From: an uncultured Planctomycetales bacterium
GTDB taxonomy: Bacteria; Planctomycetota; MHYJ01; JACPRB01
Length of the DNA stretch: 64,000 nt
Assembly: GCA_964619955.1 (NCBI GenBank)
Contig: CAZUJF010000004.1
Span: 10,595 to 74,594 of the forward strand
Direction of reading: 5' to 3'
Under the pieces are notes generated by a model. That model had not been told where the DNA came from. It did no database searches and saw only the letters and a list, made by a program, of their open reading frames with translations. Of this stretch, positions 1-64,000 are shown piece by piece; position 1 is the stretch's first letter, and every line of letters begins with the position of its first letter. A program made the translations under genes and the position numbers.

Positions 1-986
1 CCGGCAACATCCAGGGCGGCTCGCACACGCCCGCCGGGTGGGCCAAGGGCCTCTCCATCGATCAGGAGATCAAGAACTTCCTCCAGTCGAAGCCCGAGAC
101 CCGCACGCGCTTCGGATCGCTGGAGTTCGGCGTCCAGGTCCCCGAACGCGCGGACACCTGGACCCGCATGGTCTACGCCGGATCGAACAAGCCCCTCGCC
201 CCCGTCAGCAGCCCTCACCAGATGCTGCAGAAGATGTACGGGCGCGTGAAGGACCAGGCCGCGCTGCGCAGCGTGCTCGACGAGGTCCGCGAAGACCTCG
301 CGAAGATCGGCGAGAAGGTCGGCGCGGAGGACCGCAAACGCCTCGACGAGCACGCGACGTTCGTGCGCGACATGGAGAAGCAGCTGGAGGCGGAGCTGAC
401 CCGCAAGGAGGGCCCGCCCGCGCCGGTGCTGGACCAGGGCCTCAAGGACGACAACGACAGCATGCCGCGGCTGAGCCGGACCCAGATCGACCTGCTCGTG
501 CACGGCTTCGCGGCCGACTTCAACCGCATCGCGACGCTGCAGTACACGAACTCGGTGGGCCAGGCGCGCATGAAGTGGGCGGGCGTGGACGAACGCCACC
601 ACGAGCTGTCCCACAAACCCGACACCGATGCGTCCTCCCAGGAGCAGCTGACGAAGATCAACAAGTGGTTCTGCGGCGAGCTGGCGCACCTCGCGAAGCG
701 GCTTGCGGAAACGCCGGAGCCGGGCGGCGAGGGCAGCATGCTCGACCACACCACGATCATCTGGACCAACGAGCTCGGCAAGGGCAACTCGCACACGCTG
801 AACGACATCCCCTTCGTGATGGTCGGCGGCGGCCTCGGCTTCAAGACGGGCCGCGCGCTCAAGTTCAAGCAGGTCGCCCACAACCGCCTCCTGCTCTCAC
901 TGGCGCACGCGTTCGGGCACCGCATCGACACCTTCGGCAACCCCGCGCTCTCCGCGGGCGGGCCGTTGTCGGAACTGACCGCATGA
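1..986 (+). CDS. DUF1552 domain protein, 5'-partial; the reading frame is open to the window start
   Basis: Frame 0 is open from nt 3. The C-terminus [38 protein letters not shown] is typical of the Planctomycete DUF1552 family. GC3-rich codon usage. Stop at 984-986. Confidence 0.7.
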
Positions 987-1819
987 GTCTGCTTCTGGCC
1001 CTCGCGCTGCTCCAAGACCAGGTCGTCGACGTCTGGCCGGGCAAGGTCCCCGGCGAGACCGCGGAGCTCGAGGAGAAGTTCGACGGCAACCCGTCCAAGA
1101 TCGTGCAGATCGGCAAGCCGGTGCTCACCATCACGCGGCCGGCAAAGGACAAGGACACGGGCGCGGCGATCGTCGTCTGTCCCGGCGGCGGCTACCGCAT
1201 GCTCGCCTATGCGCACGAGGGCACCCAGGTCAGCGAGTGGCTCGCGTCGATCGGCGTGACCTCGGTGCTGCTGAAGTACCGGGTCCCCCAGCGCGCCGGC
1301 GACGACGACAAGCTGCTGCCCCTGGCGGACGCCCAGCGGACGCTCAGCCTCGTGCGTTCCCGCGCTGCCGAGTGGGGCATCGATCCGGCCCGCATCGGCA
1401 TCCTCGGCTTCTCGGCGGGCGGCCATCTCGTGGCGCATGCCGCGACGCAGTTCGAGCAGCGCGCGTACGCGGCGATCGACGACGTCGACAAGGCCTCCTG
1501 CAAGCCCGACTTCGCGCTGATGGTGTATCCCGGCGGCATCCTCGACAAGCAGGACAAGACGAAGCTTGCGGCCCGAATCGCCGTGACGAAGGCCTGCCCG
1601 CCCTCCTTCCTCGTCGTCTCCACCGACGACAAGGGTTCGGCACCCGGCACGCTGGTGCTCTACAGCGCCCTCCGCGACGCGGGCGTCCCGGTCGAGCTGC
1701 ACGTCTACGCGACGGGCGGCCACGGCTACGGGATGCGCAAGGCCGACCAGCCCTGGGCGTCCTGGCCCCAGCGCTGCGAGGATTGGATGCGCCAGCGCGG
1801 CCTGCTCAAGCGCGCGTGA
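983..1819 (+). CDS. secreted alpha/beta hydrolase, esterase/lipase-like
   Basis: ATG at 983 overlaps the upstream stop (ATGA). N-terminal signal peptide [10 protein letters not shown]. Motifs [16 protein letters not shown] (nucleophile elbow G-x-S-x-G) and HVYATGGHG. Part of the long 38..1819 ORF. Confidence 0.75.
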
Positions 1820-3780
1820 TGCTTCCGATCCTGCTGGCGCTGCTGATCCAGTCCGAGGACTGGCCGGGCTTCCTCGGACCCCGTCGCGACGGGACTTCCC
1901 GTGAACAGAGCCTCATCTCCCCCTGGCCGCAGAAGGGCCCTACCCTCGCTTGGAAGCACGGCCTCGGCAGCGGCTACGGCAGCGCCTCGGTCGCCGGCGG
2001 CCGTGTGCTCGTCTTCGACCGCTCCGGCGACAAGGCCCGCGTGTTCTGCCTCAAGGCCACCGACGGCGCGCAACTCTGGCGCTTCGAGTACGTCACCGAC
2101 TACGTCGACCGCTACGGCGACAACCCCGGTCCGCGCTGCTGTCCCGTGATCGACGACGGCCGCGTCTATGTCTACGGGGTCGAAGGGATGCTCCACGCCC
2201 TGCGGCTCGAGGACGGCACGCTGCTCTGGAAGAAGGACACGGCGGCGGACTTCGGCGTGGTCCCGAACTTCTTCGGCGTCGGCAGCACGCCACTCGTGGA
2301 AGGCGACCTGCTGCTGACGGTCGTGGGAGGCAGTCCGCCGAACAGTCCGGACATCGCCTCCGGGGAGACCCCCTCCAACGGCAGCGCGGTCGTGGCGTTC
2401 GACAAGCGCACGGGCGAGGTCCGCTACAAGACGGGCGACGATCTGGCCGCCTACGGGAGCCCCGTGGCCGCCACGATCGCCGGGCGGCGCTGGTGTTTCG
2501 TGTTCGCGCGGGGCGGCCTGCTCGCGTTCGATCCCGCGACGGGCAAGGTCGACTTCCAGTTCCCGTGGCGGGCCAAGTCCCTGCAAACCGTCAACGCGAT
2601 GAGCCCCGTGGTCGCGGGGGATCTCGTGTTCGTCTCGGACGCCTACTCGATCGGCGGCGCCTGCCTGCGGGTCAAGGCGGGGGGATACGACGTCGTCTGG
2701 CAGGACGGCCGCAAGCGCGAACGATCGATGTCCTCCTGGTGGAACACGCCGGTCCTCGTGGACGGGCATCTTTACGGCGACAGCGGCATGGAGGACAGCG
2801 ACCTGCGCTGCGTCGAACTCGCCACGGGGGCGCTGAAGTGGGCGGACAAGACGCTCAAGCACACGTCGCTGCTGCGCGTGGACGGCCGCTTCATCGGTCT
2901 GGCGGAGGACGGCATCCTCTGGCTGCTGGAGCTCACGCCGCAGGGCTGCCGCAAGATCTCGGAGGCGACCCTGATGGACGCGGACGGCCGTCCTTTCGTG
3001 GCTCCTCCGGCCCGGGCCGCGCCGGCGCTCTCGAGCGGACGGCTCTACGTGCGCGGCAAGGAGCGGCTGGTCTGCCTGCAGGTCGCGCCGACGGAGCCTC
3101 CGCCGCTGTCCCTCGAGGAGCGGACGGCCCTCGAGAAAGACCTCGACCTCCAGATCGCGCGCAACACGGAGGCGCTGGCGGCGGACCCCAAGCACGTGGA
3201 GACGTACTCGCGCCGCGGCGACGCGCACTTTTTCCGGGGCCGCTTTGCGGAGGCGCTCGCGGATTACGAGAAGATGGTCGAGCTGGATCCTTCGCAGAAC
3301 GCCCAGCATTGGCGCCGCGGGATCGCGCGTTTCTATGCGGGGGACTACCCCAAGGCGGCGCAGCAATTCGAGATCTACCACTCCTTCGACAACGTCGACC
3401 GCGAGAACGGCATCTGGCGCTACCTCTCGCAGGTGAAGGCGCACGGCCGGGACAAGGCGCGCGAGGGGCTGCTGAAGTACGCGAAGGACGACCGGGAGCC
3501 CTTCCCCGCCGTGTACCAGCTCTTCGCCGGGAAGACCACGCCGGACGAGATCCTGAAGGGGATCGCGGTCGCGGACATCAGCAAGGAAGAACGTGAGTCT
3601 CGGCTCTTCTATGCGCGGCTCTACATCGGCCTGAACGCGGCGGTGGAGGGGCACGAGGAACAGGCGCGGATCAATCTGCGCGAGGCGGTGGCGAACCCCT
3701 GGCCGCGCCTCGCCGGCTTCGGCCCCCGCTGGATGTGGCACGTCGGCCGCGTCCACTACGACCTGCTGCAGTCGAAGTAG
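1819..3780 (+). CDS. PQQ-like beta-propeller repeat protein (BamB-like) with a C-terminal TPR region
   Basis: ATG at 1819 overlaps the preceding stop. Repeated propeller blades of the form ..G.VYV...DG.L.A.D..TG..LW. TPR-like helices at the C-terminus (ALADYEKMVELDPSQ..). N-terminal signal-like [10 protein letters not shown]. Confidence 0.75.
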   Translation: MLPILLALLIQSEDWPGFLGPRRDGTSREQSLISPWPQKGPTLAWKHGLGSGYGSASVAGGRVLVFDRSGDKARVFCLKATDGAQLWRFEYVTDYVDRYGDNPGPRCCPVIDDGRVYVYGVEGMLHALRLEDGTLLWKKDTAADFGVVPNFFGVGSTPLVEGDLLLTVVGGSPPNSPDIASGETPSNGSAVVAFDKRTGEVRYKTGDDLAAYGSPVAATIAGRRWCFVFARGGLLAFDPATGKVDFQFPWRAKSLQTVNAMSPVVAGDLVFVSDAYSIGGACLRVKAGGYDVVWQDGRKRERSMSSWWNTPVLVDGHLYGDSGMEDSDLRCVELATGALKWADKTLKHTSLLRVDGRFIGLAEDGILWLLELTPQGCRKISEATLMDADGRPFVAPPARAAPALSSGRLYVRGKERLVCLQVAPTEPPPLSLEERTALEKDLDLQIARNTEALAADPKHVETYSRRGDAHFFRGRFAEALADYEKMVELDPSQNAQHWRRGIARFYAGDYPKAAQQFEIYHSFDNVDRENGIWRYLSQVKAHGRDKAREGLLKYAKDDREPFPAVYQLFAGKTTPDEILKGIAVADISKEERESRLFYARLYIGLNAAVEGHEEQARINLREAVANPWPRLAGFGPRWMWHVGRVHYDLLQSK

Positions 3781-3786
3781 GCGCGC

Positions 3787-5070
3787 TCAACGTCGCTTCA
3801 AGGCCTCCAGCAGCGCGAGCGAGGCCAGCAGCACCCCGGCCGTGGAAACCAGCCCCGAGAAGCCGGAGACCTTCATGAACACGGGGGCCTGAAAGACGGC
3901 CGTGAGGATCTGCGCCTCGCGGAGCCAGGCCCCGGCCACGATCAGGACGATGCCGGCCGTCCGCCAGCCCGGCCATCCGAGCGGCGCCCCCCGGAACGCG
4001 GGCAGGATGCGCGAGGCCATCGCGAAAATGAACGGCAGCACGAACGCGCTCGTGAAGGCGTGCCGGGCGCCGTCGAAGAACAGCCCCGGAGCGCCCCGAA
4101 ACAGGTCCTGGACCGCCACGCCCATGCCGAGGACCGAGAACAGCAGGGCTCCGGACAGGGAGAGGCGGAGGCAGCGATGCAGGCCGGGATCCGCCGGATC
4201 GCCGCGTCCCGAGAAGGCCCGGACCGCGAACAGATACAGCGGGATCGAGAGCGCGACCGCAAACAGACCGGCGTCCAGCAGCGGGAAATGAATCGGCCGG
4301 CGCAGGGCTCCGGACAGCATCAGCGCGGCGCCGCCCTGGCCCAGCAGCAGCGCCAGCAGGGCGGGCCTCCGCCGCGCGGGCGGCAGCCCCAGATGACCCG
4401 GACCCGCGCGCAGGAACATGCCCTGGATCCAGGCCAGCGTCCCGCTGAACAGCGCCGCGGCGTAGACGGCCTGGTTCCAGGAGATCGCCGCCTCCCCGTC
4501 CTGCTCGAGCAGCGCCGTGACGGCTCCGCCGCCGAGGCAGAGCGCGGCGACGAGCCAGCCGAGCGTGCCCGCGCCCAGATAGAGATGCGAGAGCTCCAGC
4601 CGGGGTCGCGCCGTTCGCGCCGTCGCCCCCAGCACGCCGACGAAGATGCCGACGGCCGCGAGCTGCGCCAGGGTCCCCAGCACGAGCGCGGGCAGCGTCC
4701 CGGGCAGCAGGTCCCCCAGGCGCCCGTAGTTGAGCAGGAGTTGCCCGGCCAGCGTGAGCGCGGGAACCCCGCGGGCCAGGCGCGGGAAGCGCAGCCCCGT
4801 CATGAGGAAGCGCGGGACGGCCTCGAACGCGATGCCCGCGATGAAGAGGAACACGAAGCCCCAGATCTGGAAGCCCGCGTGGGTCCAGTGGTGGGAGGGC
4901 GGCGTCCCCAGCGGCAGCGCCCAGTGGATGACGAGCAGGTTGAACGCGCCGAAGAGCGTGCCGAGCGTCAGCGTGCACCCGAGCGCGGTCCGGATGAACG
5001 CCGGATACAGCGGGGCCGGCGGTTCCGGCGGGCGTCCGAAGCGGACCGGGGCGGCGGGGGCCTCGCTCAT
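3787..5070 (-). CDS. NnrS-family-like polytopic membrane protein (about 12 TM segments)
   Basis: 427 aa, strongly hydrophobic, with multiple conserved His in TM helices (HWALPLG, HHWTHAGFQIWGF). Architecture is typical of NnrS. Convergent with the upstream gene; stops lie 6 nt apart. Confidence 0.5.
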   Translation of the reverse strand: MSEAPAAPVRFGRPPEPPAPLYPAFIRTALGCTLTLGTLFGAFNLLVIHWALPLGTPPSHHWTHAGFQIWGFVFLFIAGIAFEAVPRFLMTGLRFPRLARGVPALTLAGQLLLNYGRLGDLLPGTLPALVLGTLAQLAAVGIFVGVLGATARTARPRLELSHLYLGAGTLGWLVAALCLGGGAVTALLEQDGEAAISWNQAVYAAALFSGTLAWIQGMFLRAGPGHLGLPPARRRPALLALLLGQGGAALMLSGALRRPIHFPLLDAGLFAVALSIPLYLFAVRAFSGRGDPADPGLHRCLRLSLSGALLFSVLGMGVAVQDLFRGAPGLFFDGARHAFTSAFVLPFIFAMASRILPAFRGAPLGWPGWRTAGIVLIVAGAWLREAQILTAVFQAPVFMKVSGFSGLVSTAGVLLASLALLEALKRR

Positions 5071-5481
5071 TCGACCCGACGACGCCTTCCCAGCCGCCAG
5101 GCCTCAAGCTCCCGGCGCAAGGGGCGCCTGCGCCCCTCCTCCATGACCAGCTCGGGAAGGCTGCAGAAATGCTGTTTGAGATCAGCGGGCGACGCGGCGA
5201 TGGCGAAGTCGATGTCCCGGGAGAACTCGGCGCCGCCGTAGAGGATGCAGGCCTGCCCTCCCATCAAGAGCGCCCGCAGTCTTCTCCGGCGGAAAGTAGA
5301 AAGGACCCTGAGGATCGAAGTCGGCTTCACTCTCGCCCCCCAAGAGCAGGAAGTTCTCCCAGAGTCGTCCCGCCTCCCTGAACCGCTCGGCAGGGCTCAG
5401 GAGGTACCACTCCAGCAGGTCGTCGTCGACGGCAAGTTCGAAGAGTTCCGGCCCCGGCTTCCGCGCGATGTTCCGGCTCAC
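5067..5481 (-). pseudogene. small hypothetical gene split over two frames, possibly a frameshift near a GGGAGGG run around 5255-5275
   Basis: ORF 5182..5481 has a GTG start and a protein-like N-half. ORF 5067..5330 has a protein-like C-half (ILYGGAEFSRDIDFAIAASPADL). The two frames overlap by about 150 nt, consistent with a 1-nt indel. Confidence 0.3.
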
Positions 5482-5598
5482 GATTCAGCGAGTATAGCGG
5501 CGCTTGTCTTGTGTCACAAGCGGCGCCCCTTCACCCGGCGGATCGCGAGAAGAATCCCCCGTTTCGCGCGTTGTATCCCGTATCGGAAGGAGAGCCCC

Positions 5599-6234
5599 AT
5601 GGACCGACCCCGCTTCGACGGCGTGATCGACAGCCCCGAGGCCCTGCGCAGCCTCATCCCGCCGCCCGCCGAGCTGGCGGTGAAGAAACAGCTGACGGCG
5701 CTCGACGGCCATGCGCGGAGCTTTCTCGCGCGCTCTCCGTTCGTAGTCATCGGCACCTGCGGCCGCACGCGCGGCTGCGACGTCTCCCCGCGCGGCGAGG
5801 CCCCCGGCGGCTTTCTCGTCCTGGACGACCGCACAATCGCGATCGGCGACCGTCCGGGCAACCGGCGCACGGACTCCTTCCTCAACCTCCTTGAGAACCC
5901 GGAGATCGGCCTGCTCTTCCTCGTGCCCGGCGTGGACGAGACGCTCCGCATCAACGGCCGGGCGAAGATCGTGGTCGACGCCGGCCTGTTCCAGCGGCTG
6001 GAAGTCGGAGGCAGGCCTCCGCTCGTCGCCCTGGTGGTGGAGATCGACGAGGTCTTTTTCCAATGCGCCAAGGCGTTCCGGCGTTCGAAACTCTGGGAGC
6101 CCGCGAGCTGGCCCGACCCCGCCCTGCAGCCCACGCTCGCCCGGATGCTCAAGGATCAGATCCCGTCCTGCACCCTCGAGACCCAGGCCCTGGAGGACGT
6201 CATCCAGAAGGCGTACCGCGAAGGGCTTTATTAG
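5599..6234 (+). CDS. pyridoxamine 5'-phosphate oxidase (PNPOx)-like FMN-binding family protein
   Basis: ATG at 5599 is preceded by GGAAGGAGAG (RBS). The sequence GTCGRTRGCDVSPRGEAPGGFLVLDDRTIAIGDRPGNRRTDSFLNL..PEIGLLFLVPGVDETLRINGRA matches the PNPOx-like split-barrel family. The 5' part of ORF 5245.. is junk. Confidence 0.7.
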   Translation: MDRPRFDGVIDSPEALRSLIPPPAELAVKKQLTALDGHARSFLARSPFVVIGTCGRTRGCDVSPRGEAPGGFLVLDDRTIAIGDRPGNRRTDSFLNLLENPEIGLLFLVPGVDETLRINGRAKIVVDAGLFQRLEVGGRPPLVALVVEIDEVFFQCAKAFRRSKLWEPASWPDPALQPTLARMLKDQIPSCTLETQALEDVIQKAYREGLY

Positions 6235-6323
6235 GCACCCATATCACCTCGGAACACCGTATGGGCCGCGAAGGCGGAGCCGTTCGGCTAGCATGGAGGT
6301 TCGCCTCAGGAAAGGAGTTCTTC

Positions 6324-6854
6324 ATGCCGCTCCCCGAAACCCTCACCGTCCGGCTCAGCAAGGGACTCGTCCGCATCGACGCGCAGCCTCCCGGCGGCTC
6401 CGAAGCGGAAGCGCTCGGCCCCCTCCGCCGCAGCCTCGTCCGCACGATCGCCCGACTGGATCCGGGGAACGCCGCCGTCGCGTGCGTCTTCCATTTCCGG
6501 CTCACGGGCGGCCGGCCGCTCCTCTTCCAGGGAACGAACGCGCTGCCGCTGGAACCCGACCGCCTCTCCCAACTCCTCCTCTCGATGGGGGTCGAACTGG
6601 ACTTCGGCGAGGATCTCGACCTCGACGGCGGCGTCGCCGCCTGGCTGATCCGTCCCGAATTGAGCGCCACCGACACGAAACTTCGGCAGGCGGAGGACAA
6701 GCTCCGGGGCCTGCGCCTGATCCGGGACCGGGACGTGTCGCTGCTCCAGACCACGGAGACCCTCAAGATCCGGCTGCGCTCGCGCCTCACCCAGCTGGTG
6801 GGGGCGCTGCAGGCGGCCCAGGGCGACATCGACGCCAACGCCCCGGCCGCCTGA
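6324..6854 (+). CDS. hypothetical protein
   Basis: ATG at 6324 has an AAAGGAG RBS 6 nt upstream. 176 aa with normal composition. The antisense ORF 6200..6838 is S/R-rich junk. Confidence 0.55.
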   Translation: MPLPETLTVRLSKGLVRIDAQPPGGSEAEALGPLRRSLVRTIARLDPGNAAVACVFHFRLTGGRPLLFQGTNALPLEPDRLSQLLLSMGVELDFGEDLDLDGGVAAWLIRPELSATDTKLRQAEDKLRGLRLIRDRDVSLLQTTETLKIRLRSRLTQLVGALQAAQGDIDANAPAA

Positions 6855-6857
6855 GCG

Positions 6858-8973
<2,116 letters not shown>

Positions 8974-9050
8974 GGTATAAAGCGCAATTTATCTCGCCCC
9001 TCCCCGGAGGTCAATGACGGTGTCCGGCGCCCCGATTTTCTTGCCATATA

Positions 9051-9075
9051 TCTGAGATCTCAGTTAGATCTCAGA
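9051..9075. promoter_or_regulatory. imperfect palindrome TCTGAGATCT-cagtt-AGATCTCAGA, candidate GntR operator in the divergent ygiQ/gntR intergenic region
   Basis: 10-bp inverted arms with a 5-nt spacer, plus an inner perfect palindrome CTGAGATCTCAG. Lies 27-51 nt upstream of the GntR start. Confidence 0.4.
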
Positions 9076-9101
9076 CGTAGAAGGATAGGACTATTCGGGA
9101 G

Positions 9102-9761
9102 ATGCAGAACGTGAGCCTCGCCGCCGGATCCCGCCGCCTGCTGGCCCACCGGGCCTACGATTCGCTCAAGGATTCCCTGCAGAAGGGCACCTTCGCGGCG
9201 GGCAGCCTGCTCTCGGAGCGGGTGCTGGAGCGCCGCCTCGGCATGAGCAAGACGCCCATCAAGGCCGCCCTCGTCCGGCTCGAGGAGGAGGGCTTCGTCA
9301 CGATCTCCCCCCAGCAGGGCATCTTCGTGCGCGAGACCTCCGTGCGGGCCGTCTCGGACCTCTTCGATCTCCGCGAGGCCCTCGAGACCTGGGTGGTCCG
9401 CCGCCTCGCCCGCACGATCACCCCCGCCCAGCTGGAGCGCCTCGACCGGAACCTCAGGGCCCAGGAGAAGGCGGTGAAGGAGGACGACCTCGAGGCGACC
9501 ACCGTGCTCGACGCCGAATTCCACACCCTGATCTGCTCCTTCGCCGACAACCTCGAGATCGAGCGCATCATGGTCCGCCTGCGCGACCAGCTGCACCGCC
9601 TCATCCTCAAGGTCCTGCACACGAACCACGAACGGCTCCGCCCCGGCTACCTCGAGCATCGCGGCATCGCCGCGGCGATCCGGCGCCATGACGGGGAACT
9701 CGCCGCGCGGCGGGTCGTCGACCATCTTCGCTACGGAAGGGACATCCTGACCCGCCGATGA
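9102..9761 (+). CDS. GntR-family transcriptional regulator (FadR/FCD subfamily)
   Basis: N-terminal winged HTH (RLLAHRAYDSLKDSLQKGTFAAGSLLSERVLERRLGMSKTPIKAALVRLEEEGFV) and a C-terminal FCD-like helical domain. Stop overlaps the next gene's ATG. Confidence 0.85.
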   Translation: MQNVSLAAGSRRLLAHRAYDSLKDSLQKGTFAAGSLLSERVLERRLGMSKTPIKAALVRLEEEGFVTISPQQGIFVRETSVRAVSDLFDLREALETWVVRRLARTITPAQLERLDRNLRAQEKAVKEDDLEATTVLDAEFHTLICSFADNLEIERIMVRLRDQLHRLILKVLHTNHERLRPGYLEHRGIAAAIRRHDGELAARRVVDHLRYGRDILTRR

Positions 9762-12073
9762 GCCCCCTGCTCCACGTCCTGTTCCTGCTGGCCCAGGAGG
9801 ATCTCGACTTCTTCGAGACCCGCATCCGCCCGGTCCTCGTCGAGCACTGCTACTCCTGCCACAGCGCGAAGGCGGAGAAGCTCAAGGGCGGCCTCTACGC
9901 CGACACGAAACAGGGCCTGCTCAAGGGCGGCGACAACGGACCCGCCCTGGTCCCCGGCGAGCCCGCCAAGTCCGCGATCCTCGCCGCGCTGCGCTGGGAG
10001 TCCGAGGACACGAAAATGCCGCCCAAGAAGCGGCTCTCCGCGGAGATCGTCCGCGACTTCGAGCACTGGATCCGCAAAGGTGCCGCCGATCCGCGCGACG
10101 GTTCCATTCCGGCGGCCGCGGCGAAATCGAAGATCAACTGGGACGAGGCCCGGCGCTGGTGGGCCTTCCAGCCCGTCTCCGAACCCGCCCTGCCCGCCGT
10201 GCGGGACGCCGCCTGGCCGCTCAACGCCGTCGACCGCTTCGTGCTGTCCAAACTGGAGGAGCGGGGCCTGCGGCCCAATCCCGACGCCGAGCGCCGCGCC
10301 TGGCTGCGCCGGGTCACGTACGACCTGATCGGGCTGCCCCCGACCCCCGAGGAGGCCGAGAGCTTCCTTGCCGACGCCTCGCCGGACGCCTTCGCCCGCG
10401 TCGTCGACCGCCTGCTCGCCTCGCCCCGCTACGGCGAACGCTGGGGGCGCCACTGGCTGGACGTCGTCCGCTACGCCGACAGCGCGGGCGACAATTCCGA
10501 CTTCCCCGTCCCGCAGCACTACCGCTACCGCGACTACGTCATCGCCGCGTTCAACAGCGACAAGCCCTATCCCCAGTTCGTCCGGGAGCAGCTCGCGGGC
10601 GACCTTCTGCCCGGGGCGGGGCACGAGCAGATCATCGCCACCGGGTATCTCGCGAACGCCCGGCGCTTCGGCTCCCGGGTCGACGACTACCCCTGGCACC
10701 TCACGATCGAGGACACGATCGACAACCTGGGCCGGACCTTCCTCGGCTTCACGATCAACTGCACGCGCTGCCACGACCACAAGTTCGACCCCTTCACGAA
10801 CGAGGACTACTACGGCCTCTACGGATTCTTTTCGAGCACGCGCTATCCCTGGCCGGGCATCGAGCTGGAACAGCGGCAGCGCGATTTCGTGTCGCTCGCG
10901 GCGCCGGGCGTCGCGGAGGCGGCCCTCTCGGAGCGTGCGGCCGGACACAAGGCCATCGGAACGAAGATCAAGGAGCTCGAGGAGGCGAAGAAGACGGCGG
11001 ACAAGGAGCGCGCCGCGGCGCTCGGCAAGGAGATCGAGCAGGCGAAGAAGGAGCAGAAGGACGCCGACCGGCGCCCGCTGCCCTACCCCACCGCCTACGC
11101 CGTGGCGGAGGGCCCCAAGGCGGGGAATGCGAAGGTCCAGATCAAGGGCGATCCGGCGCGGACCGGCGTCGAAGTCCCGCGGCGCTTCCCGACCATCCTC
11201 GGAGGCCGGACCCTGCCGGCGGACGTCCCCGGAAGCGGCCGCCTGCAACTGGCCGACTGGATCGTCGACCCCGCCAATCCGCTCAGCGCCCGGGTCATGG
11301 TCAACCGGATCTGGCACCATCATTTCGGACGCGGCATCGTGGCCACGCCGAGCGACTTCGGAAAACAGGGCCGCAAGCCCACGCATCCCGAACTGCTCGA
11401 CCATCTGGCCCGGCGCTTCATCGAAAGCGGCGGCTCCGTCAAGGCGATGCACCGCCTGCTCTGCCTCTCGCGCGCCTACCGCGTGTCCACCGACGACGAA
11501 GCGCTCGCGCAGGCGGATCCCGCCAACGACCTGCTGGGACGTTATCCCCGGCGCCGCCTCGAGGCGGAGGCGATCCGGGACGCGCTGCTCGCCGTGGGCG
11601 GAGGCCTCGACCTGAGCCCGGCGGGACCGCATCCCTTCCCCGAATCGAGGGCTTGGGACTTCACGCAGCACAAGCCCTTCCTCGCGGTCTACGACCACGA
11701 CCGCCGCAGCGTCTACCTCATGACCCAGCGCATCCGGCGGCATCCCTTCTTCGGGCTCTTCGACGGGGCGGACCCGAGCGCGTCCACGTCGGCGCGCATC
11801 ACGTCCACCACCCCGCTGCAGGCCCTCTACTTTCTCAACGACGAGTTCGTGCACAAACAGGCCCAGCGCTTTGCGTCCCGGCTCGAGGGCGACGAGGCCG
11901 CGCGCATCGACCGGGCCTGGCGCCTGGCGCTGTCCCGTCCGCCCACGGACGAGGAGGCGGCCGGGGCGCGACGGTTCCTCTCCGAAATCCGCGCGGCCCA
12001 GGGCGAGGCCGCCGCCTGGCAGAGTCTCGCCCGGGTGATCTTCCGGCTGAACGAGTTCGTGTATCTGCGGTGA
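9758..12073 (+). CDS. PSD1-type protein: Planctomycete cytochrome c domain + DUF1549 + DUF1553
   Basis: CYSCHSAKAEKLKGGLY heme-binding-like motif, RPNPDAERRAWLRRVTYDLIGLPPTPEE (DUF1549), and a DUF1553 C-terminus. Translationally coupled to gntR upstream and DUF1501 downstream. Confidence 0.85.
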   Translation: MSPLLHVLFLLAQEDLDFFETRIRPVLVEHCYSCHSAKAEKLKGGLYADTKQGLLKGGDNGPALVPGEPAKSAILAALRWESEDTKMPPKKRLSAEIVRDFEHWIRKGAADPRDGSIPAAAAKSKINWDEARRWWAFQPVSEPALPAVRDAAWPLNAVDRFVLSKLEERGLRPNPDAERRAWLRRVTYDLIGLPPTPEEAESFLADASPDAFARVVDRLLASPRYGERWGRHWLDVVRYADSAGDNSDFPVPQHYRYRDYVIAAFNSDKPYPQFVREQLAGDLLPGAGHEQIIATGYLANARRFGSRVDDYPWHLTIEDTIDNLGRTFLGFTINCTRCHDHKFDPFTNEDYYGLYGFFSSTRYPWPGIELEQRQRDFVSLAAPGVAEAALSERAAGHKAIGTKIKELEEAKKTADKERAAALGKEIEQAKKEQKDADRRPLPYPTAYAVAEGPKAGNAKVQIKGDPARTGVEVPRRFPTILGGRTLPADVPGSGRLQLADWIVDPANPLSARVMVNRIWHHHFGRGIVATPSDFGKQGRKPTHPELLDHLARRFIESGGSVKAMHRLLCLSRAYRVSTDDEALAQADPANDLLGRYPRRRLEAEAIRDALLAVGGGLDLSPAGPHPFPESRAWDFTQHKPFLAVYDHDRRSVYLMTQRIRRHPFFGLFDGADPSASTSARITSTTPLQALYFLNDEFVHKQAQRFASRLEGDEAARIDRAWRLALSRPPTDEEAAGARRFLSEIRAAQGEAAAWQSLARVIFRLNEFVYLR

Positions 12074-12077
12074 AACG

Positions 12078-13466
12078 ATGATCGACGGCTCCCGGCGCCA
12101 GATGCTCCGCTCCCTCGCGGGGGGCTCGCTGCTGCTGCCCGGCCTCATCTCCGGGCTCCTGGCCGACGAGGATCGAGGGGCGCTCGCCCGCAACCCGCTC
12201 GCGCCGAAACCGTCCCACTTCCCCGCGCGCGCCAAGCGCGTCATCTTCCTCTTCGCGACGGGCGGGGTCTCGCAGCTGGACACCTTCGATTACAAGCCGC
12301 AGCTCTTCAAGGACGACGGAAAGACGCACCTGGTCGCCGGCGGCGGGCTCTCCCGCGACCGGCGCAAGCTGCTGCGCCCGCTCTGGCCCTTCCGCCCCGG
12401 CGGCCGCTGCGGCACGATGATCAGCGACCTCTTCCCCAACATCCGGGACTGCGCCGACGACCTCTGCGTCATCAACTCGATGAAGTCCGACGACAACGAG
12501 CACTACCAGGCCACGCTCGCGATCCACACGGGGAGCTTCTTCTTCTCCCGTCCCAGCATCGGCTCCTGGCTGAGCTACGGCCTGGGGACGATGAACCAGA
12601 ACCTGCCGAGTTTTATGGTCCTGGCCCCCGCGCTGCCGTACGCGGGCACGCAGGTCTTCGCGAACGACTTCCTGCCGGCCTACCACCAGGGTACGCGGGT
12701 GGTGCCGGGACCCGATCCGATCCCCGACCTGGCGCGGCGCTCGCAGGAGCCCGGGCTGCAGGAGCGGGAGCTCGGCCTCGCCCGGGCGCTGGACGCGCGT
12801 CATCTCAAGGACAACGGCCGCGACTCCAATCTCGCGGCGCGGGTGCAGTCCTTCGAGACCGCCTTCCACATGCAGACGGAGGCGCCGGACGCCTTCGATC
12901 TCGCCCGGGAGAGCGACGAGACGCTCGCGCTCTACGGCCTGAAGCGGGGGCAGACCGTCGGCTTCGGCTGGCAGTGCCTCGTGGCGCGGCGCCTGGCGGA
13001 GCGCGGGGTGCGCTTCATCGAGCTCATCGACCAGGGCTCCTCCAACAACTGGGACCAGCACGACAACATGCCGCAGCACGAGAAGCTCGCGAAGCAGGTC
13101 GACCGCCCCATTGCCGGGCTGCTGCAGGACCTGAAGCGCCGGGGCATGCTGGAGGACACGCTCGTGGTGTGGACGACGGAGTTCGGCCGCACGCCGGGCG
13201 AGGACGGCCCGCGCGGGCGCGGCCATCACGGGGCGTGTTTCTCCTCATGGATCGCGGGGGGCGGCGCGCGGGGCGGGAGCGTCTACGGGAAGACGGACGA
13301 GATCTCGTCGAAGGTCGCGGAGAACCAGGTCCACGTGCACGACTTCCACGCCACGCTGCTGCACCTGATGGGCATCGAGCACACGAAGCTGACCTACCGG
13401 CATGCGGGGCGCGACTTCCGTCTGACGGACGTGCACGGCAACGTCCTGCACGACCTGATCGCCTAG
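12078..13466 (+). CDS. DUF1501 domain protein (sulfatase-like fold) with a Tat-type signal
   Basis: RRQMLRSLAGGSLLLPG twin-arginine signal. The core FLFATGGVSQLDTFDYKP...HHGACF is typical of DUF1501. Canonical partner of PSD1. Confidence 0.85.
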   Translation: MIDGSRRQMLRSLAGGSLLLPGLISGLLADEDRGALARNPLAPKPSHFPARAKRVIFLFATGGVSQLDTFDYKPQLFKDDGKTHLVAGGGLSRDRRKLLRPLWPFRPGGRCGTMISDLFPNIRDCADDLCVINSMKSDDNEHYQATLAIHTGSFFFSRPSIGSWLSYGLGTMNQNLPSFMVLAPALPYAGTQVFANDFLPAYHQGTRVVPGPDPIPDLARRSQEPGLQERELGLARALDARHLKDNGRDSNLAARVQSFETAFHMQTEAPDAFDLARESDETLALYGLKRGQTVGFGWQCLVARRLAERGVRFIELIDQGSSNNWDQHDNMPQHEKLAKQVDRPIAGLLQDLKRRGMLEDTLVVWTTEFGRTPGEDGPRGRGHHGACFSSWIAGGGARGGSVYGKTDEISSKVAENQVHVHDFHATLLHLMGIEHTKLTYRHAGRDFRLTDVHGNVLHDLIA

Positions 13467-13906
13467 GCGCGGCCGTCGGTGTCGGAGAGCCGGCGGACCT
13501 TGTCGCGGATGTCCTCCTCCTGTTCCTGGACGAACTTCCCGAAGGTGTCCTCCCAGGTCTTGAGCAGGTTGAGGATCTGGCGGAAGCAGGCGGAGGCGGT
13601 GATGCGCTGGAGTTCCGCGACGGCGCGGGAGACCTCCATCTTGTCGGGCGCCTTCTTGGATTTCGAGGCGCGCTTGTAGAAGCCGGTGAGGATCATCTCC
13701 AGGATCTCGGGCGGGAGGAAGCCGGCGAGTTCGTGTCCCAGGCGGCGGAGCCGGGCGAGTTCCTCGGGTTTCAAATCGCGGCCGTAGTCCGAGGCCTGGC
13801 TGACGAAGCATTTCGAGCAGAACCAGGAGCCCCAGAGGTCGACGCCCTCGCGGGGGTCGAGCGAGGCGCCGCAGGCGCTGCAGGAACGCGAATCTCGGAT
13901 CGCCAT
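13463..13906 (-). CDS. hypothetical zinc-ribbon protein
   Basis: Start chosen at MAIRDSRSCSACGASL... (CxxC...CxxC). 147 aa. Convergent with DUF1501; the stops overlap in the palindrome CTAG (13463-13466). Confidence 0.45.
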   Translation of the reverse strand: MAIRDSRSCSACGASLDPREGVDLWGSWFCSKCFVSQASDYGRDLKPEELARLRRLGHELAGFLPPEILEMILTGFYKRASKSKKAPDKMEVSRAVAELQRITASACFRQILNLLKTWEDTFGKFVQEQEEDIRDKVRRLSDTDGRA

Positions 13907-14014
13907 GGGGCGGGAGTATACGGCAGGCGCCGAATGGACACCAGAACTCCCGCGGGTAAGGTATGATTCAATCGGTTGGAGCCGGCGGAGGGATCTATCC
14001 GGGAGGAGGAACCC

Positions 14015-14405
14015 ATGCGGCTCTGGACGGCAGTTCTCGTCATCGCCCTGGCGGCCGGCTGCGGCAAGTACGTGCCCGCCCCGGAGGTTCCGGAGACCCG
14101 GAAGATCCTGAAGAGCGTCAGTGTGGCCCTCGAGCACTTCAAGAAGGACCACCGCAAATTCCCCGCGAAGCTGGAGGATCTGCAGACCCGCCCCCCCCTA
14201 CGTGGACGCCAAGAAGTGGCCGGAGGGGGGCTATCTGAAGAAGATCCCGAAGGACGCCTGGGGCAACGCCCTGATCTACCAGGCGCCGGGCACGGGGGGC
14301 CTGCCCTACGATCTCGTTTCCACGGGCGAAGACGGCCTGCCCGGGGGCGAGAAGGACGCCCAGGACCTCTCCCTGGAGCCCAAGAGCCTCCCCAAGAAGA
14401 AGTAG
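14015..14405 (+). pseudogene. lipoprotein carrying a T2SS GspG-like pseudopilin globular domain, frameshifted in a C8 homopolymer (14191-14198)
   Basis: RBS GGGAGGAGGA, then ATG at 14015. Lipobox LAAGC. The sequence VALEHFKKDHRKFPAKLEDLQTRPP[shift]YVDAKKWPEGGYLKKIPKDAWGNALIYQAPG..YDLVSTGEDGLPGGEKDAQD aligns with the GspG C-domain (YPEGGYIRRLPQDPWG..Y...PG...D..S.G.DG). The reading frame switches from frame 2 to frame 0 inside the run cccgCCCCCCCC. Confidence 0.65.
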
Positions 14406-14408
14406 CCC

Positions 14409-14474
14409 CAACAAAACAGCCCGTCTGCTTTGTTGCCTTCCGAAGGGCAACAAAGCAGACGGGCTGTTTTGTTG
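14409..14474. repeat. nested palindromic repeat element, copy 1 of 3: CAACAAAACAGCCCGTCTGCTTTGTTGCC-loop-GGCAACAAAGCAGACGGGCTGTTTTGTTG
   Basis: 29-nt arms that are perfect inverted complements, separated by an 8-nt loop. Each arm is itself self-complementary (AACAAAaCAG..CTGcTTTGTT). Near-identical copies at 23209-23272 and 63426-63489. Confidence 0.85.
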
Positions 14475-14573
14475 AGTGCCGATTCGGTTCATTTTGACGT
14501 AATCGACCCCAGGGAGGGGACGGGCCGTGTAGTATTGACTGGAGCGGGACGCAGAGGCAACGAGGGGCATCGA

Positions 14574-15938
14574 ATGCTGCGCGTCGACAACGGCGGTTCC
14601 TGCGGCTATTGCGACGGGCTGCCCCGACGCAGCTTCCTCCAGCTCGGCCTCGCCGGGCTCGCCTCCGTCGGGCTCCCCCAACTCTTCCAGGCCCGCGACG
14701 CCTCCGCCAGGACCGGACTCGCCCCCAAGGACACCCGCGTCATCCTCGTCTGGCTCGACGGCGGCCCCAGCCACCTCGACCTCTGGGACATGAAACCCGA
14801 GGCCCCCGCCGAATACCGCGGCCTGTGGCGCCCCATCCCCACCAACGTCGCCGGCATGCAGGTCAGCGAACTCTTCCCCCGGCAGGCCCGCGTCGCGGAC
14901 AAGTTCTCCATCGTGCGTTCGATGCACCATGACGACGGCGATCACTTCGGCGGCGCGCACCGCCTCCTGACCGGCCGCGCCGGCGCGAGCGGCGCCGACA
15001 CCTCGGGCAAGTATCCGAGCATCGGCTCCATCATCGCCAAGACCGCCGGGGCCCGCACGAAGGGCATGATCCCCTACTCGGCCATCCCCCACGCCTCCTC
15101 CGTCGGGATCCGGCCCGGCTACTTCGGCGCCAACTACCTCGGCCAGCACAACGACCCCTTCGAGACCGAGGGCGACCCCAACTCCAAGGAGTTCAAGGTC
15201 CGCAACCTCATGCTCCAGGGCGGACTCACGATCGAGCGCCTCGACAACCGGCGCGGCCTGCTCAAGAATTTCGACAATCTCCAGCGCGAGGTCGACGCCA
15301 GCGGCATGTTCGAGTCCATGGGCCACTTCGAGAAGCAGGCCTACGAACTCGTCACCAGCGCCGCGGTCCGCGACGCCTTCGACCTGTCCAAGGAACCCGA
15401 CGCCCTCCGCGACCGCTACGGCCGCAACTCCTGGGGCCAGTCCGTGCTCCTCAGCCGCCGCCTCGCCCAGGCCGGCGTGACGTTCAACACGGTCCACATG
15501 GGCGGCTGGGACCACCATTGGGACCTCAAGGCGGGCATGGAGAACTACCTGCCGCGCCTCGACCAGGCCCTCGGCGCCCTCTTCGAGGACCTCGCCGCGA
15601 GCGGCCTCTGGGAGAAGACCCTCGTCATCGTCATGGGCGAATTCAGCCGCACGCCGCGCATGAACGACGGCAGCGGCAAGGGCACGCCGGGCCGCGACCA
15701 CTGGGGCGGCGCGATGTCGATCCTGATGGGCGGCGGCGGCATCCAGGGCGGCCGCATCGTCGGCGCCACCGACGCGAAGGGCGAATACCCGAAGGAACGG
15801 CCGCTCGTCCCGCAGGACCTGCACGCCACGATCTACCACTGTCTCGGGATCGATCCGGCGCCGCTGTCCTTCCTGAACCACCAGGGCCGCCCCGTCCCCG
15901 CCATCGACGAGGGCTCGGTGATCCGGGAACTGCTTTAG
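14574..15938 (+). CDS. DUF1501 domain protein (Tat signal)
   Basis: ATG at 14574. RRSFLQLGLAGLASVG Tat-like signal. The motif VILVWLDGGPSHLDLWDMKPEAP is typical of DUF1501. The 5' extension of ORF 14430.. is rejected. Confidence 0.85.
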   Translation: MLRVDNGGSCGYCDGLPRRSFLQLGLAGLASVGLPQLFQARDASARTGLAPKDTRVILVWLDGGPSHLDLWDMKPEAPAEYRGLWRPIPTNVAGMQVSELFPRQARVADKFSIVRSMHHDDGDHFGGAHRLLTGRAGASGADTSGKYPSIGSIIAKTAGARTKGMIPYSAIPHASSVGIRPGYFGANYLGQHNDPFETEGDPNSKEFKVRNLMLQGGLTIERLDNRRGLLKNFDNLQREVDASGMFESMGHFEKQAYELVTSAAVRDAFDLSKEPDALRDRYGRNSWGQSVLLSRRLAQAGVTFNTVHMGGWDHHWDLKAGMENYLPRLDQALGALFEDLAASGLWEKTLVIVMGEFSRTPRMNDGSGKGTPGRDHWGGAMSILMGGGGIQGGRIVGATDAKGEYPKERPLVPQDLHATIYHCLGIDPAPLSFLNHQGRPVPAIDEGSVIRELL

Positions 15939-17365
15939 CCCAGGATCCCCTTCACGACCTTGCCGTGTACGTCGGTGAGGCGGTAGTCGCGACCCTGGAA
16001 GCGGTAGGTCAGCTTCTCGTGGTCCATGCCGATCAGGTGCAGGATCGTCGCCTGCAGGTCGTGGACGTGGACCTTGTCCTTCGCCACGGAGAAGCCCAGG
16101 TCGTCGCTCTCGCCGTACGTGAAGCCGCCCTTCACGCCGCCGCCCGCCATGAAGATCGAGTAGGCGTCCGGGAAGTGATCCCGGCCGAGCACCGCGCCCT
16201 TCGCCGTGCGGCCCTCGCGGAACGGCGTCCGCCCGAACTCGCCGCCCCAGACGATCAGCGTCTCGTCCAGCAGCCCGCGCTGCTTCAGGTCCCGGATCAG
16301 CGCCGCCACCGGCACGTCCATCGTCCGGCACTTGTTCGTCAGGCCGTCGCGGATGTCCTCGGCGGGGTTCGTGCCGTGAAAGTCCCAGCCCCAGTCGAAG
16401 AGCTGCACGAAGCGCACGCCCTTCTCCACCAGGCGCCGCGCCAGCAGGCAGTTGTTCGCGAGGCTCGAGGACCCGGGCTTCGCCCCGTAGTCCTTGAGCA
16501 CCGCCTCCGGCTCCTTCGTGATGTCCATCACCTCGGGGACCGACGCCTGCATGCGGTACGCGAGCTCGTACTGCGCGATCCGCGTCAGCGTCTCCGGATT
16601 GCCCATCTCCTTCGCCTGCGCCTCGTTGAGGTCCTTCAGCGCGTCCAGGCTCGCCCGGCGGATCTCGCGGTCCATGCCCGGGGGATCCGAGACGTAAAGC
16701 ACCGGGTCGCCCTGCGAGCGGCACTGCACGCCCTGGTAGACGGACGGCAGGAAGCCGGCGCCCCAGTCGTTCTTGCCGGCGCTCGGCTGCACGCCGCTCG
16801 AGATCAGCACCACGAAGCCGGGCAGGTTCTGGTTCTCCGTCCCGAGCCCGTACGTCACCCAGCTCCCCATCGAGGGGCGCCCCTGGTTCGGCGAGCCCGT
16901 GTAGAGCAGCAGCTCCGCGGGCGCGTGGTTGAACTGGTCGGTATTCATCGAGCGGATCACGCAGAGCTCGTCCGCCACTTTTTGCAGGTTCGGGATCGCG
17001 TCCGAAAGCCAGGTGCCGCCGCTTCCGCACTGCGCGAACTTGCGCGGCGTGCCCATCAGCTTCGGGACGCCGCTCGTAAACGCGAAGCGCTTGCCCTTGA
17101 GGAATTCGCCCGGACAGTCCTTGCCGTCCAGCCGCACCAGCTCGGGCTTGTAGTCGAGCAGGTCGAGATGCGGCGGCGAGCCCGCCATGTGCAGGTAGAT
17201 GACGTTCTTCGCGCGCGCCTTGAAATGGGACTTGCGGGTCGCCATCGGGTTCTCGTCGTCGGCGAAGCCCGGCAGGCCCGCCATCGCGAGCCCGCCCAGG
17301 CCGAGCGAACATTCCTTCAGGAAGGTGCGCCGGGTCGCTTGAAGCAGCCGTTCGTCTCGGGTCAC
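15935..17365 (-). CDS. DUF1501 domain protein (Tat signal)
   Basis: RRTFLKECSLGLGGLAMAG signal and VIYLHMAGSPPHLDLLDYKPE motif. Lies downstream of and in an operon with PSD1 (17376..20492). Confidence 0.85.
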   Translation of the reverse strand: MTRDERLLQATRRTFLKECSLGLGGLAMAGLPGFADDENPMATRKSHFKARAKNVIYLHMAGSPPHLDLLDYKPELVRLDGKDCPGEFLKGKRFAFTSGVPKLMGTPRKFAQCGSGGTWLSDAIPNLQKVADELCVIRSMNTDQFNHAPAELLLYTGSPNQGRPSMGSWVTYGLGTENQNLPGFVVLISSGVQPSAGKNDWGAGFLPSVYQGVQCRSQGDPVLYVSDPPGMDREIRRASLDALKDLNEAQAKEMGNPETLTRIAQYELAYRMQASVPEVMDITKEPEAVLKDYGAKPGSSSLANNCLLARRLVEKGVRFVQLFDWGWDFHGTNPAEDIRDGLTNKCRTMDVPVAALIRDLKQRGLLDETLIVWGGEFGRTPFREGRTAKGAVLGRDHFPDAYSIFMAGGGVKGGFTYGESDDLGFSVAKDKVHVHDLQATILHLIGMDHEKLTYRFQGRDYRLTDVHGKVVKGILG

Positions 17366-17375
17366 AGGGCTCCCT

Positions 17376-20300
17376 TCATCGCTTCATGAACAGTTCGTCG
17401 AGGTTCAGCAAAACGTTGCAGACGACCGTCCAGGCGGCCAGGTCGGCGGCGTCCATGCCCGCGGGCAGCGGCCCGAGCGGGTCCGTCGCCAGGGATTTCG
17501 CCTTCGCCGGATCCTTCTCGTAGCGCGCCTTCATCTCGCCGTGCAGCTTCACGAGCCGCGCGGTTTCGGCGGCCGTCGGCGGACGCGTGAGACAACGGCG
17601 GAAGCCCCAGGCCGCGAGCTCCTCGGCGGTCCTGCCCTGCGCCGCCATGAGCCGCGCCAGCGCCTGGGCGGCTTCGACGTAGACCGGATCGTTCAGCGTC
17701 ACCAGCGCCTGCAGCGGCGTGTTCGTCGGGATGCGCCGCACCGTGCAGACGTTGCGGTCCGGCGCGTCGAAGGTCGCCATCGAGGGATACGTGACCGAAC
17801 GGCGCCAGAACGTGTACAGGCCGCGGCGGTAGCGGTCCTCGCCCTTCGAAGCCTCCCAGTCCGTCGACGTCGAGAACGCCGCCGCGAGACCCAGCTTCGG
17901 CTGGGGCGGATACACCGAGGGCCCGCCGAGTTTCCGGCTCAGCAGGCCGCTCACGAAGAGCGCCTGGTCGCGCACGACTTCCGCGAGCAGACGCTGCCGC
18001 GGACCGCGTCCGAGCAGCCGGTTCCCCGGATCCTTCGCGATCTGTTCGGGCCGCACCTGCGAGGATTGCCGGTACGTCCGCGACATCACGAGCTGTTTCA
18101 GGAGGCGTTTCACGTCCCAGCCGTTCTTCTGGAAGTCCGCGGCAAGGGCGTCGAGCAGCTCGGGATGCGAGGGCCATTCGCCCCTCAGGCCCCAGTCCTC
18201 GCTGGTCGCCATGAGCCCGGTGCCGAAGATCTGCTCCCAATAGCGGTTGACCGCGACGCGCGCCGTGAGCGGGTTCTCCGGGCTGACCACCCAGAGCGCG
18301 AAGCCGAGGCGGTTCGACGGCGCGTCCTTCGGCAGCGGCGGGAACTCCGCCGGCACGCCCGCGCTGACCTCCTTGCCCTTGATGAGGAAGTTGCCGCGTT
18401 CCTGGATCTGCGTCTTCCGCCGACGCTCCTTCGCCAGCTCCTTCATCACCGGCAGCGTGCCCGCCGGCTTCAGGTCCGTGAGCGCCTTCTTTGCGGCCGC
18501 GAGCGCCTCGCGCGCCGCGGCCGTTTCGGGCGCGGTCTGGCGGTGCCACGCGACGACCTTGGGATCCTCAGCGGCGCCCTTCGCGAGCGCCGCCCGCACG
18601 TCCGCGGGGGTGCGGATGAAGCCCGGGAGCAGGACGTCGTCGCCGAGCGCGATCTTCCCCTCGGGGCGCGACACGAGCGCCGCCCCGGCCTCCAGCGTCA
18701 GGGGTTTCTCGAGCGCGACCCAGACGCTCCCCGCGGCGGGGACAAAGCGGCCCGCGAGGGCGAGCTCCTTCACCCCGTCGATGCGCCATTCGGTCTTCGG
18801 ATTCGGAAAATCGGCGAACGAACGCTCCTCGACCGTCTTGCGCTTCTCGTCGAGCAGCTTGACCCGGAAGTCCTTCAGGCGGGCGGACGTCCCCTCGCCG
18901 CCGTCCGTGCGGTTCCAGACCACGACACGCTCGACCGCCGCCACCTTGCCGAGGTCGACCTCCCACCAGGGATCGTCATTAGCATCCGTGTGGGTCACCG
19001 ACTTCGAGGCGTGGTAGTCGCCGTTCGTGTTGCCGTCGATGGCCAGCGCCGCCGGCCCCTCGAAGGCGGTGGAACTCTGCTTCGCCTTGCCCTTGCGCGC
19101 GACGTTGTCGCCGGCGGCGAAGACCTCGACCTCGGCGAGCGAAAGATATTTGCCCTTGCCCGGGAGCTCGACCCGAACGAAGCGCGCGGGAGCGGCCGCC
19201 GCCGGGCCGTGTTTGAGGCCGACCGTCAGCTTGCCCAGATCGCCGGGCGCCTCGATCTTCAGGGCGGTCGCGGTCTTCACGGATTCCTTCCAGACCGGCG
19301 GCACCGCGAACGCGGCGACCCACTTCGTCCGCGCGGCGGCGAGCGCCGGGGTGTCCTTCGCCAGCTCCGCGTCAAGCCGGGCGACGTCCGCCTCCAGCGT
19401 CCGGCGGCGCTGTTTCTGCTCGTCGGTCCAGATCGGCACCGTCGGGAAGTCGTCCCCGCGGTCGGAGTCCTCGCTCTGGTTGAAGAACGCGAAGATCTTG
19501 AAGAACTCCTCCTGGGAGAACGGGTCGTACTTGTGGTTGTGGCACTGGGCGCAGGCGGAGGTCAGCCCCATCCAGGTCTGCATCACCGTGTTCACGCGGT
19601 CGACGATCGCGGCGTTGCGGAACTCCTCGTCGTCCGTGCCGCCTTCGGTGTTCGTGAGCGTGTTGCGGTGGAAGGCGGTGGCGTGGATCTGGTCCTCGGT
19701 GGCGTCGGGGAGCAGGTCGCCCGCGAGGATCTGCAGGCTGAACTGGTCGTAGGGGAGGTTGCGGTTGAGGGCGTTGATCAGCCAGTCGCGCCAGGCCCAG
19801 ATCACGCGCGGCCGGTCCTCCGCGTAGCCCTGGCTGTCCGCATAGCGCGCGAGATCCAGCCAGAGTTTGGCCCAGCGCTCGCCGTACGCGGGGCCGGCGA
19901 TGAGGCGGTCGACGAGTTTCTCGTAGGCGTTCGGGTCCTGGTCCTTCAGGAAGCTGTCCACCTCCTCGAGCGTCGGCGGCAGGCCGGTCAGGTCGAGCGA
20001 GAGGCGGCGGATCAGGGTGGCGCGGTCGGCCTCGGGGGCGAACCCGAGCTTCTCCGCCTCGAGCCGGGCGAGGATGTGGCGGTCGATGTCGGCGCCGCCG
20101 CCCTCGGGCTTCACGAAGGCCCAATGGCGCTGGTACGGGGCGCCCTGCTCGATCCAGCGCTTGAGGAGATCGACCTCGCGGGGGCTGAGTTTCTTGCCGG
20201 ACTTGGGGGGCGGCATGAGCTCGTCGCGGTCCTTGGAGGTCACGCGCGCGAGGAGTTCGCTCTTCGCCGGCTTGCCCGGGACGACCGCGAATTTCCCGGC

Positions 20301-20492
20301 GAGATCGGCGACGGCGCCTTCGCGGGTGTCGAGACGCAGGTCGCCTTTGCGGCCCTTCTCGTCAGGGCCATGACAGAGCAGGCAGTTGTTGGCGAGGATG
20401 GGCCGGATGTCGCGGGTGAAGTCGACTTTGGTTTCGTCGTTTCCGGCGGCGGATCCCACCAGCAGCAGCAGCGCCAGGAGTGCGGATCGCAT
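17376..20492 (-). CDS. PSD1-type protein (PSCyt + DUF1549 + DUF1553) with an inserted F5/8 type C (discoidin)-like domain
   Basis: Signal peptide, then CLLCHGPDEKGRKGDLRLD, RHWAFVKPEG, and DUF1549/DUF1553 motifs. The segment RFVRVELPGKGKYLSLAEVEVFA...NGDYHASKSVTHTDANDDPWWEVDLGK is discoidin-like. Confidence 0.85.
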   Translation of the reverse strand: MRSALLALLLLVGSAAGNDETKVDFTRDIRPILANNCLLCHGPDEKGRKGDLRLDTREGAVADLAGKFAVVPGKPAKSELLARVTSKDRDELMPPPKSGKKLSPREVDLLKRWIEQGAPYQRHWAFVKPEGGGADIDRHILARLEAEKLGFAPEADRATLIRRLSLDLTGLPPTLEEVDSFLKDQDPNAYEKLVDRLIAGPAYGERWAKLWLDLARYADSQGYAEDRPRVIWAWRDWLINALNRNLPYDQFSLQILAGDLLPDATEDQIHATAFHRNTLTNTEGGTDDEEFRNAAIVDRVNTVMQTWMGLTSACAQCHNHKYDPFSQEEFFKIFAFFNQSEDSDRGDDFPTVPIWTDEQKQRRRTLEADVARLDAELAKDTPALAAARTKWVAAFAVPPVWKESVKTATALKIEAPGDLGKLTVGLKHGPAAAAPARFVRVELPGKGKYLSLAEVEVFAAGDNVARKGKAKQSSTAFEGPAALAIDGNTNGDYHASKSVTHTDANDDPWWEVDLGKVAAVERVVVWNRTDGGEGTSARLKDFRVKLLDEKRKTVEERSFADFPNPKTEWRIDGVKELALAGRFVPAAGSVWVALEKPLTLEAGAALVSRPEGKIALGDDVLLPGFIRTPADVRAALAKGAAEDPKVVAWHRQTAPETAAAREALAAAKKALTDLKPAGTLPVMKELAKERRRKTQIQERGNFLIKGKEVSAGVPAEFPPLPKDAPSNRLGFALWVVSPENPLTARVAVNRYWEQIFGTGLMATSEDWGLRGEWPSHPELLDALAADFQKNGWDVKRLLKQLVMSRTYRQSSQVRPEQIAKDPGNRLLGRGPRQRLLAEVVRDQALFVSGLLSRKLGGPSVYPPQPKLGLAAAFSTSTDWEASKGEDRYRRGLYTFWRRSVTYPSMATFDAPDRNVCTVRRIPTNTPLQALVTLNDPVYVEAAQALARLMAAQGRTAEELAAWGFRRCLTRPPTAAETARLVKLHGEMKARYEKDPAKAKSLATDPLGPLPAGMDAADLAAWTVVCNVLLNLDELFMKR

Positions 20493-20546
20493 ACGATGAA
20501 CCCCTACCCTGATTACCCGAATGCCGGAAGCTCCGGTGGATTATTG

Positions 20547-22484
20547 TCAGGGTTTCTTTTCGTCTTTGGGCTTCTTGAAGAGGCCCTTCAACCCCTCGAT
20601 CGTCTCCTTGCCCTTCTCGACTTCCTTCTTCACGTCCTCCTTGGCGGCGGGCAGGGCTTTCACATCTCCCGCCTGCAGGGACTTCGTGTGCGTGCCGAAT
20701 TTCGTGATGACGGCGTCCAGCTCCTTCTGCCCCAACGACTCCAGGCCCTTCTTGGCCAGATCCAGAAGACCCGTGCCGGTCGACATCTCAGGGGCATCGA
20801 GACGTCCGCCCAGGGTCACGTCGAAGAGGATCGGCTGCTTCGCCCCGTACGCGTTCAGGCCCTGGATCGCATAAGCGGACATCTGGGGATCGAGACCCAG
20901 GATCCGGGTTTCGCCCGGACGCGCGGCGATCTTCAATCCGTCGATGCGCAAGCTCGAAGTCGCCTGGAGGCCCCCGGCCTCCGTCCGGCCGGACAGCCCG
21001 ACGTTCGCCGTTCCCTGCTCCACCGCCACGGGCAGGCTCTTTTCGAAGAGCGCCTTCCAGGTCAGCAGCGGAGAGGCCGTCAGCTCGACCTTGCCCTCGG
21101 TGGACGCCGCCAGGACCTTGAAGTCGGCCTTGAGCGTGCCGGCCTTGCCGCCGTCCAGCGAACCTGCCGCGCTGAAGACCAGGGGCCTGCCGTTCCAACC
21201 CGGCTTGCTTGAGAGATCCGCGCCCTTGAGCTCGAAGCCGGTGAACGACGGCGTGACGGCAGGGCCGCCGCGCTCGACGACGTCGAGGCGGACGTTGCGG
21301 ACCTCGAAGAGATCCACCCGCACCCGGGGCTCCGGCCGCGTCGTTTTCCAGGCGAGCGACGCGTCATAGGCCGGGGCCTTTGGCGCCTCGACGGGTTTCT
21401 TCGCCTGGGCGGACTTTGTCCGGTACTCCTGGTATTTGCGCCAGAGCTCGTTCCAGTCCTGCGCCTTCGACTTCTGCGTCAGCCAGGTCAGGTACTCCTG
21501 CCAGGCGGCCTGCTCTCCCTCGGGGGCGTCCGGGGCCGGCTGCAGCGCGGGCAGCTTCGTGACGTTGAGCGTGCCGTCCGTCTCGCGGGCCACGCGCGTG
21601 GCGACGTCGGCGGCGGCGAGCTTCTCGAATTGCAGGCGGCCGCGGAGCAGTTCGAGGAAGCCGAGGTCCGCCTCGAGGGTCCCGATCTCGAGCAGGTTCT
21701 CCTTCGGGGCGGAGGGATCCGGCAGCTGGAAACGCTCGAGGCGCAGCTTCTGCGCGAAGAAGGAGTAGTCGATGCTCCCGAAGCTCACCTGGACGCCGAG
21801 CGCCCGGCTCGCCGTCCCCGCGGCGAGGCCGCCGATCGCGGATTGCGCATACAGCCCGCCGCCGATCGTGAGGCCGATGGCGAGCAGCGGCACGAAGACG
21901 AGCATGTAGGGCCGGAAGGGACGGAGCAGGATGAAGCGGGGTTTGCGTTCGACGAAGTCCTTCGATTTCCCGAAGATCAGGTTCACGATCAGGCGGGACA
22001 GGGGGTTCTTCGTGACGCGCTGGACCCAGGCGGCGTCGTCCCATTTTTTCGCCCACTTCGTGCGGTACTCCGCGACGCCGATGCGGGTGATGAGGGCGGC
22101 CATGGTGCCCGCGGGGAAGGCGATCGCGTAGGCGCCCGCGACGACGTAGCGCTCGAAGCCGAGGAACGCGAGCACGGGCGCGCCGGAGACGCCGGCGACG
22201 ACGTGGGAATACCAGCCTCCGCCCTCGAGCAGGGTGAAGCCCAGGGCGAAGGCGCCGGAGGCGACCAGGAAGCCGAGGGGCTTGAGCGCGGCGGCGACGA
22301 GGGCCATCGCGGCCATCGAGCAGTTCAGGAGCAGCGCGACGAGGAAGATCGCCGCCCAGTGGAGGCCCGCGGGGGTCAGGCCCCAGAGGACGCCGAAGAA
22401 GACGCCGACCGCGAGCTGGTGCGGGGTGAGGTCGGACTTGAGCTGCTGGAAGAGCTTCCGGACGAGTTTGATCAGGGTCAGCAT
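20547..22484 (-). CDS. membrane protein: N-terminal DUF2062-like domain fused to an AsmA/DUF748-like extended periplasmic domain
   Basis: Real start MLTLIKLVRK at 22484 (RBS GGGAG), ATGCTGA-coupled to the upstream NicO gene. The remaining ~2.9 kb of the 1614-aa ORF 20547..25391 is high-GC read-through (R/P/G-rich junk). Lys/Glu-rich C-terminal tail. Confidence 0.6.
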   Translation of the reverse strand: MLTLIKLVRKLFQQLKSDLTPHQLAVGVFFGVLWGLTPAGLHWAAIFLVALLLNCSMAAMALVAAALKPLGFLVASGAFALGFTLLEGGGWYSHVVAGVSGAPVLAFLGFERYVVAGAYAIAFPAGTMAALITRIGVAEYRTKWAKKWDDAAWVQRVTKNPLSRLIVNLIFGKSKDFVERKPRFILLRPFRPYMLVFVPLLAIGLTIGGGLYAQSAIGGLAAGTASRALGVQVSFGSIDYSFFAQKLRLERFQLPDPSAPKENLLEIGTLEADLGFLELLRGRLQFEKLAAADVATRVARETDGTLNVTKLPALQPAPDAPEGEQAAWQEYLTWLTQKSKAQDWNELWRKYQEYRTKSAQAKKPVEAPKAPAYDASLAWKTTRPEPRVRVDLFEVRNVRLDVVERGGPAVTPSFTGFELKGADLSSKPGWNGRPLVFSAAGSLDGGKAGTLKADFKVLAASTEGKVELTASPLLTWKALFEKSLPVAVEQGTANVGLSGRTEAGGLQATSSLRIDGLKIAARPGETRILGLDPQMSAYAIQGLNAYGAKQPILFDVTLGGRLDAPEMSTGTGLLDLAKKGLESLGQKELDAVITKFGTHTKSLQAGDVKALPAAKEDVKKEVEKGKETIEGLKGLFKKPKDEKKP

Positions 22485-23152
22485 GGGAGGACTCCCGGGA
22501 AAAGCCAGACGAGGCCGGTGAGCGCACAGGCGCCCGACGCGGTCCCCAGCATCCAGCGATACGTGCGGAGGCCGCGGTCCGCGAGGGCCCCGATGAGCGC
22601 GGCGTAGAGGGTCATGGAGGCGACGCTGCCCGCGGCGAAGCAGCCGAGGTAGGCCCCGGTTTCCAGTCCGCGGACCAAGGCGAGGCCGGGCAGAATCCCA
22701 AGCAAGTGGGCGCTGCCGCCGAGGCCGTGCAGGAGGCCGACGCCGAAGGCCGCGTGGGTATGGACGTGGGCCTCCGGGGCGGCGTGGTCTTCCTGGGGGG
22801 CGTGGACGTGGAAATGGACGTGCTCTTCGCCGTCGTGGGGGTGGGCATGGGCATGCAGGCGGCGCCGGAAAAGTCCGCGGAAGCCCCAGAGGCCCAGGAG
22901 GATGAGCGAGACGCCCGCGAGGCGATCGCTCCAGCCGGAGAGGGCGTCGAAGGTGCCGAGCCGGCGGAGTCCGAAGGCGGCGGCGGCGACGAGGAGGACG
23001 CCTCCGGAATGTCCGAGTCCCCAGCGGAGGCCGAGGGTCCAGGCGCGGCGGCGGGCGTGGAGGCTGAGGGGGGCGAGGGCGGCGAGGTGGTCGGCCCCGC
23101 TGAAGACGTGCAGGGACCCGGCGAGCAGTCCGGCGAGGCAGACGGCGGTCAT
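22478..23152 (-). CDS. NicO/RcnA-like nickel-cobalt transporter family membrane protein
   Basis: Six TM segments, an FSGADHLAA motif (H-x4-DH signature) and a His-rich loop HAHAHPHDGEEHVHFHVHAPQEDHAAPEAHVHTH. Confidence 0.6.
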   Translation of the reverse strand: MTAVCLAGLLAGSLHVFSGADHLAALAPLSLHARRRAWTLGLRWGLGHSGGVLLVAAAAFGLRRLGTFDALSGWSDRLAGVSLILLGLWGFRGLFRRRLHAHAHPHDGEEHVHFHVHAPQEDHAAPEAHVHTHAAFGVGLLHGLGGSAHLLGILPGLALVRGLETGAYLGCFAAGSVASMTLYAALIGALADRGLRTYRWMLGTASGACALTGLVWLFPGVLPC

Positions 23153-23208
23153 GGCGGGGGCTGATGCTACCCGCTTTCACACGATCCGTCAAAAACACCC
23201 GCCGCCAA

Positions 23209-23272
23209 GGGCAACAAACCAGCCCGTCTGCTTTGTTGCCTGGACAAGGCAACAAAGCAGACGGGTTTGTTG
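23209..23272. repeat. nested palindromic repeat element, copy 2 of 3 (slightly degenerate right arm)
   Basis: CAACAAACCAGCCCGTCTGCTTTGTTGCC-tggacaa-GGCAACAAAGCAGACGGGTTTGTTG. Sits in the divergent intergenic region between the NicO and DUF900 genes. Confidence 0.8.
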
Positions 23273-23339
23273 AGTTTTCGATATCTCTTGAACCCCCCGA
23301 AGCCGGATTGCAGACTGTGGCGCACTTGAGGAGACGCAC

Positions 23340-24302
23340 ATGCCGCGCTACTGGATGATTTCGAACCGGGAAGTGTCGGGCTCGGGGCTCGGGTCCGACC
23401 ACGCCCCGCTCAGCTACTGGGTGAGCGACGCCGCCGTCCTCAACCAGCTCAAGGGGTGGAAGAAGACCACCAAGGAGCGCTTCCACAGCCTCTTGCTGAA
23501 GGCGGCGGACGGGTTCCCGGTCCTCCCCCCGGAACAGCATGAACGCCAGAAACACGTGACGCTCTTCGTTCACGGCTACAACAACTCCTGGGACGAGGCG
23601 GCGGCGCGCTACCAGTCGATCTGCTCCCGCCTGGTGGAGCCGAACAAGCTGGGGGTCTGCGTCCTCTTCACGTGGCCCTCGGACGGCATGGCGACGAACT
23701 ACCTGCCGGACCGGGCGGACGCGCGGCGCTCGGGGGCGGATTTGGCGGACGTGCTCTCGGACCTCTACGACTGGCTCCTGGGCAAGCAGGCGGCGGGGGC
23801 GGCGGACGATGCGAAGGCGTGCAAGGCGAAGACCTCGCTGATCGCCCACAGCATGGGCAACTACGTGCTGCAGAACGCGCTCCAGGCGGTCTGGACGCGG
23901 AAGAACCGCCCGCTGCTGCTGAGTCTGATCAATCAGCTGGTGATGGTGGCGGCGGACGTGGACAACGATCTGTTCTCGAGCGGCGAGGATTCCGACGGGA
24001 GCGACGGGGATGCGATCGCGAACCTCAGCTACCGGATCACGGCGCTGTATACGGGGCTGGATTCGGTGCTGGGGCTCTCGGCGGGCATGAAGCATTTCGG
24101 CAAGCGGCGGCTGGGCCGGAGCGGGCTGGATTCGCGGGTGCGCAAGCCGGACAACGTCTGGGACATCGACTGCACGCGCTGGCTGAAGAGCAAGTCGGGG
24201 ACGCATTCCGCCTATTTCGAGACGCCGGAGGTGCTGGACCTGATGCACAAGCTGCTGATCGGACGCGACCGCAGCGTGCTGCAGTCCACGCTGCTCGCCT
24301 GA
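23340..24302 (+). CDS. DUF900-family alpha/beta hydrolase
   Basis: RBS GAGGAG, then ATG. Motifs LFVHGYNNSWDEA, LFTWPSDG, IAHSMGNYV (nucleophile elbow) and VMVAADVD. Pattern of PF05990. Confidence 0.7.
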   Translation: MPRYWMISNREVSGSGLGSDHAPLSYWVSDAAVLNQLKGWKKTTKERFHSLLLKAADGFPVLPPEQHERQKHVTLFVHGYNNSWDEAAARYQSICSRLVEPNKLGVCVLFTWPSDGMATNYLPDRADARRSGADLADVLSDLYDWLLGKQAAGAADDAKACKAKTSLIAHSMGNYVLQNALQAVWTRKNRPLLLSLINQLVMVAADVDNDLFSSGEDSDGSDGDAIANLSYRITALYTGLDSVLGLSAGMKHFGKRRLGRSGLDSRVRKPDNVWDIDCTRWLKSKSGTHSAYFETPEVLDLMHKLLIGRDRSVLQSTLLA

Positions 24303-24304
24303 GC

Positions 24305-25021
24305 TCAGAGGACCAGGCCGACGCCGTAGCGTTTGAGCCAGCGCTCCTGCTCGGCGTAGTCCGGGCACAACTCGGCGACCCGCGCCCAGAAGCGCTTCGA
24401 GTGGTTGGGCACCGTGAGGTGCGCCAGTTCGTGCGCCACGAGATAACGTGCGACGGGCTCCGGCGCCAGCAGCAGGCGCCAGTGGAACGCGAGCGTGCCG
24501 TTCGGAGAGCAGGACCCCCAGCGGCGCCGCGCATCGCTCACCCGCACCCGCCGCACCGTCAGATCGAAGCGCCGGGAGGCCTCCCCCACCCACGCGTTGA
24601 AGACGCGCTCCGCCTCGGCGGCGTACCAGGCCTGCAACGCCTTGCGCAGCGTGCCGGGGACGCGACGCGGGACCCGGACCTGCAGGACGTCCCCCTCGCG
24701 ACGGACCTCGGGCGCAGCGGCGAGCCCGACCTCGAGGCGCAGGTCCCGTCCCAGATACGGCAGCGAGGAGCCGTGCTCCAGGATGCGGACGGGAACGCGT
24801 TCCGCCAGGCGCTGCATGCGTCCGAGGGCGCGGAAGAGCCAGCGACGACGGCGGCGGAGGAAGTCCAGGGCCTGGGCTTCGCCCTGTCCGGCGGGGACGA
24901 AGACGCGCAGCCCGCGATGCAGGCCGACCTCGGCGCGGATGCCCCGCGCGCGCGGGCTGATGTTGAGCTGGAACTCCAGGGTCCGGCCCTCGATCTGGCC
25001 GCTCGCCGCCCTCGTCTCCAT
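24305..25021 (-). CDS. YgjP-like M48/DUF45 family metal-dependent hydrolase
   Basis: The C-terminal HExxH motif YLVAHELAHL and ...VPNHSKRFW are characteristic of YgjP/DUF45 (WLM/SprT-like). Confidence 0.75.
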   Translation of the reverse strand: METRAASGQIEGRTLEFQLNISPRARGIRAEVGLHRGLRVFVPAGQGEAQALDFLRRRRRWLFRALGRMQRLAERVPVRILEHGSSLPYLGRDLRLEVGLAAAPEVRREGDVLQVRVPRRVPGTLRKALQAWYAAEAERVFNAWVGEASRRFDLTVRRVRVSDARRRWGSCSPNGTLAFHWRLLLAPEPVARYLVAHELAHLTVPNHSKRFWARVAELCPDYAEQERWLKRYGVGLVL

Positions 25022-25173
25022 CCCGGCACCCTACAGAATTTCGCGCCGAAATGCATTTTTCCTGTCGACTCCCGGGCCCTTCGGCGCACTTCATGGGTGA
25101 ACGACGATCCATATTGTTGCAACATGGGTTGTCGTTTGTTAAAACCCGATGGATCGTTGAAAGGGAGCTTCGA

Positions 25174-27192
25174 ATGGGACGCGCGCCGCTGCTGATCGCC
25201 CTGTGTCTGACGGCCTCCTGCATGACCCCGGCGGCTCCGCCGTCCGAGCCGTCGCCCGCCGCCCCCGCGGCTCCGCAAGCCGATCCCGGCCGCGACGTCC
25301 TGCACCTCGGTTCGGGCGAACGCGTGAGCGGCCGCATCGTGGAGGAAACCCCGCGCTCGGTCAGCATCGACCGCGGCGAGTACGTGTCCACCTACCCCCG
25401 CAGCTCGGTCGTCAGCATCGACTACCGCAAGGACCGGGCGGCCCCCGGCCGGCCCCTGCCGGACGCGGAGCCGGCCCCCGTCCAGCCCCCGACCTCCTGG
25501 CTGCCCCGCCGGCACGACCGGGAAGCCGTCGAGCAGACGGAGGTCCTCTTCTACGACAGCCACGAGCCCGCGGACTGCCTGGGCGCGGACCTGGCCAAGA
25601 TGCACCTGGAACTGCCCGACATCGCCCTCTTCGCCGATCCCGGCGGGAAGCTCCGCATCCACGACCCCAAGCGCTGGGGCTACCACGCGCACCTCGCGCC
25701 GCAGGCCCTGCGGGTGCCCCAGGGAAAACCCGGCCTGACGATCGACGTGCCGAAGGAGGAGGGACGGATCCCGGAGTGGCTGACGCTCGTCAGCCCCGCG
25801 CAGGAAGTGCGGGTGGCGGCATCGGAAGAGGGAGGCAAGGCCGCGCCGAGGTCCAGCTACGCGCTGCCCGACGTCCTGCATGCGCGGCTGCGTCCGCTCG
25901 GGGCGTCCGGGGCGATGCTCGCCTCGCAGGCGTTCAGCGGCGGCAAGCCTGCGACGACGCCCAACGGGACGATGTGGGCGTTCACGCTGCCCCGCAACAA
26001 CCGGCAGTTCATCGTCTACCTGCTGGACCCGGAGAAGCGCCACGGCGAGATCCTCAACGCGTCGTACATCGGGTACGGGGACACGCTGCTGGCGGCGGAC
26101 CTGATGGTGGACACGGTCGGCGCCGACGGCGTGACCCGGGGGCGGGTGCTGGTGGTGCCGTACCCCGACTCGGTGAACGCGGACGGCCCGGGGGTGGAGC
26201 CGCTCATCGTCTACGCCGGCCCGCTGCAGGACCCGACGACGATCGTGCGCCTGGCGCTGCCGCCGCGGGAGGCGGTCCAGATGCCGGCCAAGGCGGCGTC
26301 GACGCGGGCGGACGTCCTCGTCAGCCACTACGACGTCTCGCGGCACATCCCGCAGTCCATCGTTCTGGCGCACGGCACGGGGCGTCCGACGCAGGGGATG
26401 ACGCTGAAGTCGAGGGAGCTGACGCCCGAGGCGCCGGACGAGATCGTGAAGATCGATCTGACGGCGCTGCCGGAGGAGCGCTTCCCCGCCGTGGCGTGGT
26501 TCTATCAGCGCCGGGTTTTCCACTGGCGCTGGACGGGCGGGCGGCTCGGGCAGAGCGCCCCGCCGACGGCGGTCCCGCCGGGGTCCGCCGGCCCGCTGAA
26601 GCGGGTGAAGCGGCACGACTCGATCGCGCACCTGGTGCCGCTGCTGTTCACGGGACCGAAGCCGCCGGCGGCGTCGTCCGCGGCGCGCGGGGCGGGTCCG
26701 GGGGCGGGCGTGGCGGGCGGCATGGCGAACGCGCTGCTGCAATCCTCCCTGGGCCGGGCCTGGGGCGGCGGCGGCTCGACGGGCAACCTCGCTCCCGCGA
26801 CGGGAAGCGCGCCCGTCTCGGGCGGAGGGGAAAGCGGGCCGATCTCGAACATCACGTACGTCTACATCACGGCGCCGCCGCACGTGCCTTCCGGGGACGT
26901 GGGCGGCGGGGGCTACGGCGGGGGCGGCGGCATGACGGGCCAGTACCTGTCGACCTACGGGACCTCGGGGGTCGGCCAGCTGCCCGGCGGCTACCGAAGC
27001 GCCTTCTCCCCGATGCCCGCGATGGGCACGATCAACCAGAACAGCGGCCAGATCAGCAACTCCCAAGGCAACGTGGTCTACGACCCGCAGACAGGCGCCG
27101 TGCAGCAGCAGGGGGGTGGGAACCAGCAGGAGATGTATGTTGATCAGGGGGGAAACGTAAACGTGAGAGTTAACCGGAGGAACGGCCCCTGA
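25174..27192 (+). CDS. hypothetical lipoprotein with a Gly/Gln/Asn-rich low-complexity C-terminus
   Basis: RBS AAGGGAG, then ATG at 25174. Lipobox LTASC. The C-terminal ~150 aa are G/Q/N/S-rich (GGGGYGGGGGMTGQY...NQNSGQISNSQGN..QQQGGGNQQ). No recognised domain. Confidence 0.6.
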   Translation: MGRAPLLIALCLTASCMTPAAPPSEPSPAAPAAPQADPGRDVLHLGSGERVSGRIVEETPRSVSIDRGEYVSTYPRSSVVSIDYRKDRAAPGRPLPDAEPAPVQPPTSWLPRRHDREAVEQTEVLFYDSHEPADCLGADLAKMHLELPDIALFADPGGKLRIHDPKRWGYHAHLAPQALRVPQGKPGLTIDVPKEEGRIPEWLTLVSPAQEVRVAASEEGGKAAPRSSYALPDVLHARLRPLGASGAMLASQAFSGGKPATTPNGTMWAFTLPRNNRQFIVYLLDPEKRHGEILNASYIGYGDTLLAADLMVDTVGADGVTRGRVLVVPYPDSVNADGPGVEPLIVYAGPLQDPTTIVRLALPPREAVQMPAKAASTRADVLVSHYDVSRHIPQSIVLAHGTGRPTQGMTLKSRELTPEAPDEIVKIDLTALPEERFPAVAWFYQRRVFHWRWTGGRLGQSAPPTAVPPGSAGPLKRVKRHDSIAHLVPLLFTGPKPPAASSAARGAGPGAGVAGGMANALLQSSLGRAWGGGGSTGNLAPATGSAPVSGGGESGPISNITYVYITAPPHVPSGDVGGGGYGGGGGMTGQYLSTYGTSGVGQLPGGYRSAFSPMPAMGTINQNSGQISNSQGNVVYDPQTGAVQQQGGGNQQEMYVDQGGNVNVRVNRRNGP

Positions 27193-27214
27193 TCACCCGA
27201 TTCTCAAGCGAGTC

Positions 27215-29068
27215 CTACTTTCCAATCCCCGCCGCTTGCGTAGCCACATCCTTATAGAGAACGGCTCTCTTCAGGAAGAGCAGCGCAAAGGATGTATCTA
27301 CGATGCTACACCCTTGAATCCCTGTCCAACTCCCAGCACGATCTTGTGCAGCCAAAAGCAGGGAGGCTCCTTCAGAATACCAAGAATGCCCCTGAGCGGA
27401 CTTGAGGTTGCTCAAGATCCCAGCTCGCTCCAAGGAAAAGAGATGGTAATAGAGCATCCCGGGCCCCCACCAAAGACCGCCAGGATGGCTGCCCCGGACA
27501 CTGAAAGTGAGTGACACCCATCCCCACCCACCCCAAAACATCCGGTCCCACTCGACCTCGGAGGAGGCATCCCAATCACCCAGCAACTGCAGCTCAGAAC
27601 GGACAAGAGCAATACTTGTCAAAATCGCGGTCACCATGGTCGTATTCGAAGTACTGGACCAAGATGCTCCCCGAACAATCGAACTATAGTATTGCCATCC
27701 CACAGGATAGACCTTCTTAGCAGGCATTACCCCATTGGCAAAATCGAGCGAAAGCTCCAATTCTCGACCAACCGGCGTCCCCTGAGTCTCGATACACTTA
27801 AAGGCCTTACGCCACACCATCGGTGAAATCCGGACTCCAAAGCGTGAAGCTGCCCTTAGCCCCAAGAGGGCGTATTGCATCGAGGAGAAGTTGAGTTCGT
27901 CATGACCTCGCGTGTACCCAAACGACCCATCCTTTGATTGGCAGTCCACCAAGAACGCCGCACTTAGGGCCGCCTGCTCCCTATCCTTCGCTGAAATACG
28001 CTTCTGCAACTCAATCCGAAGTTCCTGTTCAGTCATCTTCTCCAACATTCTGGAATCCAATTCGGACAGATACCGAGCCTCCAACGCGCTCAGAAACAGA
28101 GCGTGGTCGTAGGCTTGGGAGGTCTTCCGGCTGCCCAAGAATGCGAAGGCCCGCAATATTCGAGGGTCCTTCGCTGGCACGCCCGAATGAAGGAGTGCTT
28201 CCACGGCCAGCCCCGTGGAACCGTAAGACCCCAACGTGGCAATCGGATATCCTGATCGGTCTCCGAAAGACCCATCAGCACCTTGCTGAGTAAGGAGCCA
28301 CTTCATCCCACGTTCAATGGCTTCCGGAACAGCACCGTTGATCTCCCCCTCAAGATCTTTGCTCACATACCGCGAAAGCCTGAATTCCCTTGCCCCTTCC
28401 ACCGCCACAGTAAGTCCTGCGCTCCCCAATTTCAGAAACTCCTGGCCCTTGCCCGAAACTTGGTAATGCGCAGCGACAATCTTTCCATCCGAAAGATCCG
28501 TGAGTCGCTGAAACCGCATGGCGATCACAGACTTCTTGTCGTCCCAACGAACCTTTCGCTCGACCCAAAGTCCGCGAACAACAGTGACGACCCCCTCGAC
28601 AAGGGCACCTTGTTCCAAAATCCACGCGGGTGCGTCAGTCTGACTTCGCAGCTTAGCGGCCTTCAACACATCCTCCGCGGCAGCTTTCCCGACTCGTATC
28701 ACCTTGAACGTGATCTGGGCTTTCAGGGGCTCCATCAACCCAAGCGAATCAGAGAAGTATTGATGCTCCTGGCCCCACTGCTGCCCGACACCCTTGGGTT
28801 CAACGACCGGCGCGAACAGAAGACTCAAGAGTAGATCGTTGACACCACTCGCCCGCATACCGGAAGAAGCTTCGCAGCCCAGCAGAGCGAAATCGGGCAA
28901 CAAAACACCTCTCGTCCCATCCGTCACCTGATAGGTCAGAAGAGTCTCGTGCCCACCGCGGAATCTCAGATCGACGTCGGCGTTCTGTACAGCCGCAGGA
29001 CTAAATTGAGTCAGGAGAAACGCGAAAACCAACTCCTTGCGAACGCATCGAGATAAGAGGGAACCCAT
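27215..29068 (-). CDS. secreted alpha/alpha-toroid repeat protein (prenyltransferase/squalene-cyclase-like repeats) encoded on a low-GC island
   Basis: Signal peptide MGSLLSRCVRKELVFAFLLTQFSPAAV. Repeats of the type WLLTQQGADGSFGD...GSYGSTGLAVEALLHSG and DCQSKDGSFGY.....QYALLGLRAASRFG. About 52% GC against a ~70% background, with AT-rich codons (aaa, tta, ata). Confidence 0.65.
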   Translation of the reverse strand: MGSLLSRCVRKELVFAFLLTQFSPAAVQNADVDLRFRGGHETLLTYQVTDGTRGVLLPDFALLGCEASSGMRASGVNDLLLSLLFAPVVEPKGVGQQWGQEHQYFSDSLGLMEPLKAQITFKVIRVGKAAAEDVLKAAKLRSQTDAPAWILEQGALVEGVVTVVRGLWVERKVRWDDKKSVIAMRFQRLTDLSDGKIVAAHYQVSGKGQEFLKLGSAGLTVAVEGAREFRLSRYVSKDLEGEINGAVPEAIERGMKWLLTQQGADGSFGDRSGYPIATLGSYGSTGLAVEALLHSGVPAKDPRILRAFAFLGSRKTSQAYDHALFLSALEARYLSELDSRMLEKMTEQELRIELQKRISAKDREQAALSAAFLVDCQSKDGSFGYTRGHDELNFSSMQYALLGLRAASRFGVRISPMVWRKAFKCIETQGTPVGRELELSLDFANGVMPAKKVYPVGWQYYSSIVRGASWSSTSNTTMVTAILTSIALVRSELQLLGDWDASSEVEWDRMFWGGWGWVSLTFSVRGSHPGGLWWGPGMLYYHLFSLERAGILSNLKSAQGHSWYSEGASLLLAAQDRAGSWTGIQGCSIVDTSFALLFLKRAVLYKDVATQAAGIGK

Positions 29069-29117
29069 ATGGGTGATTATAGACGTTCTGGGCTATTCAA
29101 ACAACTTCGAGCCCAGC

Positions 29118-29915
29118 CTACCGCAGCACGAGCACCGGGACCGGGCTTGCGCGGAGGACCTGCTCCGTGACGCTGCCCAGCGTCCAGCGCGTGAAGCCCG
29201 AGCGGCCGTGCGTCGACATCGCGATCAGCGTCGCCTTCAGCGACGCCGCGTGGTCCAGGATCTTCGACGCCGGACGGCCCAGGTCGATATGCACCTGCGC
29301 CTTGCCCGCCGCCACCCCCAGCAGCTTCGCCTTCAGCTCGTCCGCCTGCAGCTGGTAGAAGCGCGACACGACGTCGTCCGCCCCCAGCCTCGACGGCCCC
29401 GCGTAGGCCTCCACCACCCCCAGCAGGTGCAGCGCCCCCGGCCGCGCGGGAAACAGCTTCCACAGCCGGACCAGCCCCTGTTCCGCCAGCTCCGAGCCGT
29501 CCTGCGGCGCCAGCACGCAGCCCAGCAGACTCCCCGCCGGAGACGACCCCTTCGGCACCGCCAGCACCGGCAGCGTCGCCGCCCTCAACACCTGCTCCGC
29601 CACCGAGCCCAGCCGCAGCAGATCCCAGCCGCTCCGTCCGTGCATCGACAGCGCGATCAGCCCCGCGCCCGACTTCGGCGCCGTCTCCAGGATCACCCTC
29701 GCCGCCGGCCCCGCCTGCGTCAGCCGCACGACCTCGCCGACCCCGGACGCCTTCAGACGCTGCTCGACCCCGTCGAAGTACGATCCCGGCACCACGCTCC
29801 CGTCCGCCGCGTGCAGGAGCACGACCTTCGCGGGACCCAGCCCCGCCACGGCGGCGACGGCCAGGTCCGCCTCGGCGGATCCGTCCAGCGGCAGCAGCAC
29901 TTGGAGCGCACTCAT
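29118..29915 (-). CDS. tandem universal stress protein (two UspA domains)
   Basis: Two repeats of VLLPLDGS...LIALSMHGRSG...GSVAEQVLRAATLPVLAV and LIAMSTHGRSGFTRWTLGSVTEQVLRASPVPVLVLR. Confidence 0.8.
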   Translation of the reverse strand: MSALQVLLPLDGSAEADLAVAAVAGLGPAKVVLLHAADGSVVPGSYFDGVEQRLKASGVGEVVRLTQAGPAARVILETAPKSGAGLIALSMHGRSGWDLLRLGSVAEQVLRAATLPVLAVPKGSSPAGSLLGCVLAPQDGSELAEQGLVRLWKLFPARPGALHLLGVVEAYAGPSRLGADDVVSRFYQLQADELKAKLLGVAAGKAQVHIDLGRPASKILDHAASLKATLIAMSTHGRSGFTRWTLGSVTEQVLRASPVPVLVLR

Positions 29916-30871
29916 GACGGCCTCCCGGATTCAGGCAGCGCCTCCGCCTTCGCCGCGTGTTTCGGCGGCCAGAGCAGCGACGCCGCGATCGACAGCGCCA
30001 GCACCCCCACGATCACCCCCAGCGAGAGGCCGATCGGGATGTGGACGCCGAAATACACGATCAACATCTTCACGCCGACGAAGGACAGGATGAACGCCAG
30101 CCCGTACTTGAGGTACACGAAGAGCCCCATGCAGCCCGCCAGCGCGAAATACAACGAGCGCAGCCCCAGGATCGCGAAGACGTTCGACGTGTAGACGATG
30201 AACGTGTCCGTCGTCACCGCGAAGATCGCCGGGATCGAGTCCAGCGCGAAGACGAGGTCCGTCATCTCCACCGTCAGCAGGACCAGGAACAGCGGCGTCG
30301 CCAGGCGTTTCCCGTTCTCCTTGACGAAGAAGTTCGCCTCCCGGTAGTCCGTCGTCACCGGGAACAGCTTCCGGAAGAGCCGGACGACGACGTTCTCCCC
30401 GACCTCCTTCTCGCTCTCCTTCGAGAAGGCCAGCTTGACCCCCGTGACCACCAGCAGCGCGCCGAAGACGTACATGATCCAGCTGAACTGCTTGATCAGC
30501 GCCGCCCCCACCACGATCATGCCCGCCCGCATCACCAGCGCCCCGAGGATGCCCCAGAAGAGCACCTTGTGCTGATAGGCCGGCTGCACCTTGAAGTACG
30601 AGAAGAGCACGAGAATGACGAAGAGGTTGTCGACGCTCAGCGACTTCTCGAGCACGTAGCCCGTCAGGAATTTCAGCGCGAGATCCGGGCCCTTCCAGTG
30701 CCAGATCCAGGCGTTGAAGATCAGCGCCAGCACGACCCAGACGGCGCTCCACGCGAGCGCCTCCTTCACCTTGACCGTGTGCGATTTGCGGTGAAAGACC
30801 CCCAGATCCAGCGCCAGCATCACGAGGACGAAGGCGTTGAACGCGACCCACGGGATCCATTGTTCGGGCAT
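29912..30871 (-). CDS. TerC-family integral membrane protein
   Basis: Typical TerC sequence VLEKSLSVDNLFVILVLFSYFKVQPAYQHKVLFWGILGALVMRAGMI and a second half LDSIPAIFAVTTDTFIVYTSNVFAILGLRSLYF. Coupled to the USP gene (overlap at 29912-29915). Confidence 0.85.
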   Translation of the reverse strand: MPEQWIPWVAFNAFVLVMLALDLGVFHRKSHTVKVKEALAWSAVWVVLALIFNAWIWHWKGPDLALKFLTGYVLEKSLSVDNLFVILVLFSYFKVQPAYQHKVLFWGILGALVMRAGMIVVGAALIKQFSWIMYVFGALLVVTGVKLAFSKESEKEVGENVVVRLFRKLFPVTTDYREANFFVKENGKRLATPLFLVLLTVEMTDLVFALDSIPAIFAVTTDTFIVYTSNVFAILGLRSLYFALAGCMGLFVYLKYGLAFILSFVGVKMLIVYFGVHIPIGLSLGVIVGVLALSIAASLLWPPKHAAKAEALPESGRPS

Positions 30872-30917
30872 CGGGCCGGTATTGTGACGACGGAAGGGGG
30901 TCCGCGCTACCTGAAAA

Positions 30918-31409
30918 TCAGAATTTCCCGAGCGTCCTCAGGCCGGCCGACAGGAAGAGCCGCGTCAGGAAGCGCTCCCGGCAGCCCGGCTCCCCCAGGC
31001 GGCCCTCCTCCTCCACCGCCGCGTGCGGGTACCGCGCCAGGACGGCCTCCGCGAAAAACCCCGGCCGGCCGCTCCGGTTGACGTCGCGGACCCCGCAGCT
31101 CGGTGACCGGCTCTTGAGGAGGAAGCCGTCGACGGGCCCCAATCCGTTCAACCAGGCTTCCGCGAACCTCCGCATGTCCGCCGTGAGATCGCGCCCCGTG
31201 GAGGGCTGCAGGAGCCGGCCGCCGACCCGCTCGATGGGCGCCCGCGGCACGCCGAGGCCGATCTCCATCTCGGGGCACACCGTCCGGAGCTCGACGTGGG
31301 GCGCGAGCTCGGCGAAGAAGGCGTCGCGGATCGCCCGGCCGTCGTAGCGGACCCCGGCATCACCCAGGCAGAGGCTCGCCACCAGGATGGGCCGCGGCGC
31401 CTTCGGCAT
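30918..31409 (-). CDS. DUF523/TudS-like (2-thiouracil desulfurase family) protein
   Basis: Start chosen at MPKAPRPILVASLCLGDAGVRYDGRAIRD...VCPEMEIGLGVPR, which matches the TudS/DUF523 N-terminal Cys-cluster pattern. The 5' extension of ORF 30918..31769 is junk. Confidence 0.55.
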   Translation of the reverse strand: MPKAPRPILVASLCLGDAGVRYDGRAIRDAFFAELAPHVELRTVCPEMEIGLGVPRAPIERVGGRLLQPSTGRDLTADMRRFAEAWLNGLGPVDGFLLKSRSPSCGVRDVNRSGRPGFFAEAVLARYPHAAVEEEGRLGEPGCRERFLTRLFLSAGLRTLGKF

Positions 31410-31503
31410 CGGAATGGAGTACCATGAACCGCTTCCATGACGCCAGCGTTGCGGATCCGGACCCTGAACGAAGCGCCCGGGAACGGGTAGACTCCACGCA
31501 GCC

Positions 31504-33348
31504 ATGAGCGAGAGCACGCCCGCCCCTTCCCTGAAGCTGAAGACGCTCTGGCCGGAGATCCGGGCCCTCGTCCGGCCGCGGCGCGGGCTGCTCGCGCTGG
31601 GCCTCGTCCTCATGGCCGTCAACCGCGTCGCCGGCCTCGTGCTCCCGGCCGCCTCCAAGTTCCTCATCGACGACGTCATCCTCCGGCACCGGCAGCAGCT
31701 GCTCTGGCCGCTGCTCCTCTCCGTCCTGGGGGCGACGCTGGTCCAGGGCGCCTCGTCGTTCGCGCTCACCCAGCTGCTCTCGAAAGCCGCCCAGCGCCTG
31801 ATCGCCGAACTGCGGCAGAAAGTCCAGGCGCACGTCGGCCGCCTGCCCGTGTCCTATTACGACTCCAACAAATCCGGGGCGCTGGTCTCCCGCATCATGA
31901 CCGACGTGGAGGGCGTGCGGAACCTGATCGGCACCGGCCTGGTCGAACTCGTCGGCGGCCTGCTCACCGCGGCGCTCGCCCTGGTCGTGCTCACTCGCCT
32001 CAGCCCCTCCATGACCCTCTTCGCGTTCAGCTGCCTCCTCGTGTTCTCCCTCGTCCTCCGGAAGGCCTTCAAGACCTTGCGGCCCGTCTTCCGCGAGCGG
32101 GGGAAAATCAACGCGGAGGTCACCGGACGGCTCACGGAATCGCTGGGCGGCGTGCGCGTGGTGAAGGGCTATCACGCCGAGGAGGGCGAGGAGCGCGTCT
32201 TCGCCGCCGGCGTGAAGCGGCTGCTCGACAACGTCCTGCGCACCCTCACCGGCATGTCCCTGATGAGCCTCGCCTCGACGCTGCTCCTGGGCTTCGTGGG
32301 CGCCGTGATCATGTACCTGGGCGCGCGGCAGATCGAGGCGGGGACCCTGACGCTGGGGGAGTTCTTCACGTACACGCTCTTCCTCGGATTCCTGGTGGCC
32401 CCCATCTTCCAGCTCGTGAGCATCGGGACCCAGATCACGGAGGCGCTCGCCGGACTGGAACGCACGCGCGAAGTCATGAGCCAGCGGCCGGAGGATGCCG
32501 ACCCCGACCGCACGGAAGTCCTGGCCGCACCGCGGGGCGAGATCCGCTTCGAATCCGTCGGCTTCGCCTACGAGGCGGACAAACCCGTGCTCAAGAACGT
32601 CGGCTTCAGCGCGGCCCCGGGCAGCGTCACGGCCCTCGTGGGATCCTCGGGGTCGGGCAAGTCGACGATCATCAGCCTGATCGCGGCGTTCTACAAACCG
32701 TCGTCCGGCAGGATCCTCGTCGACGGGATCGATCTCAGCCGGGTTCGGCTCGACTCCTACCGGCGGTCCCTCGGCGTCGTCCTGCAGGACTCCTTCCTCT
32801 TCGACGGCAGCATCCGGGACAACGTCCTCTTCTCGCGTCCCGGCGCGGGCGAAGAAGATCTTCGTCGAGTCTGCGGCATCGCACGCGTGGACGAGTTCGC
32901 GGAAGGCTTCGAGAAGGGTTACGACACGATCGTCGGCGAGCGCGGCGTGAAGCTCTCCGGGGGGCAGCGCCAGCGGATCTCGATCGCGCGCGCGCTGCTG
33001 GCCGACCCGAGGATCCTGATCCTCGACGAGGCGACGTCGAGCCTCGACTCCGAATCCGAAACCCTGATCCAGGAGGGGCTTTCGAAGCTCATGGCCGGGC
33101 GGACGACCTTCGTGATCGCCCACCGCCTGAGCACGATCCGGAAGGCGGACCAGATCCTCGTGGTGGAGGGCGGCGAGATCGTCGAGCGCGGGACGCACGC
33201 GCAGCTCTTCGCCGCGCGGGGCCGCTACCACGACCTCTACACGCGGCAGCACGGGGTGGAATCCAACCTCTTCCTGGCCCCGGGCGAGGGCGACGCCGCG
33301 ATCGAAGCCCCGCCTCCCCCGCCCTCCGAGCCCGGCAGCGCGATTTAA
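31504..33348 (+). CDS. ABC transporter, fused permease/ATP-binding protein (type I exporter, MsbA-like)
   Basis: Six-TM domain followed by an NBD: Walker A GSSGSGKST, signature LSGGQRQR, Walker B ILILDEATS. The convergent stop overlaps in TTAA with the 33345 gene. Confidence 0.9.
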   Translation: MSESTPAPSLKLKTLWPEIRALVRPRRGLLALGLVLMAVNRVAGLVLPAASKFLIDDVILRHRQQLLWPLLLSVLGATLVQGASSFALTQLLSKAAQRLIAELRQKVQAHVGRLPVSYYDSNKSGALVSRIMTDVEGVRNLIGTGLVELVGGLLTAALALVVLTRLSPSMTLFAFSCLLVFSLVLRKAFKTLRPVFRERGKINAEVTGRLTESLGGVRVVKGYHAEEGEERVFAAGVKRLLDNVLRTLTGMSLMSLASTLLLGFVGAVIMYLGARQIEAGTLTLGEFFTYTLFLGFLVAPIFQLVSIGTQITEALAGLERTREVMSQRPEDADPDRTEVLAAPRGEIRFESVGFAYEADKPVLKNVGFSAAPGSVTALVGSSGSGKSTIISLIAAFYKPSSGRILVDGIDLSRVRLDSYRRSLGVVLQDSFLFDGSIRDNVLFSRPGAGEEDLRRVCGIARVDEFAEGFEKGYDTIVGERGVKLSGGQRQRISIARALLADPRILILDEATSSLDSESETLIQEGLSKLMAGRTTFVIAHRLSTIRKADQILVVEGGEIVERGTHAQLFAARGRYHDLYTRQHGVESNLFLAPGEGDAAIEAPPPPPSEPGSAI

Positions 33349-35579
33349 TGCGCCTCGGGCGAGAGGCGCTCGTAGGGGAGCATCGTGGGCAGCTCCTCCA
33401 GGGTGATCTGCCCCGCCGAGACCAGCTCCAGCGCGCTGTCGCGGAGCGGCACCAGGCCCGCCTTGAACGCCAGCGCGCGCAGCTCGTCCAGCGGCGGGCG
33501 CATCGAGATCGCCGTCCGCAGCGGGATGTTGGTCTTGAGGAACTCCACCACCGCCACGCGGCCGATCGTCCCGTGGCCGCCGCAGCGGAGGCAGCCCGCG
33601 CCGCGGTAGAACTTCTGCCCGGCCGGGACGCCGGACGGGAACACCGCCTTGAGCAGGTCCTCTTTCGGCGACGCCTCGACCCGGCAGCCCTCGCAGATCC
33701 GGCGCGCGAGACGCTGGCTGATCACCGACAGCAGCTCGCTCGCGATCGAGTTCGGATGCATGCCCAGGTCCACGAGGCGCTGGACGGCGTCCGTCGTGTC
33801 GTTGCAGTGCAGCGTGGAGAGGACCAGGTGGCCGGTCTGCGAGGCGCGGATGCCCTCGAGCGCCGTCTCGGCGTCGCGGATCTCCCCCACGAGGATCACG
33901 TCGGGGTCCTGGCGCACGAACGAACGCATGGCGTGGGCGAAGGAGAATCCGATCTCGGGCCTCACGTGCGTCTGCTGGACGTCCTCGATCGAATACTCGA
34001 TCGGGTCCTCGACCGTGATCACCTTCCGCGTCGGGTCGCGGGCGAGGATCTCGAGCCCGGCGTAGAGCGTGGTGCTCTTGCCGGAGCCCGTGGGCCCGAC
34101 GACGAGCACCAGGCCGGACGGATGTTCCAGCAGGCGGCGGTACTCCGCGGCCAGCCGCGGGGCGAAGCCCAGGTCCTCGATGGTCAGCAGCTTGCTGTCC
34201 TGGGGCAGCAGCCGGACGACGACATGCTCCCCGTGCAGGGAGGGCTGCGTCTGCACCCGCAGGTCGAAGTTCTTTCCGGACGTCTTGACCCGGATGCGCC
34301 CGCCCTGGGGCAGGCGCCGCTCGGAGATGTCCATCTCCCCCCGGATCTTGATCACGTTCACGATGCCCAGCAGGTCCGCCGGGGACAGCCGGTAGCGGGT
34401 CATGTCCCGGAGGTCGCCGTCGACCCGCATCCGCACCCGGACGCGAGGGCCGTAGCGCTCCAGATGGATGTCGCTGGAACGCTCCCCGATGGCGTCCAGC
34501 AGCATGGATTCGAAGAGCTGGATGTAACGGGCCTCGGAGCGGTGTTCGCCGGACTGCAGTTCGTCCTCGACCCCGGCCGCGACGGGGGGCGCCGTCTTGG
34601 CCCCGCTCTTGAGCAGGTCGGCCGTCGCCCAGAGGCGCCGGTAGTCGGTGGGCGTCACCAGGATGAGCTCGACCACGGAGGGATGAAAGGCTTTCGCCAG
34701 CTCCGCGACCTGGAGATCGGGGTCGCAGGTGGCCACCCGCATGTCGCCCTTGCCCCGGCTCACCGGAATCATCCGATGGTGCTCGAGGAAGAGCCGGGAG
34801 AGCGACCCCACGAGATCCAGATCCAGCTCCGGCGTCAGCGAGTCCACGGTCTCGAAGCGGATGCCCCGCTGTTCGGCGAGGGCGCGGTAGAGGTCGGCCT
34901 CGGGGACCTGGCCCTGGTCCCGCAGCAGCTCCCCCAGGAGCCGGTGCTGGCCGGCCGCCTCGCGCGCCAGCTGGTCCACCTTCTCGCGGTCGACGGCGCC
35001 CGCCTCCACCAGGAGGTCCCCGAGGCGGCGCACGTGGCGGAGCTCGCCGAGGCGCTCCTCGACGAATTCCTCCTCCGCCTTCCGGACCGTCCGGACCAGC
35101 ATCGTCTTCGAGCGGATCTGGACCAGGCGGCCGCCGACGGCCAGGCGCCGCTTCAGGTCGGGCGGCAGCGTCACGGCCCCGCAGCCGACCAGGATGGCGT
35201 CGTAGTCCTGTCCGCCGACGCGGGGCGAGATCTTCACGCGGGAGATCTCCAGCTCCGCCAGCGTCTTCCGGGCCGCCGCGGCGAGAGGCTCGCACTCCTC
35301 GACGCCGAAGACCTCCGCTCCGAGCTTGGACAGCACGGCGCTGCTGAAGCCCACGCCGGAGCCGATCTCGAGCACCCGCTGGCCCGGCTTGAGTTCCAGG
35401 GCCTCGAGCATCCGGGCGAGCACCTCGACGGGCTGGAGGAGGCGGCCCTCGCGCGCGATGCGGTGCCCCGGATCGCGGTCCAGCGCCGAAAGCTCCGCGG
35501 CGAGGAAACGCTCCCTCGGCACCTCCGAGAAGGCGCGCTCCAGCCGCGGGTCGCGGATCCCCGCGCGTTTCAACGGCAT
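33345..35579 (-). CDS. fusion protein: protein-L-isoaspartate O-methyltransferase (PCMT)-like domain + T2SSE_N domain + GspE/PilB-type secretion ATPase
   Basis: The start MPLKRAGIRDPRLERAF (35579) overlaps the upstream USP stop (TGATG). PCMT motifs VLEIGSGVGFSSAVL and AILVGCGAVTLPPDLKRRLAVGGRLV. GspE motifs: Walker A VVGPTGSGKSTT, VGEIRD, LSTLHCNDT, and the tetra-Cys CEGCR...CLRCGGHG. Confidence 0.8.
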   Translation of the reverse strand: MPLKRAGIRDPRLERAFSEVPRERFLAAELSALDRDPGHRIAREGRLLQPVEVLARMLEALELKPGQRVLEIGSGVGFSSAVLSKLGAEVFGVEECEPLAAAARKTLAELEISRVKISPRVGGQDYDAILVGCGAVTLPPDLKRRLAVGGRLVQIRSKTMLVRTVRKAEEEFVEERLGELRHVRRLGDLLVEAGAVDREKVDQLAREAAGQHRLLGELLRDQGQVPEADLYRALAEQRGIRFETVDSLTPELDLDLVGSLSRLFLEHHRMIPVSRGKGDMRVATCDPDLQVAELAKAFHPSVVELILVTPTDYRRLWATADLLKSGAKTAPPVAAGVEDELQSGEHRSEARYIQLFESMLLDAIGERSSDIHLERYGPRVRVRMRVDGDLRDMTRYRLSPADLLGIVNVIKIRGEMDISERRLPQGGRIRVKTSGKNFDLRVQTQPSLHGEHVVVRLLPQDSKLLTIEDLGFAPRLAAEYRRLLEHPSGLVLVVGPTGSGKSTTLYAGLEILARDPTRKVITVEDPIEYSIEDVQQTHVRPEIGFSFAHAMRSFVRQDPDVILVGEIRDAETALEGIRASQTGHLVLSTLHCNDTTDAVQRLVDLGMHPNSIASELLSVISQRLARRICEGCRVEASPKEDLLKAVFPSGVPAGQKFYRGAGCLRCGGHGTIGRVAVVEFLKTNIPLRTAISMRPPLDELRALAFKAGLVPLRDSALELVSAGQITLEELPTMLPYERLSPEAH

Positions 35580-36415
35580 CAAGGCGCGCCTCCGGGCCTC
35601 GTCCACGGCTCGGCCCGAAGTCCGGGGGCGGCCTCGGGGGGGCACACGAGCAGCGGGCAGGCGGCATGGCGCAGAACGTATTCCGTCACGCTGCCGGTCA
35701 GCAGGCGCGAGATCCCGCTGCGGTGGTGGCTCATCATGCAGATGAGGCCGATGTTCGACTCCTTCGCATAACGCACGATCTCCTCCCCGGGATGCCCGTG
35801 GCGGAGCACCGGCATCGATTTGAGCCCGGCAGCCTCGAGGCGCGCCCGGTGGGAGGCGAGGTACTCGACCGGATCGCTGTCGCGGGTGATCCTCAGCAGA
35901 TGCAGGAGGGCGTGGTTCTCGGAGGCCAGGCGCCGCGCGGCCGGCAGGATCAGCTCCGATTCGGGGCTGCCGTCGAGCGTCACCAGGATCTGACCCCAGG
36001 AAGCCCCCTTGTCCCCCGGCCGGGTGAGGAGCAGCGGGACGCGGGCCTGACGGAGGACCTCCTCGGCCACGCTGCCCATCAGGGCCTTGGGCACGACGCC
36101 GCGTCCGTGGGTGGTCATGGCGATCAGGGACTGCTGCCGGGCCTTCGCGAAGAGCAGGATCTCCTCGGCGGGCCGACCCAGCCCCAGGGCGCTGAAGACC
36201 TCGATGCGCTGCGAGTGGAGGCGGCGGCGGACGTCCTCCAGGTAATGCTTCGCCTCGGCCGCCGCCGGCGGGTTGTCCGCCGCGGCCACGCGGAAGAGGG
36301 TGGCGTCGATCAGCGTCTGCCGGAGGGGCAGTTTCAGACAGGACAGGATCGTCTCGGAATCCCCGGAGCCGTCGAGCGGGACGACCGTGGGGATCGGGCG
36401 CCGGTTCATAGCCAC
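35579..36415 (-). CDS. tandem universal stress protein
   Basis: Two Usp repeats (LIAMTTHGRGVVPKALMGSVAEEVLRQARVPLLL and LICMMSHHRSGISRLLTGSVTEYVLRHAACPLLV). Confidence 0.8.
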   Translation of the reverse strand: MAMNRRPIPTVVPLDGSGDSETILSCLKLPLRQTLIDATLFRVAAADNPPAAAEAKHYLEDVRRRLHSQRIEVFSALGLGRPAEEILLFAKARQQSLIAMTTHGRGVVPKALMGSVAEEVLRQARVPLLLTRPGDKGASWGQILVTLDGSPESELILPAARRLASENHALLHLLRITRDSDPVEYLASHRARLEAAGLKSMPVLRHGHPGEEIVRYAKESNIGLICMMSHHRSGISRLLTGSVTEYVLRHAACPLLVCPPEAAPGLRAEPWTRPGGAP

Positions 36416-36428
36416 CTCCGCGGCCGGA

Positions 36429-37340
36429 TCAGCCGGAACGGACCATCAGCAGGGGGACGCCGACCGAGCGGAGCACGCGCTCCGCCACGGAGCCGAGCAT
36501 CCAGCGGGCCACCCCGCTGCGGCCGTGCGTCGCCATCACGACCAGATCGATGCCCGAGGCGAAGCTCAGATCCACGATCTCCGCCGCGGGATCGCCCGAA
36601 AGCGTCCGCCGCGTCACGCGCAGGCCGGCTTGATGCAACCGCTCGGCCGCCTTCGCCGTCGCCGGATCCAGGTCCGAGGCGGGCGGGGGCACGGGCTCCA
36701 CCACCGCCGCCTCCATCCCCGGCAGGATCGCGGCCGAGGGCGGCCAGGGCGGGACCACGTGCAGGACGAGGAACTCGGAGTCGAAGCATTGTCCCATCTT
36801 GACCGCGGCGCCCAGCACCGCCAGCGACGCCTCGCTTCCGTCGACCGGCAGCAGGATCTTCCGGAACGGGAACTCCTCGGGGGTCGCGGGCTCCAGGTCT
36901 CCGTGCGGGGTCCGCCGGAACGAGCGGACGAGGAGCACCGGCACGGGGCTCGCCCGCAGGACTTTCTCGGCCACGCTTCCCATCGTCCAGCGCGCGACCC
37001 CGCTGCGTCCGTGGGTGGTCATGGCGATCATGGTCGCGCCTTCGTCCTTCGCCGCCTGCAGCACCGTCTCGGCGGGGGCCCCTTCCGCGACGCGCGCGTG
37101 CACCTTCACCGTGCGGCCCGTGCCGATGCGCTTCGCGAGCTCGTGCAGGTAGGCCTGGGCCTCCTCCCGTTCCCGTGTCACCTGCGCGCCCGTGTCCCGC
37201 CGCTCCAGGGAGGGCGGATGGGAGATCACGCGCAGGAGCAGGATCTCCGCGTCCTCGCGTTTGAGGATGCGTCCGATCTGGCCGAGCACCAGTTCCGCGC
37301 GGGGCGATCCGTCCAGGGGCACCAGCAGACGTTCGAACAT
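36429..37340 (-). CDS. tandem universal stress protein
   Basis: MFERLLVPLDGS...MIAMTTHGRSGVARWTMGSVAEKVLRASPVPVLLV and a second repeat ...LVVMATHGRSGVARWMLGSVAERVLRSVGVPLLMV. Confidence 0.8.
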   Translation of the reverse strand: MFERLLVPLDGSPRAELVLGQIGRILKREDAEILLLRVISHPPSLERRDTGAQVTREREEAQAYLHELAKRIGTGRTVKVHARVAEGAPAETVLQAAKDEGATMIAMTTHGRSGVARWTMGSVAEKVLRASPVPVLLVRSFRRTPHGDLEPATPEEFPFRKILLPVDGSEASLAVLGAAVKMGQCFDSEFLVLHVVPPWPPSAAILPGMEAAVVEPVPPPASDLDPATAKAAERLHQAGLRVTRRTLSGDPAAEIVDLSFASGIDLVVMATHGRSGVARWMLGSVAERVLRSVGVPLLMVRSG

Positions 37341-37484
37341 GGTCGGCGTCCTCCGTCACAAACTCCGGCAGGAAAGAGAGCAAGCGGGGGGCCAGCCTCG
37401 AATCCGCAGGGAGCCGCAGCGGCCCCGCGGACTTTTACGCCCTCTCAGGGGAGAATCCGGGGTCCCGCAGAAAAGGAGGTGACA

Positions 37485-37506
37485 GCTTTTTGCCGGTGCG
37501 TATAAT
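37485..37506 (+). promoter_or_regulatory. putative sigma70-like promoter for tRNA-Ser (GTGACA-16nt-TATAAT)
   Basis: The -10 box TATAAT at 37501-37506 lies about 16 nt upstream of the tRNA 5' end. A GTGACA -35-like hexamer lies 16 nt further upstream. Confidence 0.35.
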
Positions 37507-37522
37507 GCGCTCAGCCGTCCAC

Positions 37523-37614
37523 GGAGAGGTGGCAGAGTGGCCGATTGCGGCGGCTTGCTAAGCCGTTAGTCGGGGTTACCCGACTCCAGGGTTCGAATCC
37601 CTGCCTCTCCGCCA
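37523..37614 (+). tRNA. tRNA-Ser(GCU): tRNA-Ser (anticodon GCU), class II with a long variable arm, CCA encoded
   Basis: Acceptor stem GGAGAGG/CCTCTCC. Three-bp D-stem. Anticodon loop TTGCTAA (GCT). Long variable arm. T-arm CAGGG-TTCGAAT-CCCTG. Discriminator G followed by CCA. Confidence 0.9.
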
Positions 37615-37639
37615 TCCACCCCCCGGGACCCGGAACACG

Positions 37640-38545
37640 ATGACGACGAATTTCACCAAGCTCTCCGACGAGCAGCTCCTCGGCCTGCTCAAGACCCAGG
37701 AGGACGACCTCGACCGCGAGGCCGTCGATGAGATCCTCCGCCGCGGCGAACGCCTGGGACCCCGCCTCCTGCCCATGGCCACCGACGCCGCCCTCTGGGA
37801 CGCCGGGCCCCCCGCCCACGAAGCGCCCGTGCACGCCGTGCTGCTGCTCGGACGCCTCCGGCCCCCCGGCGCCCTCGCCGCCATCCTCGACGCCCTCGAA
37901 CTCGCCATCGAACACGAACAGGTCGACCTGCTCGACCCCGCCTACGATCTGCTCGCCGGCTTCGGACCCGAGCACGTCGCCGAGCTGCGCGCCGCGTATC
38001 CCGACCGCAGCCCCTACGCCCGCCTCTGGCTCAACGACGCCCTCACCTGGATCGGCAGCAAACATCCCGCCGCACGGAGCGCCGCGCGGGACCACCTGCT
38101 GAACTCCGCCCTGAAAGACCCCGAGGACGAAATCCGCGGCACCGCCGCCGAACTCTTCCTCGCCCTCGCCGGGCCCGAAGACCAGGCCGTCCTCGACAAA
38201 CTCCTCCGCGATCACGACCTCGACGAGGCGGACGTCGACGCCGCCCGCGAAGGCAAGGGCCCCCTCCCCATCGACCCTCCGCTCGACCCCCTCGACTTCT
38301 ACAGCGAGGACGCCCGCCTCAACCGCCTGCGCTACAACAACGACCTCGAGGACGACATGGACCTCGAGGAGATCCTCCCCTCCTCCGCCTCCATGCAGGT
38401 CTATTCCCAGATCGCCTCGGCGGAGCCCGACGCGGAGGACGGCGACCTCCGCATCACCCCCCACGTCAACGAGACCGAGGCCCCCGGACGCAACGACCCC
38501 TGCCCCTGCGGGAGCGGCAAGAAACACAAGAAGTGCTGCGGGTAG
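37640..38545 (+). CDS. SEC-C motif domain protein with an N-terminal helical-repeat region
   Basis: The C-terminus NDPCPCGSGKKHKKCCG is a canonical SEC-C metal-binding motif. Acidic linker before it. Confidence 0.75.
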   Translation: MTTNFTKLSDEQLLGLLKTQEDDLDREAVDEILRRGERLGPRLLPMATDAALWDAGPPAHEAPVHAVLLLGRLRPPGALAAILDALELAIEHEQVDLLDPAYDLLAGFGPEHVAELRAAYPDRSPYARLWLNDALTWIGSKHPAARSAARDHLLNSALKDPEDEIRGTAAELFLALAGPEDQAVLDKLLRDHDLDEADVDAAREGKGPLPIDPPLDPLDFYSEDARLNRLRYNNDLEDDMDLEEILPSSASMQVYSQIASAEPDAEDGDLRITPHVNETEAPGRNDPCPCGSGKKHKKCCG

Positions 38546-38695
38546 CCCCGACGGGTTCACCCGGAATAGGCCTGCATCCGCAAACTTTTAAACTTTCCGG
38601 GCCGCACCCATTATGGGCTTGACGCCCCTCCCCGCTTAAGGCACATTTGATCCGCGGATGAACGAAGGCCCGATCCGCGTTGACGATCCACGTCC

Positions 38696-41600
38696 ATGGG
38701 AGAATTGAATCCCGAGGTCTTCCAGGACCTCCAATCCGCGGAGAAACTGCGGCCCCTCTTCGAGGCCGCCGGTCTGCCCCTCCGCACCTGGGAGGCCTAC
38801 GCCTTCGCCTTCAACGAACGCACGCTGCTCCGGCGGGAACTCACCCGCGTCTCCGAGGGCCGCGGCGCCCCCGCCATCCACCCCGAAGTCCTGGAGCGTC
38901 TCCAGGCCCTCCGCAGCGAACTCGACCCCCTCGTCGAAGGGCTCCGCCCCTTCCTCCCCCCGGGACCGCGCAGCGACGCGGAGGCCGAACTCGACGAGAT
39001 GGTCCTCGGCTTCATCGCCATCTCCCCCACCGCCCGCGACATCGCCCAGCAGTGGGTCGCGGACCCTCAACGCTACCGGGCCGAAGCCGCGAAGAAACTC
39101 CAGATCATCGAAACCGTCGTCCAGCGCTACCGGAACGCCCTGCGGACCGAGATCGACCGCGAGATCAGCTCCGGGTTCGTCCCCCCGCCGCAGATCCCGC
39201 GCCTCCCCGCCCCCGGCGTCTTCGAGGCCTCCGCGACCAACGGCGAAGTCACGCTGATCTGGAGCCCGGTCTCCGGCGCCATGCACTTCATCCTCCGCCG
39301 CGCCGTGATGAAGACCGGCCCCTGGAAGGAGATCGCGCGCCCCGCCGAGGACTGCTACAGCGACACGGGCCTTCCCAACGCCACGACGTTCTATTACACC
39401 CTGAGCCCCGTCAGCCCCGCCGGCATCGAAGGCGCCGCCGCCGGTCCCGTCGAGGCCACCCCGCAGGCCCCGCCGCCCGTCCCCGTCGGGCTCGCCGCCC
39501 GTCCCGGCAACGCGAGCGTGGCGCTCCGCTGGATGTCCTCCCCCGGCGCGATCCGCTACCGCCTCCTGCGCGCGACCTCCCCCGCGGGCCCCTTCAGCCC
39601 CGCCGCGATCACGGACGTCCCGGCCCACACGGACCGCGACGTCCAGAACGGCCAGACCTATTTCTACGCGGTCGCCTCCGTGAATCCGGCGGGGGAAAGC
39701 CCCGCCTGCCCCGCCCTGCCCGCCACCCCCGTGGCCCCGCCCCCGGCCCCCGCCGGGGTCCAGGCCCAGCCCGGCAACGCCCGCGTCAGCTGCTCGTGGC
39801 AGCCCGTCCCCGGCGCCCTCCGCTACCGGGTCGTCCGCCGCCCCGCCGCCGCGGAGGCCGGCTGGACCGAACTCGGCACGCCCGCGCAGCCGCCCCTGCT
39901 GGACGTCTCCGTCGCCAACGGCACGACCTACGAATACGCGGTGCACGCGATCAACGCCGGCGGCGAAGGCCCCGCCTCGGCCCCCGTCTCCGCCACCCCC
40001 GTCGGCGCGCCCGAGATCCCGCGCGGCCTCCGGGCCCAGGCCGGCAACGGGGAGATCACGCTGGACTGGACGCCCGTCGCGGGGGCCGTCACCTACGCCG
40101 TGCGGCGCTCCCCACCCTCGGGCGACCGCTGGACGCTCGTCGCCCAGCCGGCGTCGCCGCCGTACACGGACACGGGCCTCCCCCACGGGCAGGCCTGGCT
40201 CTACACCGTCGCGGCGCAGAACGCCGGCGGCGAAAGCCCCCCCGGCGCCCCGCTGCCCGCCGCGCCCTGCGCGCCGCCCCCCGCGCCGATGAACCTCGAG
40301 ACCCACGCGGCCAACGGACGCGTGACGCTCACGTGGCGCCCGGTGCCCGGCGCCGACCGCTATCTGCTCAAGCGCGCCGCCGCCCCGGGAGGGCCCTTCG
40401 ACCTCGTCGCCGCGATCCCCGGCCTGAGCCATCTCGACGGCGGCCTGCCGAACCACGCCACCGTCTACTACACGCTCTCCGCCGCGAACGCGGGGGGCGA
40501 GAGCACCCCCTCGGCCCCCGTGGCCGCCACCCCCGTCGAACCGCCGGCCGCCCCGGCCGACGTGACGGCGACGGCGGAGAACGCCCGCATCCGGCTCGCC
40601 TGGTCCGCCGTGCCGGGCGCGCAGCGCTATCGCGTGATGCGCTCGACGACGCCCGGCGGCCCCTACACGGCCGTCGCCAGCCCCTCCGAGCCCGCGCACG
40701 TCGACGCCGACGTGAGCAACGGCCTCTGCTACTACTATGTCATCCGCGCCCTCAACGTCGGCGGCAAGGGCCCGCATTCGGCCCAGGTCGAGGCCCGGCC
40801 CGTCGCCGCGCCCCCCGCCCCCGAAAGCCTGCTCGCCCACGCCGGCAACGGACAGGTCGCGCTGAGCTGGAATCCCGTGCCCGGCGCGACCCATTACGCG
40901 CTGCGCCGCTGGCCCGAGGACCGCATCGTCGCCACGCCCGCCGCGCCGTCCTGCCTCGACACCGGCGTGAGCAACGGCACGACGTACCGCTACGCCGTCC
41001 TCGCGCTCAACGCCGGCGGCGAAGGCCCCGCCTCCGCCCCCGTGGAGGCCACCCCGCTGGCCCCGCCCGCCGCCCCGACGGGGCTCGGCGCGCTCGCCAC
41101 GAACGCCCGCGTCGCCCTGTCCTGGACGCCCTCGCCGCGCGCCGCCGCCTACCTCGTCCGGCGCGCCGCCGGTCCCGAGGGCCTCTTCGAGACGATCGGA
41201 AGCACCGAGGCCCCCTCGTTCATCGATCTGTCCGCCAGCAACGGGACGCTCTACAGCTACCGCATCATCGCCGTCAACGCCGGGGGCGAGGGGGAGGCGA
41301 CGGCGCCCGTCGGCGCCCGGCCCCAGGCCCCGCCTCCCGCGCCGACGGGCCTCGTCGTGTCCCCCGGCAACGGGCAGGTCGGCCTCTCGTGGATACCGTC
41401 CCCGCGCGCCGCCACCTACCGGGTGCTCCGGCGGACGGGCGACGGGCCCGCGGCGGCCGTCGCCTCGCCGGTGGAGCCGCGGCATCTCGACGTCGGGCTC
41501 GAGAACGGACGCGCCTACCGCTACGTCATCCACGCGCTCAACACCGGGGGCGAAAGCGACGCGTCCGCGGAGGCGGAGGCCCTGCCGCTGGGGCCGCCGG

Positions 41601-44020
41601 GGCCGGTGGGCACCCTCGAAGCCGGCGCGGGCAACGGGCAGGTCTCGCTCGTCTGGCTCCCGGTCGAAGGGGCCGGGCTCTACGTGGTGCGGCGCGCCGT
41701 GGCGGCGGAGGGCCCCTTCGCGACGGTCGCCACGCTGACGCAGTGCGCCCACGTCGACGGCGGCCTCTCCAACGGGACGACGTACTACTACAGCGTCGCG
41801 GCGCAAAGCATCGGAGGCGAGGGTCCTTCCGCGCCCCCGACGGCCGTGGTTCCGATCGCCCCGCCCGCCGCCCCCACGGGCCTCAGCGCGTCCCCGGGCA
41901 ACGGGCAGGTCACGCTCACGTGGGCTCCCGCGGCGCGCGCCGCCGGATACCTGGTGAAACGCGCGCCGCATCCGGGCGGCGCCTTCGCCCCCGCGGCCTC
42001 GACCGTGGACCCCCTTCTCGTGGACGCGTCCCTGCAGAACGGGACGGCCTACCGCTACGTCGTCAGCGCCGTGAACCGGGGGGGCGAAAGTCCTCCGTCG
42101 GCGGAGGCGACCTGCACCCCGATCGCGCCGCCGGCGGCGCCCGCCGCGCCGACCGTGGCGGCGGGCAGCGGCGAGGTCCTGCTCCAGTGGGACCCGGTGC
42201 CCGGCGCGGATTACTACCGTCTCAAACGCGCCGTCGAGCGCAAGGGGCCCTACGCCACCATCGGCAACGTCTCGCGCCCGCGGCATCTCGATGCGGGGCT
42301 GCAGGACGGCACGACGTACTACTATGTCGTGTCCGCCGTCAACGGCGGCGGGCGCAGCGGGCACAGTCCGCGGGTCGCCGCCACGCCGCAGGCGCCGCCG
42401 CCCGCGCCGCGGGATCTGATGGCCGTGCCCGGCAGCGCGCGCGTCACGCTCAAATGGAGCGCCGTCGAGGGCGCGACCTCGTACAGCCTCAAACGCGCGG
42501 CCCGGCCCGGCGGCCCCTACCAGACGATCCTGCGCACGCCGCAGACCTCGGCGGTCGACACGCGCGTCGAGAACGGCGCCACGTATTTCTACGTCGTGCG
42601 CGCCGGCGTGAACGCGGTCAAGGGGCCGTTCTCCCCCGAGGTCTCGGCGACGCCCCTGGCCCTGCCGGCGGTGCCGTCGGGCCTGCAGGCGGTCCCCGGT
42701 CCCGGCTCCATCCGCCTCACGTGGATCCCCGTCCCGGGCGCCTCGGCCTACGTCGTCCGCCGTTCGAGCGGGGGCGGGGACTTCGAGGTCGCCGCCCATC
42801 CGGACGGTCCCGCCTGGGAGGACCTCGGGCTGCTGGACGGCGTCGCCCACGCCTACACCGTGGCCGCGGAGAATTCCGGCGGCGAAAGCGGGCCTTCGGA
42901 GCCGGCGACGTCGGCCGCGGTGGCCGCCCCGGCGGTGCCGACGGGCCTGAGGGCGGTGCCCTCGAACGGCGAGGTCACGCTCGGGTGGTCGCCGGTGCCG
43001 GGCGCGTCCCGCTACCGCGTGAAGCGGGCGTCCCTCCCGGCGGGGCCCTTCGCGACGCTGGCCGAGCCCCCGAGCCCGCTCTACACGGACACGAAGCTCG
43101 CCAACGGCGTGACGCTCTATTACGCGGTCAGCGCGATCAACGCGCACGGTGAGAGCCCGGACAGCTACCCGGCCTCCACGACGCCCGTGGGTCCGCCGCC
43201 GGTCCCCGAGAACCTGAGCGCGATCCCCGGCCCGTCGAAGATCGTCCTGGGCTGGAGTCCGGCCCCCTTCGCCGTGCGCTACCGCATCATGCGCGCGGAC
43301 GGCCCGGGCGGCCCGTACACGCTCGTGGGCAGCCCGCGGGACCCCGCGTACACCGACTGCCCGCTGGAGAACGGCCGGCCCCGGCACTACGTCGTGAGCG
43401 CGGTCAACGCCGGCGGCGAAAGCGCCAATTCGGCGGAGGTCTCGGCCGTCCCCCAGGGCGCGCCGATGCCGGAGTCCGCCGGCACGAAGACCGACGAGGT
43501 GCCCACCCTCGAATCCATCGCCATGCCCCGGGGCGAGCAGATGCAGGGGATCGACTACGAGCGCCTGCTGGACCTGCGGCGCGTGGAGCAGCTGCGCTCG
43601 CTCTTCGAGGACACCGCGCAGAAGTTCGAGGAGTGGGAGGTGCTCGCGCTCATCGCCGAGGACGGGACGGAGGCGCGGCGCTCGCTCGAGAGCCTGCTCC
43701 GCCTGAAGCGGCAGAAGCAGGCGCCGGCGTTCACGACGGGGGCCGTCGCGCTCTTCGAGAAGGTCCTCCGCGTACGGGCCCAGCACGGCGCCTTCGCGCG
43801 CAGGCTGCGGGTCTTCCTGGCGGGCCTGGACATCGCCCCGCCGGGCCCCGACACGCTGGAGATCGCGCTCGGCTTCCTCCTGCAGGCCCCGAAGGGGCGC
43901 CAGCGCATGGCCCAGTGGCTTGAGAACCCGGAGGCCTCGCGGGCCCAGGCCTCGGGCTACATGCGCATGACCTACGAAATCGCCGAGCGCTACCGCATGG
44001 CGCTCGCATCGACCGCGTGA
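38696..44020 (+). CDS. giant protein with 16 tandem fibronectin type III-like repeats (~88 aa each); no signal peptide
   Basis: Repeating unit P.AP.GL.A..GN..V.L.W..VPGA..Y.V.R...P.GP....A......TD....NG..YYY.V.A.N..GES..S..V.ATP. The out-of-frame ORFs 38680..43152 (+) and 38636..43786 (-) are R/G-rich artefacts. Confidence 0.8.
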   Translation: MGELNPEVFQDLQSAEKLRPLFEAAGLPLRTWEAYAFAFNERTLLRRELTRVSEGRGAPAIHPEVLERLQALRSELDPLVEGLRPFLPPGPRSDAEAELDEMVLGFIAISPTARDIAQQWVADPQRYRAEAAKKLQIIETVVQRYRNALRTEIDREISSGFVPPPQIPRLPAPGVFEASATNGEVTLIWSPVSGAMHFILRRAVMKTGPWKEIARPAEDCYSDTGLPNATTFYYTLSPVSPAGIEGAAAGPVEATPQAPPPVPVGLAARPGNASVALRWMSSPGAIRYRLLRATSPAGPFSPAAITDVPAHTDRDVQNGQTYFYAVASVNPAGESPACPALPATPVAPPPAPAGVQAQPGNARVSCSWQPVPGALRYRVVRRPAAAEAGWTELGTPAQPPLLDVSVANGTTYEYAVHAINAGGEGPASAPVSATPVGAPEIPRGLRAQAGNGEITLDWTPVAGAVTYAVRRSPPSGDRWTLVAQPASPPYTDTGLPHGQAWLYTVAAQNAGGESPPGAPLPAAPCAPPPAPMNLETHAANGRVTLTWRPVPGADRYLLKRAAAPGGPFDLVAAIPGLSHLDGGLPNHATVYYTLSAANAGGESTPSAPVAATPVEPPAAPADVTATAENARIRLAWSAVPGAQRYRVMRSTTPGGPYTAVASPSEPAHVDADVSNGLCYYYVIRALNVGGKGPHSAQVEARPVAAPPAPESLLAHAGNGQVALSWNPVPGATHYALRRWPEDRIVATPAAPSCLDTGVSNGTTYRYAVLALNAGGEGPASAPVEATPLAPPAAPTGLGALATNARVALSWTPSPRAAAYLVRRAAGPEGLFETIGSTEAPSFIDLSASNGTLYSYRIIAVNAGGEGEATAPVGARPQAPPPAPTGLVVSPGNGQVGLSWIPSPRAATYRVLRRTGDGPAAAVASPVEPRHLDVGLENGRAYRYVIHALNTGGESDASAEAEALPLGPPGPVGTLEAGAGNGQVSLVWLPVEGAGLYVVRRAVAAEGPFATVATLTQCAHVDGGLSNGTTYYYSVAAQSIGGEGPSAPPTAVVPIAPPAAPTGLSASPGNGQVTLTWAPAARAAGYLVKRAPHPGGAFAPAASTVDPLLVDASLQNGTAYRYVVSAVNRGGESPPSAEATCTPIAPPAAPAAPTVAAGSGEVLLQWDPVPGADYYRLKRAVERKGPYATIGNVSRPRHLDAGLQDGTTYYYVVSAVNGGGRSGHSPRVAATPQAPPPAPRDLMAVPGSARVTLKWSAVEGATSYSLKRAARPGGPYQTILRTPQTSAVDTRVENGATYFYVVRAGVNAVKGPFSPEVSATPLALPAVPSGLQAVPGPGSIRLTWIPVPGASAYVVRRSSGGGDFEVAAHPDGPAWEDLGLLDGVAHAYTVAAENSGGESGPSEPATSAAVAAPAVPTGLRAVPSNGEVTLGWSPVPGASRYRVKRASLPAGPFATLAEPPSPLYTDTKLANGVTLYYAVSAINAHGESPDSYPASTTPVGPPPVPENLSAIPGPSKIVLGWSPAPFAVRYRIMRADGPGGPYTLVGSPRDPAYTDCPLENGRPRHYVVSAVNAGGESANSAEVSAVPQGAPMPESAGTKTDEVPTLESIAMPRGEQMQGIDYERLLDLRRVEQLRSLFEDTAQKFEEWEVLALIAEDGTEARRSLESLLRLKRQKQAPAFTTGAVALFEKVLRVRAQHGAFARRLRVFLAGLDIAPPGPDTLEIALGFLLQAPKGRQRMAQWLENPEASRAQASGYMRMTYEIAERYRMALASTA
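39200..43450 (+). repeat. about 264-bp periodic tandem repeat at the DNA level (16 diverged units), internal to the FN3 giant gene
   Basis: Protein-level periodicity is visible. Units have diverged and are not identical copies. Confidence 0.6.
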
Positions 44021-44101
44021 TCCGCGCGCAAATCAGATTGATTGCACGCCCCGGGCCGGGCCGCTAGACTCAGCAGGGTTCGTTCGTGATAGAGGTGGGT
44101 C

Positions 44102-45655
44102 ATGATCCTCGAGTGCGCCTGCGGAAAAATGTACCGCGTCAAGGACGACGCGACGAACCTGCCCACCCGCTGCCCCGCCTGCGGGGGCTCGCTGCGCCGC
44201 ACGGGCGGGGCCCCGCCCGCGGGCGACGCCGGCCGGGCCCGGGAGCTCGAGGCGCGCGTGAAGGAGCTCGAACGCCAGCTTGAGGCCTCCCGCCCCTCCG
44301 GCGGCGTCCAGCTTTCCGTCGAATCCATCGCGGCGCCCTCGCTGTCCAACCCCATCGCCGAACTGCGCGCCGCCGCCGCGAAGGCCGACCGCTTCGAGCG
44401 CGAGCTCGTGGAGCTGCGCGGCCGCCTCGAGAAGGCGCTCAGCGAGAAGGAGCACGAGCTCGCCGCGGCCGTCGACGGCCTCTCCCGTTCGGAGGCGGAA
44501 CGCCGCAAGCTCGAAACCCGCGCGGCCGCGCTGGAGGAGGGGCACACCCGCGCCCTCGAAGGCAAGGACAAGACCATCCAGGCCCTGGACGCCTCGATCG
44601 GCTCCTACCGCGCGAAGGTCGACGAGCTGCAGAAGCGCGTCGACGCGCTGGAGGCCCAGCGCCTCAACGACCTCTCCCACTTCGACGCCTCGCTGCGCCA
44701 GCGGGAGCAGTCCGACCGGAACCAGCTCGACAAGACCACGCAGAGCCACCAGAAGTCGCTCACGGACCTCCGCGCCGAGCTGGAATCCCGCATCATCGAA
44801 AAGGACCGCCAGATCACGGACAGCCGCCAGGCGCTGGACCGCGAGGCCGGCGAGCGGCGCCGCCTCCAGGAGACGCTCAACCGCCTGCAGGGCAGCGCCG
44901 ACCGCACGGTCGCGGAGAAGGACGCGAGCATCGCCGCCCTGAACGCGACGCTCGACTCCTACAAGTCGAAGCTGGAGACCGTGCAGAAGCGCCTCGAGAG
45001 CCTCGAGGAATTGCGCCGGTCGGAGCAGGACGCGACGGCCCGCCGCGTCCGCGACGGGCAGGCCCTGCGCGCCCGCCTCGAGGAGGCGGAACACCTGGCG
45101 GGCGACCTGGATCACGGCGCCGACGCCATCGAGGCGGCGCTGGCCACCCTGCGCGACCGTTCGCGGAGGATGAAGGCCACGCTGCACGAGTCCGTCTCTG
45201 GAACGGGCGAGAGCCCCCTGCGCGGCGAAATGCCCGCGCTTCCGGCGCCGCCGCCCGAGGAGTTCAACGCGATGAGCGACCTGCCGGCCCCCGCCCCCGA
45301 GCCCGCGCCCGCCGCGCCCTCGACCCGGCGCTGGAAGAAGACCCCGCCGGAACTGATCGCGCCCGTGCCCGAGGAGGGCCGCGTCGAGGAACCGTCGGGC
45401 GTCTTCCAGGTCGTCCGAGATGCCGCGCCCGCCCCCGAGCCGGAGCCGGAGCCGCGGATCGAAATTCCCCTGATCGAAGAGACCGCGCCGCCGCCCGTCG
45501 AACCCGCCCCGGCGATCCTGGAAACGCCGCCCGCCCCTTCGGAGGATCTGCCGCTCATCTCCCCGCCGGAGGAAGAGGCGGGGACGAAGGCCGCTGCGCC
45601 GCCGGCGAAGCAGGGGGACACGGCCCGGCGCCGCTTTTCCTGGCAAAAGAAATAA
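44102..45655 (+). CDS. coiled-coil protein with an N-terminal zinc ribbon and a Pro/Glu-rich C-terminus
   Basis: RBS AGAGGTGGG, then ATG. N-terminus CACGKMYRV...CPACGG. About 300 aa of heptad-rich, E/R/L/A-rich sequence (SMC-like coiled coil). The tail is rich in P/E/A. Confidence 0.65.
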   Translation: MILECACGKMYRVKDDATNLPTRCPACGGSLRRTGGAPPAGDAGRARELEARVKELERQLEASRPSGGVQLSVESIAAPSLSNPIAELRAAAAKADRFERELVELRGRLEKALSEKEHELAAAVDGLSRSEAERRKLETRAAALEEGHTRALEGKDKTIQALDASIGSYRAKVDELQKRVDALEAQRLNDLSHFDASLRQREQSDRNQLDKTTQSHQKSLTDLRAELESRIIEKDRQITDSRQALDREAGERRRLQETLNRLQGSADRTVAEKDASIAALNATLDSYKSKLETVQKRLESLEELRRSEQDATARRVRDGQALRARLEEAEHLAGDLDHGADAIEAALATLRDRSRRMKATLHESVSGTGESPLRGEMPALPAPPPEEFNAMSDLPAPAPEPAPAAPSTRRWKKTPPELIAPVPEEGRVEEPSGVFQVVRDAAPAPEPEPEPRIEIPLIEETAPPPVEPAPAILETPPAPSEDLPLISPPEEEAGTKAAAPPAKQGDTARRRFSWQKK

Positions 45656-45689
45656 TTCGGGCAGCGCCCCCGGGGGGCGCCCGATTCCG

Positions 45690-45695
45690 TATAAT
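45690..45695 (+). promoter_or_regulatory. TATAAT -10-like box (CGTATAAT, the same octamer as upstream of tRNA-Ser), 30 nt upstream of the 45725 start
   Basis: Preceded by the GC-rich hairpin GCGCCCCCGGGGGGCGC (45664-45680), possibly a terminator without a U-tract for the upstream gene. Confidence 0.3.
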
Positions 45696-45724
45696 CGCCG
45701 GATCTGAAACGGAGAAACAACACC

Positions 45725-46063
45725 ATGGCGGCCTCGACTCCAAAAGGCTGGGAAAAGGAATCCGACAAGCTCTACATCCACGAATCCGGCGTGCGCATCC
45801 AGCGCATGGTCTATCGCAGCAAGGACGGCTGGTATCTGGTGCCGGTGGATCTCGACCAGGTCTGCTCCGAATTCGAGCCGACCAACGAAGGCCGGGACCA
45901 GGCCTTCGAAGCCTTCGACAAGGGCGTCCTCGCCCAGAAGCCCAAGCGGGTGAAGGCCGCCCCGAAGAAGGCCGCCAAGCCCGCCCCGGCCGAGGATGCC
46001 GAGGAGAAGGACGAGGACGACGAGGACGAAAAGCCGGAATCGGACGAAGGCGACGACGATTAA
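45725..46063 (+). CDS. small hypothetical protein with a highly acidic C-terminal tail
   Basis: RBS ACGGAG. 112 aa. Lys/Ala-rich, then DEDDEDEKPESDEGDDD. Confidence 0.5.
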   Translation: MAASTPKGWEKESDKLYIHESGVRIQRMVYRSKDGWYLVPVDLDQVCSEFEPTNEGRDQAFEAFDKGVLAQKPKRVKAAPKKAAKPAPAEDAEEKDEDDEDEKPESDEGDDD

Positions 46064-46290
46064 GATTCCGTTTGCGTTCTTCAAGAGCTTGGGATAGACT
46101 CTCGCTGGATTTAAGAGCATTGAACACGGTGGATTTAACCGCTCCCGGGGACACGACCGCGCAGCCCTCCCACTCCAGGGCCTCAGTCCATTCCCCTTTC
46201 GAGCTCGCCGGCCTGCTTCCGCATTCGCGGCCGCCGGCGTTTCCCTCTTGGCGTTTGTTTTGGTGGTAGGGTTCTTTCGAGGCTGAGGTC

Positions 46291-46611
46291 ATGTACAGCG
46301 ACAAGCAGTTGACGTGTGTGGATTGCGGAGCGGCCTTCGCGTTCACGGCTGGCGAACAGGAGAAGTATGCGCAGCTCGGGTTCCAGAACGAACCCAAGCG
46401 GTGCGGCCCGTGCCGTTCCGCCCGCAAGGCTTCCGGTGGCGGGGGCGGCGGCGGCGGTTTCGGGGGCGGTCGGGGCGGCGGTGGCGGCGGACCCCGGGAG
46501 TTTTTCGAGGCGACCTGCGGGTCGTGCGGAAAACCGGCCCGCGTCCCCTTCAAGCCGCGCGGCGATCGTCCGGTCTACTGCAGCGATTGTTTCGGGCAGC
46601 AGAAGAGATAG
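46291..46611 (+). CDS. duplicated zinc-ribbon (CxxC...CxxC x2) protein with a poly-Gly linker
   Basis: Two copies of a C-x2-C-x17-19-C-x2-C module (CVDCGAAF...CGPCRSA and CGSCGKPA...CSDCFGQ), separated by GGGGGGGGFGGGRGGGGGG. Resembles the PF13451-type probable zinc-ribbon domain. Confidence 0.6.
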   Translation: MYSDKQLTCVDCGAAFAFTAGEQEKYAQLGFQNEPKRCGPCRSARKASGGGGGGGGFGGGRGGGGGGPREFFEATCGSCGKPARVPFKPRGDRPVYCSDCFGQQKR

Positions 46612-46625
46612 GAGAGGAGACATCG

Positions 46626-46889
46626 ATGGCAGCGAAGAAGGCGAACAGCGCGTTCATGGCGCCCCTCCAGCCCAGCGAGGCGCTGGCGAAGGTGGTCGGA
46701 TCCAAGCCCCTCCCCCGGAGCGAGGTGGCTAAGAAGCTGTGGGTCTACATCAAGAAGAACGGCCTCCAGGACAAGGTCAACAAGCGGAACATCAATGCCG
46801 ACGAAGCCCTGAAGGTTGTCTTCGGCGGCAAGAAGACGGTGTCGATGTTCGAGATGACCGCCCTGGTCAGCAAGCATCTCAAGAAGTAG
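46626..46889 (+). CDS. SWIB/MDM2 domain protein
   Basis: RBS GGAGAGGAGA 5 nt upstream of ATG 46626. The sequence PLPRSEVAKKLWVYIKKNGLQDKVNKRNINADEALKVVFGGKKTVSMFEMTALVSKHL matches the SWIB domain consensus. Confidence 0.75.
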   Translation: MAAKKANSAFMAPLQPSEALAKVVGSKPLPRSEVAKKLWVYIKKNGLQDKVNKRNINADEALKVVFGGKKTVSMFEMTALVSKHLKK

Positions 46890-46910
46890 ACGTCGTCCGC
46901 GACTTTTCAG

Positions 46911-46948
46911 GACGCCCGGGGGACCCGTCCCCCGGGCGTCTTTTTTTT
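46911..46948 (+). terminator. rho-independent terminator: GACGCCCGGGGGAC-ccg-TCCCCCGGGCGTC followed by T8
   Basis: A perfect 13-bp GC-rich stem with a 4-nt loop, followed immediately by TTTTTTTT. Lies 22 nt after the SWIB gene's stop. Confidence 0.9.
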
Positions 46949-47095
46949 ATCCCGAATCCCCGACACCGAATCCCTCCCGGGAACCGTATATCAAATGGGT
47001 TTGCAGGAGCGGGACGGTACCGGGCGGCGCGGACGTGAAATTGCGTTGCCCCCGAGGTCGGGATGGGTTAGATTTTTCAGACCCCGAGGATCAGC

Positions 47096-50000
47096 TTGAT
47101 GGCGGACCAGGCCCCCCTCCCCTCCTGCGCCTGCGGCGCCGCCCTGGCGCCGGGCGTCGCCGTCTGCCCCGCCTGCGCCGCCAAGCCGGCCCCGGACGCG
47201 TCCCTCCTGAAGATCTCCAAACAGACCAGCACGCCCGCCACCGCCCGCCGGGCGCCGGGCACCACGACCCCGGCCCCCAAACACGAGCCTTCCCGCGAGC
47301 CGCCCCTGCCCGCCCCCATCAAGGGCTACAGCTTCGTCAAGCGGCTGGGCTCGGGCGGCATGGGGGACGTCTACCTCGCGCGCCAGGAAAGCCTCGACCG
47401 GCTCGTCGCCATCAAGCTGCTGCCCCCGGAACTGGCCAAGGACAAGGCCTACGTCGAGGGCTTCATGCGCGAGGCCCGCTCGGCGGGCCGGGTCACCCAC
47501 GAGAACATCATGGGGTCCATCGACGTCGGCGAATCCGAAGGCCGCTACTACTTCGTCATGGAGTACGTGAAGGGCGAGACGCTCTTCCGCCTCATCAAAC
47601 AGGAAAAGAAGCTCGGCGAGGTGAAGGCCCTCACCCTCGCCCGGCAGATTTCGCGCGGCCTGCGTCATGCCCACCAGCTCAACATCATCCACCGCGACAT
47701 CAAACCCAAGAACATCCTCATCACCCCCGAGGGGACCGCCAAGATCTGCGACTTCGGCCTCGCCACCACCGTCAAGGCCCTCGACGGCGCGGCCGGGGAC
47801 GACGATGAGACCGTCCACACGACCCCGGCGTACGCGTCGCCCGAGCAGTGCCGCGCGGACCCCCTCGACCACCGCAGCGACATCTATTCGCTCGGCGTCT
47901 CGCTGTTCGAGATGCTCACGGGGCGGCGCCCCTTCACCGCCGCCACGTCCCAGGAGCTGATGACCAAGCAGGTCACCGAGCCCCCGCCCGACCCCCGCAC
48001 CCTCAACCCCCAGATTTCCGAGGGCGCGGCCAAGCTGACCCTGCGCATGCTGCGCAAGCACCGCGACGAGCGCTTCAAGGATTACGACGAGCTCCTCCGC
48101 GTGCTCGACGGCCTGCTCGGGCCCCGCACCGGAAGGCACAGCGCTCCGCCCGCGGCGCTCGAGGGCGCCCCGCGCGAGGGCGGCGGCAGGAAACCGCTGC
48201 TGATCGGCGCTTCCGCCGCGGCGGCGGTCCTCATCCTCGTCCTCGCCCTGGTCTTCCGGGGCGGCCCGCCCGCGCCCCCGCCCGCTCCCGCGCCCGCGCC
48301 GGTCTCCAAGGCGTCCCTGCTGGAAGCCGAGGTGAAACGGCTGCTCGAGGAAATGCGGGGCGTGCAGAAGGAGGCGCAGGGGAAACACGGGGAATACGAC
48401 CTCGTCCGCGCCCGCTGGAAGGAGCTGGAGGAGCGTTTCGCCGGAAAGCCCGCGCAGGCGCTCTTCGCCGCCGCCCGCATCGACTTCGAGAAATCCGTGG
48501 GCGAGGAGGCCGAGACCATCGCGAAGGATCTCATCAGCGACGCCGACGCCCATCTCAAACTGGGCCGCCCCGCGGAGGCCCTGCAGGCGCTGAAGAAATT
48601 CCCCGTCGAGCTGTCGGCCACGCCGGCCGGCAACCGCGTCGCCCAGAAGGCGCTGGCGGCGGAGAACGCGATCAACACCCGCTTCAATGAAGGGCTCCAG
48701 AAGGCGTCCCAGCTGCTGGCCGCCGAGAAGCCGCTCGAGGCCCGGCGCGAGGCGACGGCCCTGATTTCGGCGCTCTCGCTCGACGCCCCCTCGGGGGAGG
48801 GCCGGACCCAGATGCGGCAGCAGCTGGACGAGTTCCTCCGGCGCGTGTCCGACGCCGAGGCGCTCGCGGCCAAGAAACCCGAGCCCGCCGCCCCCGTGGA
48901 GACCGCCAAGGTGCCCGTGCCGGCCAAGACCCCCGAGCCGCCCGTGCCGGGGACGCCGGCGCCCGCCGTGCCCGCCGGGCGCACGGCCAAGGTCCGGCCC
49001 GCCGCGGGCGCCGCCCTGATCCACTACTCCGTCCTGCGCAGCCCCGTGGAACGGGCCGAGACCGAGAAGCGCAGCGCCGCGGCCGGCTGGTTCGGCAACC
49101 GCACGGTCCCCTTCGCGTTCTGGCGCGCCGCCGCGGTGTTCCTGAACCGCAGCGACGAGCAGTGGAAGCTCCAGGGTCCCGTGCAGGCGGCCCTCGGCGA
49201 GTATCTCGAGGCCGTTCCCGTGCTCACCGAGGCCTCGGATCCGCTGACGCCGGAGCAGCACCAGTCCCTGCTGGAACTGCTCGCCCAGAAGATCTCCACG
49301 GCCGGCGCCGAGCCGGTCGAGGCGCTGCAGCTCTTCGCGCTCGCCCACCTCCAGGAACTGACCCGGAAGAAGCTGAAGGTCGACCCCGCCCTGCTCCTGC
49401 AGGCCCGGCTGGGCAAGGCCCCCGCCGGCGACCTCTGGGGTCCGGTCTCCTCCGTGGCGCGCCTCGAAATGGCCGGCATGCTCTCCAAGCCCCCGGGCCT
49501 CTGGCTGGCCAAGGCCGCCGAGTCGGCGTCCCTGTCCCCCGACTTCGCGACGCGCTACCTCGGCGCCCTCTGCGCGGTGAAGGAACTGAGCTTCGACGCC
49601 GCCGCCGTCACCGACCGCTGGAAGAAGCTCGCCGGCTCCACCACCGACCCGGCCTGGATCAAGATCTGCGACACCGTCGTCGACCGCATCAAGGCCGAAA
49701 CCACCTGCGAGCTGTGCAGCGGCCAGGGCCGCTACGCCTGCAGCGCCTGCCTCGGCCTGGGCGCCCAGGTCTGCCTCCCCTGCAAGAGCACGGGCAAGAT
49801 CATCGACCCCTCCGAGGGCGGTTCCATCACCTGCACGGCCTGCCGGGGCCGCCGCGTCATCGCCTGCCCCACCTGCACGGGGCAGAAGGCCGTCAAATGC
49901 CCGGCCTGCGACGGCAAGAAGTCCCGCCCCTCCGTCACGGGGTCGCATTTCCGCCTCTTCGCCGACCTCGCCCTCTGCACGGCCTGCGACGGCTCGGGCA

Positions 50001-51193
50001 GCCTCTTCACGCTCGTCGGCTTTCCCTGCGCCGCCTGCGACGGCTACGGACGCGTCATGGCGGACGTGCCCCCGGATTTCGCCCGGCTGCCCTCCTGGAC
50101 CTCCCGCGGACGCGAGGGCCGCATGCTCTTCTACGCGCTCCGCTGGCTGGCGCGGCACGCCGCCCCGGACGGCAGCTGGAACCCCTCCACCTGGAGCACC
50201 GCCTGCAAGGAACCCGGCTGCAAACCCGCGCCGGCCACCGTGCTCGAAACCGGGGCCACGAGCCTGGCCCTCGTGGCGTTCCTCAACGCCGGGCTCGGGC
50301 CCGAAAGCGACGCCGTCCTCGGCGGCGTGGCCGTCGGCCCGCTGATCAAGCGGACGATCCACGCCCTGCTCTCGCACCAGGCCGCCGACGGCATGATCTC
50401 GAAGGGGGCCACGGCCAAACCCGTGCTCGAGAACCACCTGGCCGTGTACGCCCTCTTCGCCGCCGCGCAGCTGATCCCCTCCTCCTCGCAGTGGTCCGAC
50501 GGGGAGCGCGCCGGCGTGCGCGAGGCCGCGCTCAAGGCGCTGCGCTGGGACCTGACGGTGCAGACCAAGGGCGGCGGCTGGGGCTACGTCCCCGCGGCCC
50601 CCAGCGACACCTGGATGACGTCGTGGGGGGCGATGGCCCTCCTCGCGGGCCGGGAGGCCGGCGTCGAGATCCCCAAGCCGAACCTCGCCTACATCCTCCA
50701 GTGGTACGACAGCGTGACGGACAAGAAGGACGGGCACCTCTTCTACTCGCCCCAGCTGCCCGGCAAGGTCAACCTGACCGGGAACGAGACCTACGCGCAT
50801 CACGACACGCTGACCGCGTTCGCCAGCCTCGCGCGGCTCCAGATCGAGGGCCGGCCTTCCGCCGGCTACGCCGCCGCAGACAAGCTCATCGAGAAGGACC
50901 TGCCGAACCCCGACCCGCTGCGGCGCGACTACGTCTATTGGTACTTCGGCACGCTCTTCACCGCGCACCGGGAGCAGCGCAAGGGCGCCGGCTGGACCAC
51001 CTGGACGCAGGCCCTGGGCCGCGAACTGCTCTCGCTGCAGGATGTCGCGGACAACTGCTCGCTGGGAAGCTTCCCCGTCCAGGAGCGCTGGGCCGCCGCG
51101 GGCGGCAAGGTCTACGGGGCGGCCATGAACGCGCTGAGCCTCACGCAGATGCTCGGCACCCGTCCGACGCCGCCGCCGTCCGGGAAAAAATAG
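47096..51193 (+). CDS. multi-domain Ser/Thr protein kinase: zinc ribbon + kinase domain + TM + helical/TPR-like region + DnaJ-type CxxCxGxG zinc finger + prenyltransferase/squalene-cyclase-like toroid repeat domain
   Basis: Kinase motifs GSGGMGDVY, AIK, HRDIKPKNILI, DFGLA, and APE-like (SPEQ). One TM segment (LLIGASAAAAVLILVLALVF). Four-fold CxxCxGxG (CELCSGQG, CSACLGLG, CTACRGRR, CPACDGKK). The C-terminus has the same toroid repeats as the 27215 gene. Confidence 0.85.
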   Translation: MMADQAPLPSCACGAALAPGVAVCPACAAKPAPDASLLKISKQTSTPATARRAPGTTTPAPKHEPSREPPLPAPIKGYSFVKRLGSGGMGDVYLARQESLDRLVAIKLLPPELAKDKAYVEGFMREARSAGRVTHENIMGSIDVGESEGRYYFVMEYVKGETLFRLIKQEKKLGEVKALTLARQISRGLRHAHQLNIIHRDIKPKNILITPEGTAKICDFGLATTVKALDGAAGDDDETVHTTPAYASPEQCRADPLDHRSDIYSLGVSLFEMLTGRRPFTAATSQELMTKQVTEPPPDPRTLNPQISEGAAKLTLRMLRKHRDERFKDYDELLRVLDGLLGPRTGRHSAPPAALEGAPREGGGRKPLLIGASAAAAVLILVLALVFRGGPPAPPPAPAPAPVSKASLLEAEVKRLLEEMRGVQKEAQGKHGEYDLVRARWKELEERFAGKPAQALFAAARIDFEKSVGEEAETIAKDLISDADAHLKLGRPAEALQALKKFPVELSATPAGNRVAQKALAAENAINTRFNEGLQKASQLLAAEKPLEARREATALISALSLDAPSGEGRTQMRQQLDEFLRRVSDAEALAAKKPEPAAPVETAKVPVPAKTPEPPVPGTPAPAVPAGRTAKVRPAAGAALIHYSVLRSPVERAETEKRSAAAGWFGNRTVPFAFWRAAAVFLNRSDEQWKLQGPVQAALGEYLEAVPVLTEASDPLTPEQHQSLLELLAQKISTAGAEPVEALQLFALAHLQELTRKKLKVDPALLLQARLGKAPAGDLWGPVSSVARLEMAGMLSKPPGLWLAKAAESASLSPDFATRYLGALCAVKELSFDAAAVTDRWKKLAGSTTDPAWIKICDTVVDRIKAETTCELCSGQGRYACSACLGLGAQVCLPCKSTGKIIDPSEGGSITCTACRGRRVIACPTCTGQKAVKCPACDGKKSRPSVTGSHFRLFADLALCTACDGSGSLFTLVGFPCAACDGYGRVMADVPPDFARLPSWTSRGREGRMLFYALRWLARHAAPDGSWNPSTWSTACKEPGCKPAPATVLETGATSLALVAFLNAGLGPESDAVLGGVAVGPLIKRTIHALLSHQAADGMISKGATAKPVLENHLAVYALFAAAQLIPSSSQWSDGERAGVREAALKALRWDLTVQTKGGGWGYVPAAPSDTWMTSWGAMALLAGREAGVEIPKPNLAYILQWYDSVTDKKDGHLFYSPQLPGKVNLTGNETYAHHDTLTAFASLARLQIEGRPSAGYAAADKLIEKDLPNPDPLRRDYVYWYFGTLFTAHREQRKGAGWTTWTQALGRELLSLQDVADNCSLGSFPVQERWAAAGGKVYGAAMNALSLTQMLGTRPTPPPSGKK

Positions 51194-51230
51194 ACGAAGT
51201 CCGGCCGCCCGCGGTGTCTCTTCCTGTGAT

Positions 51231-52184
51231 ATGAAAGCCGTCCTGCTGCTGATCCTCGCCCCGCTGCTGCTCCAGGACAACGCCGTCTCCGAGGCCTTCA
51301 AGGGCCTGGGAGGAGAGGACGCCGAGCAGCGGAAGGCGTCGTTCGAGGTGCTCAAGGCCGCGCCGGACGCGCCCACGCAGACGAAACTCAAGAAGACGCT
51401 GGGCACGCTGGGCACGACCTGGCTGAAGAAGGCGCAGACCGAGCGCGCCCGGGCGCTGAGGGTCCTCGCGGTCCAGTCCCGCAAGGGCTGGAACCCCCTG
51501 GAGATCGCCGAAAAACAGAAGGCGCTGCAGGCGCTGCTCGGGGCCGGCAACACCAAGGCCATGGAAGCGCCGGTGAAGGAGCTCTGGAAGCGCACGTTCT
51601 TCGAGACGCAGGAGGCGGACAAGGACGAGAAATTCGCCGCCGCGAAGGCCCGGATCGACGAGATCGCCGCCTGGCAGAAAGCCGCCGGGGTCCCTGAGAA
51701 AGAGGGCCTGGCGCAGCTGGCGAAGGACCACTTCCGCAGCCAGGACGAGACCCAGACCTTCGCGCTGCTGGAGAAGCGCGACGCGAAGATCATGGCGGAC
51801 AACGCCGCGCTCCGCGAGAAGATCCCGGCGCCGGAGTACGCGCAGATCTGGCAGACCAACCTCTACCGGATCGTCTTCGGCCGCGCGCCGCTGAAGATCG
51901 ACGTGAAGCTCTGCGAGGCGGCGCGGGACCACTCGAAGGACATGAAGGAGAAGGACTTCTTCGACCACATGTCCCCCGTGCCGGGCAAGCGCACGCCGGG
52001 CGACCGGGCGGCGCGGATGGGGACCTCCGCGGGCGGCGAGAACATCTTCATGGGCAGCCCGAAGCCGGAGGACTCCTTCTGGGCCTGGTTCTTCAGCCTC
52101 GGCCACCACCAGAACATGGTCCGCGACTACGCCACCCTCGGCGTCGGCAACTTCGAGAAGTTCTGGACCCAGATGTTCGGGTAG
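51231..52184 (+). CDS. secreted CAP (CRISP/Ag5/PR-1, SCP-like) domain protein
   Basis: Signal peptide. The C-terminal HMSPVPGKRTPGDRAARMG...GENI..G......AWFFSLGHHQNMV..YATLGVG matches the CAP domain signature. Confidence 0.7.
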   Translation: MKAVLLLILAPLLLQDNAVSEAFKGLGGEDAEQRKASFEVLKAAPDAPTQTKLKKTLGTLGTTWLKKAQTERARALRVLAVQSRKGWNPLEIAEKQKALQALLGAGNTKAMEAPVKELWKRTFFETQEADKDEKFAAAKARIDEIAAWQKAAGVPEKEGLAQLAKDHFRSQDETQTFALLEKRDAKIMADNAALREKIPAPEYAQIWQTNLYRIVFGRAPLKIDVKLCEAARDHSKDMKEKDFFDHMSPVPGKRTPGDRAARMGTSAGGENIFMGSPKPEDSFWAWFFSLGHHQNMVRDYATLGVGNFEKFWTQMFG

Positions 52185-52209
52185 GGGCCGCCGTCCCCGC
52201 CTGGCCGCG

Positions 52210-52225
52210 ACTGCGGCCGACCCTC
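52210..52225. terminator. short palindrome GGCCGC-gact-GCGGCC between convergent genes, a possible bidirectional terminator
   Basis: 6-bp GC stem. No U-tract. Confidence 0.25.
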
Positions 52226-52230
52226 GCCTA

Positions 52231-52860
52231 TCAGTCGTCTCCCCCGCTCCAGCGCCCCGTGAAGAGGCCCTTGAGCTGCTCATGCGACGGCCACTGCCTG
52301 GGGCGCTTTCCCGTGGCCGGGAATCGGATGATCGTGTTGCCTTCGTTCAAGAGGTAATCGAAGCCCCCCGTGACGCCCGGCTCCGCAGGATAGGCGACGA
52401 ATCCAAACTTGCTGTGGTGATGAACCTTGCCGCGGGCCGGACTGCCCCCGGTGTCCTGCCCGTAGAATCGCTCGGCGCGCACGGGATCGGATTCGTCGGT
52501 CTCGAGCGCCGCGAAATAATATCCCCTGTAGGGCCGGGGGGCTTTCACCATCGGCCGGAGCGGATCCGCATCCGCTTCCGCAAGTTCCCTCGCGATCAGC
52601 TGAAGTTCCCGGCCCTGGATCACGAGATTGAAGAGCCCGGCGACATCCCCCGTCCAAAAGTCGTTCACCCCGTTCCCGTCCCGGTCGTTCGCCCGGAAAT
52701 CGGCCTCGGCGCTGGCGAGCGTCTTGAGGGCCGCCGACACGCTGCGCTCATTCGAAGCGATTTGCGACTGCCTCAACCCCCGCAGAGCGAATCCTCCGAT
52801 GACGACCAGAGCGACGCCCAGCAGCGAATACACGATGATCCGGCGTTTCTTCCGTGCCAT
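52231..52860 (-). CDS. hypothetical N-terminally membrane-anchored protein
   Basis: MARKKRRIIVYSLLGVALVVIGGFAL signal anchor, then a soluble domain (ALKTLASAEADFRANDRDGNGVNDFW). No confident family assignment. Confidence 0.5.
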   Translation of the reverse strand: MARKKRRIIVYSLLGVALVVIGGFALRGLRQSQIASNERSVSAALKTLASAEADFRANDRDGNGVNDFWTGDVAGLFNLVIQGRELQLIARELAEADADPLRPMVKAPRPYRGYYFAALETDESDPVRAERFYGQDTGGSPARGKVHHHSKFGFVAYPAEPGVTGGFDYLLNEGNTIIRFPATGKRPRQWPSHEQLKGLFTGRWSGGDD

Positions 52861-52895
52861 GGCTAAGAGTAGTGTACCCCGGCCTGGAGCGGAGG

Positions 52896-52938
52896 GGGCT
52901 CAGGCCCCGGCGCAGACGCGGCCGTGCGCGTCGCGGTG
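52896..52938. repeat. 43-bp direct repeat copy A: a duplicate of the 3' end of the thiF/moeB-like gene (42/43 identical to 53980-54022)
   Basis: GGGCTCAGGCCCCGGCGCAGACGCGGCcGTGCGCGTCGCGGTG. On the minus strand it encodes HRDAHGRVCAGA*, compared with the true gene end HRDAHCRVCAGA*. Confidence 0.8.
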
Positions 52939-52993
52939 CGTTTGCGTGTGGGCAGCCTCTGCGCGTGAAGGGGGCAGCCGTCCTCGTGAAGGC

Positions 52994-53374
52994 TCAGGCC
53001 AGCTTCGATTTGCGGACGCGGCGCCGCATGGGCTTCCGCCCGGTACCCACGGCACCCTTCACCAGGGCTTCAAAGGCCGAGCCCGCCTTGCCGGAGAGCG
53101 CCCGGCCGTCGCCCTGCAACGGCAGTTCAAGGATCATCCCCAGCGTGACGCAATTCCCGGCCAGTTCAGGCTTCTCGACGATCGTGATTTTCAGTTGGCT
53201 CTTCGCGGCACGCACCACGAGGCTTCGATAAAACCGCGCCTTCCGGCGCCAGAGCTTCAACCGTTCGATGCGGGCCTCGCTCCCGATGTTCCCGGGAACG
53301 ATCCCCCGCTTTTCCAATTCCAGCCCGCGCCGGCCCCATTCCTCGGACTGTTTGTCGAACCTCATCGCGTTCAC
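52994..53374 (-). CDS. hypothetical protein (cargo of the putative integrated cassette)
   Basis: 126 aa. ATGA overlap with the upstream GNAT gene. No recognised motif. Confidence 0.45.
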   Translation of the reverse strand: MNAMRFDKQSEEWGRRGLELEKRGIVPGNIGSEARIERLKLWRRKARFYRSLVVRAAKSQLKITIVEKPELAGNCVTLGMILELPLQGDGRALSGKAGSAFEALVKGAVGTGRKPMRRRVRKSKLA

Positions 53375-53376
53375 TC

Positions 53377-53952
53377 CTACAGCCTACCCGAAAACTCCAG
53401 GTAGTGACAGCCGTCCTCGCGGGGATCGGCTCCGAGATCCCGAAACCCCTGCGCCTTGTAATAGCGGATCGCCCCGGGCAGCGAATGAAGCCCCAGCCTC
53501 CCCTGCCACCCACGGCGGAAGCTTTCACTTCGCGCGACGGCCAGCAGCGCCGACCCGCACCCGATCACGCTCCGGGGATCCCGAAGACTCGCCCGATTGT
53601 CAGGCGCGACACTGAGGTACTCGACATACGCCTGGGGGCGGTTTGAAACCCGCGTCCGGTGCCTGACGCCGGAAACCTCGATGATCATCAGACCTTGCAA
53701 CTCTCCAAGCGCCCAGAGCGAAAAGGGGAGATACCTGCCAAGACCCGCGGCCTCGGCCAGCGAGAATTCTTTCAGGAAGCGCGACCAATTCCAGCCCGCA
53801 TCGGCCTCACCCTGCGCCGCGAGGCGGCGTTGCCACGCTTTGGCCCGCAGCCTTGCTTTTCGCCCGATCCCGGCTTCGATCGTCCCTTCGATCCCGGACG
53901 GGATGAAACCGCCTTCCTTATCGGGCTCGTTCCACAGCAGGCTGACGCGCAA
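53377..53952 (-). CDS. GNAT-family N-acetyltransferase
   Basis: The C-terminal acetyl-CoA-binding region VIGCGSALLAVARSESFRRGWQGRLGLHSLPGAIRYYKAQGFRDLG (Q/R-x-x-G-x-G/A pattern). Confidence 0.65.
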   Translation of the reverse strand: MRVSLLWNEPDKEGGFIPSGIEGTIEAGIGRKARLRAKAWQRRLAAQGEADAGWNWSRFLKEFSLAEAAGLGRYLPFSLWALGELQGLMIIEVSGVRHRTRVSNRPQAYVEYLSVAPDNRASLRDPRSVIGCGSALLAVARSESFRRGWQGRLGLHSLPGAIRYYKAQGFRDLGADPREDGCHYLEFSGRL

Positions 53953-53979
53953 TCAAGCACCCCGCTCCTCAAGACGCCC

Positions 53980-54022
53980 GGGCTCAGGCCCCGGCGCAGA
54001 CGCGGCAGTGCGCGTCGCGGTG
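53980..54022. repeat. 43-bp direct repeat copy B: the authentic 3' coding end of the thiF/moeB-like gene
   Basis: Identical to 52896-52938 except for one position. The pair brackets the GNAT + hypothetical cassette (about 1.04 kb). Confidence 0.8.
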
Positions 54023-54739
54023 GACCTTGAGCGTGCGGAACTCCATCGTCCGCAGGTCGGCGTGCAGGAGCCGGCCCACGAGCGGCTCGCCGAGGCCGCA
54101 GATGACCTTCACGGCCTCCGTCGCCGCGAGGCAGCCCAGCGCGCCCGCCACCGCCCCCAGCACCGGGAACTGCCGCTTCCAGGCGGGCGGATCGTCGGGA
54201 TACAGGCACGCGAGGCAGGGCCCCTTCCCCGGCAGAATCGTCGTCAGGCGCCCCTCGAACTCGTACATCGCCGCGTCCACCATCGGCTTGCCGCGCTTCA
54301 CGATCTCCCCGTTCAGCGCAAAACGCTCCTGGAAGAGCGGCGCGGCGTCCACCACGAGGTCCGCCTCCCCCACCAGCCGCGCGACGTTCGAGGCGTCCAC
54401 GTTCGCCGGGACCGTGAGCAGTTCCACCCGCGGATTCAGCTCGCGCAGGCGGGCCGACGCCGACTCCACCCGCTTCTTGCCGATCCCCGCGGCCGTCATC
54501 AGCGTCTGCCGGTTCAGGTCCCCCGCGCGGATCTTCCCCTCGTGCGCCAGGATGAGCTTCCCCACCCCCGCCGCCGCCAGGTACGTCGCCGCCGCGCCGC
54601 CCACCCCGCCGATGCGCGTCACCAGGACCGAGGCCGCCTTGAGCTTCTCCTGCGCCGCCTCCCCGAAGCCGGGGATGGACAGCTGCCACTCGTAGACGGC
54701 TTTCTCATCGCTGCTCAGCAGGGCGCGGGAGCGGGGCAT
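53984..54739 (-). CDS. ThiF/MoeB/HesA-family E1-like adenylyltransferase
   Basis: Nucleotide-binding motif VLVTRIGGVGGAAATYLAAAGVGKL. CxxC zinc motifs CLACL and CRVCAG. 251 aa. Confidence 0.85.
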   Translation of the reverse strand: MPRSRALLSSDEKAVYEWQLSIPGFGEAAQEKLKAASVLVTRIGGVGGAAATYLAAAGVGKLILAHEGKIRAGDLNRQTLMTAAGIGKKRVESASARLRELNPRVELLTVPANVDASNVARLVGEADLVVDAAPLFQERFALNGEIVKRGKPMVDAAMYEFEGRLTTILPGKGPCLACLYPDDPPAWKRQFPVLGAVAGALGCLAATEAVKVICGLGEPLVGRLLHADLRTMEFRTLKVHRDAHCRVCAGA

Positions 54740-55018
54740 CTATCCTCCGGAGATCGGGGTCAGGATCGTGACGTTGTCCCCACCCTTCAACAGCCGGTGG
54801 TCGCCGGAGCGCACCTGCTCGTCGCCGAGGACGACCAGCAGCGCGGGATGAGGACAGCCGTGCGTGTCGAGGGCCAGCAGGCGGAACGCCGTGCCGTGCT
54901 GGCGCGCCAGGCGGACGATGAGGTCGTGCACCGAGATGGGCTCGTCGAGGTCGATCTCCTCCCGGTCCAGCCCCGTCGCCGCGCGCGCCTGAGCCGAGTA
55001 GCGGATGTTCAGCTTCAT
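54740..55018 (-). CDS. MoaD/ThiS-family ubiquitin-like sulfur carrier protein (C-terminal GG)
   Basis: 92 aa ending ...NVTILTPISGG*. Sits immediately upstream of thiF/moeB, with stop-start abutting at 54739/54740. Confidence 0.75.
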   Translation of the reverse strand: MKLNIRYSAQARAATGLDREEIDLDEPISVHDLIVRLARQHGTAFRLLALDTHGCPHPALLVVLGDEQVRSGDHRLLKGGDNVTILTPISGG

Positions 55019-55674
55019 GATGCCGGATCCCCGTTGCGTTGCTCGCGGACGCAGCCGCCGTCCAGGATGAACACGCGGTCGGCCAGGCGGCGCGCCTCCT
55101 CGACGCGATGCGTCACGTGCAGCGCCGTCAGCTGCTCGCGACCCCGAAGCGTCCGCAGCAGCTCCACCAGGCCTTCCCAGGTCTCATCATCCAGCGCGCC
55201 GAGCGGCTCGTCAAGCAGGAGCACCTTCGGACGCGCGGCCAGCGCCCGGCCCAGAGCGACCCGCTGCGCCTCGCCGCCGCTCAGCCCCTGCGGGAGACGG
55301 TCCAGCAGGCCCCGGATCCCCAGCAGGTCGGCCAGCTCGCCGACGCGGACGGCGATCTCGGACTCCGCCCAGCCCCGCACCCGCGGCCCGAATGCGAGAT
55401 TCTCGCGCACCGTCAGCGTCTTGAAGAGGGCCAGGTCCTGCGGCACATACCCGATCCCGCGCTCCGCGGGAGGAAGTGCCGTCACGTCCACGCCCCCGAG
55501 CCGGATGCGTCCCGCTTCGGGCTCGCGCAGGCCCGCGACGCATTCGAGGATCGTGGTCTTGCCGCCGCCCGTGCGGCCCATCAGGACCCCGTAGGCCCCC
55601 GCGGGGATCTCGAGCGAGATCCCGGCGAGCGCGAACGCCCCGCTGCGGACCGCGAGATGCTCGATCGAAATCAT
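55015..55674 (-). CDS. ABC transporter ATP-binding protein (ModC/TupC-like)
   Basis: Start MISIEHLAV at 55674 (ATGA overlap with the permease gene). Walker A GRTGGGKTT, signature LSGGEAQRVALGRAL, Walker B VLLLDEP. The rest of ORF 55015..57258 is rejected. Confidence 0.85.
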   Translation of the reverse strand: MISIEHLAVRSGAFALAGISLEIPAGAYGVLMGRTGGGKTTILECVAGLREPEAGRIRLGGVDVTALPPAERGIGYVPQDLALFKTLTVRENLAFGPRVRGWAESEIAVRVGELADLLGIRGLLDRLPQGLSGGEAQRVALGRALAARPKVLLLDEPLGALDDETWEGLVELLRTLRGREQLTALHVTHRVEEARRLADRVFILDGGCVREQRNGDPAS

Positions 55675-56462
55675 GGCCGCGGAACCCCCGCGCGACGCAC
55701 GGCCAGGATCACGATCACCGCCAGCAGGATCATCAGCAGCGAGACCGCCACGGCGGATTTCAACTGGCCCACGGACAGCTCGAGAAACACGGTCGTCGAG
55801 AGCACCTCCGTGCGCATCCGCGTCGCCCCCGAGAACACGAGCACGGGGCCGAATTCGCCCAGGGCCCGGGCCCACGCGAGGGTGCCCGCCGCAAGCATGC
55901 CCCGGCGGGCCTCCGGAAGCGTGACCCGGAAGAACGCCTGCGCCCGCGTGCAGCCCAGCGTCAGCGCGACGTCCTCGGTGCGCGGCGGGATCTGATCGAA
56001 CGCCGTTTTCATCGTCCGTACCGCGAACGCCGCCGAGACGGCGAACTGCGCGAGGATCACGCTCGGCACCGCATACGTGACGTTGAAGAACGTCCGCTCG
56101 AACCAGCGCGCGGGCGCCGTCTGAAACAAAATCAGGAGACTGAGACCCACCACCAGGGGAGGAAGCACGATGGGGATGTCGACGAGCGCATCCACGAGCG
56201 CCCGCCCCGGAAAACGCCGCCGCGAGAGCAGATAGCCCAGCGGAACGGCCACGAGCAGGGAAAGCAGCGCGGCGATCATCGACGTCGCCAGACTCAGCTT
56301 GATCGAGAACTGGATGTTCTTGTCCGCGAGCGCGCGGAGCAGGTCCAGCGGGCCGGCATAGAAGAAGTCGGCGCCCAGCATCAGGACGATGAGCAGGATA
56401 TAGCCCCCGCCCAGGAGGGAGAGCCCGAGGAGGAAGGGCCGGTCGACGCGCGAGAGGGCCAT
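55671..56462 (-). CDS. ABC transporter permease (ModB/TupB/CysTW-like)
   Basis: Six TM segments and an EAA-like loop (ALTLGCTRAQAFFRVTLPEARRGMLAG). Confidence 0.8.
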   Translation of the reverse strand: MALSRVDRPFLLGLSLLGGGYILLIVLMLGADFFYAGPLDLLRALADKNIQFSIKLSLATSMIAALLSLLVAVPLGYLLSRRRFPGRALVDALVDIPIVLPPLVVGLSLLILFQTAPARWFERTFFNVTYAVPSVILAQFAVSAAFAVRTMKTAFDQIPPRTEDVALTLGCTRAQAFFRVTLPEARRGMLAAGTLAWARALGEFGPVLVFSGATRMRTEVLSTTVFLELSVGQLKSAVAVSLLMILLAVIVILAVRRAGVPRP

Positions 56463-56465
56463 GGA

Positions 56466-57920
56466 TCAGGGGGCCTTCCAACGGAAGCCTTCGGATTCGA
56501 AGCGCGCCCGCGACTCCGGCGTGCGCAGCGCGTCCACCAGACGCCCGGCGAGCCGGGCGCGGGTCGAGGTTCGCGACACGGCCACCGGCTGCACCGCCAG
56601 CGCGCAGGGAAGATCGACGGCGATCGCGTCCAGTTCGTCCGCCGCCGCAGCCGCGTTGCTCACATACGCCACGACCGCGTCGAGCCCGCCCGCCCGCAGC
56701 TGGTTCACCAGCAGATCGCCCGCGGGCGCCTGCACGACGACGTTCTTCATCACCGCCTCGAGCACTTTCCCCTGCCGCAGCGTCTCCTGCGTCAGCGCCC
56801 CCAGCGCGCACTGTTTCTCGTGCCCCACGCCGAGCTTCAGGCCGGGCTTGCCCAGGTCCTTCAACGTGCGCACCGCGTGGGGATTCCCCTTCTTCACCAG
56901 AATGACCAGCTGGTTGAGGGAGATGTCGGAGACGTCCCCGAAATGGTCCTTGACCATCTCCATGAACGAGCGGTCGCAGGCGAAATAGACGTCGGGTTTG
57001 GCCCCCGCCTGCATCTGCGCGACCAGGATGCCGCAGCCGTTGTAGACGCGGACGACCTCGCAGCCCTCGCGGCGCTCGAAGGCCTGGATCGTGGGCTCGA
57101 TCGCCGGGCGCAGCATCGCCCCCGCATGCAGCACGAGTTCCGGACGCTCCTCCCAACGGTCCCCGGAGACCGGCGTATACCCCGCCTTCCGGAATGCCTC
57201 CGCGCCGCCCTCCGCGGACGAAAGGAACCTCGCGAAACGCAGAGTCATCTGTGGCCACCGGCTCGTCGCCAGCACGGCGGCGGACACGCTGCCCCGCGAC
57301 GAGGCCAGTTCCGGCAGGTCCACGGCCTCGAGCTCGGGATACTGCCGCACCGTCGCATCCCAGACGAACCCGGCGTCCGCGGCGCCCAGCTTGAGATCGT
57401 TCGCGACTTCATTCACGGTCGTCTTGGTGACCCGCGCCGCCTTCTCCAGGTCCTTCCAATGCCCCGACTTCAGCAGAGCCTCCTTCACCAGCTTTCCGGC
57501 CGCGGCAGCTTCCGGCAGCGGCAGCGACAGTTTGAGTTCCGGACGCCGCAGATCGGCCAGGCTCCGCACCTGGAGCGGGTTGCCCTTCCTAACGGCGAGC
57601 ACCGGCCGGACTTCGGCGAGCGGCAGCACCTCGCGGAGCAGCCCCTGGGCGCGCAGCAGCTCGAGATACGTGTCGTCCGCCGGAATGTAGAGATCTCCCG
57701 TGCGGGACGCCTGGAGGTTCGCCAGCAGCGTCTGCGAACCGCCATACTGCATCTGCACCTTGCCCCCGAAGGCGGCCTGCAGCTGCTCGACCGGCGGCCG
57801 GATGCCGGCGGCGCAATAGACGAGCAGCGGCCCCGCTTCGCTCTCCTGCACCGGTATCAGCTGTACCAGGAGCACGCCGAAGAGGGCGAGCGAGCCCAGG
57901 AACGCGGCCCAGCGCTTCAC
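56466..57920 (-). CDS. tandem-duplicated molybdate/tungstate/sulfate-type (ModA-like) periplasmic substrate-binding protein
   Basis: GTG start (VKRWAAFLGSLALFGVLLV signal peptide) overlaps the upstream stop (GTGA). Two successive PBP2 ModA-like modules (LLVYCAAGIRPPVEQL..., then VLHAGAMLRPAIEPTIQAF...). The remaining 5' part of ORF 56466..59171 is rejected. Confidence 0.65.
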   Translation of the reverse strand: MKRWAAFLGSLALFGVLLVQLIPVQESEAGPLLVYCAAGIRPPVEQLQAAFGGKVQMQYGGSQTLLANLQASRTGDLYIPADDTYLELLRAQGLLREVLPLAEVRPVLAVRKGNPLQVRSLADLRRPELKLSLPLPEAAAAGKLVKEALLKSGHWKDLEKAARVTKTTVNEVANDLKLGAADAGFVWDATVRQYPELEAVDLPELASSRGSVSAAVLATSRWPQMTLRFARFLSSAEGGAEAFRKAGYTPVSGDRWEERPELVLHAGAMLRPAIEPTIQAFERREGCEVVRVYNGCGILVAQMQAGAKPDVYFACDRSFMEMVKDHFGDVSDISLNQLVILVKKGNPHAVRTLKDLGKPGLKLGVGHEKQCALGALTQETLRQGKVLEAVMKNVVVQAPAGDLLVNQLRAGGLDAVVAYVSNAAAAADELDAIAVDLPCALAVQPVAVSRTSTRARLAGRLVDALRTPESRARFESEGFRWKAP

Positions 57921-60900
57921 GCCGCCCTCCGCACCCGGAGCCGCGTGAAGAGCAGATAGAAGCTCAGGGTTCCCAGCAGGACCAGGAGGAACGCCTCCAG
58001 GCCCGGCGGCCAGCGGAAGGGCCGATCGTCGTCCGCATCGGAATCCGGGGACGAAACCGGGCGCGCGGACTCCGCCACCACGATCCGTTCCGGCGATTCC
58101 GGCTTCAGCAGGAGCTCCGCGTCCGCCGGGAGCACCTCGATCCCGCAGAGGATCGGCGTCCCGCTGCGCGCCTTGAACTTCACCTTGAGCTCCTTGCCGA
58201 TCGGAAGCGGACCGAATTCGCGCACGGTCGCGCGCCAGGGCCCGCCGCCCTCCCGCGCGGGATCGAAGTTCTCGAGCACGGTCTCGCCCTGGATCGACAC
58301 GTCGAAGACCCGCGCGCCCGGCGCCAGGCCGTCCGGCTCGATGAAGTGCAGCCTCACCCGGCAGTCGCGATCCTCTTTTGCATTCTTGTCGAGCGTCAGG
58401 ACGACTTCGCGCACGCCCTTCGCCCCGGAAGAACTCACCCACGACGGCCCTTCGCCGGACGCGACGCTCGAATGCCGCCGGAAGTACTCCAGCTTGTCCC
58501 CGCCGATCAGCACGGGCGCCTGGGGGGACTTCCCCCCGGCCGAGGGATATTCCAGCCAGAGCGTGCCGTCGGGATCGCGGCGGTCCCCCGGCGCGCCGAA
58601 GTTCACGCCGATGCGCCGCACGGCCCCCTTCAGCTCCGACGAGCCGAAGAAGGTCCACATCTCGTTCTCCGGCATCGGCACGAGCGCGAGCGAGGTCTGG
58701 TTCTGGTAGCTGCAGATGCAGGTCCGCGTGTAGTCCGGCGCGCAGAGCACGCCGCCCGCCACCACGAGGTTGTTCGTGCAGCTGGAACGGAAGCCGCCGA
58801 GGTTGCCGGTGCCGCCGTCGCCGGCCAGGTCGAAGAATCCGGCGGCCCCCGAGCGGAACGTCAGCAGGTGTTCGGAAACCATCGGCGTGTTGCAGCCGTA
58901 CGTGCGGGCGTAGATCCACTCGACCGGCAGCAGCGTGAGCGGATGCAGGCGCCCCCGGGGCTGCCCGGTCAGCAGATCGCAGGCGCGATCCGCCATGAAA
59001 ATCGTGTCCCCGTGGATCATCGCCGGGCCCGAATTGGATTTCTTCCACCAGACCTGGGCGCCGGTGGCCCCCTGCCGCGCGATCATGCCCTTGGGCTCGT
59101 CCACGAGCGAATCCCGCGCCACGCGCCCCGCCTCGATCAGCATATCGCGTCCGGCCGAATAGCTGAGCCACGTCCCGAAGACTCCGTCCTCGATGCGCCA
59201 GAGTTCGCGCCCGTCCTTGACGTCGAACGCCAGCAGGCGCGGCGGCAGGGGGTCCCTCATCCCCTTCTTTTTCAGGCGGTCCGCCTGCGGTCCCGAGTGG
59301 CGGTCGATGACGTAGAGCCGCCCGCCCCCGGCGCAGAGCGTATGGTGGCGGAAGCCCGCGCGGGCCTGGACGGTCCAGAGCACGCGGCCGCTGTCCGGAT
59401 CCAGCCCCACCAGCCGGCGGCTGGACGAGAACGAATCGTTGTCGCCCCGGAAGGAGCTCAGCTTCTTGATGAGCGGGTTCTTCTCCTTTTCGGCCGTCGT
59501 GCCGGCCAGCGGATCGTCGAAGCCGCCCTCCGTCATCCGGTTCACGACGACGTCGTTCAGCGGCTCGGCCCCGCCGATGAGCACGCCGTCGACGAACGTG
59601 ATCCCGCCCCAGTCCCCCCGGCCGTCGGGGAGGCGGTATTCGCGCAGGATGCGGCCGCTTTCGGGATCCAGACGCACGCAGCGGTCCTTCCAGGCGATGA
59701 AGATCCCCTGCGGGGTGGAGACGAAGTTCGACCCCGTCGCATTGGCTCCGGGCTGGTGCGCCGTGTTGTTGAAGAAGTCGCCGACCCCCGGCAGGGACGT
59801 CTCCCAGAGCAGGCGTCCCGTGTAGATGTCGATGGCCCGCAGCTTGTCGACGCCCTCGATGAAGAGGCGGCCCTCGAGCACCTGCGGCTGGGGACCGTGC
59901 CCGTGCCGCGGCAGGATGCCCTCGTGCGAGGGTCCGCCGAACCAGAGCAGCCCCAGCGGCGCGCGCACGCGCTTGTCCCGGGAAACGCGCGTGTTGGCCG
60001 CGTCCGCGTTCTCATGGGTCCAGTCCGCGGCCCCCGCGGGCGCGCCGGGCCTCAGCAGGCACGGAACGCCGTTGAGTTCCGCCACTTTGACGCCGTCGAG
60101 GCCGGCCGCGCGGCGGTCCAGATCCTCCCCTCCCCCCGGCAGCAGCAGGCGGCCGCCGTGGGGGCGGAGGATCCCGTAGACCCGCGCGAGCAGGTCCGGC
60201 GACGGGGTCGCCCCCGGCAGTTCCACCTGGGAGGCCAGATAGGACGGCAGCTGGGTCGATTCCGGAGTCCCGCGCAGCGCCACGCCCGCACGCCCGTAGT
60301 CCGGCAGCAGGCGGCGAAGCTCGGCCACCACCGTTTCGTCCGGATGCACAACGATCACGTGATGGGCCGACTTCCCGATGCGCGGGACGAGTTCGGCGGC
60401 CGGAGCCTTCGAGTACAGCACCTCATAGCCGGCCCGATCCGGGATTTCGGGGGTCGCGCGGCGGGCGAGGACGCGGGGTTCCCGGGCTTCCCCGCTGAAG
60501 GCGTGAATCCAGCCCTCCCGGGTGACGACGAAGAGCCGTCCGTCCGCCGCCAGCAGCGAGGCGGGCGTGCCCTCGACCGCATGTTCCGCGAGCAGCCTCG
60601 GACGCTCCCCCTCCGAGTACACCCGCACCGCGCCGTCCACGCCCGCATAGAGCCGCGGACCCGCCTTGATCAGGCAGGTGATGAGCGGGGACTCGGCGCT
60701 TTCGGAGCGGCCGGTCTTCCAGGTCTTCTTCTTGACGAGGACGCCCTTGCGGTCGGGGGCTTCCACGATAGTGGACGCCGGCGGCGCGGCGGAGATGAGA
60801 TCCTTCTTCTTTCCGGCGTGGTAGAAGCGGTCCCGCGTGACGACCAACTCGCGGGCGTAGTCCGCCACGAACAACCCGGTCGCCGCGTCGAAGGCGGCGC

Positions 60901-61717
60901 CGGCCGCAAAATAGACGTCTCCAGCGGCAACGACGTCGGCGCCTCCGCGGCGGCCGTTGTCGGCGAATTTGAAATGGACGAGCTTCCCGTTCTTCGCCTC
61001 ATAGAGCGCGGGCACCGAGCGCCCGCCGGGGATGAGGAGCTTGTCGCCGAGCAGCGCGAGCGGCCCCTGCGGGGCGACGCCGGCGAACGAATCGGTGTTG
61101 TGGGGCTGCTGCATGTAGACGGAGCCGTCGCCGTCCGTGGTCCAGAGCGCCCGGCCGGTCTTCGCATCGAGCGTGTGGATGAAGATGCCCATGAAGGGCC
61201 AGATGCCGGCGGCGAACGTGACGCGGCCGTTCGCGACGACCGGCGCGCCCCGCGCGGGCCAGGTGGAGATCAGCCGTTCGTTGCCGAGCACGAGACGGTC
61301 CGAAGGGCCGCCCCGGAAGCGCCACTGCAGAACCCCGGTCTCGAGCGCGACGCAGTACAGATAGCCGTCGTCGGACGCGAAATAGACCCGGCCCTCGGCG
61401 ATCACCGCGGGGAAGCGCACGGGCCCGTCGGCCCAGCAGCGCCAGAGCTCGACGCCGCGGCGGGTGTCGTACGCGACGACGCCGTCGATTTCCATCGACG
61501 GCACGATCAGCTTCCGTCCGGCGACGACGGGTTCGTAGACGGCGTCGATCTGCATCCGCGGCTGGTCGGGCCACGCGGGCCGGCGCGGGGGGAGCTCAAG
61601 ACGCCACTCGGCGCGAAGCTCCTCGGGAAGCGCGTGGGGGGAGGAGGACGTGCGGGCGGCGTCGTAGCGCCAGGACGGCCAGTCCTGGGCCGCGAGCAGG
61701 AGCAGGGTCAGGATCAC
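57917..61717 (-). CDS. large PQQ-like beta-propeller repeat protein (1266 aa) with a signal peptide and a C-terminal TM anchor
   Basis: Many propeller blades (DG.LY....G.L.A.D..TG..LW). C-terminus ...RWPPGLEAFLLVLLGTLSFYLLFTRLRVRRAA (hydrophobic helix + Arg cluster). First gene of the ABC/MoaD/MoeB operon. Confidence 0.75.
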   Translation of the reverse strand: MILTLLLLAAQDWPSWRYDAARTSSSPHALPEELRAEWRLELPPRRPAWPDQPRMQIDAVYEPVVAGRKLIVPSMEIDGVVAYDTRRGVELWRCWADGPVRFPAVIAEGRVYFASDDGYLYCVALETGVLQWRFRGGPSDRLVLGNERLISTWPARGAPVVANGRVTFAAGIWPFMGIFIHTLDAKTGRALWTTDGDGSVYMQQPHNTDSFAGVAPQGPLALLGDKLLIPGGRSVPALYEAKNGKLVHFKFADNGRRGGADVVAAGDVYFAAGAAFDAATGLFVADYARELVVTRDRFYHAGKKKDLISAAPPASTIVEAPDRKGVLVKKKTWKTGRSESAESPLITCLIKAGPRLYAGVDGAVRVYSEGERPRLLAEHAVEGTPASLLAADGRLFVVTREGWIHAFSGEAREPRVLARRATPEIPDRAGYEVLYSKAPAAELVPRIGKSAHHVIVVHPDETVVAELRRLLPDYGRAGVALRGTPESTQLPSYLASQVELPGATPSPDLLARVYGILRPHGGRLLLPGGGEDLDRRAAGLDGVKVAELNGVPCLLRPGAPAGAADWTHENADAANTRVSRDKRVRAPLGLLWFGGPSHEGILPRHGHGPQPQVLEGRLFIEGVDKLRAIDIYTGRLLWETSLPGVGDFFNNTAHQPGANATGSNFVSTPQGIFIAWKDRCVRLDPESGRILREYRLPDGRGDWGGITFVDGVLIGGAEPLNDVVVNRMTEGGFDDPLAGTTAEKEKNPLIKKLSSFRGDNDSFSSSRRLVGLDPDSGRVLWTVQARAGFRHHTLCAGGGRLYVIDRHSGPQADRLKKKGMRDPLPPRLLAFDVKDGRELWRIEDGVFGTWLSYSAGRDMLIEAGRVARDSLVDEPKGMIARQGATGAQVWWKKSNSGPAMIHGDTIFMADRACDLLTGQPRGRLHPLTLLPVEWIYARTYGCNTPMVSEHLLTFRSGAAGFFDLAGDGGTGNLGGFRSSCTNNLVVAGGVLCAPDYTRTCICSYQNQTSLALVPMPENEMWTFFGSSELKGAVRRIGVNFGAPGDRRDPDGTLWLEYPSAGGKSPQAPVLIGGDKLEYFRRHSSVASGEGPSWVSSSGAKGVREVVLTLDKNAKEDRDCRVRLHFIEPDGLAPGARVFDVSIQGETVLENFDPAREGGGPWRATVREFGPLPIGKELKVKFKARSGTPILCGIEVLPADAELLLKPESPERIVVAESARPVSSPDSDADDDRPFRWPPGLEAFLLVLLGTLSFYLLFTRLRVRRAA

Positions 61718-62715
61718 GGGCGTCCCTTCAGCAAGCGCCAGCCGGTGATGAGGACCAGCACGCCCGCGGCGACCAGGGAGAGGCGGAGCAGCGGCGAGGG
61801 TCCGGGCGTTTCATCCAGGGGCGGCGGAGGCGCGGCGGCACGGGGCTTCAAGACCACGGGAGGCGCCGCAGCCTCCGGCACGGGAGCGCCGACGGCGGCG
61901 TCCCAATCCGTCGCGAAGACCAGGTCGAGTCCGGGATTGAGCTCTTTCGCCTCGCAGGAGCAGGCGCCGGCGAGAAAGGCGGCCGCTTCCTGGAGGGTGG
62001 CGGCGTGCAGGCCCTTCCCCGCCAGGGCCCAGAGCGCGCGGCCGCGTCCGAAAACCGGGAACACCACGGGGCCGTGCAGATCGGTGTCGCTGCGCAGGAG
62101 GAGCTGGACGAACGCGGCTTCGGCGGGGTCGTCGCGGCGCAGGTCGAGGACCGGGAACGAGAGCTTCACGGGCGCGTCGCTGAGCAGCGGCGGATCCGAC
62201 GGCAGGCGGGGCGGCAGCTGGAGCGAACCTTCGAGCCGGGCGAGTTCCCGGACGAGCATCGCGCGGGCGGCCGCGTCCTCCTCGGGCTTGCCGCAGGGGA
62301 GAAAGAGCCAGACGGCGGAGTCCCCCGCGAGGAGGCGGCGCGCGGTCTCCCGGCGGACCGGGGAATCGAGCACGACGCCGAGGGCCCGGTCGTCCAGGGA
62401 GCCCTGCCAGGCGACCGCATCGGAACCCGGGTAGAAGAGCACGGCGAAGGGGGGCTCGGCTTTGAGCGTTTCGAGCAGCTTCCGCCATCGGGGTTCCAGG
62501 GGCGCGGCGAGGTCGACCCGGTCGATTTCCACGTTCGCGCGGACGTCGCGGAGGCGGTCGAGCACGGCCCGCTGAGGCGCGCTGAGGGGGCCGCGGTGGA
62601 AGAGGACGAGGTCGTAGACGGAGGGCCGCCAGCGTTCGAGGGCGTAGCGGAAGACGGGGATGTTGCAGACGGCGGGGGCCGCCAGCAGGCCGAGCACGAA
62701 CAGGCGAAGCATCAT
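61714..62715 (-). CDS. hypothetical exported protein with a C-terminal TM anchor
   Basis: Signal peptide MMLRLFVLGLLAAPAVC. C-terminus LLRLSLVAAGVLVLITGWRLLKGRP. ATGA-coupled to the PQQ giant. Confidence 0.5.
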   Translation of the reverse strand: MMLRLFVLGLLAAPAVCNIPVFRYALERWRPSVYDLVLFHRGPLSAPQRAVLDRLRDVRANVEIDRVDLAAPLEPRWRKLLETLKAEPPFAVLFYPGSDAVAWQGSLDDRALGVVLDSPVRRETARRLLAGDSAVWLFLPCGKPEEDAAARAMLVRELARLEGSLQLPPRLPSDPPLLSDAPVKLSFPVLDLRRDDPAEAAFVQLLLRSDTDLHGPVVFPVFGRGRALWALAGKGLHAATLQEAAAFLAGACSCEAKELNPGLDLVFATDWDAAVGAPVPEAAAPPVVLKPRAAAPPPPLDETPGPSPLLRLSLVAAGVLVLITGWRLLKGRP

Positions 62716-62820
62716 GAGGACAGGGTCGATTGTAAGGGCGATCCGCCAGACTCTATACGCAAATCAGGGGGGCGGCGAGTTCCTCTTCTCGACAGTTCCC
62801 CGGGTCGCTAGGATTCCGGA

Positions 62821-63399
62821 ATGCCCACGTTGGACGACCTGCGCCTGCCGCCGGCCGAGACGGCCCTGCTGCTCGTGGACTTCCAGGAGCGGCTCGCGGC
62901 CGCCATGCCCGCGGCGGAGCGTCCGGACTGCGAACGCCGCATCGCGATCCTGATCGAGGCCTGCCGGCTCCTGAAGCTGCCGGTGCTCGTGAGCGAGCAG
63001 TATCCCAAGGGGCTGGGACCCACGGTCCCGGCCCTCGAGACGGCGCTCGCGGCGGGCCCGCTGGACCTGCACCGCTTCGAGAAGCTTCACTTCGCCTGCA
63101 CCGATGACCCGGCCTTCGCCGCCCTCTGGAAGCGTACCGGGCGGACGCGCTGGATCGTCGTCGGCATGGAAACGCACGTCTGCGTCTACCAGACCGTGCG
63201 GGGCCTGCGGGAGCTGGGGGCACGGGTCTTCGTGCCCGCCGACGCCGTGCTGTCGCGCAGTCCCGCGAACCGCGCCGTCGGCCTGGACCTCTGCACGCGG
63301 GCGGGGGCGATGGTCAGCTCCGTGGAGGCGCTGATCTTCGACCTGCTGGGCCGCGCCGGCACCGAGGAGTTCAAGTCGCTCTCCCGCCTGCTCCGCTGA
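62821..63399 (+). CDS. isochorismatase-family cysteine hydrolase
   Basis: ALLLVDFQ (catalytic Asp region), WIVVGMETHVCV (catalytic Cys), 192 aa. Confidence 0.75.
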   Translation: MPTLDDLRLPPAETALLLVDFQERLAAAMPAAERPDCERRIAILIEACRLLKLPVLVSEQYPKGLGPTVPALETALAAGPLDLHRFEKLHFACTDDPAFAALWKRTGRTRWIVVGMETHVCVYQTVRGLRELGARVFVPADAVLSRSPANRAVGLDLCTRAGAMVSSVEALIFDLLGRAGTEEFKSLSRLLR

Positions 63400-63425
63400 T
63401 TCCTACCGCCAGGTAGCCCCAACCC

Positions 63426-63489
63426 AACAAAACAGCCCGTCTGCTTTGTTGCCTCTGCGGGGCAACAAAGCAGACGGGCTGTTTTGTTG
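63426..63489. repeat. nested palindromic repeat element, copy 3 of 3
   Basis: CAACAAAACAGCCCGTCTGCTTTGTTGCC-tctgcgg-GGCAACAAAGCAGACGGGCTGTTTTGTTG. The arms are identical to copy 1. Between convergent genes. Confidence 0.85.
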
Positions 63490-63491
63490 AA

Positions 63492-64000
63492 TCAGGGTAG
63501 GAAGCGATCGAGCTTTTCGACGGGCTCGTGGAGGCGGCGCCGGGCGAGGCTCCGCAGGCGGATCCGCTCCTCCTCGCCGAGATAGGCCAGCGGGGACTTC
63601 CCGTCCACCCTGGCCAGCATCAGCACCGCCACATGGTAGAGCGTCCGGCGCTCCAGCTCCGCGGACGGACCGTACGCGTCGAGGAAGACCTGCGCCGCGT
63701 CCCGGTACCGCGCGTCCGCGCGGATGAACGCCTTGATCAGCAGATGGTTCAGCATGAACGCCAGGTCGAAGGCCGGATCCCCCCAGTGCGCCACCTCGTG
63801 GTCCAGCACCCAGACCCCCTCCGCGTGCAGCAGGATGTTCTTCGGGCTGTAGTCCCCGTGCACCAGCGTCTCCCGCCGGAACTCCGCGCGGATCTTGAGG
63901 TCCGGATGCCGCCGCGCCGTCGTCTCGTAATACGGCTCGATCCTCAATTCGGGGAAAAAGCCCTGCCCCGCCAGCGTCCGCGCGGCCTCCGCATCCGGCC
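63492..64000 (-). CDS. phosphotransferase (APH/ChoK-like kinase) family protein; the N-terminus lies beyond the window end
   Basis: HGDYSPKNILL (Brenner motif) and VLDHEVAHWGDPAFDLA (D-x-E/D). The frame stays open to nt 64000. Confidence 0.65.
   Translation of the reverse strand, partial: PDAEAARTLAGQGFFPELRIEPYYETTARRHPDLKIRAEFRRETLVHGDYSPKNILLHAEGVWVLDHEVAHWGDPAFDLAFMLNHLLIKAFIRADARYRDAAQVFLDAYGPSAELERRTLYHVAVLMLARVDGKSPLAYLGEEERIRLRSLARRRLHEPVEKLDRFLP

Follow-up and report, generated by a model that had tools for sequence, protein, structure and literature searches.

Genetic organisation of the locus

The window analysed in this study (the whole stretch of DNA, 64 kb in length) carries on its minus strand three co-oriented genes, the last of which codes for a fusion protein of 744 amino acids:

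36429..37340, minus strand: tandem-USP gene 1, 303 aa, two Usp (PF00582) domains, E 3.3e-62 (Pfam)
35579..36409, minus strand: tandem-USP gene 2, two PF00582 domains, E 1.6e-40 (Pfam)
33345..35579, minus strand: fusion gene, 744 aa from ATG 35579, one uninterrupted ORF

ORF and domain calls agree with the sequence-only reading that preceded this work, in which two tandem universal-stress-protein (USP) genes were followed by one fusion ORF. Specifically, tandem-USP gene 1, the putative lead gene of a three-gene operon, shows a GGAGG sequence 9 nt 5' of its ATG. The ORF of tandem-USP gene 2 spans 35579..36415 (278 aa), and the ATG at 36409, with a GGAGG just 5' of it, is its likely start. In addition, the stop codon of this gene overlaps the fusion-gene ATG within a TGATG sequence at 35577..35581, exactly as that reading had claimed, and a further GGAGG maps to 35589..35593, 9 nt 5' of the fusion-gene ATG. 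Judging from the co-orientation of the genes, the gaps of 19 and -1 nt (USP1-USP2-fusion), the GGAGG at each start and the lack of any terminator-like site between the three genes on the coding strand, the fusion gene and the two tandem-USP genes are very likely co-transcribed. A riboswitch of the c-di-GMP or SAM type was sought upstream of the operon, and Rfam returned tRNA only. USP genes are generally abundant in the window; a third one of the tandem type lies at 29118..29915.

A genuine and recurrent three-domain fusion

Pfam and NCBIfam place a PCMT-type domain, an MshEN domain and a GspE/PilB-type ATPase in one and the same chain. All three Pfam domains proposed from the sequence are present in the fusion ORF, as listed here in the numbering of a 766-aa form of the protein:

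aa 23-205: PCMT, PF01135, 79.2 bits versus a cut-off of 20.3, E 4.9e-22
aa 267-339: MshEN, PF05157 (formerly T2SSE_N), 28.3 bits versus a cut-off of 23.1, E 1.7e-6
aa 370-752: T2SSE, PF00437, 359 bits, E 2e-107

The 766-aa form corresponds to an alternative start at GTG 35645 (33345..35645), while a GTG at 35606 would give a protein of 753 aa. Either GTG start would bring back the first PCMT helix, and in the 766-aa form NF001453 matches from aa 14 onwards. A public protein, P0276, is identical to the 744-aa product.

Two early searches had suggested a unique or artefactual fusion. A word-indexed search, for which the first 360 aa served as query, gave stand-alone PCMTs only, without recovering the query itself, and an initial genome scan with single-sequence patterns gave no matches. 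Nothing else was found in favour of an assembly or frameshift artefact uniting a pcm gene with a pilB gene, and the suggestion was overturned by the exhaustive and profile searches. Specifically, the exhaustive search yielded end-to-end matches of 735-776 aa, and the profile search retrieved 496 proteins at E<=1e-30, with PF01135, PF05157 and PF00437 present together in nearly all of the best 120 of them. In species-representative genomes 315 candidate loci were found, and the PCMT part is kept in 77 of the best 80 of these, almost all of them full-length. Moreover, window positions 32967..35668 are matched at 100% identity by a separate assembly (L088), and the same junction, in which the last PCMT strand leads directly into the RLGDLLV motif of MshEN, recurs in well over a hundred homologues. 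The artefact reading is thus ruled out, its residual probability being negligible, and the three-domain fusion is shown to be genuine and conserved.

The PCMT-like N-terminus occurs in 140 proteins including that of the window, that is in at least 139 other database proteins, and the hosts of the fusion comprise Planctomycetota, Myxococcota and many Gammaproteobacteria such as Marinobacter. The sequence-only reading had regarded the arrangement as "not a standard architecture"; these counts, together with the 315 candidate loci, describe instead a recurrent one. The PCMT-MshEN-PilB family is therefore real and widespread, and it is already present in the databases, under generic names. Full-text literature searches pairing MshEN or PilB with isoaspartate, and PCMT with T2SSE, found no paper on this family; a broader search on GspE and methyltransferase domains gave no relevant paper, and the word "methyltransferase" is absent from the main text of the MshEN paper. 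Across the family the N-terminal modules evolve faster than the motor, with pairwise identities of 34-39% versus 63-68% for the ATPase.

The PCMT-derived domain retains AdoMet-binding motifs and has lost the isoaspartate-recognition signature

35031..35579, minus strand: PCMT-derived Rossmann domain (PF01135; alignment to stand-alone PCMTs; AF2 domain model)

The claim that the N-terminal part scores as a PCMT-type domain holds, given the Pfam score reported above. In agreement, the top 12 Foldseek PDB matches of the AF2 domain model (pLDDT 83.6) are all PIMT structures, with a TM of ~0.7. The window domain, which is ~40% identical to stand-alone bacterial PCMTs, shares with Pcm/PIMT the fold, AdoMet motif I (VLEIGSGVGF), the acidic residue after strand 2 (GVEE) and the GGRLV segment. 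The first two sequence elements are under family-wide constraint: across the 140 fusions, conservation of the motif I glycines reaches 92-98%, and 95% have E or D at the acidic position.

The same domain had been described as "complete-looking", and this description does not stand. Unlike Pcm/PIMT, it has neither the QTISQPY loop nor the GDG Asp, the IPVG segment or the C-terminal VPL, and it is fused rather than free-standing. Specifically, the window protein reads GRLLQPV where QTISQPY is expected, RHVRRL where VRFVPL is expected and RVG in place of GDG, while segments of 6 and 4 aa are absent, so that the TISQP, GDG and IPVG elements are lost. The NCBIfam PCMT equivalog cut-offs are missed as well (NF001453, 106.8 versus 188; TIGR00080, 81.6 versus 159).

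The Ser of the QTISQPY loop touches the isoaspartyl carboxylate in PIMT structures. In 114 stand-alone PCMTs the QTISQPY positions are 93-100% conserved, compared with 0-35% in the fusions, and the substrate-loop Ser and the VPL are conserved in 98-100%; in the fusions Ser61 of this loop is kept in 6% and replaced by Pro in 43 of 140, and the VPL is kept in 11%. The isoaspartate-recognition motif is gone in this protein and in about 90% of the family. Close relatives carry, in place of the former substrate loop, a conserved EG(R/Q)xxPPP(E/D). Because the isoaspartate-recognition signature (QTISQPY, VPL) is lost though the AdoMet-binding motifs are kept, the PCMT-like domain is probably not a repair enzyme, here and family-wide. 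In our reading it is an N-terminal module, either ligand-sensing or retargeted, placed on an MshEN domain of the c-di-GMP type. Within the family the window protein is one of the more eroded members, and the RVG substitution and the missing segments could weaken the predicted AdoMet binding in this copy.

Recruitment of a PCMT-type domain into a larger machine is likewise observed for eukaryotic PCMTD1 in a CUL5 ligase (PDB 9oma) and for the PIMT-like chain t of Paracoccus complex I (PDB 8qby). Neither their partners nor their biology is related to that of the fusion, no ATPase is joined to the domain, and the likeness is an analogy only. PCMTD1 binds AdoMet but is not known to act as a methyltransferase.

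A candidate c-di-GMP site precedes an intact PilB-type motor

34869..35027, minus strand: tandem 24-residue MshEN_N motif, candidate c-di-GMP site, RLGDLLVEAGAVDREKVDQLAREA-AGQHR-LLGELLRDQGQVPEADLYRALAEQ
34629..34847, minus strand: rest of the MshEN / GSPII domain (PF05157; PDB sequence matches)
33390..34538, minus strand: PilB/GspE-type ATPase core (N2 + CTD), PF00437 E 2e-107
34071..34097, minus strand: Walker A GPTGSGKST (sequence motif)
33582..33695, minus strand: tetracysteine site (sequence motif)

The PDB sequence matches of the MshEN region are the PilF GSPII-B domain and the MshE N-domain (8pfa, 5htl). When scored against the relaxed tandem 24-residue MshEN motif (PMC5013675), the region matched 18 of 22 positions, 10/11 in the first half and 8/11 in the second, compared with a maximum of 15 in control regions. 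The NF053729 model gave 35.9 bits on this candidate motif, just under its 38-bit cut-off. The median motif score is also 18 in the Planctomycetota and Myxococcota members, and this clade keeps a good candidate tandem motif of the c-di-GMP type.

In sister ATPases of the same or similar total length a second MshEN domain occupies the PCMT position; the nearest non-PCMT relatives of the fusion clade have this arrangement. The modular expansion N-terminal to a conserved motor recalls PilB-like ATPases in which the GSPII domain is present in two or three copies, such as T. thermophilus PilF, but the module added in the fusion is a Rossmann methyltransferase fold and not a GSPII.

As for the motor itself, the Walker A, Asp box, His box and tetracysteine claimed from the sequence are all present, and these elements, together with Walker B, are invariant in a family alignment of 72 sequences, which indicates an intact catalytic set. 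Residues 204-752 align end to end with full-length PilB, and the structure model (pLDDT 88) superposes on PilF/PilB (Foldseek versus PilF 5oiu, TMt 0.90, rmsd 2.5 A). The fusion shares with the type IVa pilus extension ATPases that have an MshEN/GSPII N-domain (V. cholerae MshE, M. xanthus/Geobacter PilB, T. thermophilus PilF) the succession of an MshEN, here with a candidate tandem motif, and N2 + CTD, as well as the Walker A/B motifs, the Asp and His boxes and the tetracysteine Zn site. It differs from them by the additional N-terminal PCMT-derived domain, by the clade signatures PQGGR and DLRVQTQPS in place of PQDGR, and by scores below the PilB and GspE equivalog cut-offs (TIGR02538, 418.9 versus 675.65; TIGR02533, 410 versus 630.25). 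In addition, no linkage of the fusion to PilC, PilM-Q or pilin genes was found.

The fusion gene is an orphan

The reported lack of type II secretion or type IV pilus (T2SS/T4P) machinery nearby was borne out. Among the ORFs scanned, covering most of the larger ones of the 64-kb window, none gave a Pfam match to GspF/PilC, secretin or pilin, and seven Pfam-annotated related loci showed no PilC, GspF, secretin or pilin neighbour. Clustering of the neighbours in 85 loci returned no recurrent T2SS/T4P machinery family, and the Planctomycetota and Myxococcota loci showed no recurrent neighbours beyond kinases and an occasional PilT-like gene. In this clade the fusion gene is therefore an orphan, without linked machinery genes, and the proposal of a module "repurposed away from secretion" fits this status. 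For the frameshifted lipoprotein-GspG gene mentioned in the sequence-only reading, the sole candidate seen is a DUF2950 match at 52231..52860.

Gammaproteobacterial fusions have a conserved partner gene coding for an AAA_5 (MoxR-like) protein, whereas tblastn detected none in the window or in the Myxococcota and Planctomycetota loci; in Persicimonas and Elongatibacter, the gene-less gaps 3' of the fusion gene do not represent degenerate AAA_5 copies. Two other candidate associations were rejected: the divergent HEAT-repeat neighbour at window positions 37640..38545 gives no conserved synteny with the related locus L002, the two proteins being unrelated (BLASTP E 0.86), and PADLOC yielded generic methyltransferase and P-loop matches only, with no anti-phage defence system.

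Orthologous fusions do exist, as the preceding sections document, but the USP neighbours are not conserved with them: USP genes lie within 6 kb of the fusion gene in 2 of 85 loci. The USP linkage is thus local and lineage-specific rather than part of the system, and "USP-type control" does not hold as a property of the system.

Discussion

Type IV pili and type II secretion are powered by PilB/GspE-type ATPases, and second-messenger control reaches these motors through their N-terminal domains. We consider it moderately probable that, in the fusion, a regulatory PCMT-like/MshEN input gates an orphan PilB-type motor, the USP linkage being lineage-specific. The protein belongs to a clade of hexameric, PilB/MshE-like motor ATPases, widespread but uncharacterised, in which a PCMT-derived, predicted AdoMet-binding Rossmann domain is seamlessly joined to an N-terminal MshEN (GSPII). 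This N-terminal pair would constitute the input module: the PCMT-like domain may bind AdoMet/AdoHcy or a new methyl acceptor, MshEN may bind c-di-GMP, and both would jointly gate ATP turnover of the motor, whose membrane partners, if any, would be encoded elsewhere. In favour of a regulatory character are the faster evolution of the N-terminal modules, the second MshEN that sister ATPases have in the PCMT position and the 18/22 score of the MshEN motif. In this genome, the fusion gene is positioned behind two tandem-USP genes and probably co-expressed with them.

Points against this proposal are the eroded state of the window copy and the NF053729 score just short of its cut-off, with 8 of 11 positions matched in the second half-motif. 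Moreover, PIMT-type enzymes are not known to use a catalytic base, so that a sensor and a methyltransferase acting on a new substrate look alike in sequence. A bifunctional enzyme is possible but rather doubtful. In that reading the domain would be a working protein carboxyl methyltransferase that has acquired a new acceptor, be it a residue of the ATPase, a pilin or platform protein or some secreted substrate, and methylation would be physically coupled to the motor. The strong family-wide selection on the AdoMet-binding motifs speaks for it, as does the exchange of the substrate loop for the locally conserved EG(R/Q)xxPPP(E/D) and not for random sequence; NCBIfam also includes PCMT-family models for peptide-maturation systems, namely the methyltransferases of the FxLD system and of the ATP-grasp peptide maturase system. 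However, neither the Planctomycetota nor the Myxococcota fusions have a conserved candidate substrate gene beside them, conservation within the protein is lowest in the N-domain (34% pairwise identity), and the window copy is without the GDG Asp and two segments. The erosion of this copy, the second MshEN that same-length sister proteins have where fusions have PCMT, and the PCMT-fold proteins found in the larger assemblies 8qby (chain t) and 9oma would all suit a catalytically dead structural or docking domain that replaces an extra GSPII and functions in oligomerisation or in the binding of partners, independently of any small molecule. We regard such a role as improbable, since conservation of the motif I glycines and of the ribose-binding acidic residue, while the remaining domain diverges, is not what a purely structural function predicts.

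Two further readings concern the motor as a whole. The PCMT-MshEN-PilB proteins might be distinct secretion-ATPase-derived motors that no longer drive a filament and combine an AdoMet-dependent step (either a methyl group passed to some new acceptor or a readout of the AdoMet/AdoHcy ratio) with c-di-GMP control for a different job. They would exist in two forms, one stand-alone in Planctomycetota and Myxococcota and the other, in Gammaproteobacteria, acting together with a MoxR-like AAA_5 ATPase; we consider this unlikely. Still harder to sustain is a stress-activated module under USP control, in which the ATPase would work with the USP proteins as a single functional unit. The operon-like layout with its stop/start overlap favours it, and so do the fusion gene of L007 (60% identity), located amid Usp, CBS, HSP20 and DksA-type genes, and the DksA/TraR gene upstream in Elongatibacter. 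Against it stand the rarity of USP genes near the fusion across the 85 loci, the opposite orientation of the L007 copies and the closest long-contig relative, L002 (68% identity), which has no USP genes; moreover, in a window so rich in USP genes, their adjacency may be due to chance. A low probability is given to USP control, and gating by the PCMT-like/MshEN pair is the more probable reading.

As to annotation, the fusions ought not to be called protein-L-isoaspartate O-methyltransferase, as some records currently do. A large clade with a conserved domain of the AdoMet-binding type and no linked machinery suggests an unexplored regulatory input, be it the status of the methyl cycle or a new methylation of proteins, and perhaps also a use of the motor for something other than a filament. 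Since the family occurs in culturable, probably genetically tractable genera such as Marinobacter, Halopseudomonas and Persicimonas, the question is directly testable.

A three-gene locus carrying the fusion gene

Coding strand and composition (69% GC, GC3 >0.9) pick out three co-oriented genes in the window; a tRNA gene lies between the USP operon and a SEC-C/HEAT gene:

36429..37340, minus strand: USP1, a tandem universal-stress-protein gene, 303 aa, two PF00582 domains (E 3e-62)
35579..36415, minus strand, by ORF listing: USP2, likely start ATG 36409, two PF00582 domains (E 1.6e-40)
33345..35579, minus strand: fusion gene; starts at ATG 35579, GTG 35606 or GTG 35645 give 744, 753 or 766 aa
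37523..37614, plus strand: tRNA-Ser(GCU), just beyond USP1
37479..37506, plus strand: sigma-70-like promoter GTGACA-16-TATAAT (11/12, near-consensus), directly upstream of the tRNA gene

The ORFs and the sequence bear out the gene order and the TGATG overlap described in the sequence-only reading. Specifically, ATG 35579 of the fusion gene and the USP2 stop codon have one A in common, and a GGAGG is located 9 nt upstream of the ATG; a public record (P0276) is 100% identical to the 744-aa form. The NF001453 match starts upstream of this ATG (aa 14 in the 766-aa form), and the first helix encoded there has a counterpart in close homologues. For USP2, ATG 36409 is the probable start, since it is closely preceded by a GGAGG Shine-Dalgarno sequence, within which the listed GTG falls. 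As no terminator-like site was found to separate the three genes on the strand that encodes them, the simplest interpretation is a three-gene operon. At the other end, an ABC exporter gene (31504..33348, plus strand) converges with the fusion gene, the 3' ends sharing 4 nt (33345..33348), which leaves no space for a terminator between them.

The window has a planctomycetal character, with PSCyt1/PSCyt2/PSD1, DUF1501 and DUF1552 genes. As the sequence-only reading had stated, T2SS/T4P machinery is lacking nearby: the larger window ORFs scanned gave no match to GspF/PilC, secretin or pilin. The neighbourhood is unusually USP-rich, a third tandem-USP gene (29118..29915, minus strand) overlapping by 4 nt the stop codon of the gene for a TerC-family membrane protein (29912..30871, minus strand). 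The window also encodes a 1774-aa protein made mostly of fibronectin type III repeats (38696..44020, plus strand; in the most GC-rich part of the window, 72-78% GC) and a 1365-aa Ser/Thr protein kinase with an internal DnaJ-type CXXCXGXG zinc-finger domain (47096..51193, plus strand).

The fusion is genuine and recurrent

Pfam and NCBIfam searches located the following domains (766-aa numbering):

aa 23-205: PCMT, 79 bits
aa 207-259: MshE-type c-di-GMP motif (NCBIfam), 35.9 bits, just below the 38-bit cut-off
aa 267-339: MshEN
aa 370-752: T2SSE, 359 bits

Thus, all three proposed Pfam domains lie in one chain, as they do in more than 100 homologues. L088, a contig assembled separately out of a public sequencing run, matches window positions 32967..35668, which include the whole ORF, at 100% identity. 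The protein scores far below the NCBIfam equivalog thresholds for PilB, GspE and Pcm. By sequence comparison with the PDB, aa 204-752 match full-length PilB and PilF end to end, and aa 15-207 match bacterial PIMTs. An AlphaFold model built from 72 homologues was confident (pLDDT 88.4), its ATPase core superimposing on Thermus PilF with TMt 0.90 and rmsd 2.5 A; the twelve best PDB matches of a separate N-domain model were all PIMT structures.

The architecture, previously taken as non-standard, proved to be widespread. The HMMER search, exhaustive over 1.84 billion representatives, returned about 25 clusters of 735-776 aa, whose match to the query starts near residue 30 and runs through to the C-terminus. 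Searched by profile, a set of 5.8 billion proteins contained 496 matches at E<=1e-30, and nearly all of the top 120 combine PF01135, PF05157 and PF00437. An HMM derived from stand-alone PCMTs detected the PCMT-like N-terminus in 140 retrieved proteins, window included. Scanning species-representative genomes with two clade-specific patterns (E[RH]RLPQGGR and D[LV]R[VI]QTQP[SA]) yielded 315 candidate loci; among the best 80, the PCMT part is covered in 77, the others being two that end at a contig edge and L075, an ambiguous case.

The hosts are Planctomycetota, Myxococcota (Sandaracinus, Nannocystaceae, Polyangiaceae, Haliangium, Persicimonas) and many Gammaproteobacteria (about twenty Marinobacter species, Porticoccus, Halopseudomonas, Spongiibacter, Wenzhouxiangella, Elongatibacter). 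Databases name these proteins 'PilB', 'ATPase, T2SS/T4P/T4SS family', 'TadA' or 'protein-L-isoaspartate O-methyltransferase'. Targeted searches of the full text of open-access papers and preprints found no paper describing a PCMT-MshEN-PilB fusion, a broader search turned up nothing of relevance either, and the main text of the MshEN-defining paper does not contain the word 'methyltransferase' (PMC5013675). In conclusion, these data confirm a genuine fusion, one member of a large PilB-like ATPase clade that is undescribed in the literature covered by our search.

A conserved motor with a divergent N-terminus

In all 72 aligned sequences, the window protein's among them, the Walker A, Asp-box, Walker B and His-box motifs and the four zinc-site cysteines are fully conserved, so the motor looks catalytically competent. 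The canonical PQDGR motif is missing from all fusions, PQGGR replacing it in most; where the fusions have PCMT, their nearest non-PCMT relatives of comparable length carry a second MshEN domain. Pairwise identity within the fusions is 34% for the PCMT-like domain, 39% for MshEN, 63% for N2 and 68% for CTD. The N-terminal modules therefore diverge faster than the motor, a pattern usual for regulatory front ends.

To follow the fate of the methyltransferase domain, 140 fusions and 114 stand-alone PCMTs were aligned to one HMM. In the fusions, the three motif I glycines are kept at 94, 92 and 98%, the acidic position following strand 2 is Glu in 85% and Asp in 10%, and the APFD proline and the second glycine of GGRLV persist in 85 and 94%, respectively. 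The elements predicted to bind the cofactor are thus retained. By contrast, the QTISQPY loop, conserved at 93-100% in stand-alone PCMTs, falls to 12, 7, 11, 6, 2, 35 and 0% by position. Its serine, which contacts the isoaspartyl carboxylate in PIMT structures, is replaced by proline in 43 of the 140 fusions, and the C-terminal VPL is down to 11%.

The window copy, described from the sequence as a complete-looking repair methyltransferase, has lost QTISQPY and VPL and shows more erosion than most members: RVG stands in place of GDG, and two segments, of 6 and 4 residues, are deleted, changes that its nearest relatives have only in part. Its last PCMT strand, LRHVRRLG, continues straight into the first MshEN motif, RLGDLLVEAGAV. 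The nearest relatives share a conserved loop, EG(R/Q)xxPPP(E/D), at the former QTISQPY place, which argues for an altered binding site rather than simple decay. Our reading is that the domain would still bind AdoMet/AdoHcy and would not repair isoaspartate, serving either as a ligand sensor or as a methyltransferase with a new acceptor, two options indistinguishable by sequence alone.

As for MshEN, the window protein fits 18 of the 22 constrained positions of the relaxed tandem 24-residue motif (PMC5013675), 10/11 in the first half and 8/11 in the second; the maximum in a control region of these proteins was 15. Median scores are 18 among Planctomycetota and Myxococcota members (at least 17 in 19 of 25) and 14, near background, among gammaproteobacterial ones. 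Binding of c-di-GMP by the window's clade is therefore a plausible prediction.

Neighbours of the fusion gene

Seven Pfam-annotated related loci share no conserved machinery neighbour. When ORFs within 6 kb of the fusion gene were called and clustered in 85 loci, the sole strongly conserved neighbour was a 367-aa AAA_5 (MoxR-like) ATPase (E 6e-28), encoded immediately downstream of the fusion gene and often overlapping its stop codon. It occurs in 47 loci, essentially all gammaproteobacterial (for example L056, 12187..13290), and is absent from the Myxococcota and Planctomycetota loci and from the window. The fusions paired with it have a degenerate MshEN motif, and the two genes together look like a separate version of the system. 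In Myxococcota and Planctomycetota, recurrence is limited to Ser/Thr kinases, a PilT-like gene found in 4 loci and synteny over short distances among Bradymonadales. In Elongatibacter sediminis (L003, 12289..13512), the fusion gene is followed by a gene-less 1.2 kb that opens with an apparent tmRNA 3' end on the opposite strand and continues with direct repeats of about 27-160 nt.

Only two loci, the window and L007, have USP genes within 6 kb of the fusion gene; in L007 these are on the opposite strand amid CBS, HSP20 and DksA-type genes. L002, at 68% identity the closest long-contig relative, has none. USP linkage is therefore a local feature rather than a family trait. Of the sequence-only reading, the observation stands, and the functional interpretation holds only in part: the methyltransferase domain is no complete repair enzyme, the architecture recurs, and USP control is not conserved across the family.

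The window contributes one rather eroded member of the family and adds little beyond that. For the family, we propose a PilB-type motor gated by its N-terminal module, in which the PCMT-like part would read AdoMet/AdoHcy, or act on a new methyl acceptor, and the MshEN part would read c-di-GMP in the window's clade. We rate this scheme slightly better than an even bet, the regulatory step being its weakest link; in the window organism, such a motor would be co-expressed with two universal stress proteins.

Follow-up and report, generated by a model that had tools for sequence, protein, structure and literature searches.

Organization of the moeB Locus and Its Duplicated Gene End

The window, by which is meant the whole 64-kb stretch of DNA analyzed here, contains a conserved gene cluster that encodes a PQQ-protein, a substrate-binding protein, a permease, an ABC ATPase, MoaD, and MoeB. 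The final gene of this cluster, moeB/thiF (53984–54739, minus strand), encodes a protein of 251 amino acids that matches the Pfam ThiF family (E = 8.7e-55) and the NCBIfam MoeB models (E = 1e-67 to 1e-47, every one under the equivalog cut-off), and the gene order upstream of it is conserved in the loci L026–L030. Its native downstream neighbor is a DUF2950-like gene on the same strand (52231–52860; 209 amino acids; Pfam DUF2950, E = 3.3e-5).

Between these two genes the 3′ end of moeB is present twice. A 43-nt direct repeat, evident on reading the sequence and recovered by both a repeat finder and a pattern search, occupies positions 52896–52938 (GGGCTCAGGCCCCGGCGCAGACGCGGCCGTGCGCGTCGCGGTG) and 53980–54022 (GGGCTCAGGCCCCGGCGCAGACGCGGCCGTGCGCGTCGCGGTG with one mismatch); the copies are identical at 42 of 43 positions and differ in a plus-strand C at 52923 versus an A at 54007. 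The duplication of the thiF/moeB end, 43 bp with one mismatch, that was proposed in the first-pass annotation is therefore real, and the repeat does include the end of moeB, but it is not simply the last 43 nt of the gene: 36 nt are coding (HRDAHCRVCAGA) and represent the last 12 moeB codons, and these are followed by the stop codon (53984–53986) and 4 nt beyond it (53980–53983). The proximal, attL-like copy (53980–54022, minus strand) supplies the functional end of moeB, including a TGC codon for a C-terminal cysteine that is conserved in relatives, and moeB is intact despite the insertion. The distal, attR-like copy (52896–52938, minus strand) is a displaced and non-coding moeB end that would read HRDAHGRVCAGA followed by a stop, with the Cys of the C-terminal CxxC changed to Gly (G on the minus strand, C on the plus strand at 52923). 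Beyond it the native downstream sequence resumes, with the DUF2950-like gene starting 35 nt further on.

Exactly two copies of the 43-mer occur in the 64 kb when up to three mismatches are allowed (0.00 expected from 100 shuffles), and, a tandem-domain gene and a family of REP-like palindromes aside, no other dispersed direct repeat of at least 28 nt in the window is near-perfect. Similarity between the copies ends abruptly at both edges; neither a degenerate third copy nor a gapped extension of the repeat was present. The possibility that the repeat is a generic GC-rich, terminator-like motif, which had been raised at the outset, was rejected, there being only these two copies in the window, no terminator or promoter signal, and only noise-level Rfam matches. 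An assembly artefact was likewise rejected, since 2.6 kb of sequence containing both copies and the mismatch is reproduced base for base in two independent Logan assemblies, those of SRR13076500 and SRR13076517.

The repeat contains an imperfect palindrome, GCGACGCGC-N6-GCGTCTGCGC, whose folding is not significantly more stable than that of shuffled sequence (z = -1.4 and -2.1) and which is kept in full only in the nearest relative; the single mismatch sits between the two arms of the palindrome, within its 6-nt spacer, and belongs to the repeat copy that is free of selection. Both repeat copies end with the 10-mer GGCCTGAGCC, which also ends the downstream gene of the intervening segment; it occurs four times in the window, three of these at the insert, with 0.56 occurrences expected in the whole window. 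On removal of the intervening segment, the empty-site junction would consist of moeB, one 43-mer and CCTCCGCTCC, and the corresponding circle junction would consist of CACGCAAACG, the 43-mer and GGGCGTCTTGAGG.

Contents and Composition of the Insert

The 1,041 bp between the copies (52939–53979) carry exactly two genes, co-directional on the minus strand, in agreement with the segment of about 1.04 kb and two genes described previously. A leader of only 27 nt (53953–53979, minus strand) separates the proximal repeat from the TTG start of the first gene and contains a Shine-Dalgarno-like GAGGAG (53965–53970). No promoter-like site was detected in 52100–54900, leader included. Because only these 27 nt with a ribosome-binding-like site precede the pair, its genes are probably transcribed by read-through from the moeB operon. 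The leader has no DNA similarity to the region upstream of a homologous pair in L007.

The first gene (53377–53952, minus strand) encodes a 191-amino-acid protein that is predicted to have a GNAT acetyltransferase fold: its AlphaFold2 model (pLDDT 91.1, pTM 0.89) matches many GNAT structures with a Foldseek probability of 1.0 and TM-scores of 0.43–0.68. The Pfam Acetyltransf_10 match is sub-threshold (E = 0.0094; 16.4 bits versus a cut-off of 23.6), and a relative in L032 exceeds the cut-off with 25.3 bits. The block RSVIGCGSAL presumably represents the acetyl-CoA motif Q/R-x-x-G-x-G/A. The family is rare, with only 16 cluster matches among 5.8 billion proteins.

The second gene (52994–53365, minus strand), referred to here as the partner, encodes 123 amino acids from an ATG or 126 from a GTG at 53374. 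Its product had no match in Pfam, in NCBIfam, or in the defense and phage libraries PADLOC and PHROGs, a profile search against PDB sequences returned nothing, and its structure model is unreliable (pLDDT 58.5) and unusable for a fold search. Between the partner stop codon and the distal repeat lies a 55-nt spacer (52939–52993, minus strand) that holds two adjacent, half-conserved units, CCTTCACG-N5-GGCTGCCC (52972–52992) and CCTTCACG-N6-GGCTGCCC (52950–52971). By pattern search the CCTTCACG/GGCTGCCC motif was found only in this genome, and the units received no TRF score.

By composition the pair is foreign. GC3 is 0.755 for the GNAT gene and 0.815 for the partner gene, versus 0.928 ± 0.021 (minimum 0.889) for 30 host genes, which puts the pair lower than the host genes by more than 5 SD, and the GC profile dips at the insert. 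Elsewhere at the locus, GC3 is 0.96 in moeB and is also low (0.80) in the DUF2950-like gene.

The Empty Site in Related Genomes

The arrangement predicted for an unoccupied site, with thiF followed directly by the DUF2950-like gene, exists in L025, the closest relative found (MoeB 81% identical), which lacks the GNAT pair and aligns colinearly with the window minus the insert. In a second relative (L115/L116; MoeB 76% identical), the motif CCCTCCG stands right after the moeB stop and likewise follows the window's distal copy (CCTCCGC). None of the nine relatives carries the pair at its moeB locus; these loci display three different downstream arrangements, and the interval between moeB and a kinase gene varies among relatives. 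No duplication of the moeB end and no second occupant of the moeB 3′ end was present in any relative examined, and the same samples yielded no contig with an empty site. GTDB representatives were set aside as sources of an empty site, their MoeB being too distant at 60–62% identity, as was L117 as a second copy adjacent to moeB and the kinase gene, its context being unrelated and low in GC.

That the GNAT-partner segment is a real insertion at the 3′ end of moeB, with the gene reconstituted and no integrase inside, is well supported by the empty site, the flank in L115/L116, the foreign composition, the non-generic nature of the repeat, and the occurrence of homologous pairs next to integrases and in a repeat-flanked island.

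Homologous GNAT-Partner Pairs

A partner homologue lies directly downstream of the GNAT gene in L003, L004, L007, L031–L034, and L036; the partner is always found with GNAT proteins of the window-type clade, and two natural gene fusions of GNAT and partner exist (P0011 and P0015). Members of the GNAT family turned up in at least 183 metagenome stretches and in 52 plasmids. Three types of downstream partner can be distinguished; a common origin for them was rejected, only a weak N-terminal motif being common to them (hhalign probability 0.5–22%). In a more distant branch of the family, an RHH-like gene lies upstream. The cargo is a sparsely distributed, uncharacterized GNAT-plus-partner module that is also plasmid-borne.

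Some homologous pairs lie next to integrase genes. Two tandem Phage_integrase genes immediately precede the pair in L003. The L004 pair comes after an 88-amino-acid integrase fragment that shares 62% identity with the C-terminal end of the 326-amino-acid L003 integrase, and some 120 nt separate this pair from the right-hand copy of a direct repeat of about 144 nt that bounds an 11-kb island rich in toxin-antitoxin genes and possessing a 415-amino-acid integrase. A small open reading frame upstream of the GNAT gene in L007 and L032–L036, which ends LGHSRNR..AYLLI and by eye resembles an integrase C-terminus, was rejected as an integrase remnant (hhalign 0.2%; nothing in Pfam). The close homologues in L003, L004, and L007 are not bracketed by short flanking repeats of their own, which means that the pair is no self-contained cassette marked by one constant repeat. 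On two unrelated cyanobacterial contigs, GNAT-partner modules are bracketed by repeats, of about 55 nt and 1.39 kb apart in L082 and of about 220 nt and 3.2 kb apart in L108; neither set of flanking repeats had a match in the plasmid collection.

Origin of the Insertion

Both the integration of elements into the 3′ ends of genes and the concept of the CIME, a cis-mobilizable element in which attL and attR are retained while integration and transfer genes have been lost, are established (PMC5704250). The event at moeB can be pictured in these terms. A 1,041-bp foreign segment, comprising a GNAT gene and its dedicated partner, was inserted precisely where moeB ends, and the insertion either duplicated the final 39 nt of the gene plus 4 nt or imported them as a second copy. 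The promoter-proximal copy preserves moeB, and the distal copy, with its Cys-to-Gly change, is a dead remnant. Integration would have been site-specific and carried out by a tyrosine recombinase that was supplied in trans or has since been lost, the two 43-mers would be attL and attR, and the structure would constitute a minimal, integrase-less, CIME-like islet. Such a recombinase would have made the joints of the insert, and the palindrome GCGACGCGC-N6-GCGTCTGCGC may have served as the core site.

We consider tyrosine-recombinase-mediated integration of the foreign pair, with the 43-mers as attL and attR, to be the most likely origin, although the case for it is evenly poised. A minimal, integrase-less, CIME-like island is the best reading because homologous pairs lie directly after tyrosine-integrase genes or at the edge of a repeat-flanked island. 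The insert itself holds no recombinase, its only two open reading frames being the GNAT and partner genes; integrases, resolvases, and transposases were absent from 20 mid-sized genes of the window, a tblastn search of the window with three integrases gave no match, and no element with the same 36-nt core, such as an attP-bearing virus, was matched in IMG/VR. The earlier statement that no integrase remains holds for the insert and, as far as these searches reach, for the 64-kb window. The earlier proposal of site-specific integration bounded by attL and attR is supported as regards the insertion and the duplicated and reconstituted gene end and is a hypothesis as regards the action of a recombinase, none having been found in the window and no element using the same att site. 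Decay from a larger island needs a deletion ending no more than 27 nt from attL, which would be improbable without the use of a secondary att site.

The same final topology would result from insertion without a recombinase, the repeat then being a by-product of homology and not an att site. A small circle carrying the pair and a fragment of the moeB end could have entered through one RecA-type crossover inside the 43-bp stretch (a Campbell-type event), or DNA from a close relative could have been anchored in moeB and joined illegitimately at its far end, 39 nt before the resident stop. We regard this as a doubtful but serious possibility. Neither a recombinase nor a cognate element has been found, and other homologous pairs are without a constant flanking repeat, yet homologous pairs are repeatedly tied to integrases and islands. 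The presence of GGCCTGAGCC at the ends of both repeats and of the partner gene hints at the use of microhomology; the common 10-mer is, however, mostly explained by the conserved coding end, KLA followed by a stop, and the edges of the repeat are sharp, with no microhomology at the novel joints. Moreover, homologous recombination would have had just 43 bp to act on, which is very short, and for the Campbell-type route the circle must first have acquired the moeB end. It is rather unlikely, in our estimation, that the pair is a new kind of trans-mobilized "micro-island", about 1 kb long and lacking both a recombinase and a detected promoter, that carries an undescribed toxin/antidote-like or defense system and that a recombinase from elsewhere plugs into operon ends using the duplicated gene end as its recombination site; if so, the repeat-bracketed modules of L082 and L108 would be the same phenomenon.

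A long target-site duplication, arising when a transposase- or casposase-like enzyme supplied from elsewhere inserted a non-autonomous element at cuts staggered by 43 nt that were then filled in, would account for an insert without its own recombinase and for a duplicate that is exactly the target sequence with sharp edges. It is nevertheless improbable: known transposases and casposases produce, to our knowledge, duplications far shorter than 43 bp, neither the listed inverted-repeat pairs nor inspection by eye revealed terminal inverted repeats at the insert ends, no transposase was found in the window, and insertion exactly at a gene end with the gene preserved is typical of att-site integration. 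More improbable still is that there was no insertion, the moeB-GNAT-partner order being ancestral and lost in relatives and the repeat arising from local duplication or gene conversion. Relatives are few, the nearest having only 81% MoeB identity, and the neighboring DUF2950-like gene is low in GC3 too; against this, the pair is absent from nine related loci with three downstream arrangements, its GC3 lies more than 5 SD under that of host genes, its closest homologues occupy unrelated contexts on islands, and a repeat that exactly brackets a foreign segment is a prediction of insertion and not of loss.

Comparison With Known Integrative Elements

Set beside described classes of element, the insert has the gene-restoring direct repeats, empty site, and deviant composition of an integrative element but no internal integrase; it has the retained attL/attR-like repeats and the absence of integration and transfer genes that define a CIME; and none of the features of a transposon, namely terminal inverted repeats, a transposase, and a short duplication, was seen. 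CIMEs related to ICESt1 and ICESt3 were reportedly described by Pavlovic et al. in 2004 at the 3′ end of fda in Streptococcus thermophilus. Like CIMEs, the insert is foreign, lacks genes for integration and transfer, is bracketed by direct repeats of which one overlaps the 3′ terminus of a protein-coding gene and restores it, and has an empty site in related genomes. A search of the window, IMG/VR, and the moeB ends of relatives found no cognate autonomous element or integrase using the same att site. At 1.04 kb and two genes, the insert is smaller than any CIME known to us. As far as we have checked, the moeB/thiF 3′ end as a target and Planctomycetota as a host are new for CIME-like elements.

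The pdif modules of Acinetobacter plasmids and the IMEX elements are recombinase-less units of 1–2 kb, often carrying toxin-antitoxin pairs, that have short recombination sites and depend on a recombinase encoded elsewhere; the pdif sites are 28-bp XerC/XerD sites that are usually inverted and are not copies of gene ends. The insert resembles pdif modules in being small, recombinase-less, and bounded by short repeats, but its 43-bp repeats are in direct orientation and duplicate the coding end of a gene. With integron gene cassettes it has in common a compact form, the lack of a detected promoter, and an orientation that follows the upstream operon. It differs from them in that inspection by eye revealed neither an attC-like site nor, at the joints, a GTTRRRY core, in that no integron integrase was found, and in that 43 bp of target is duplicated, which integron insertion does not do. 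The 121-nt stretch 52880–53000, covering the spacer and the distal copy, has a folding energy like that of shuffled sequence (z = -1.47).

Type II toxin-antitoxin systems that combine a GNAT toxin with an RHH (DUF1778) antitoxin include TacAT, AtaRT, KacAT, and ItaRT (PMC9177977, PMC6698736). Like these, the pair combines a small GNAT protein with a second gene in a tight module that travels on plasmids and islands. It departs from them in having no upstream antitoxin gene, only 27 nt lying between the repeat and the GNAT start, and a downstream partner with no RHH or DUF1778 match in Pfam or NCBIfam. The GNAT cargo had no sequence match to solved GNAT toxins, and its structural similarity to the toxin 7byy_C is no better than that to generic GNATs. 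The strict co-occurrence of GNAT and partner and the two gene fusions give only indirect support for a putative toxin-antitoxin function; the pair may act as a self-contained toxin/antidote-like or regulatory module.

Significance

The insert looks like an ordinary integration scar with uncharacterized cargo. Such a scar is of a familiar kind, here at a new site, and raises no new question in itself; it provides a clean, dated case in which the end of a conserved operon in the poorly studied Planctomycetota has gained a tiny foreign module with the target gene unharmed. The GNAT family that it carries, being invariably coupled to a downstream partner, could reasonably be considered for the role of a new regulatory or toxin-antitoxin-like module.

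Repeat and Gene Layout at the moeB End

Every gene of the region from a PQQ-repeat gene through a DUF2950-like gene lies on the minus strand, in the order PQQ-repeat protein, 484-aa double substrate-binding protein, permease, ABC ATPase, MoaD/ThiS (54740-55018), MoeB/ThiF (53984-54739), a 191-aa open reading frame (ORF) for a GNAT protein (53377-53952), a 123/126-aa partner ORF (52994-53365/53374), and the DUF2950-like 209-aa ORF (52231-52860), beyond which a CAP-domain gene and then a 1,365-aa Ser/Thr kinase gene occupy the other strand. A direct repeat of 43 nt whose copies differ at one position (52896-52938 and 53980-54022) was recovered by a repeat finder and by a mismatch-tolerant pattern search, the latter returning two copies in 64 kb against none by chance. 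The 2.6 kb holding both copies and the mismatch recurs in assemblies from two separate sequencing runs, and the duplication of the moeB end described in the first-pass annotation is confirmed. The repeat comprises 12 moeB codons with their stop codon and a further 4 nt. In the proximal position it completes the gene (...HRDAHCRVCAGA-stop), and the distal copy, which has GGC for TGC (Cys to Gly), lies within no credible gene. In local alignments, the similarity breaks off sharply at either edge and no third, decayed copy is found.

Across the whole window, no comparable dispersed repeat besides the 43-mer was detected. The largest repeat families trace to a 1,774-aa ORF (38696-44020) in which a unit of roughly 267 nt (89 aa) is repeated in tandem about 14 times. 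Three intergenic sites (14409-14462, 23212-23265, and 63425-63478) carry a palindromic element about 54 nt long, CAACAAAACAGCCCGTCTGCTTTGTTGCC...GGCAACAAAGCAGACGGG, which resembles a REP element or else a shared terminator hairpin.

The TTG start of the GNAT gene lies only 27 nt beyond the proximal copy, with GAGGAG 12 nt ahead of the start codon, and a scan covering sigma-70-type promoters detected no promoter-like site in this leader, which suggests that the pair is probably transcribed from the moeB operon. The 55-nt spacer ahead of the distal copy holds two half-conserved units of 21/22 nt that lie next to each other. Both repeat copies terminate in the 10-mer GGCCTGAGCC, as does the partner gene, in part because of a conserved C-terminal ..KLA-stop.

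The Empty Site in Related Genomes

The host is an uncultured planctomycete. The nearest MoeB proteins among species representatives, from Planctomycetaceae, Phycisphaerales, and Tepidisphaeraceae MAGs, are 60-62% identical, and their loci were dropped as too distant to be useful; closer relatives were obtained by protein search and their contigs then inspected. In one of these (L025; MoeB 81% identical), moeB is followed by a short intergenic stretch and then, with no gene in between, by a homolog of the DUF2950-like gene (52% aa identity), which is the succession of thiF and the 52231 gene by which the first-pass annotation proposed that an empty site could be recognized. A virtual empty site, made by removing one repeat copy and the 1,041 bp between the copies (52939-53979), aligns colinearly with L025 through the junction. 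Two further contigs (L115/L116; MoeB 76%) stop about 55-75 nt past moeB, and their post-stop sequence, CCCTCCGG.., matches that of the distal-copy flank in the window (GCCC|CCTCCGC..) and not that of the proximal-copy flank. The distal copy and its flank are therefore the native moeB end, and the joint behind the proximal copy is the new one. A long palindrome with AAGCAGACGG, related to the 54-nt element of the window, lies directly past the moeB stop in these two contigs (about 1565-1628 in L115), both of which end there.

Relatives with MoeB identities of 71% (L026-L028) and 72% (L029/L030) keep the entire upstream cluster and show, downstream of moeB, one of two states: no gene ahead of the kinase, or a different set of genes spanning 6.6 kb; judged from these contigs, the moeB-kinase interval is a variable spot. 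Neither a GNAT or partner gene nor a duplicated moeB end was found at any of the nine related moeB loci. GC3 is 0.755 in the GNAT gene and 0.815 in the partner, against 0.928±0.021 (minimum 0.889) across 30 host genes. The empty site, the L115/L116 flank, the missing pair at all nine loci, and the low GC3 together bear out the reading of the segment as an insertion.

The DUF2950-like gene likewise has a low GC3 (0.80, against 0.93 for the host) and is 52% identical to its L025 counterpart, against 81% for MoeB; it may have been acquired earlier at this position or may be evolving rapidly, and it predates the GNAT insertion since L025 possesses it. Elsewhere in the window, a 617-aa gene (27215-29068, minus strand) falls under the GC3 cut-off of 0.80 used to pick host genes, has only weak prenyltransferase/terpenoid-cyclase-like matches (TED_complement and SQHop_cyclase_C, both sub-threshold), and may be another foreign gene.

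The GNAT Gene and Its Partner

In Pfam, the 191-aa protein matches Acetyltransf_10 under threshold (E=0.0094). Its structure model, built on an alignment of 15 homologs, is confident (pLDDT 91.1, pTM 0.89) and matches many solved GNAT acetyltransferases at a Foldseek probability of 1.0 (TM-scores 0.43-0.68), among which no specific subfamily stands out; a conserved block, ..P-R-x-x-x-G-C-G-S-A-L.., fits the acetyl-CoA-binding motif. The family is rare, with 16 clusters among 5.8 billion proteins in a word-indexed search and 183 more distant stretches in metagenomes by degenerate-pattern scan. It was found by tblastn on 52 plasmids, mostly Nostocales megaplasmids and some from Rhizobiales, and in no phage.

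Wherever the sequence extends 450 nt or more downstream (80 loci), a co-directional ORF follows the GNAT gene directly. These ORFs sort into three families that have in common a short N-terminal motif at most: type A, at 35 cyanobacterial loci, is about 177 aa long; type B, at 29 loci, has about 162 aa and an XRE-type HTH, and at 27 of these loci an RHH-like gene some 70 aa long lies upstream; type C, at nine loci with the window among them, has 126-139 aa. Two database proteins (P0011 and P0015) are GNAT-partner fusions. Searches of Pfam, NCBIfam, PADLOC, PHROGs, and PDB sequences returned nothing for the window partner, whose structure model is unreliable. Strict pairing, fusions, and residence on plasmids and islands suggest that the pair may be a self-contained two-component module, toxin/antidote-like or regulatory; known GNAT/RHH toxin-antitoxin systems are defined by an upstream antitoxin, a layout not seen in the window. 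In some loci, a second, diverged partner-like paralog adjoins the pair (L007, 1335-1607; L117, 138-545). On a Shinella sumterensis plasmid (NZ_CP132304.1, 15512-23961), a type B pair, with an RHH-like gene upstream and an ImmA/IrrE peptidase gene downstream of the GNAT and its XRE-HTH partner, adjoins a ThiF/multiubiquitin/DUF6527 cluster and IS66 copies, in what looks like a defence-island neighborhood.

Homologous Pairs Beside Integrases and Repeats

On contig L003, tyrosine-recombinase genes for proteins of 305 and 326 aa stand in tandem directly ahead of a type C pair, which is also preceded by a 741-aa gene whose primase-like match is weak. The two recombinases are 41% identical to each other, and the whole string of 741-aa protein, recombinases, GNAT, and partner (1608-6753) may constitute a small integrative element whose recombinases work as a pair. 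On L004, a planctomycete-like MAG contig (GCA_964604905.1), the pair comes immediately after an 88-aa fragment of an integrase, which shares 62% identity with residues 238-316 of the 326-aa L003 integrase. A direct repeat about 144 nt long (111-254 and 11103-11246; last 82 nt identical) has its right-hand copy some 120 nt from the pair. This repeat holds a tRNA-like T-arm, at which ARAGORN called no tRNA, and encloses a 415-aa integrase gene together with several toxin-antitoxin genes, with PhdYeFM/ParE and Unstab_antitox genes and a DUF3368 gene present, in what looks like an 11-kb island. The 26-mer TGAAAACTAGGCCACTGACTAGGCCA occurs in it four times. It follows that the order integrase, GNAT, partner, att-like repeat exists outside the window, which itself shows the right-hand end of that architecture without the integrase.

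As a point on the other side, no short repeats immediately bracket the pair in L003, L004, or L007, and the pair is, by this comparison, cargo and not a unit with a constant repeat signature of its own. Two distant cyanobacterial pairs do have flanking direct repeats: in L082 these measure about 55 nt at a distance of 1.39 kb (568-623 and 1961-2014), and in L108 about 220 nt at a distance of 3.2 kb (104-320 and 3327-3544). Both sets may be either att sites or dispersed repeats. The L082 module, whose GNAT gene has an internal stop, sits between a membrane-protein gene and a long convergent gene taken to be a putative arginine decarboxylase.

Origin of the Insert

The first-pass annotation read the locus as the scar of site-specific integration into a gene 3' end from which the integrase has gone. 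The insertion and the repeat stand, as does the missing integrase: the insert contains no recombinase, tblastn with three integrase queries found none in the window, and Pfam searches of 20 mid-sized window genes returned no recombinase and only typical planctomycete content (e.g., DUF1501, DUF1552, Usp, and TerC). The action of a recombinase is the part that we infer. Within the 43-mer lies an imperfect palindrome, GCGACGCGC-N6-GCGTCTGCGC, with the single repeat mismatch in its 6-nt spacer; its geometry hints weakly at a tyrosine-recombinase core site. Its stability is not significantly above that of shuffled controls (z = -1.4 and -2.1), and it is kept in L025 via a compensatory change, carries a single mismatch in L115, and is lacking in more distant relatives.

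The most likely origin, to which we would give about an even chance, is that an element integrated at the moeB 3' end by site-specific recombination and then decayed, or that a minimal cis-mobilizable element (CIME), as defined in PMC5704250, was mobilised in trans. A Campbell-type or homology-anchored illegitimate event would leave an identical end product and ranks second, as a distinctly less probable course. The insert has neither terminal inverted repeats nor an attC-like structure, and it is unlikely that the 43-nt repeat is a long target-site duplication; also unlikely is an ancestral arrangement lost in the relatives. The structure behaves as a CIME or a decayed island at a gene 3' end does, and it shows the testable features of that class except that a cognate recombinase is neither present nor known to exist. 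The insert is unusually small. The searches turned up no description of the moeB/thiF 3' end as a site of integration. The insertion is real, its first reading was correct in outline, and the event is of an ordinary type; its cargo is an unstudied GNAT-partner module.
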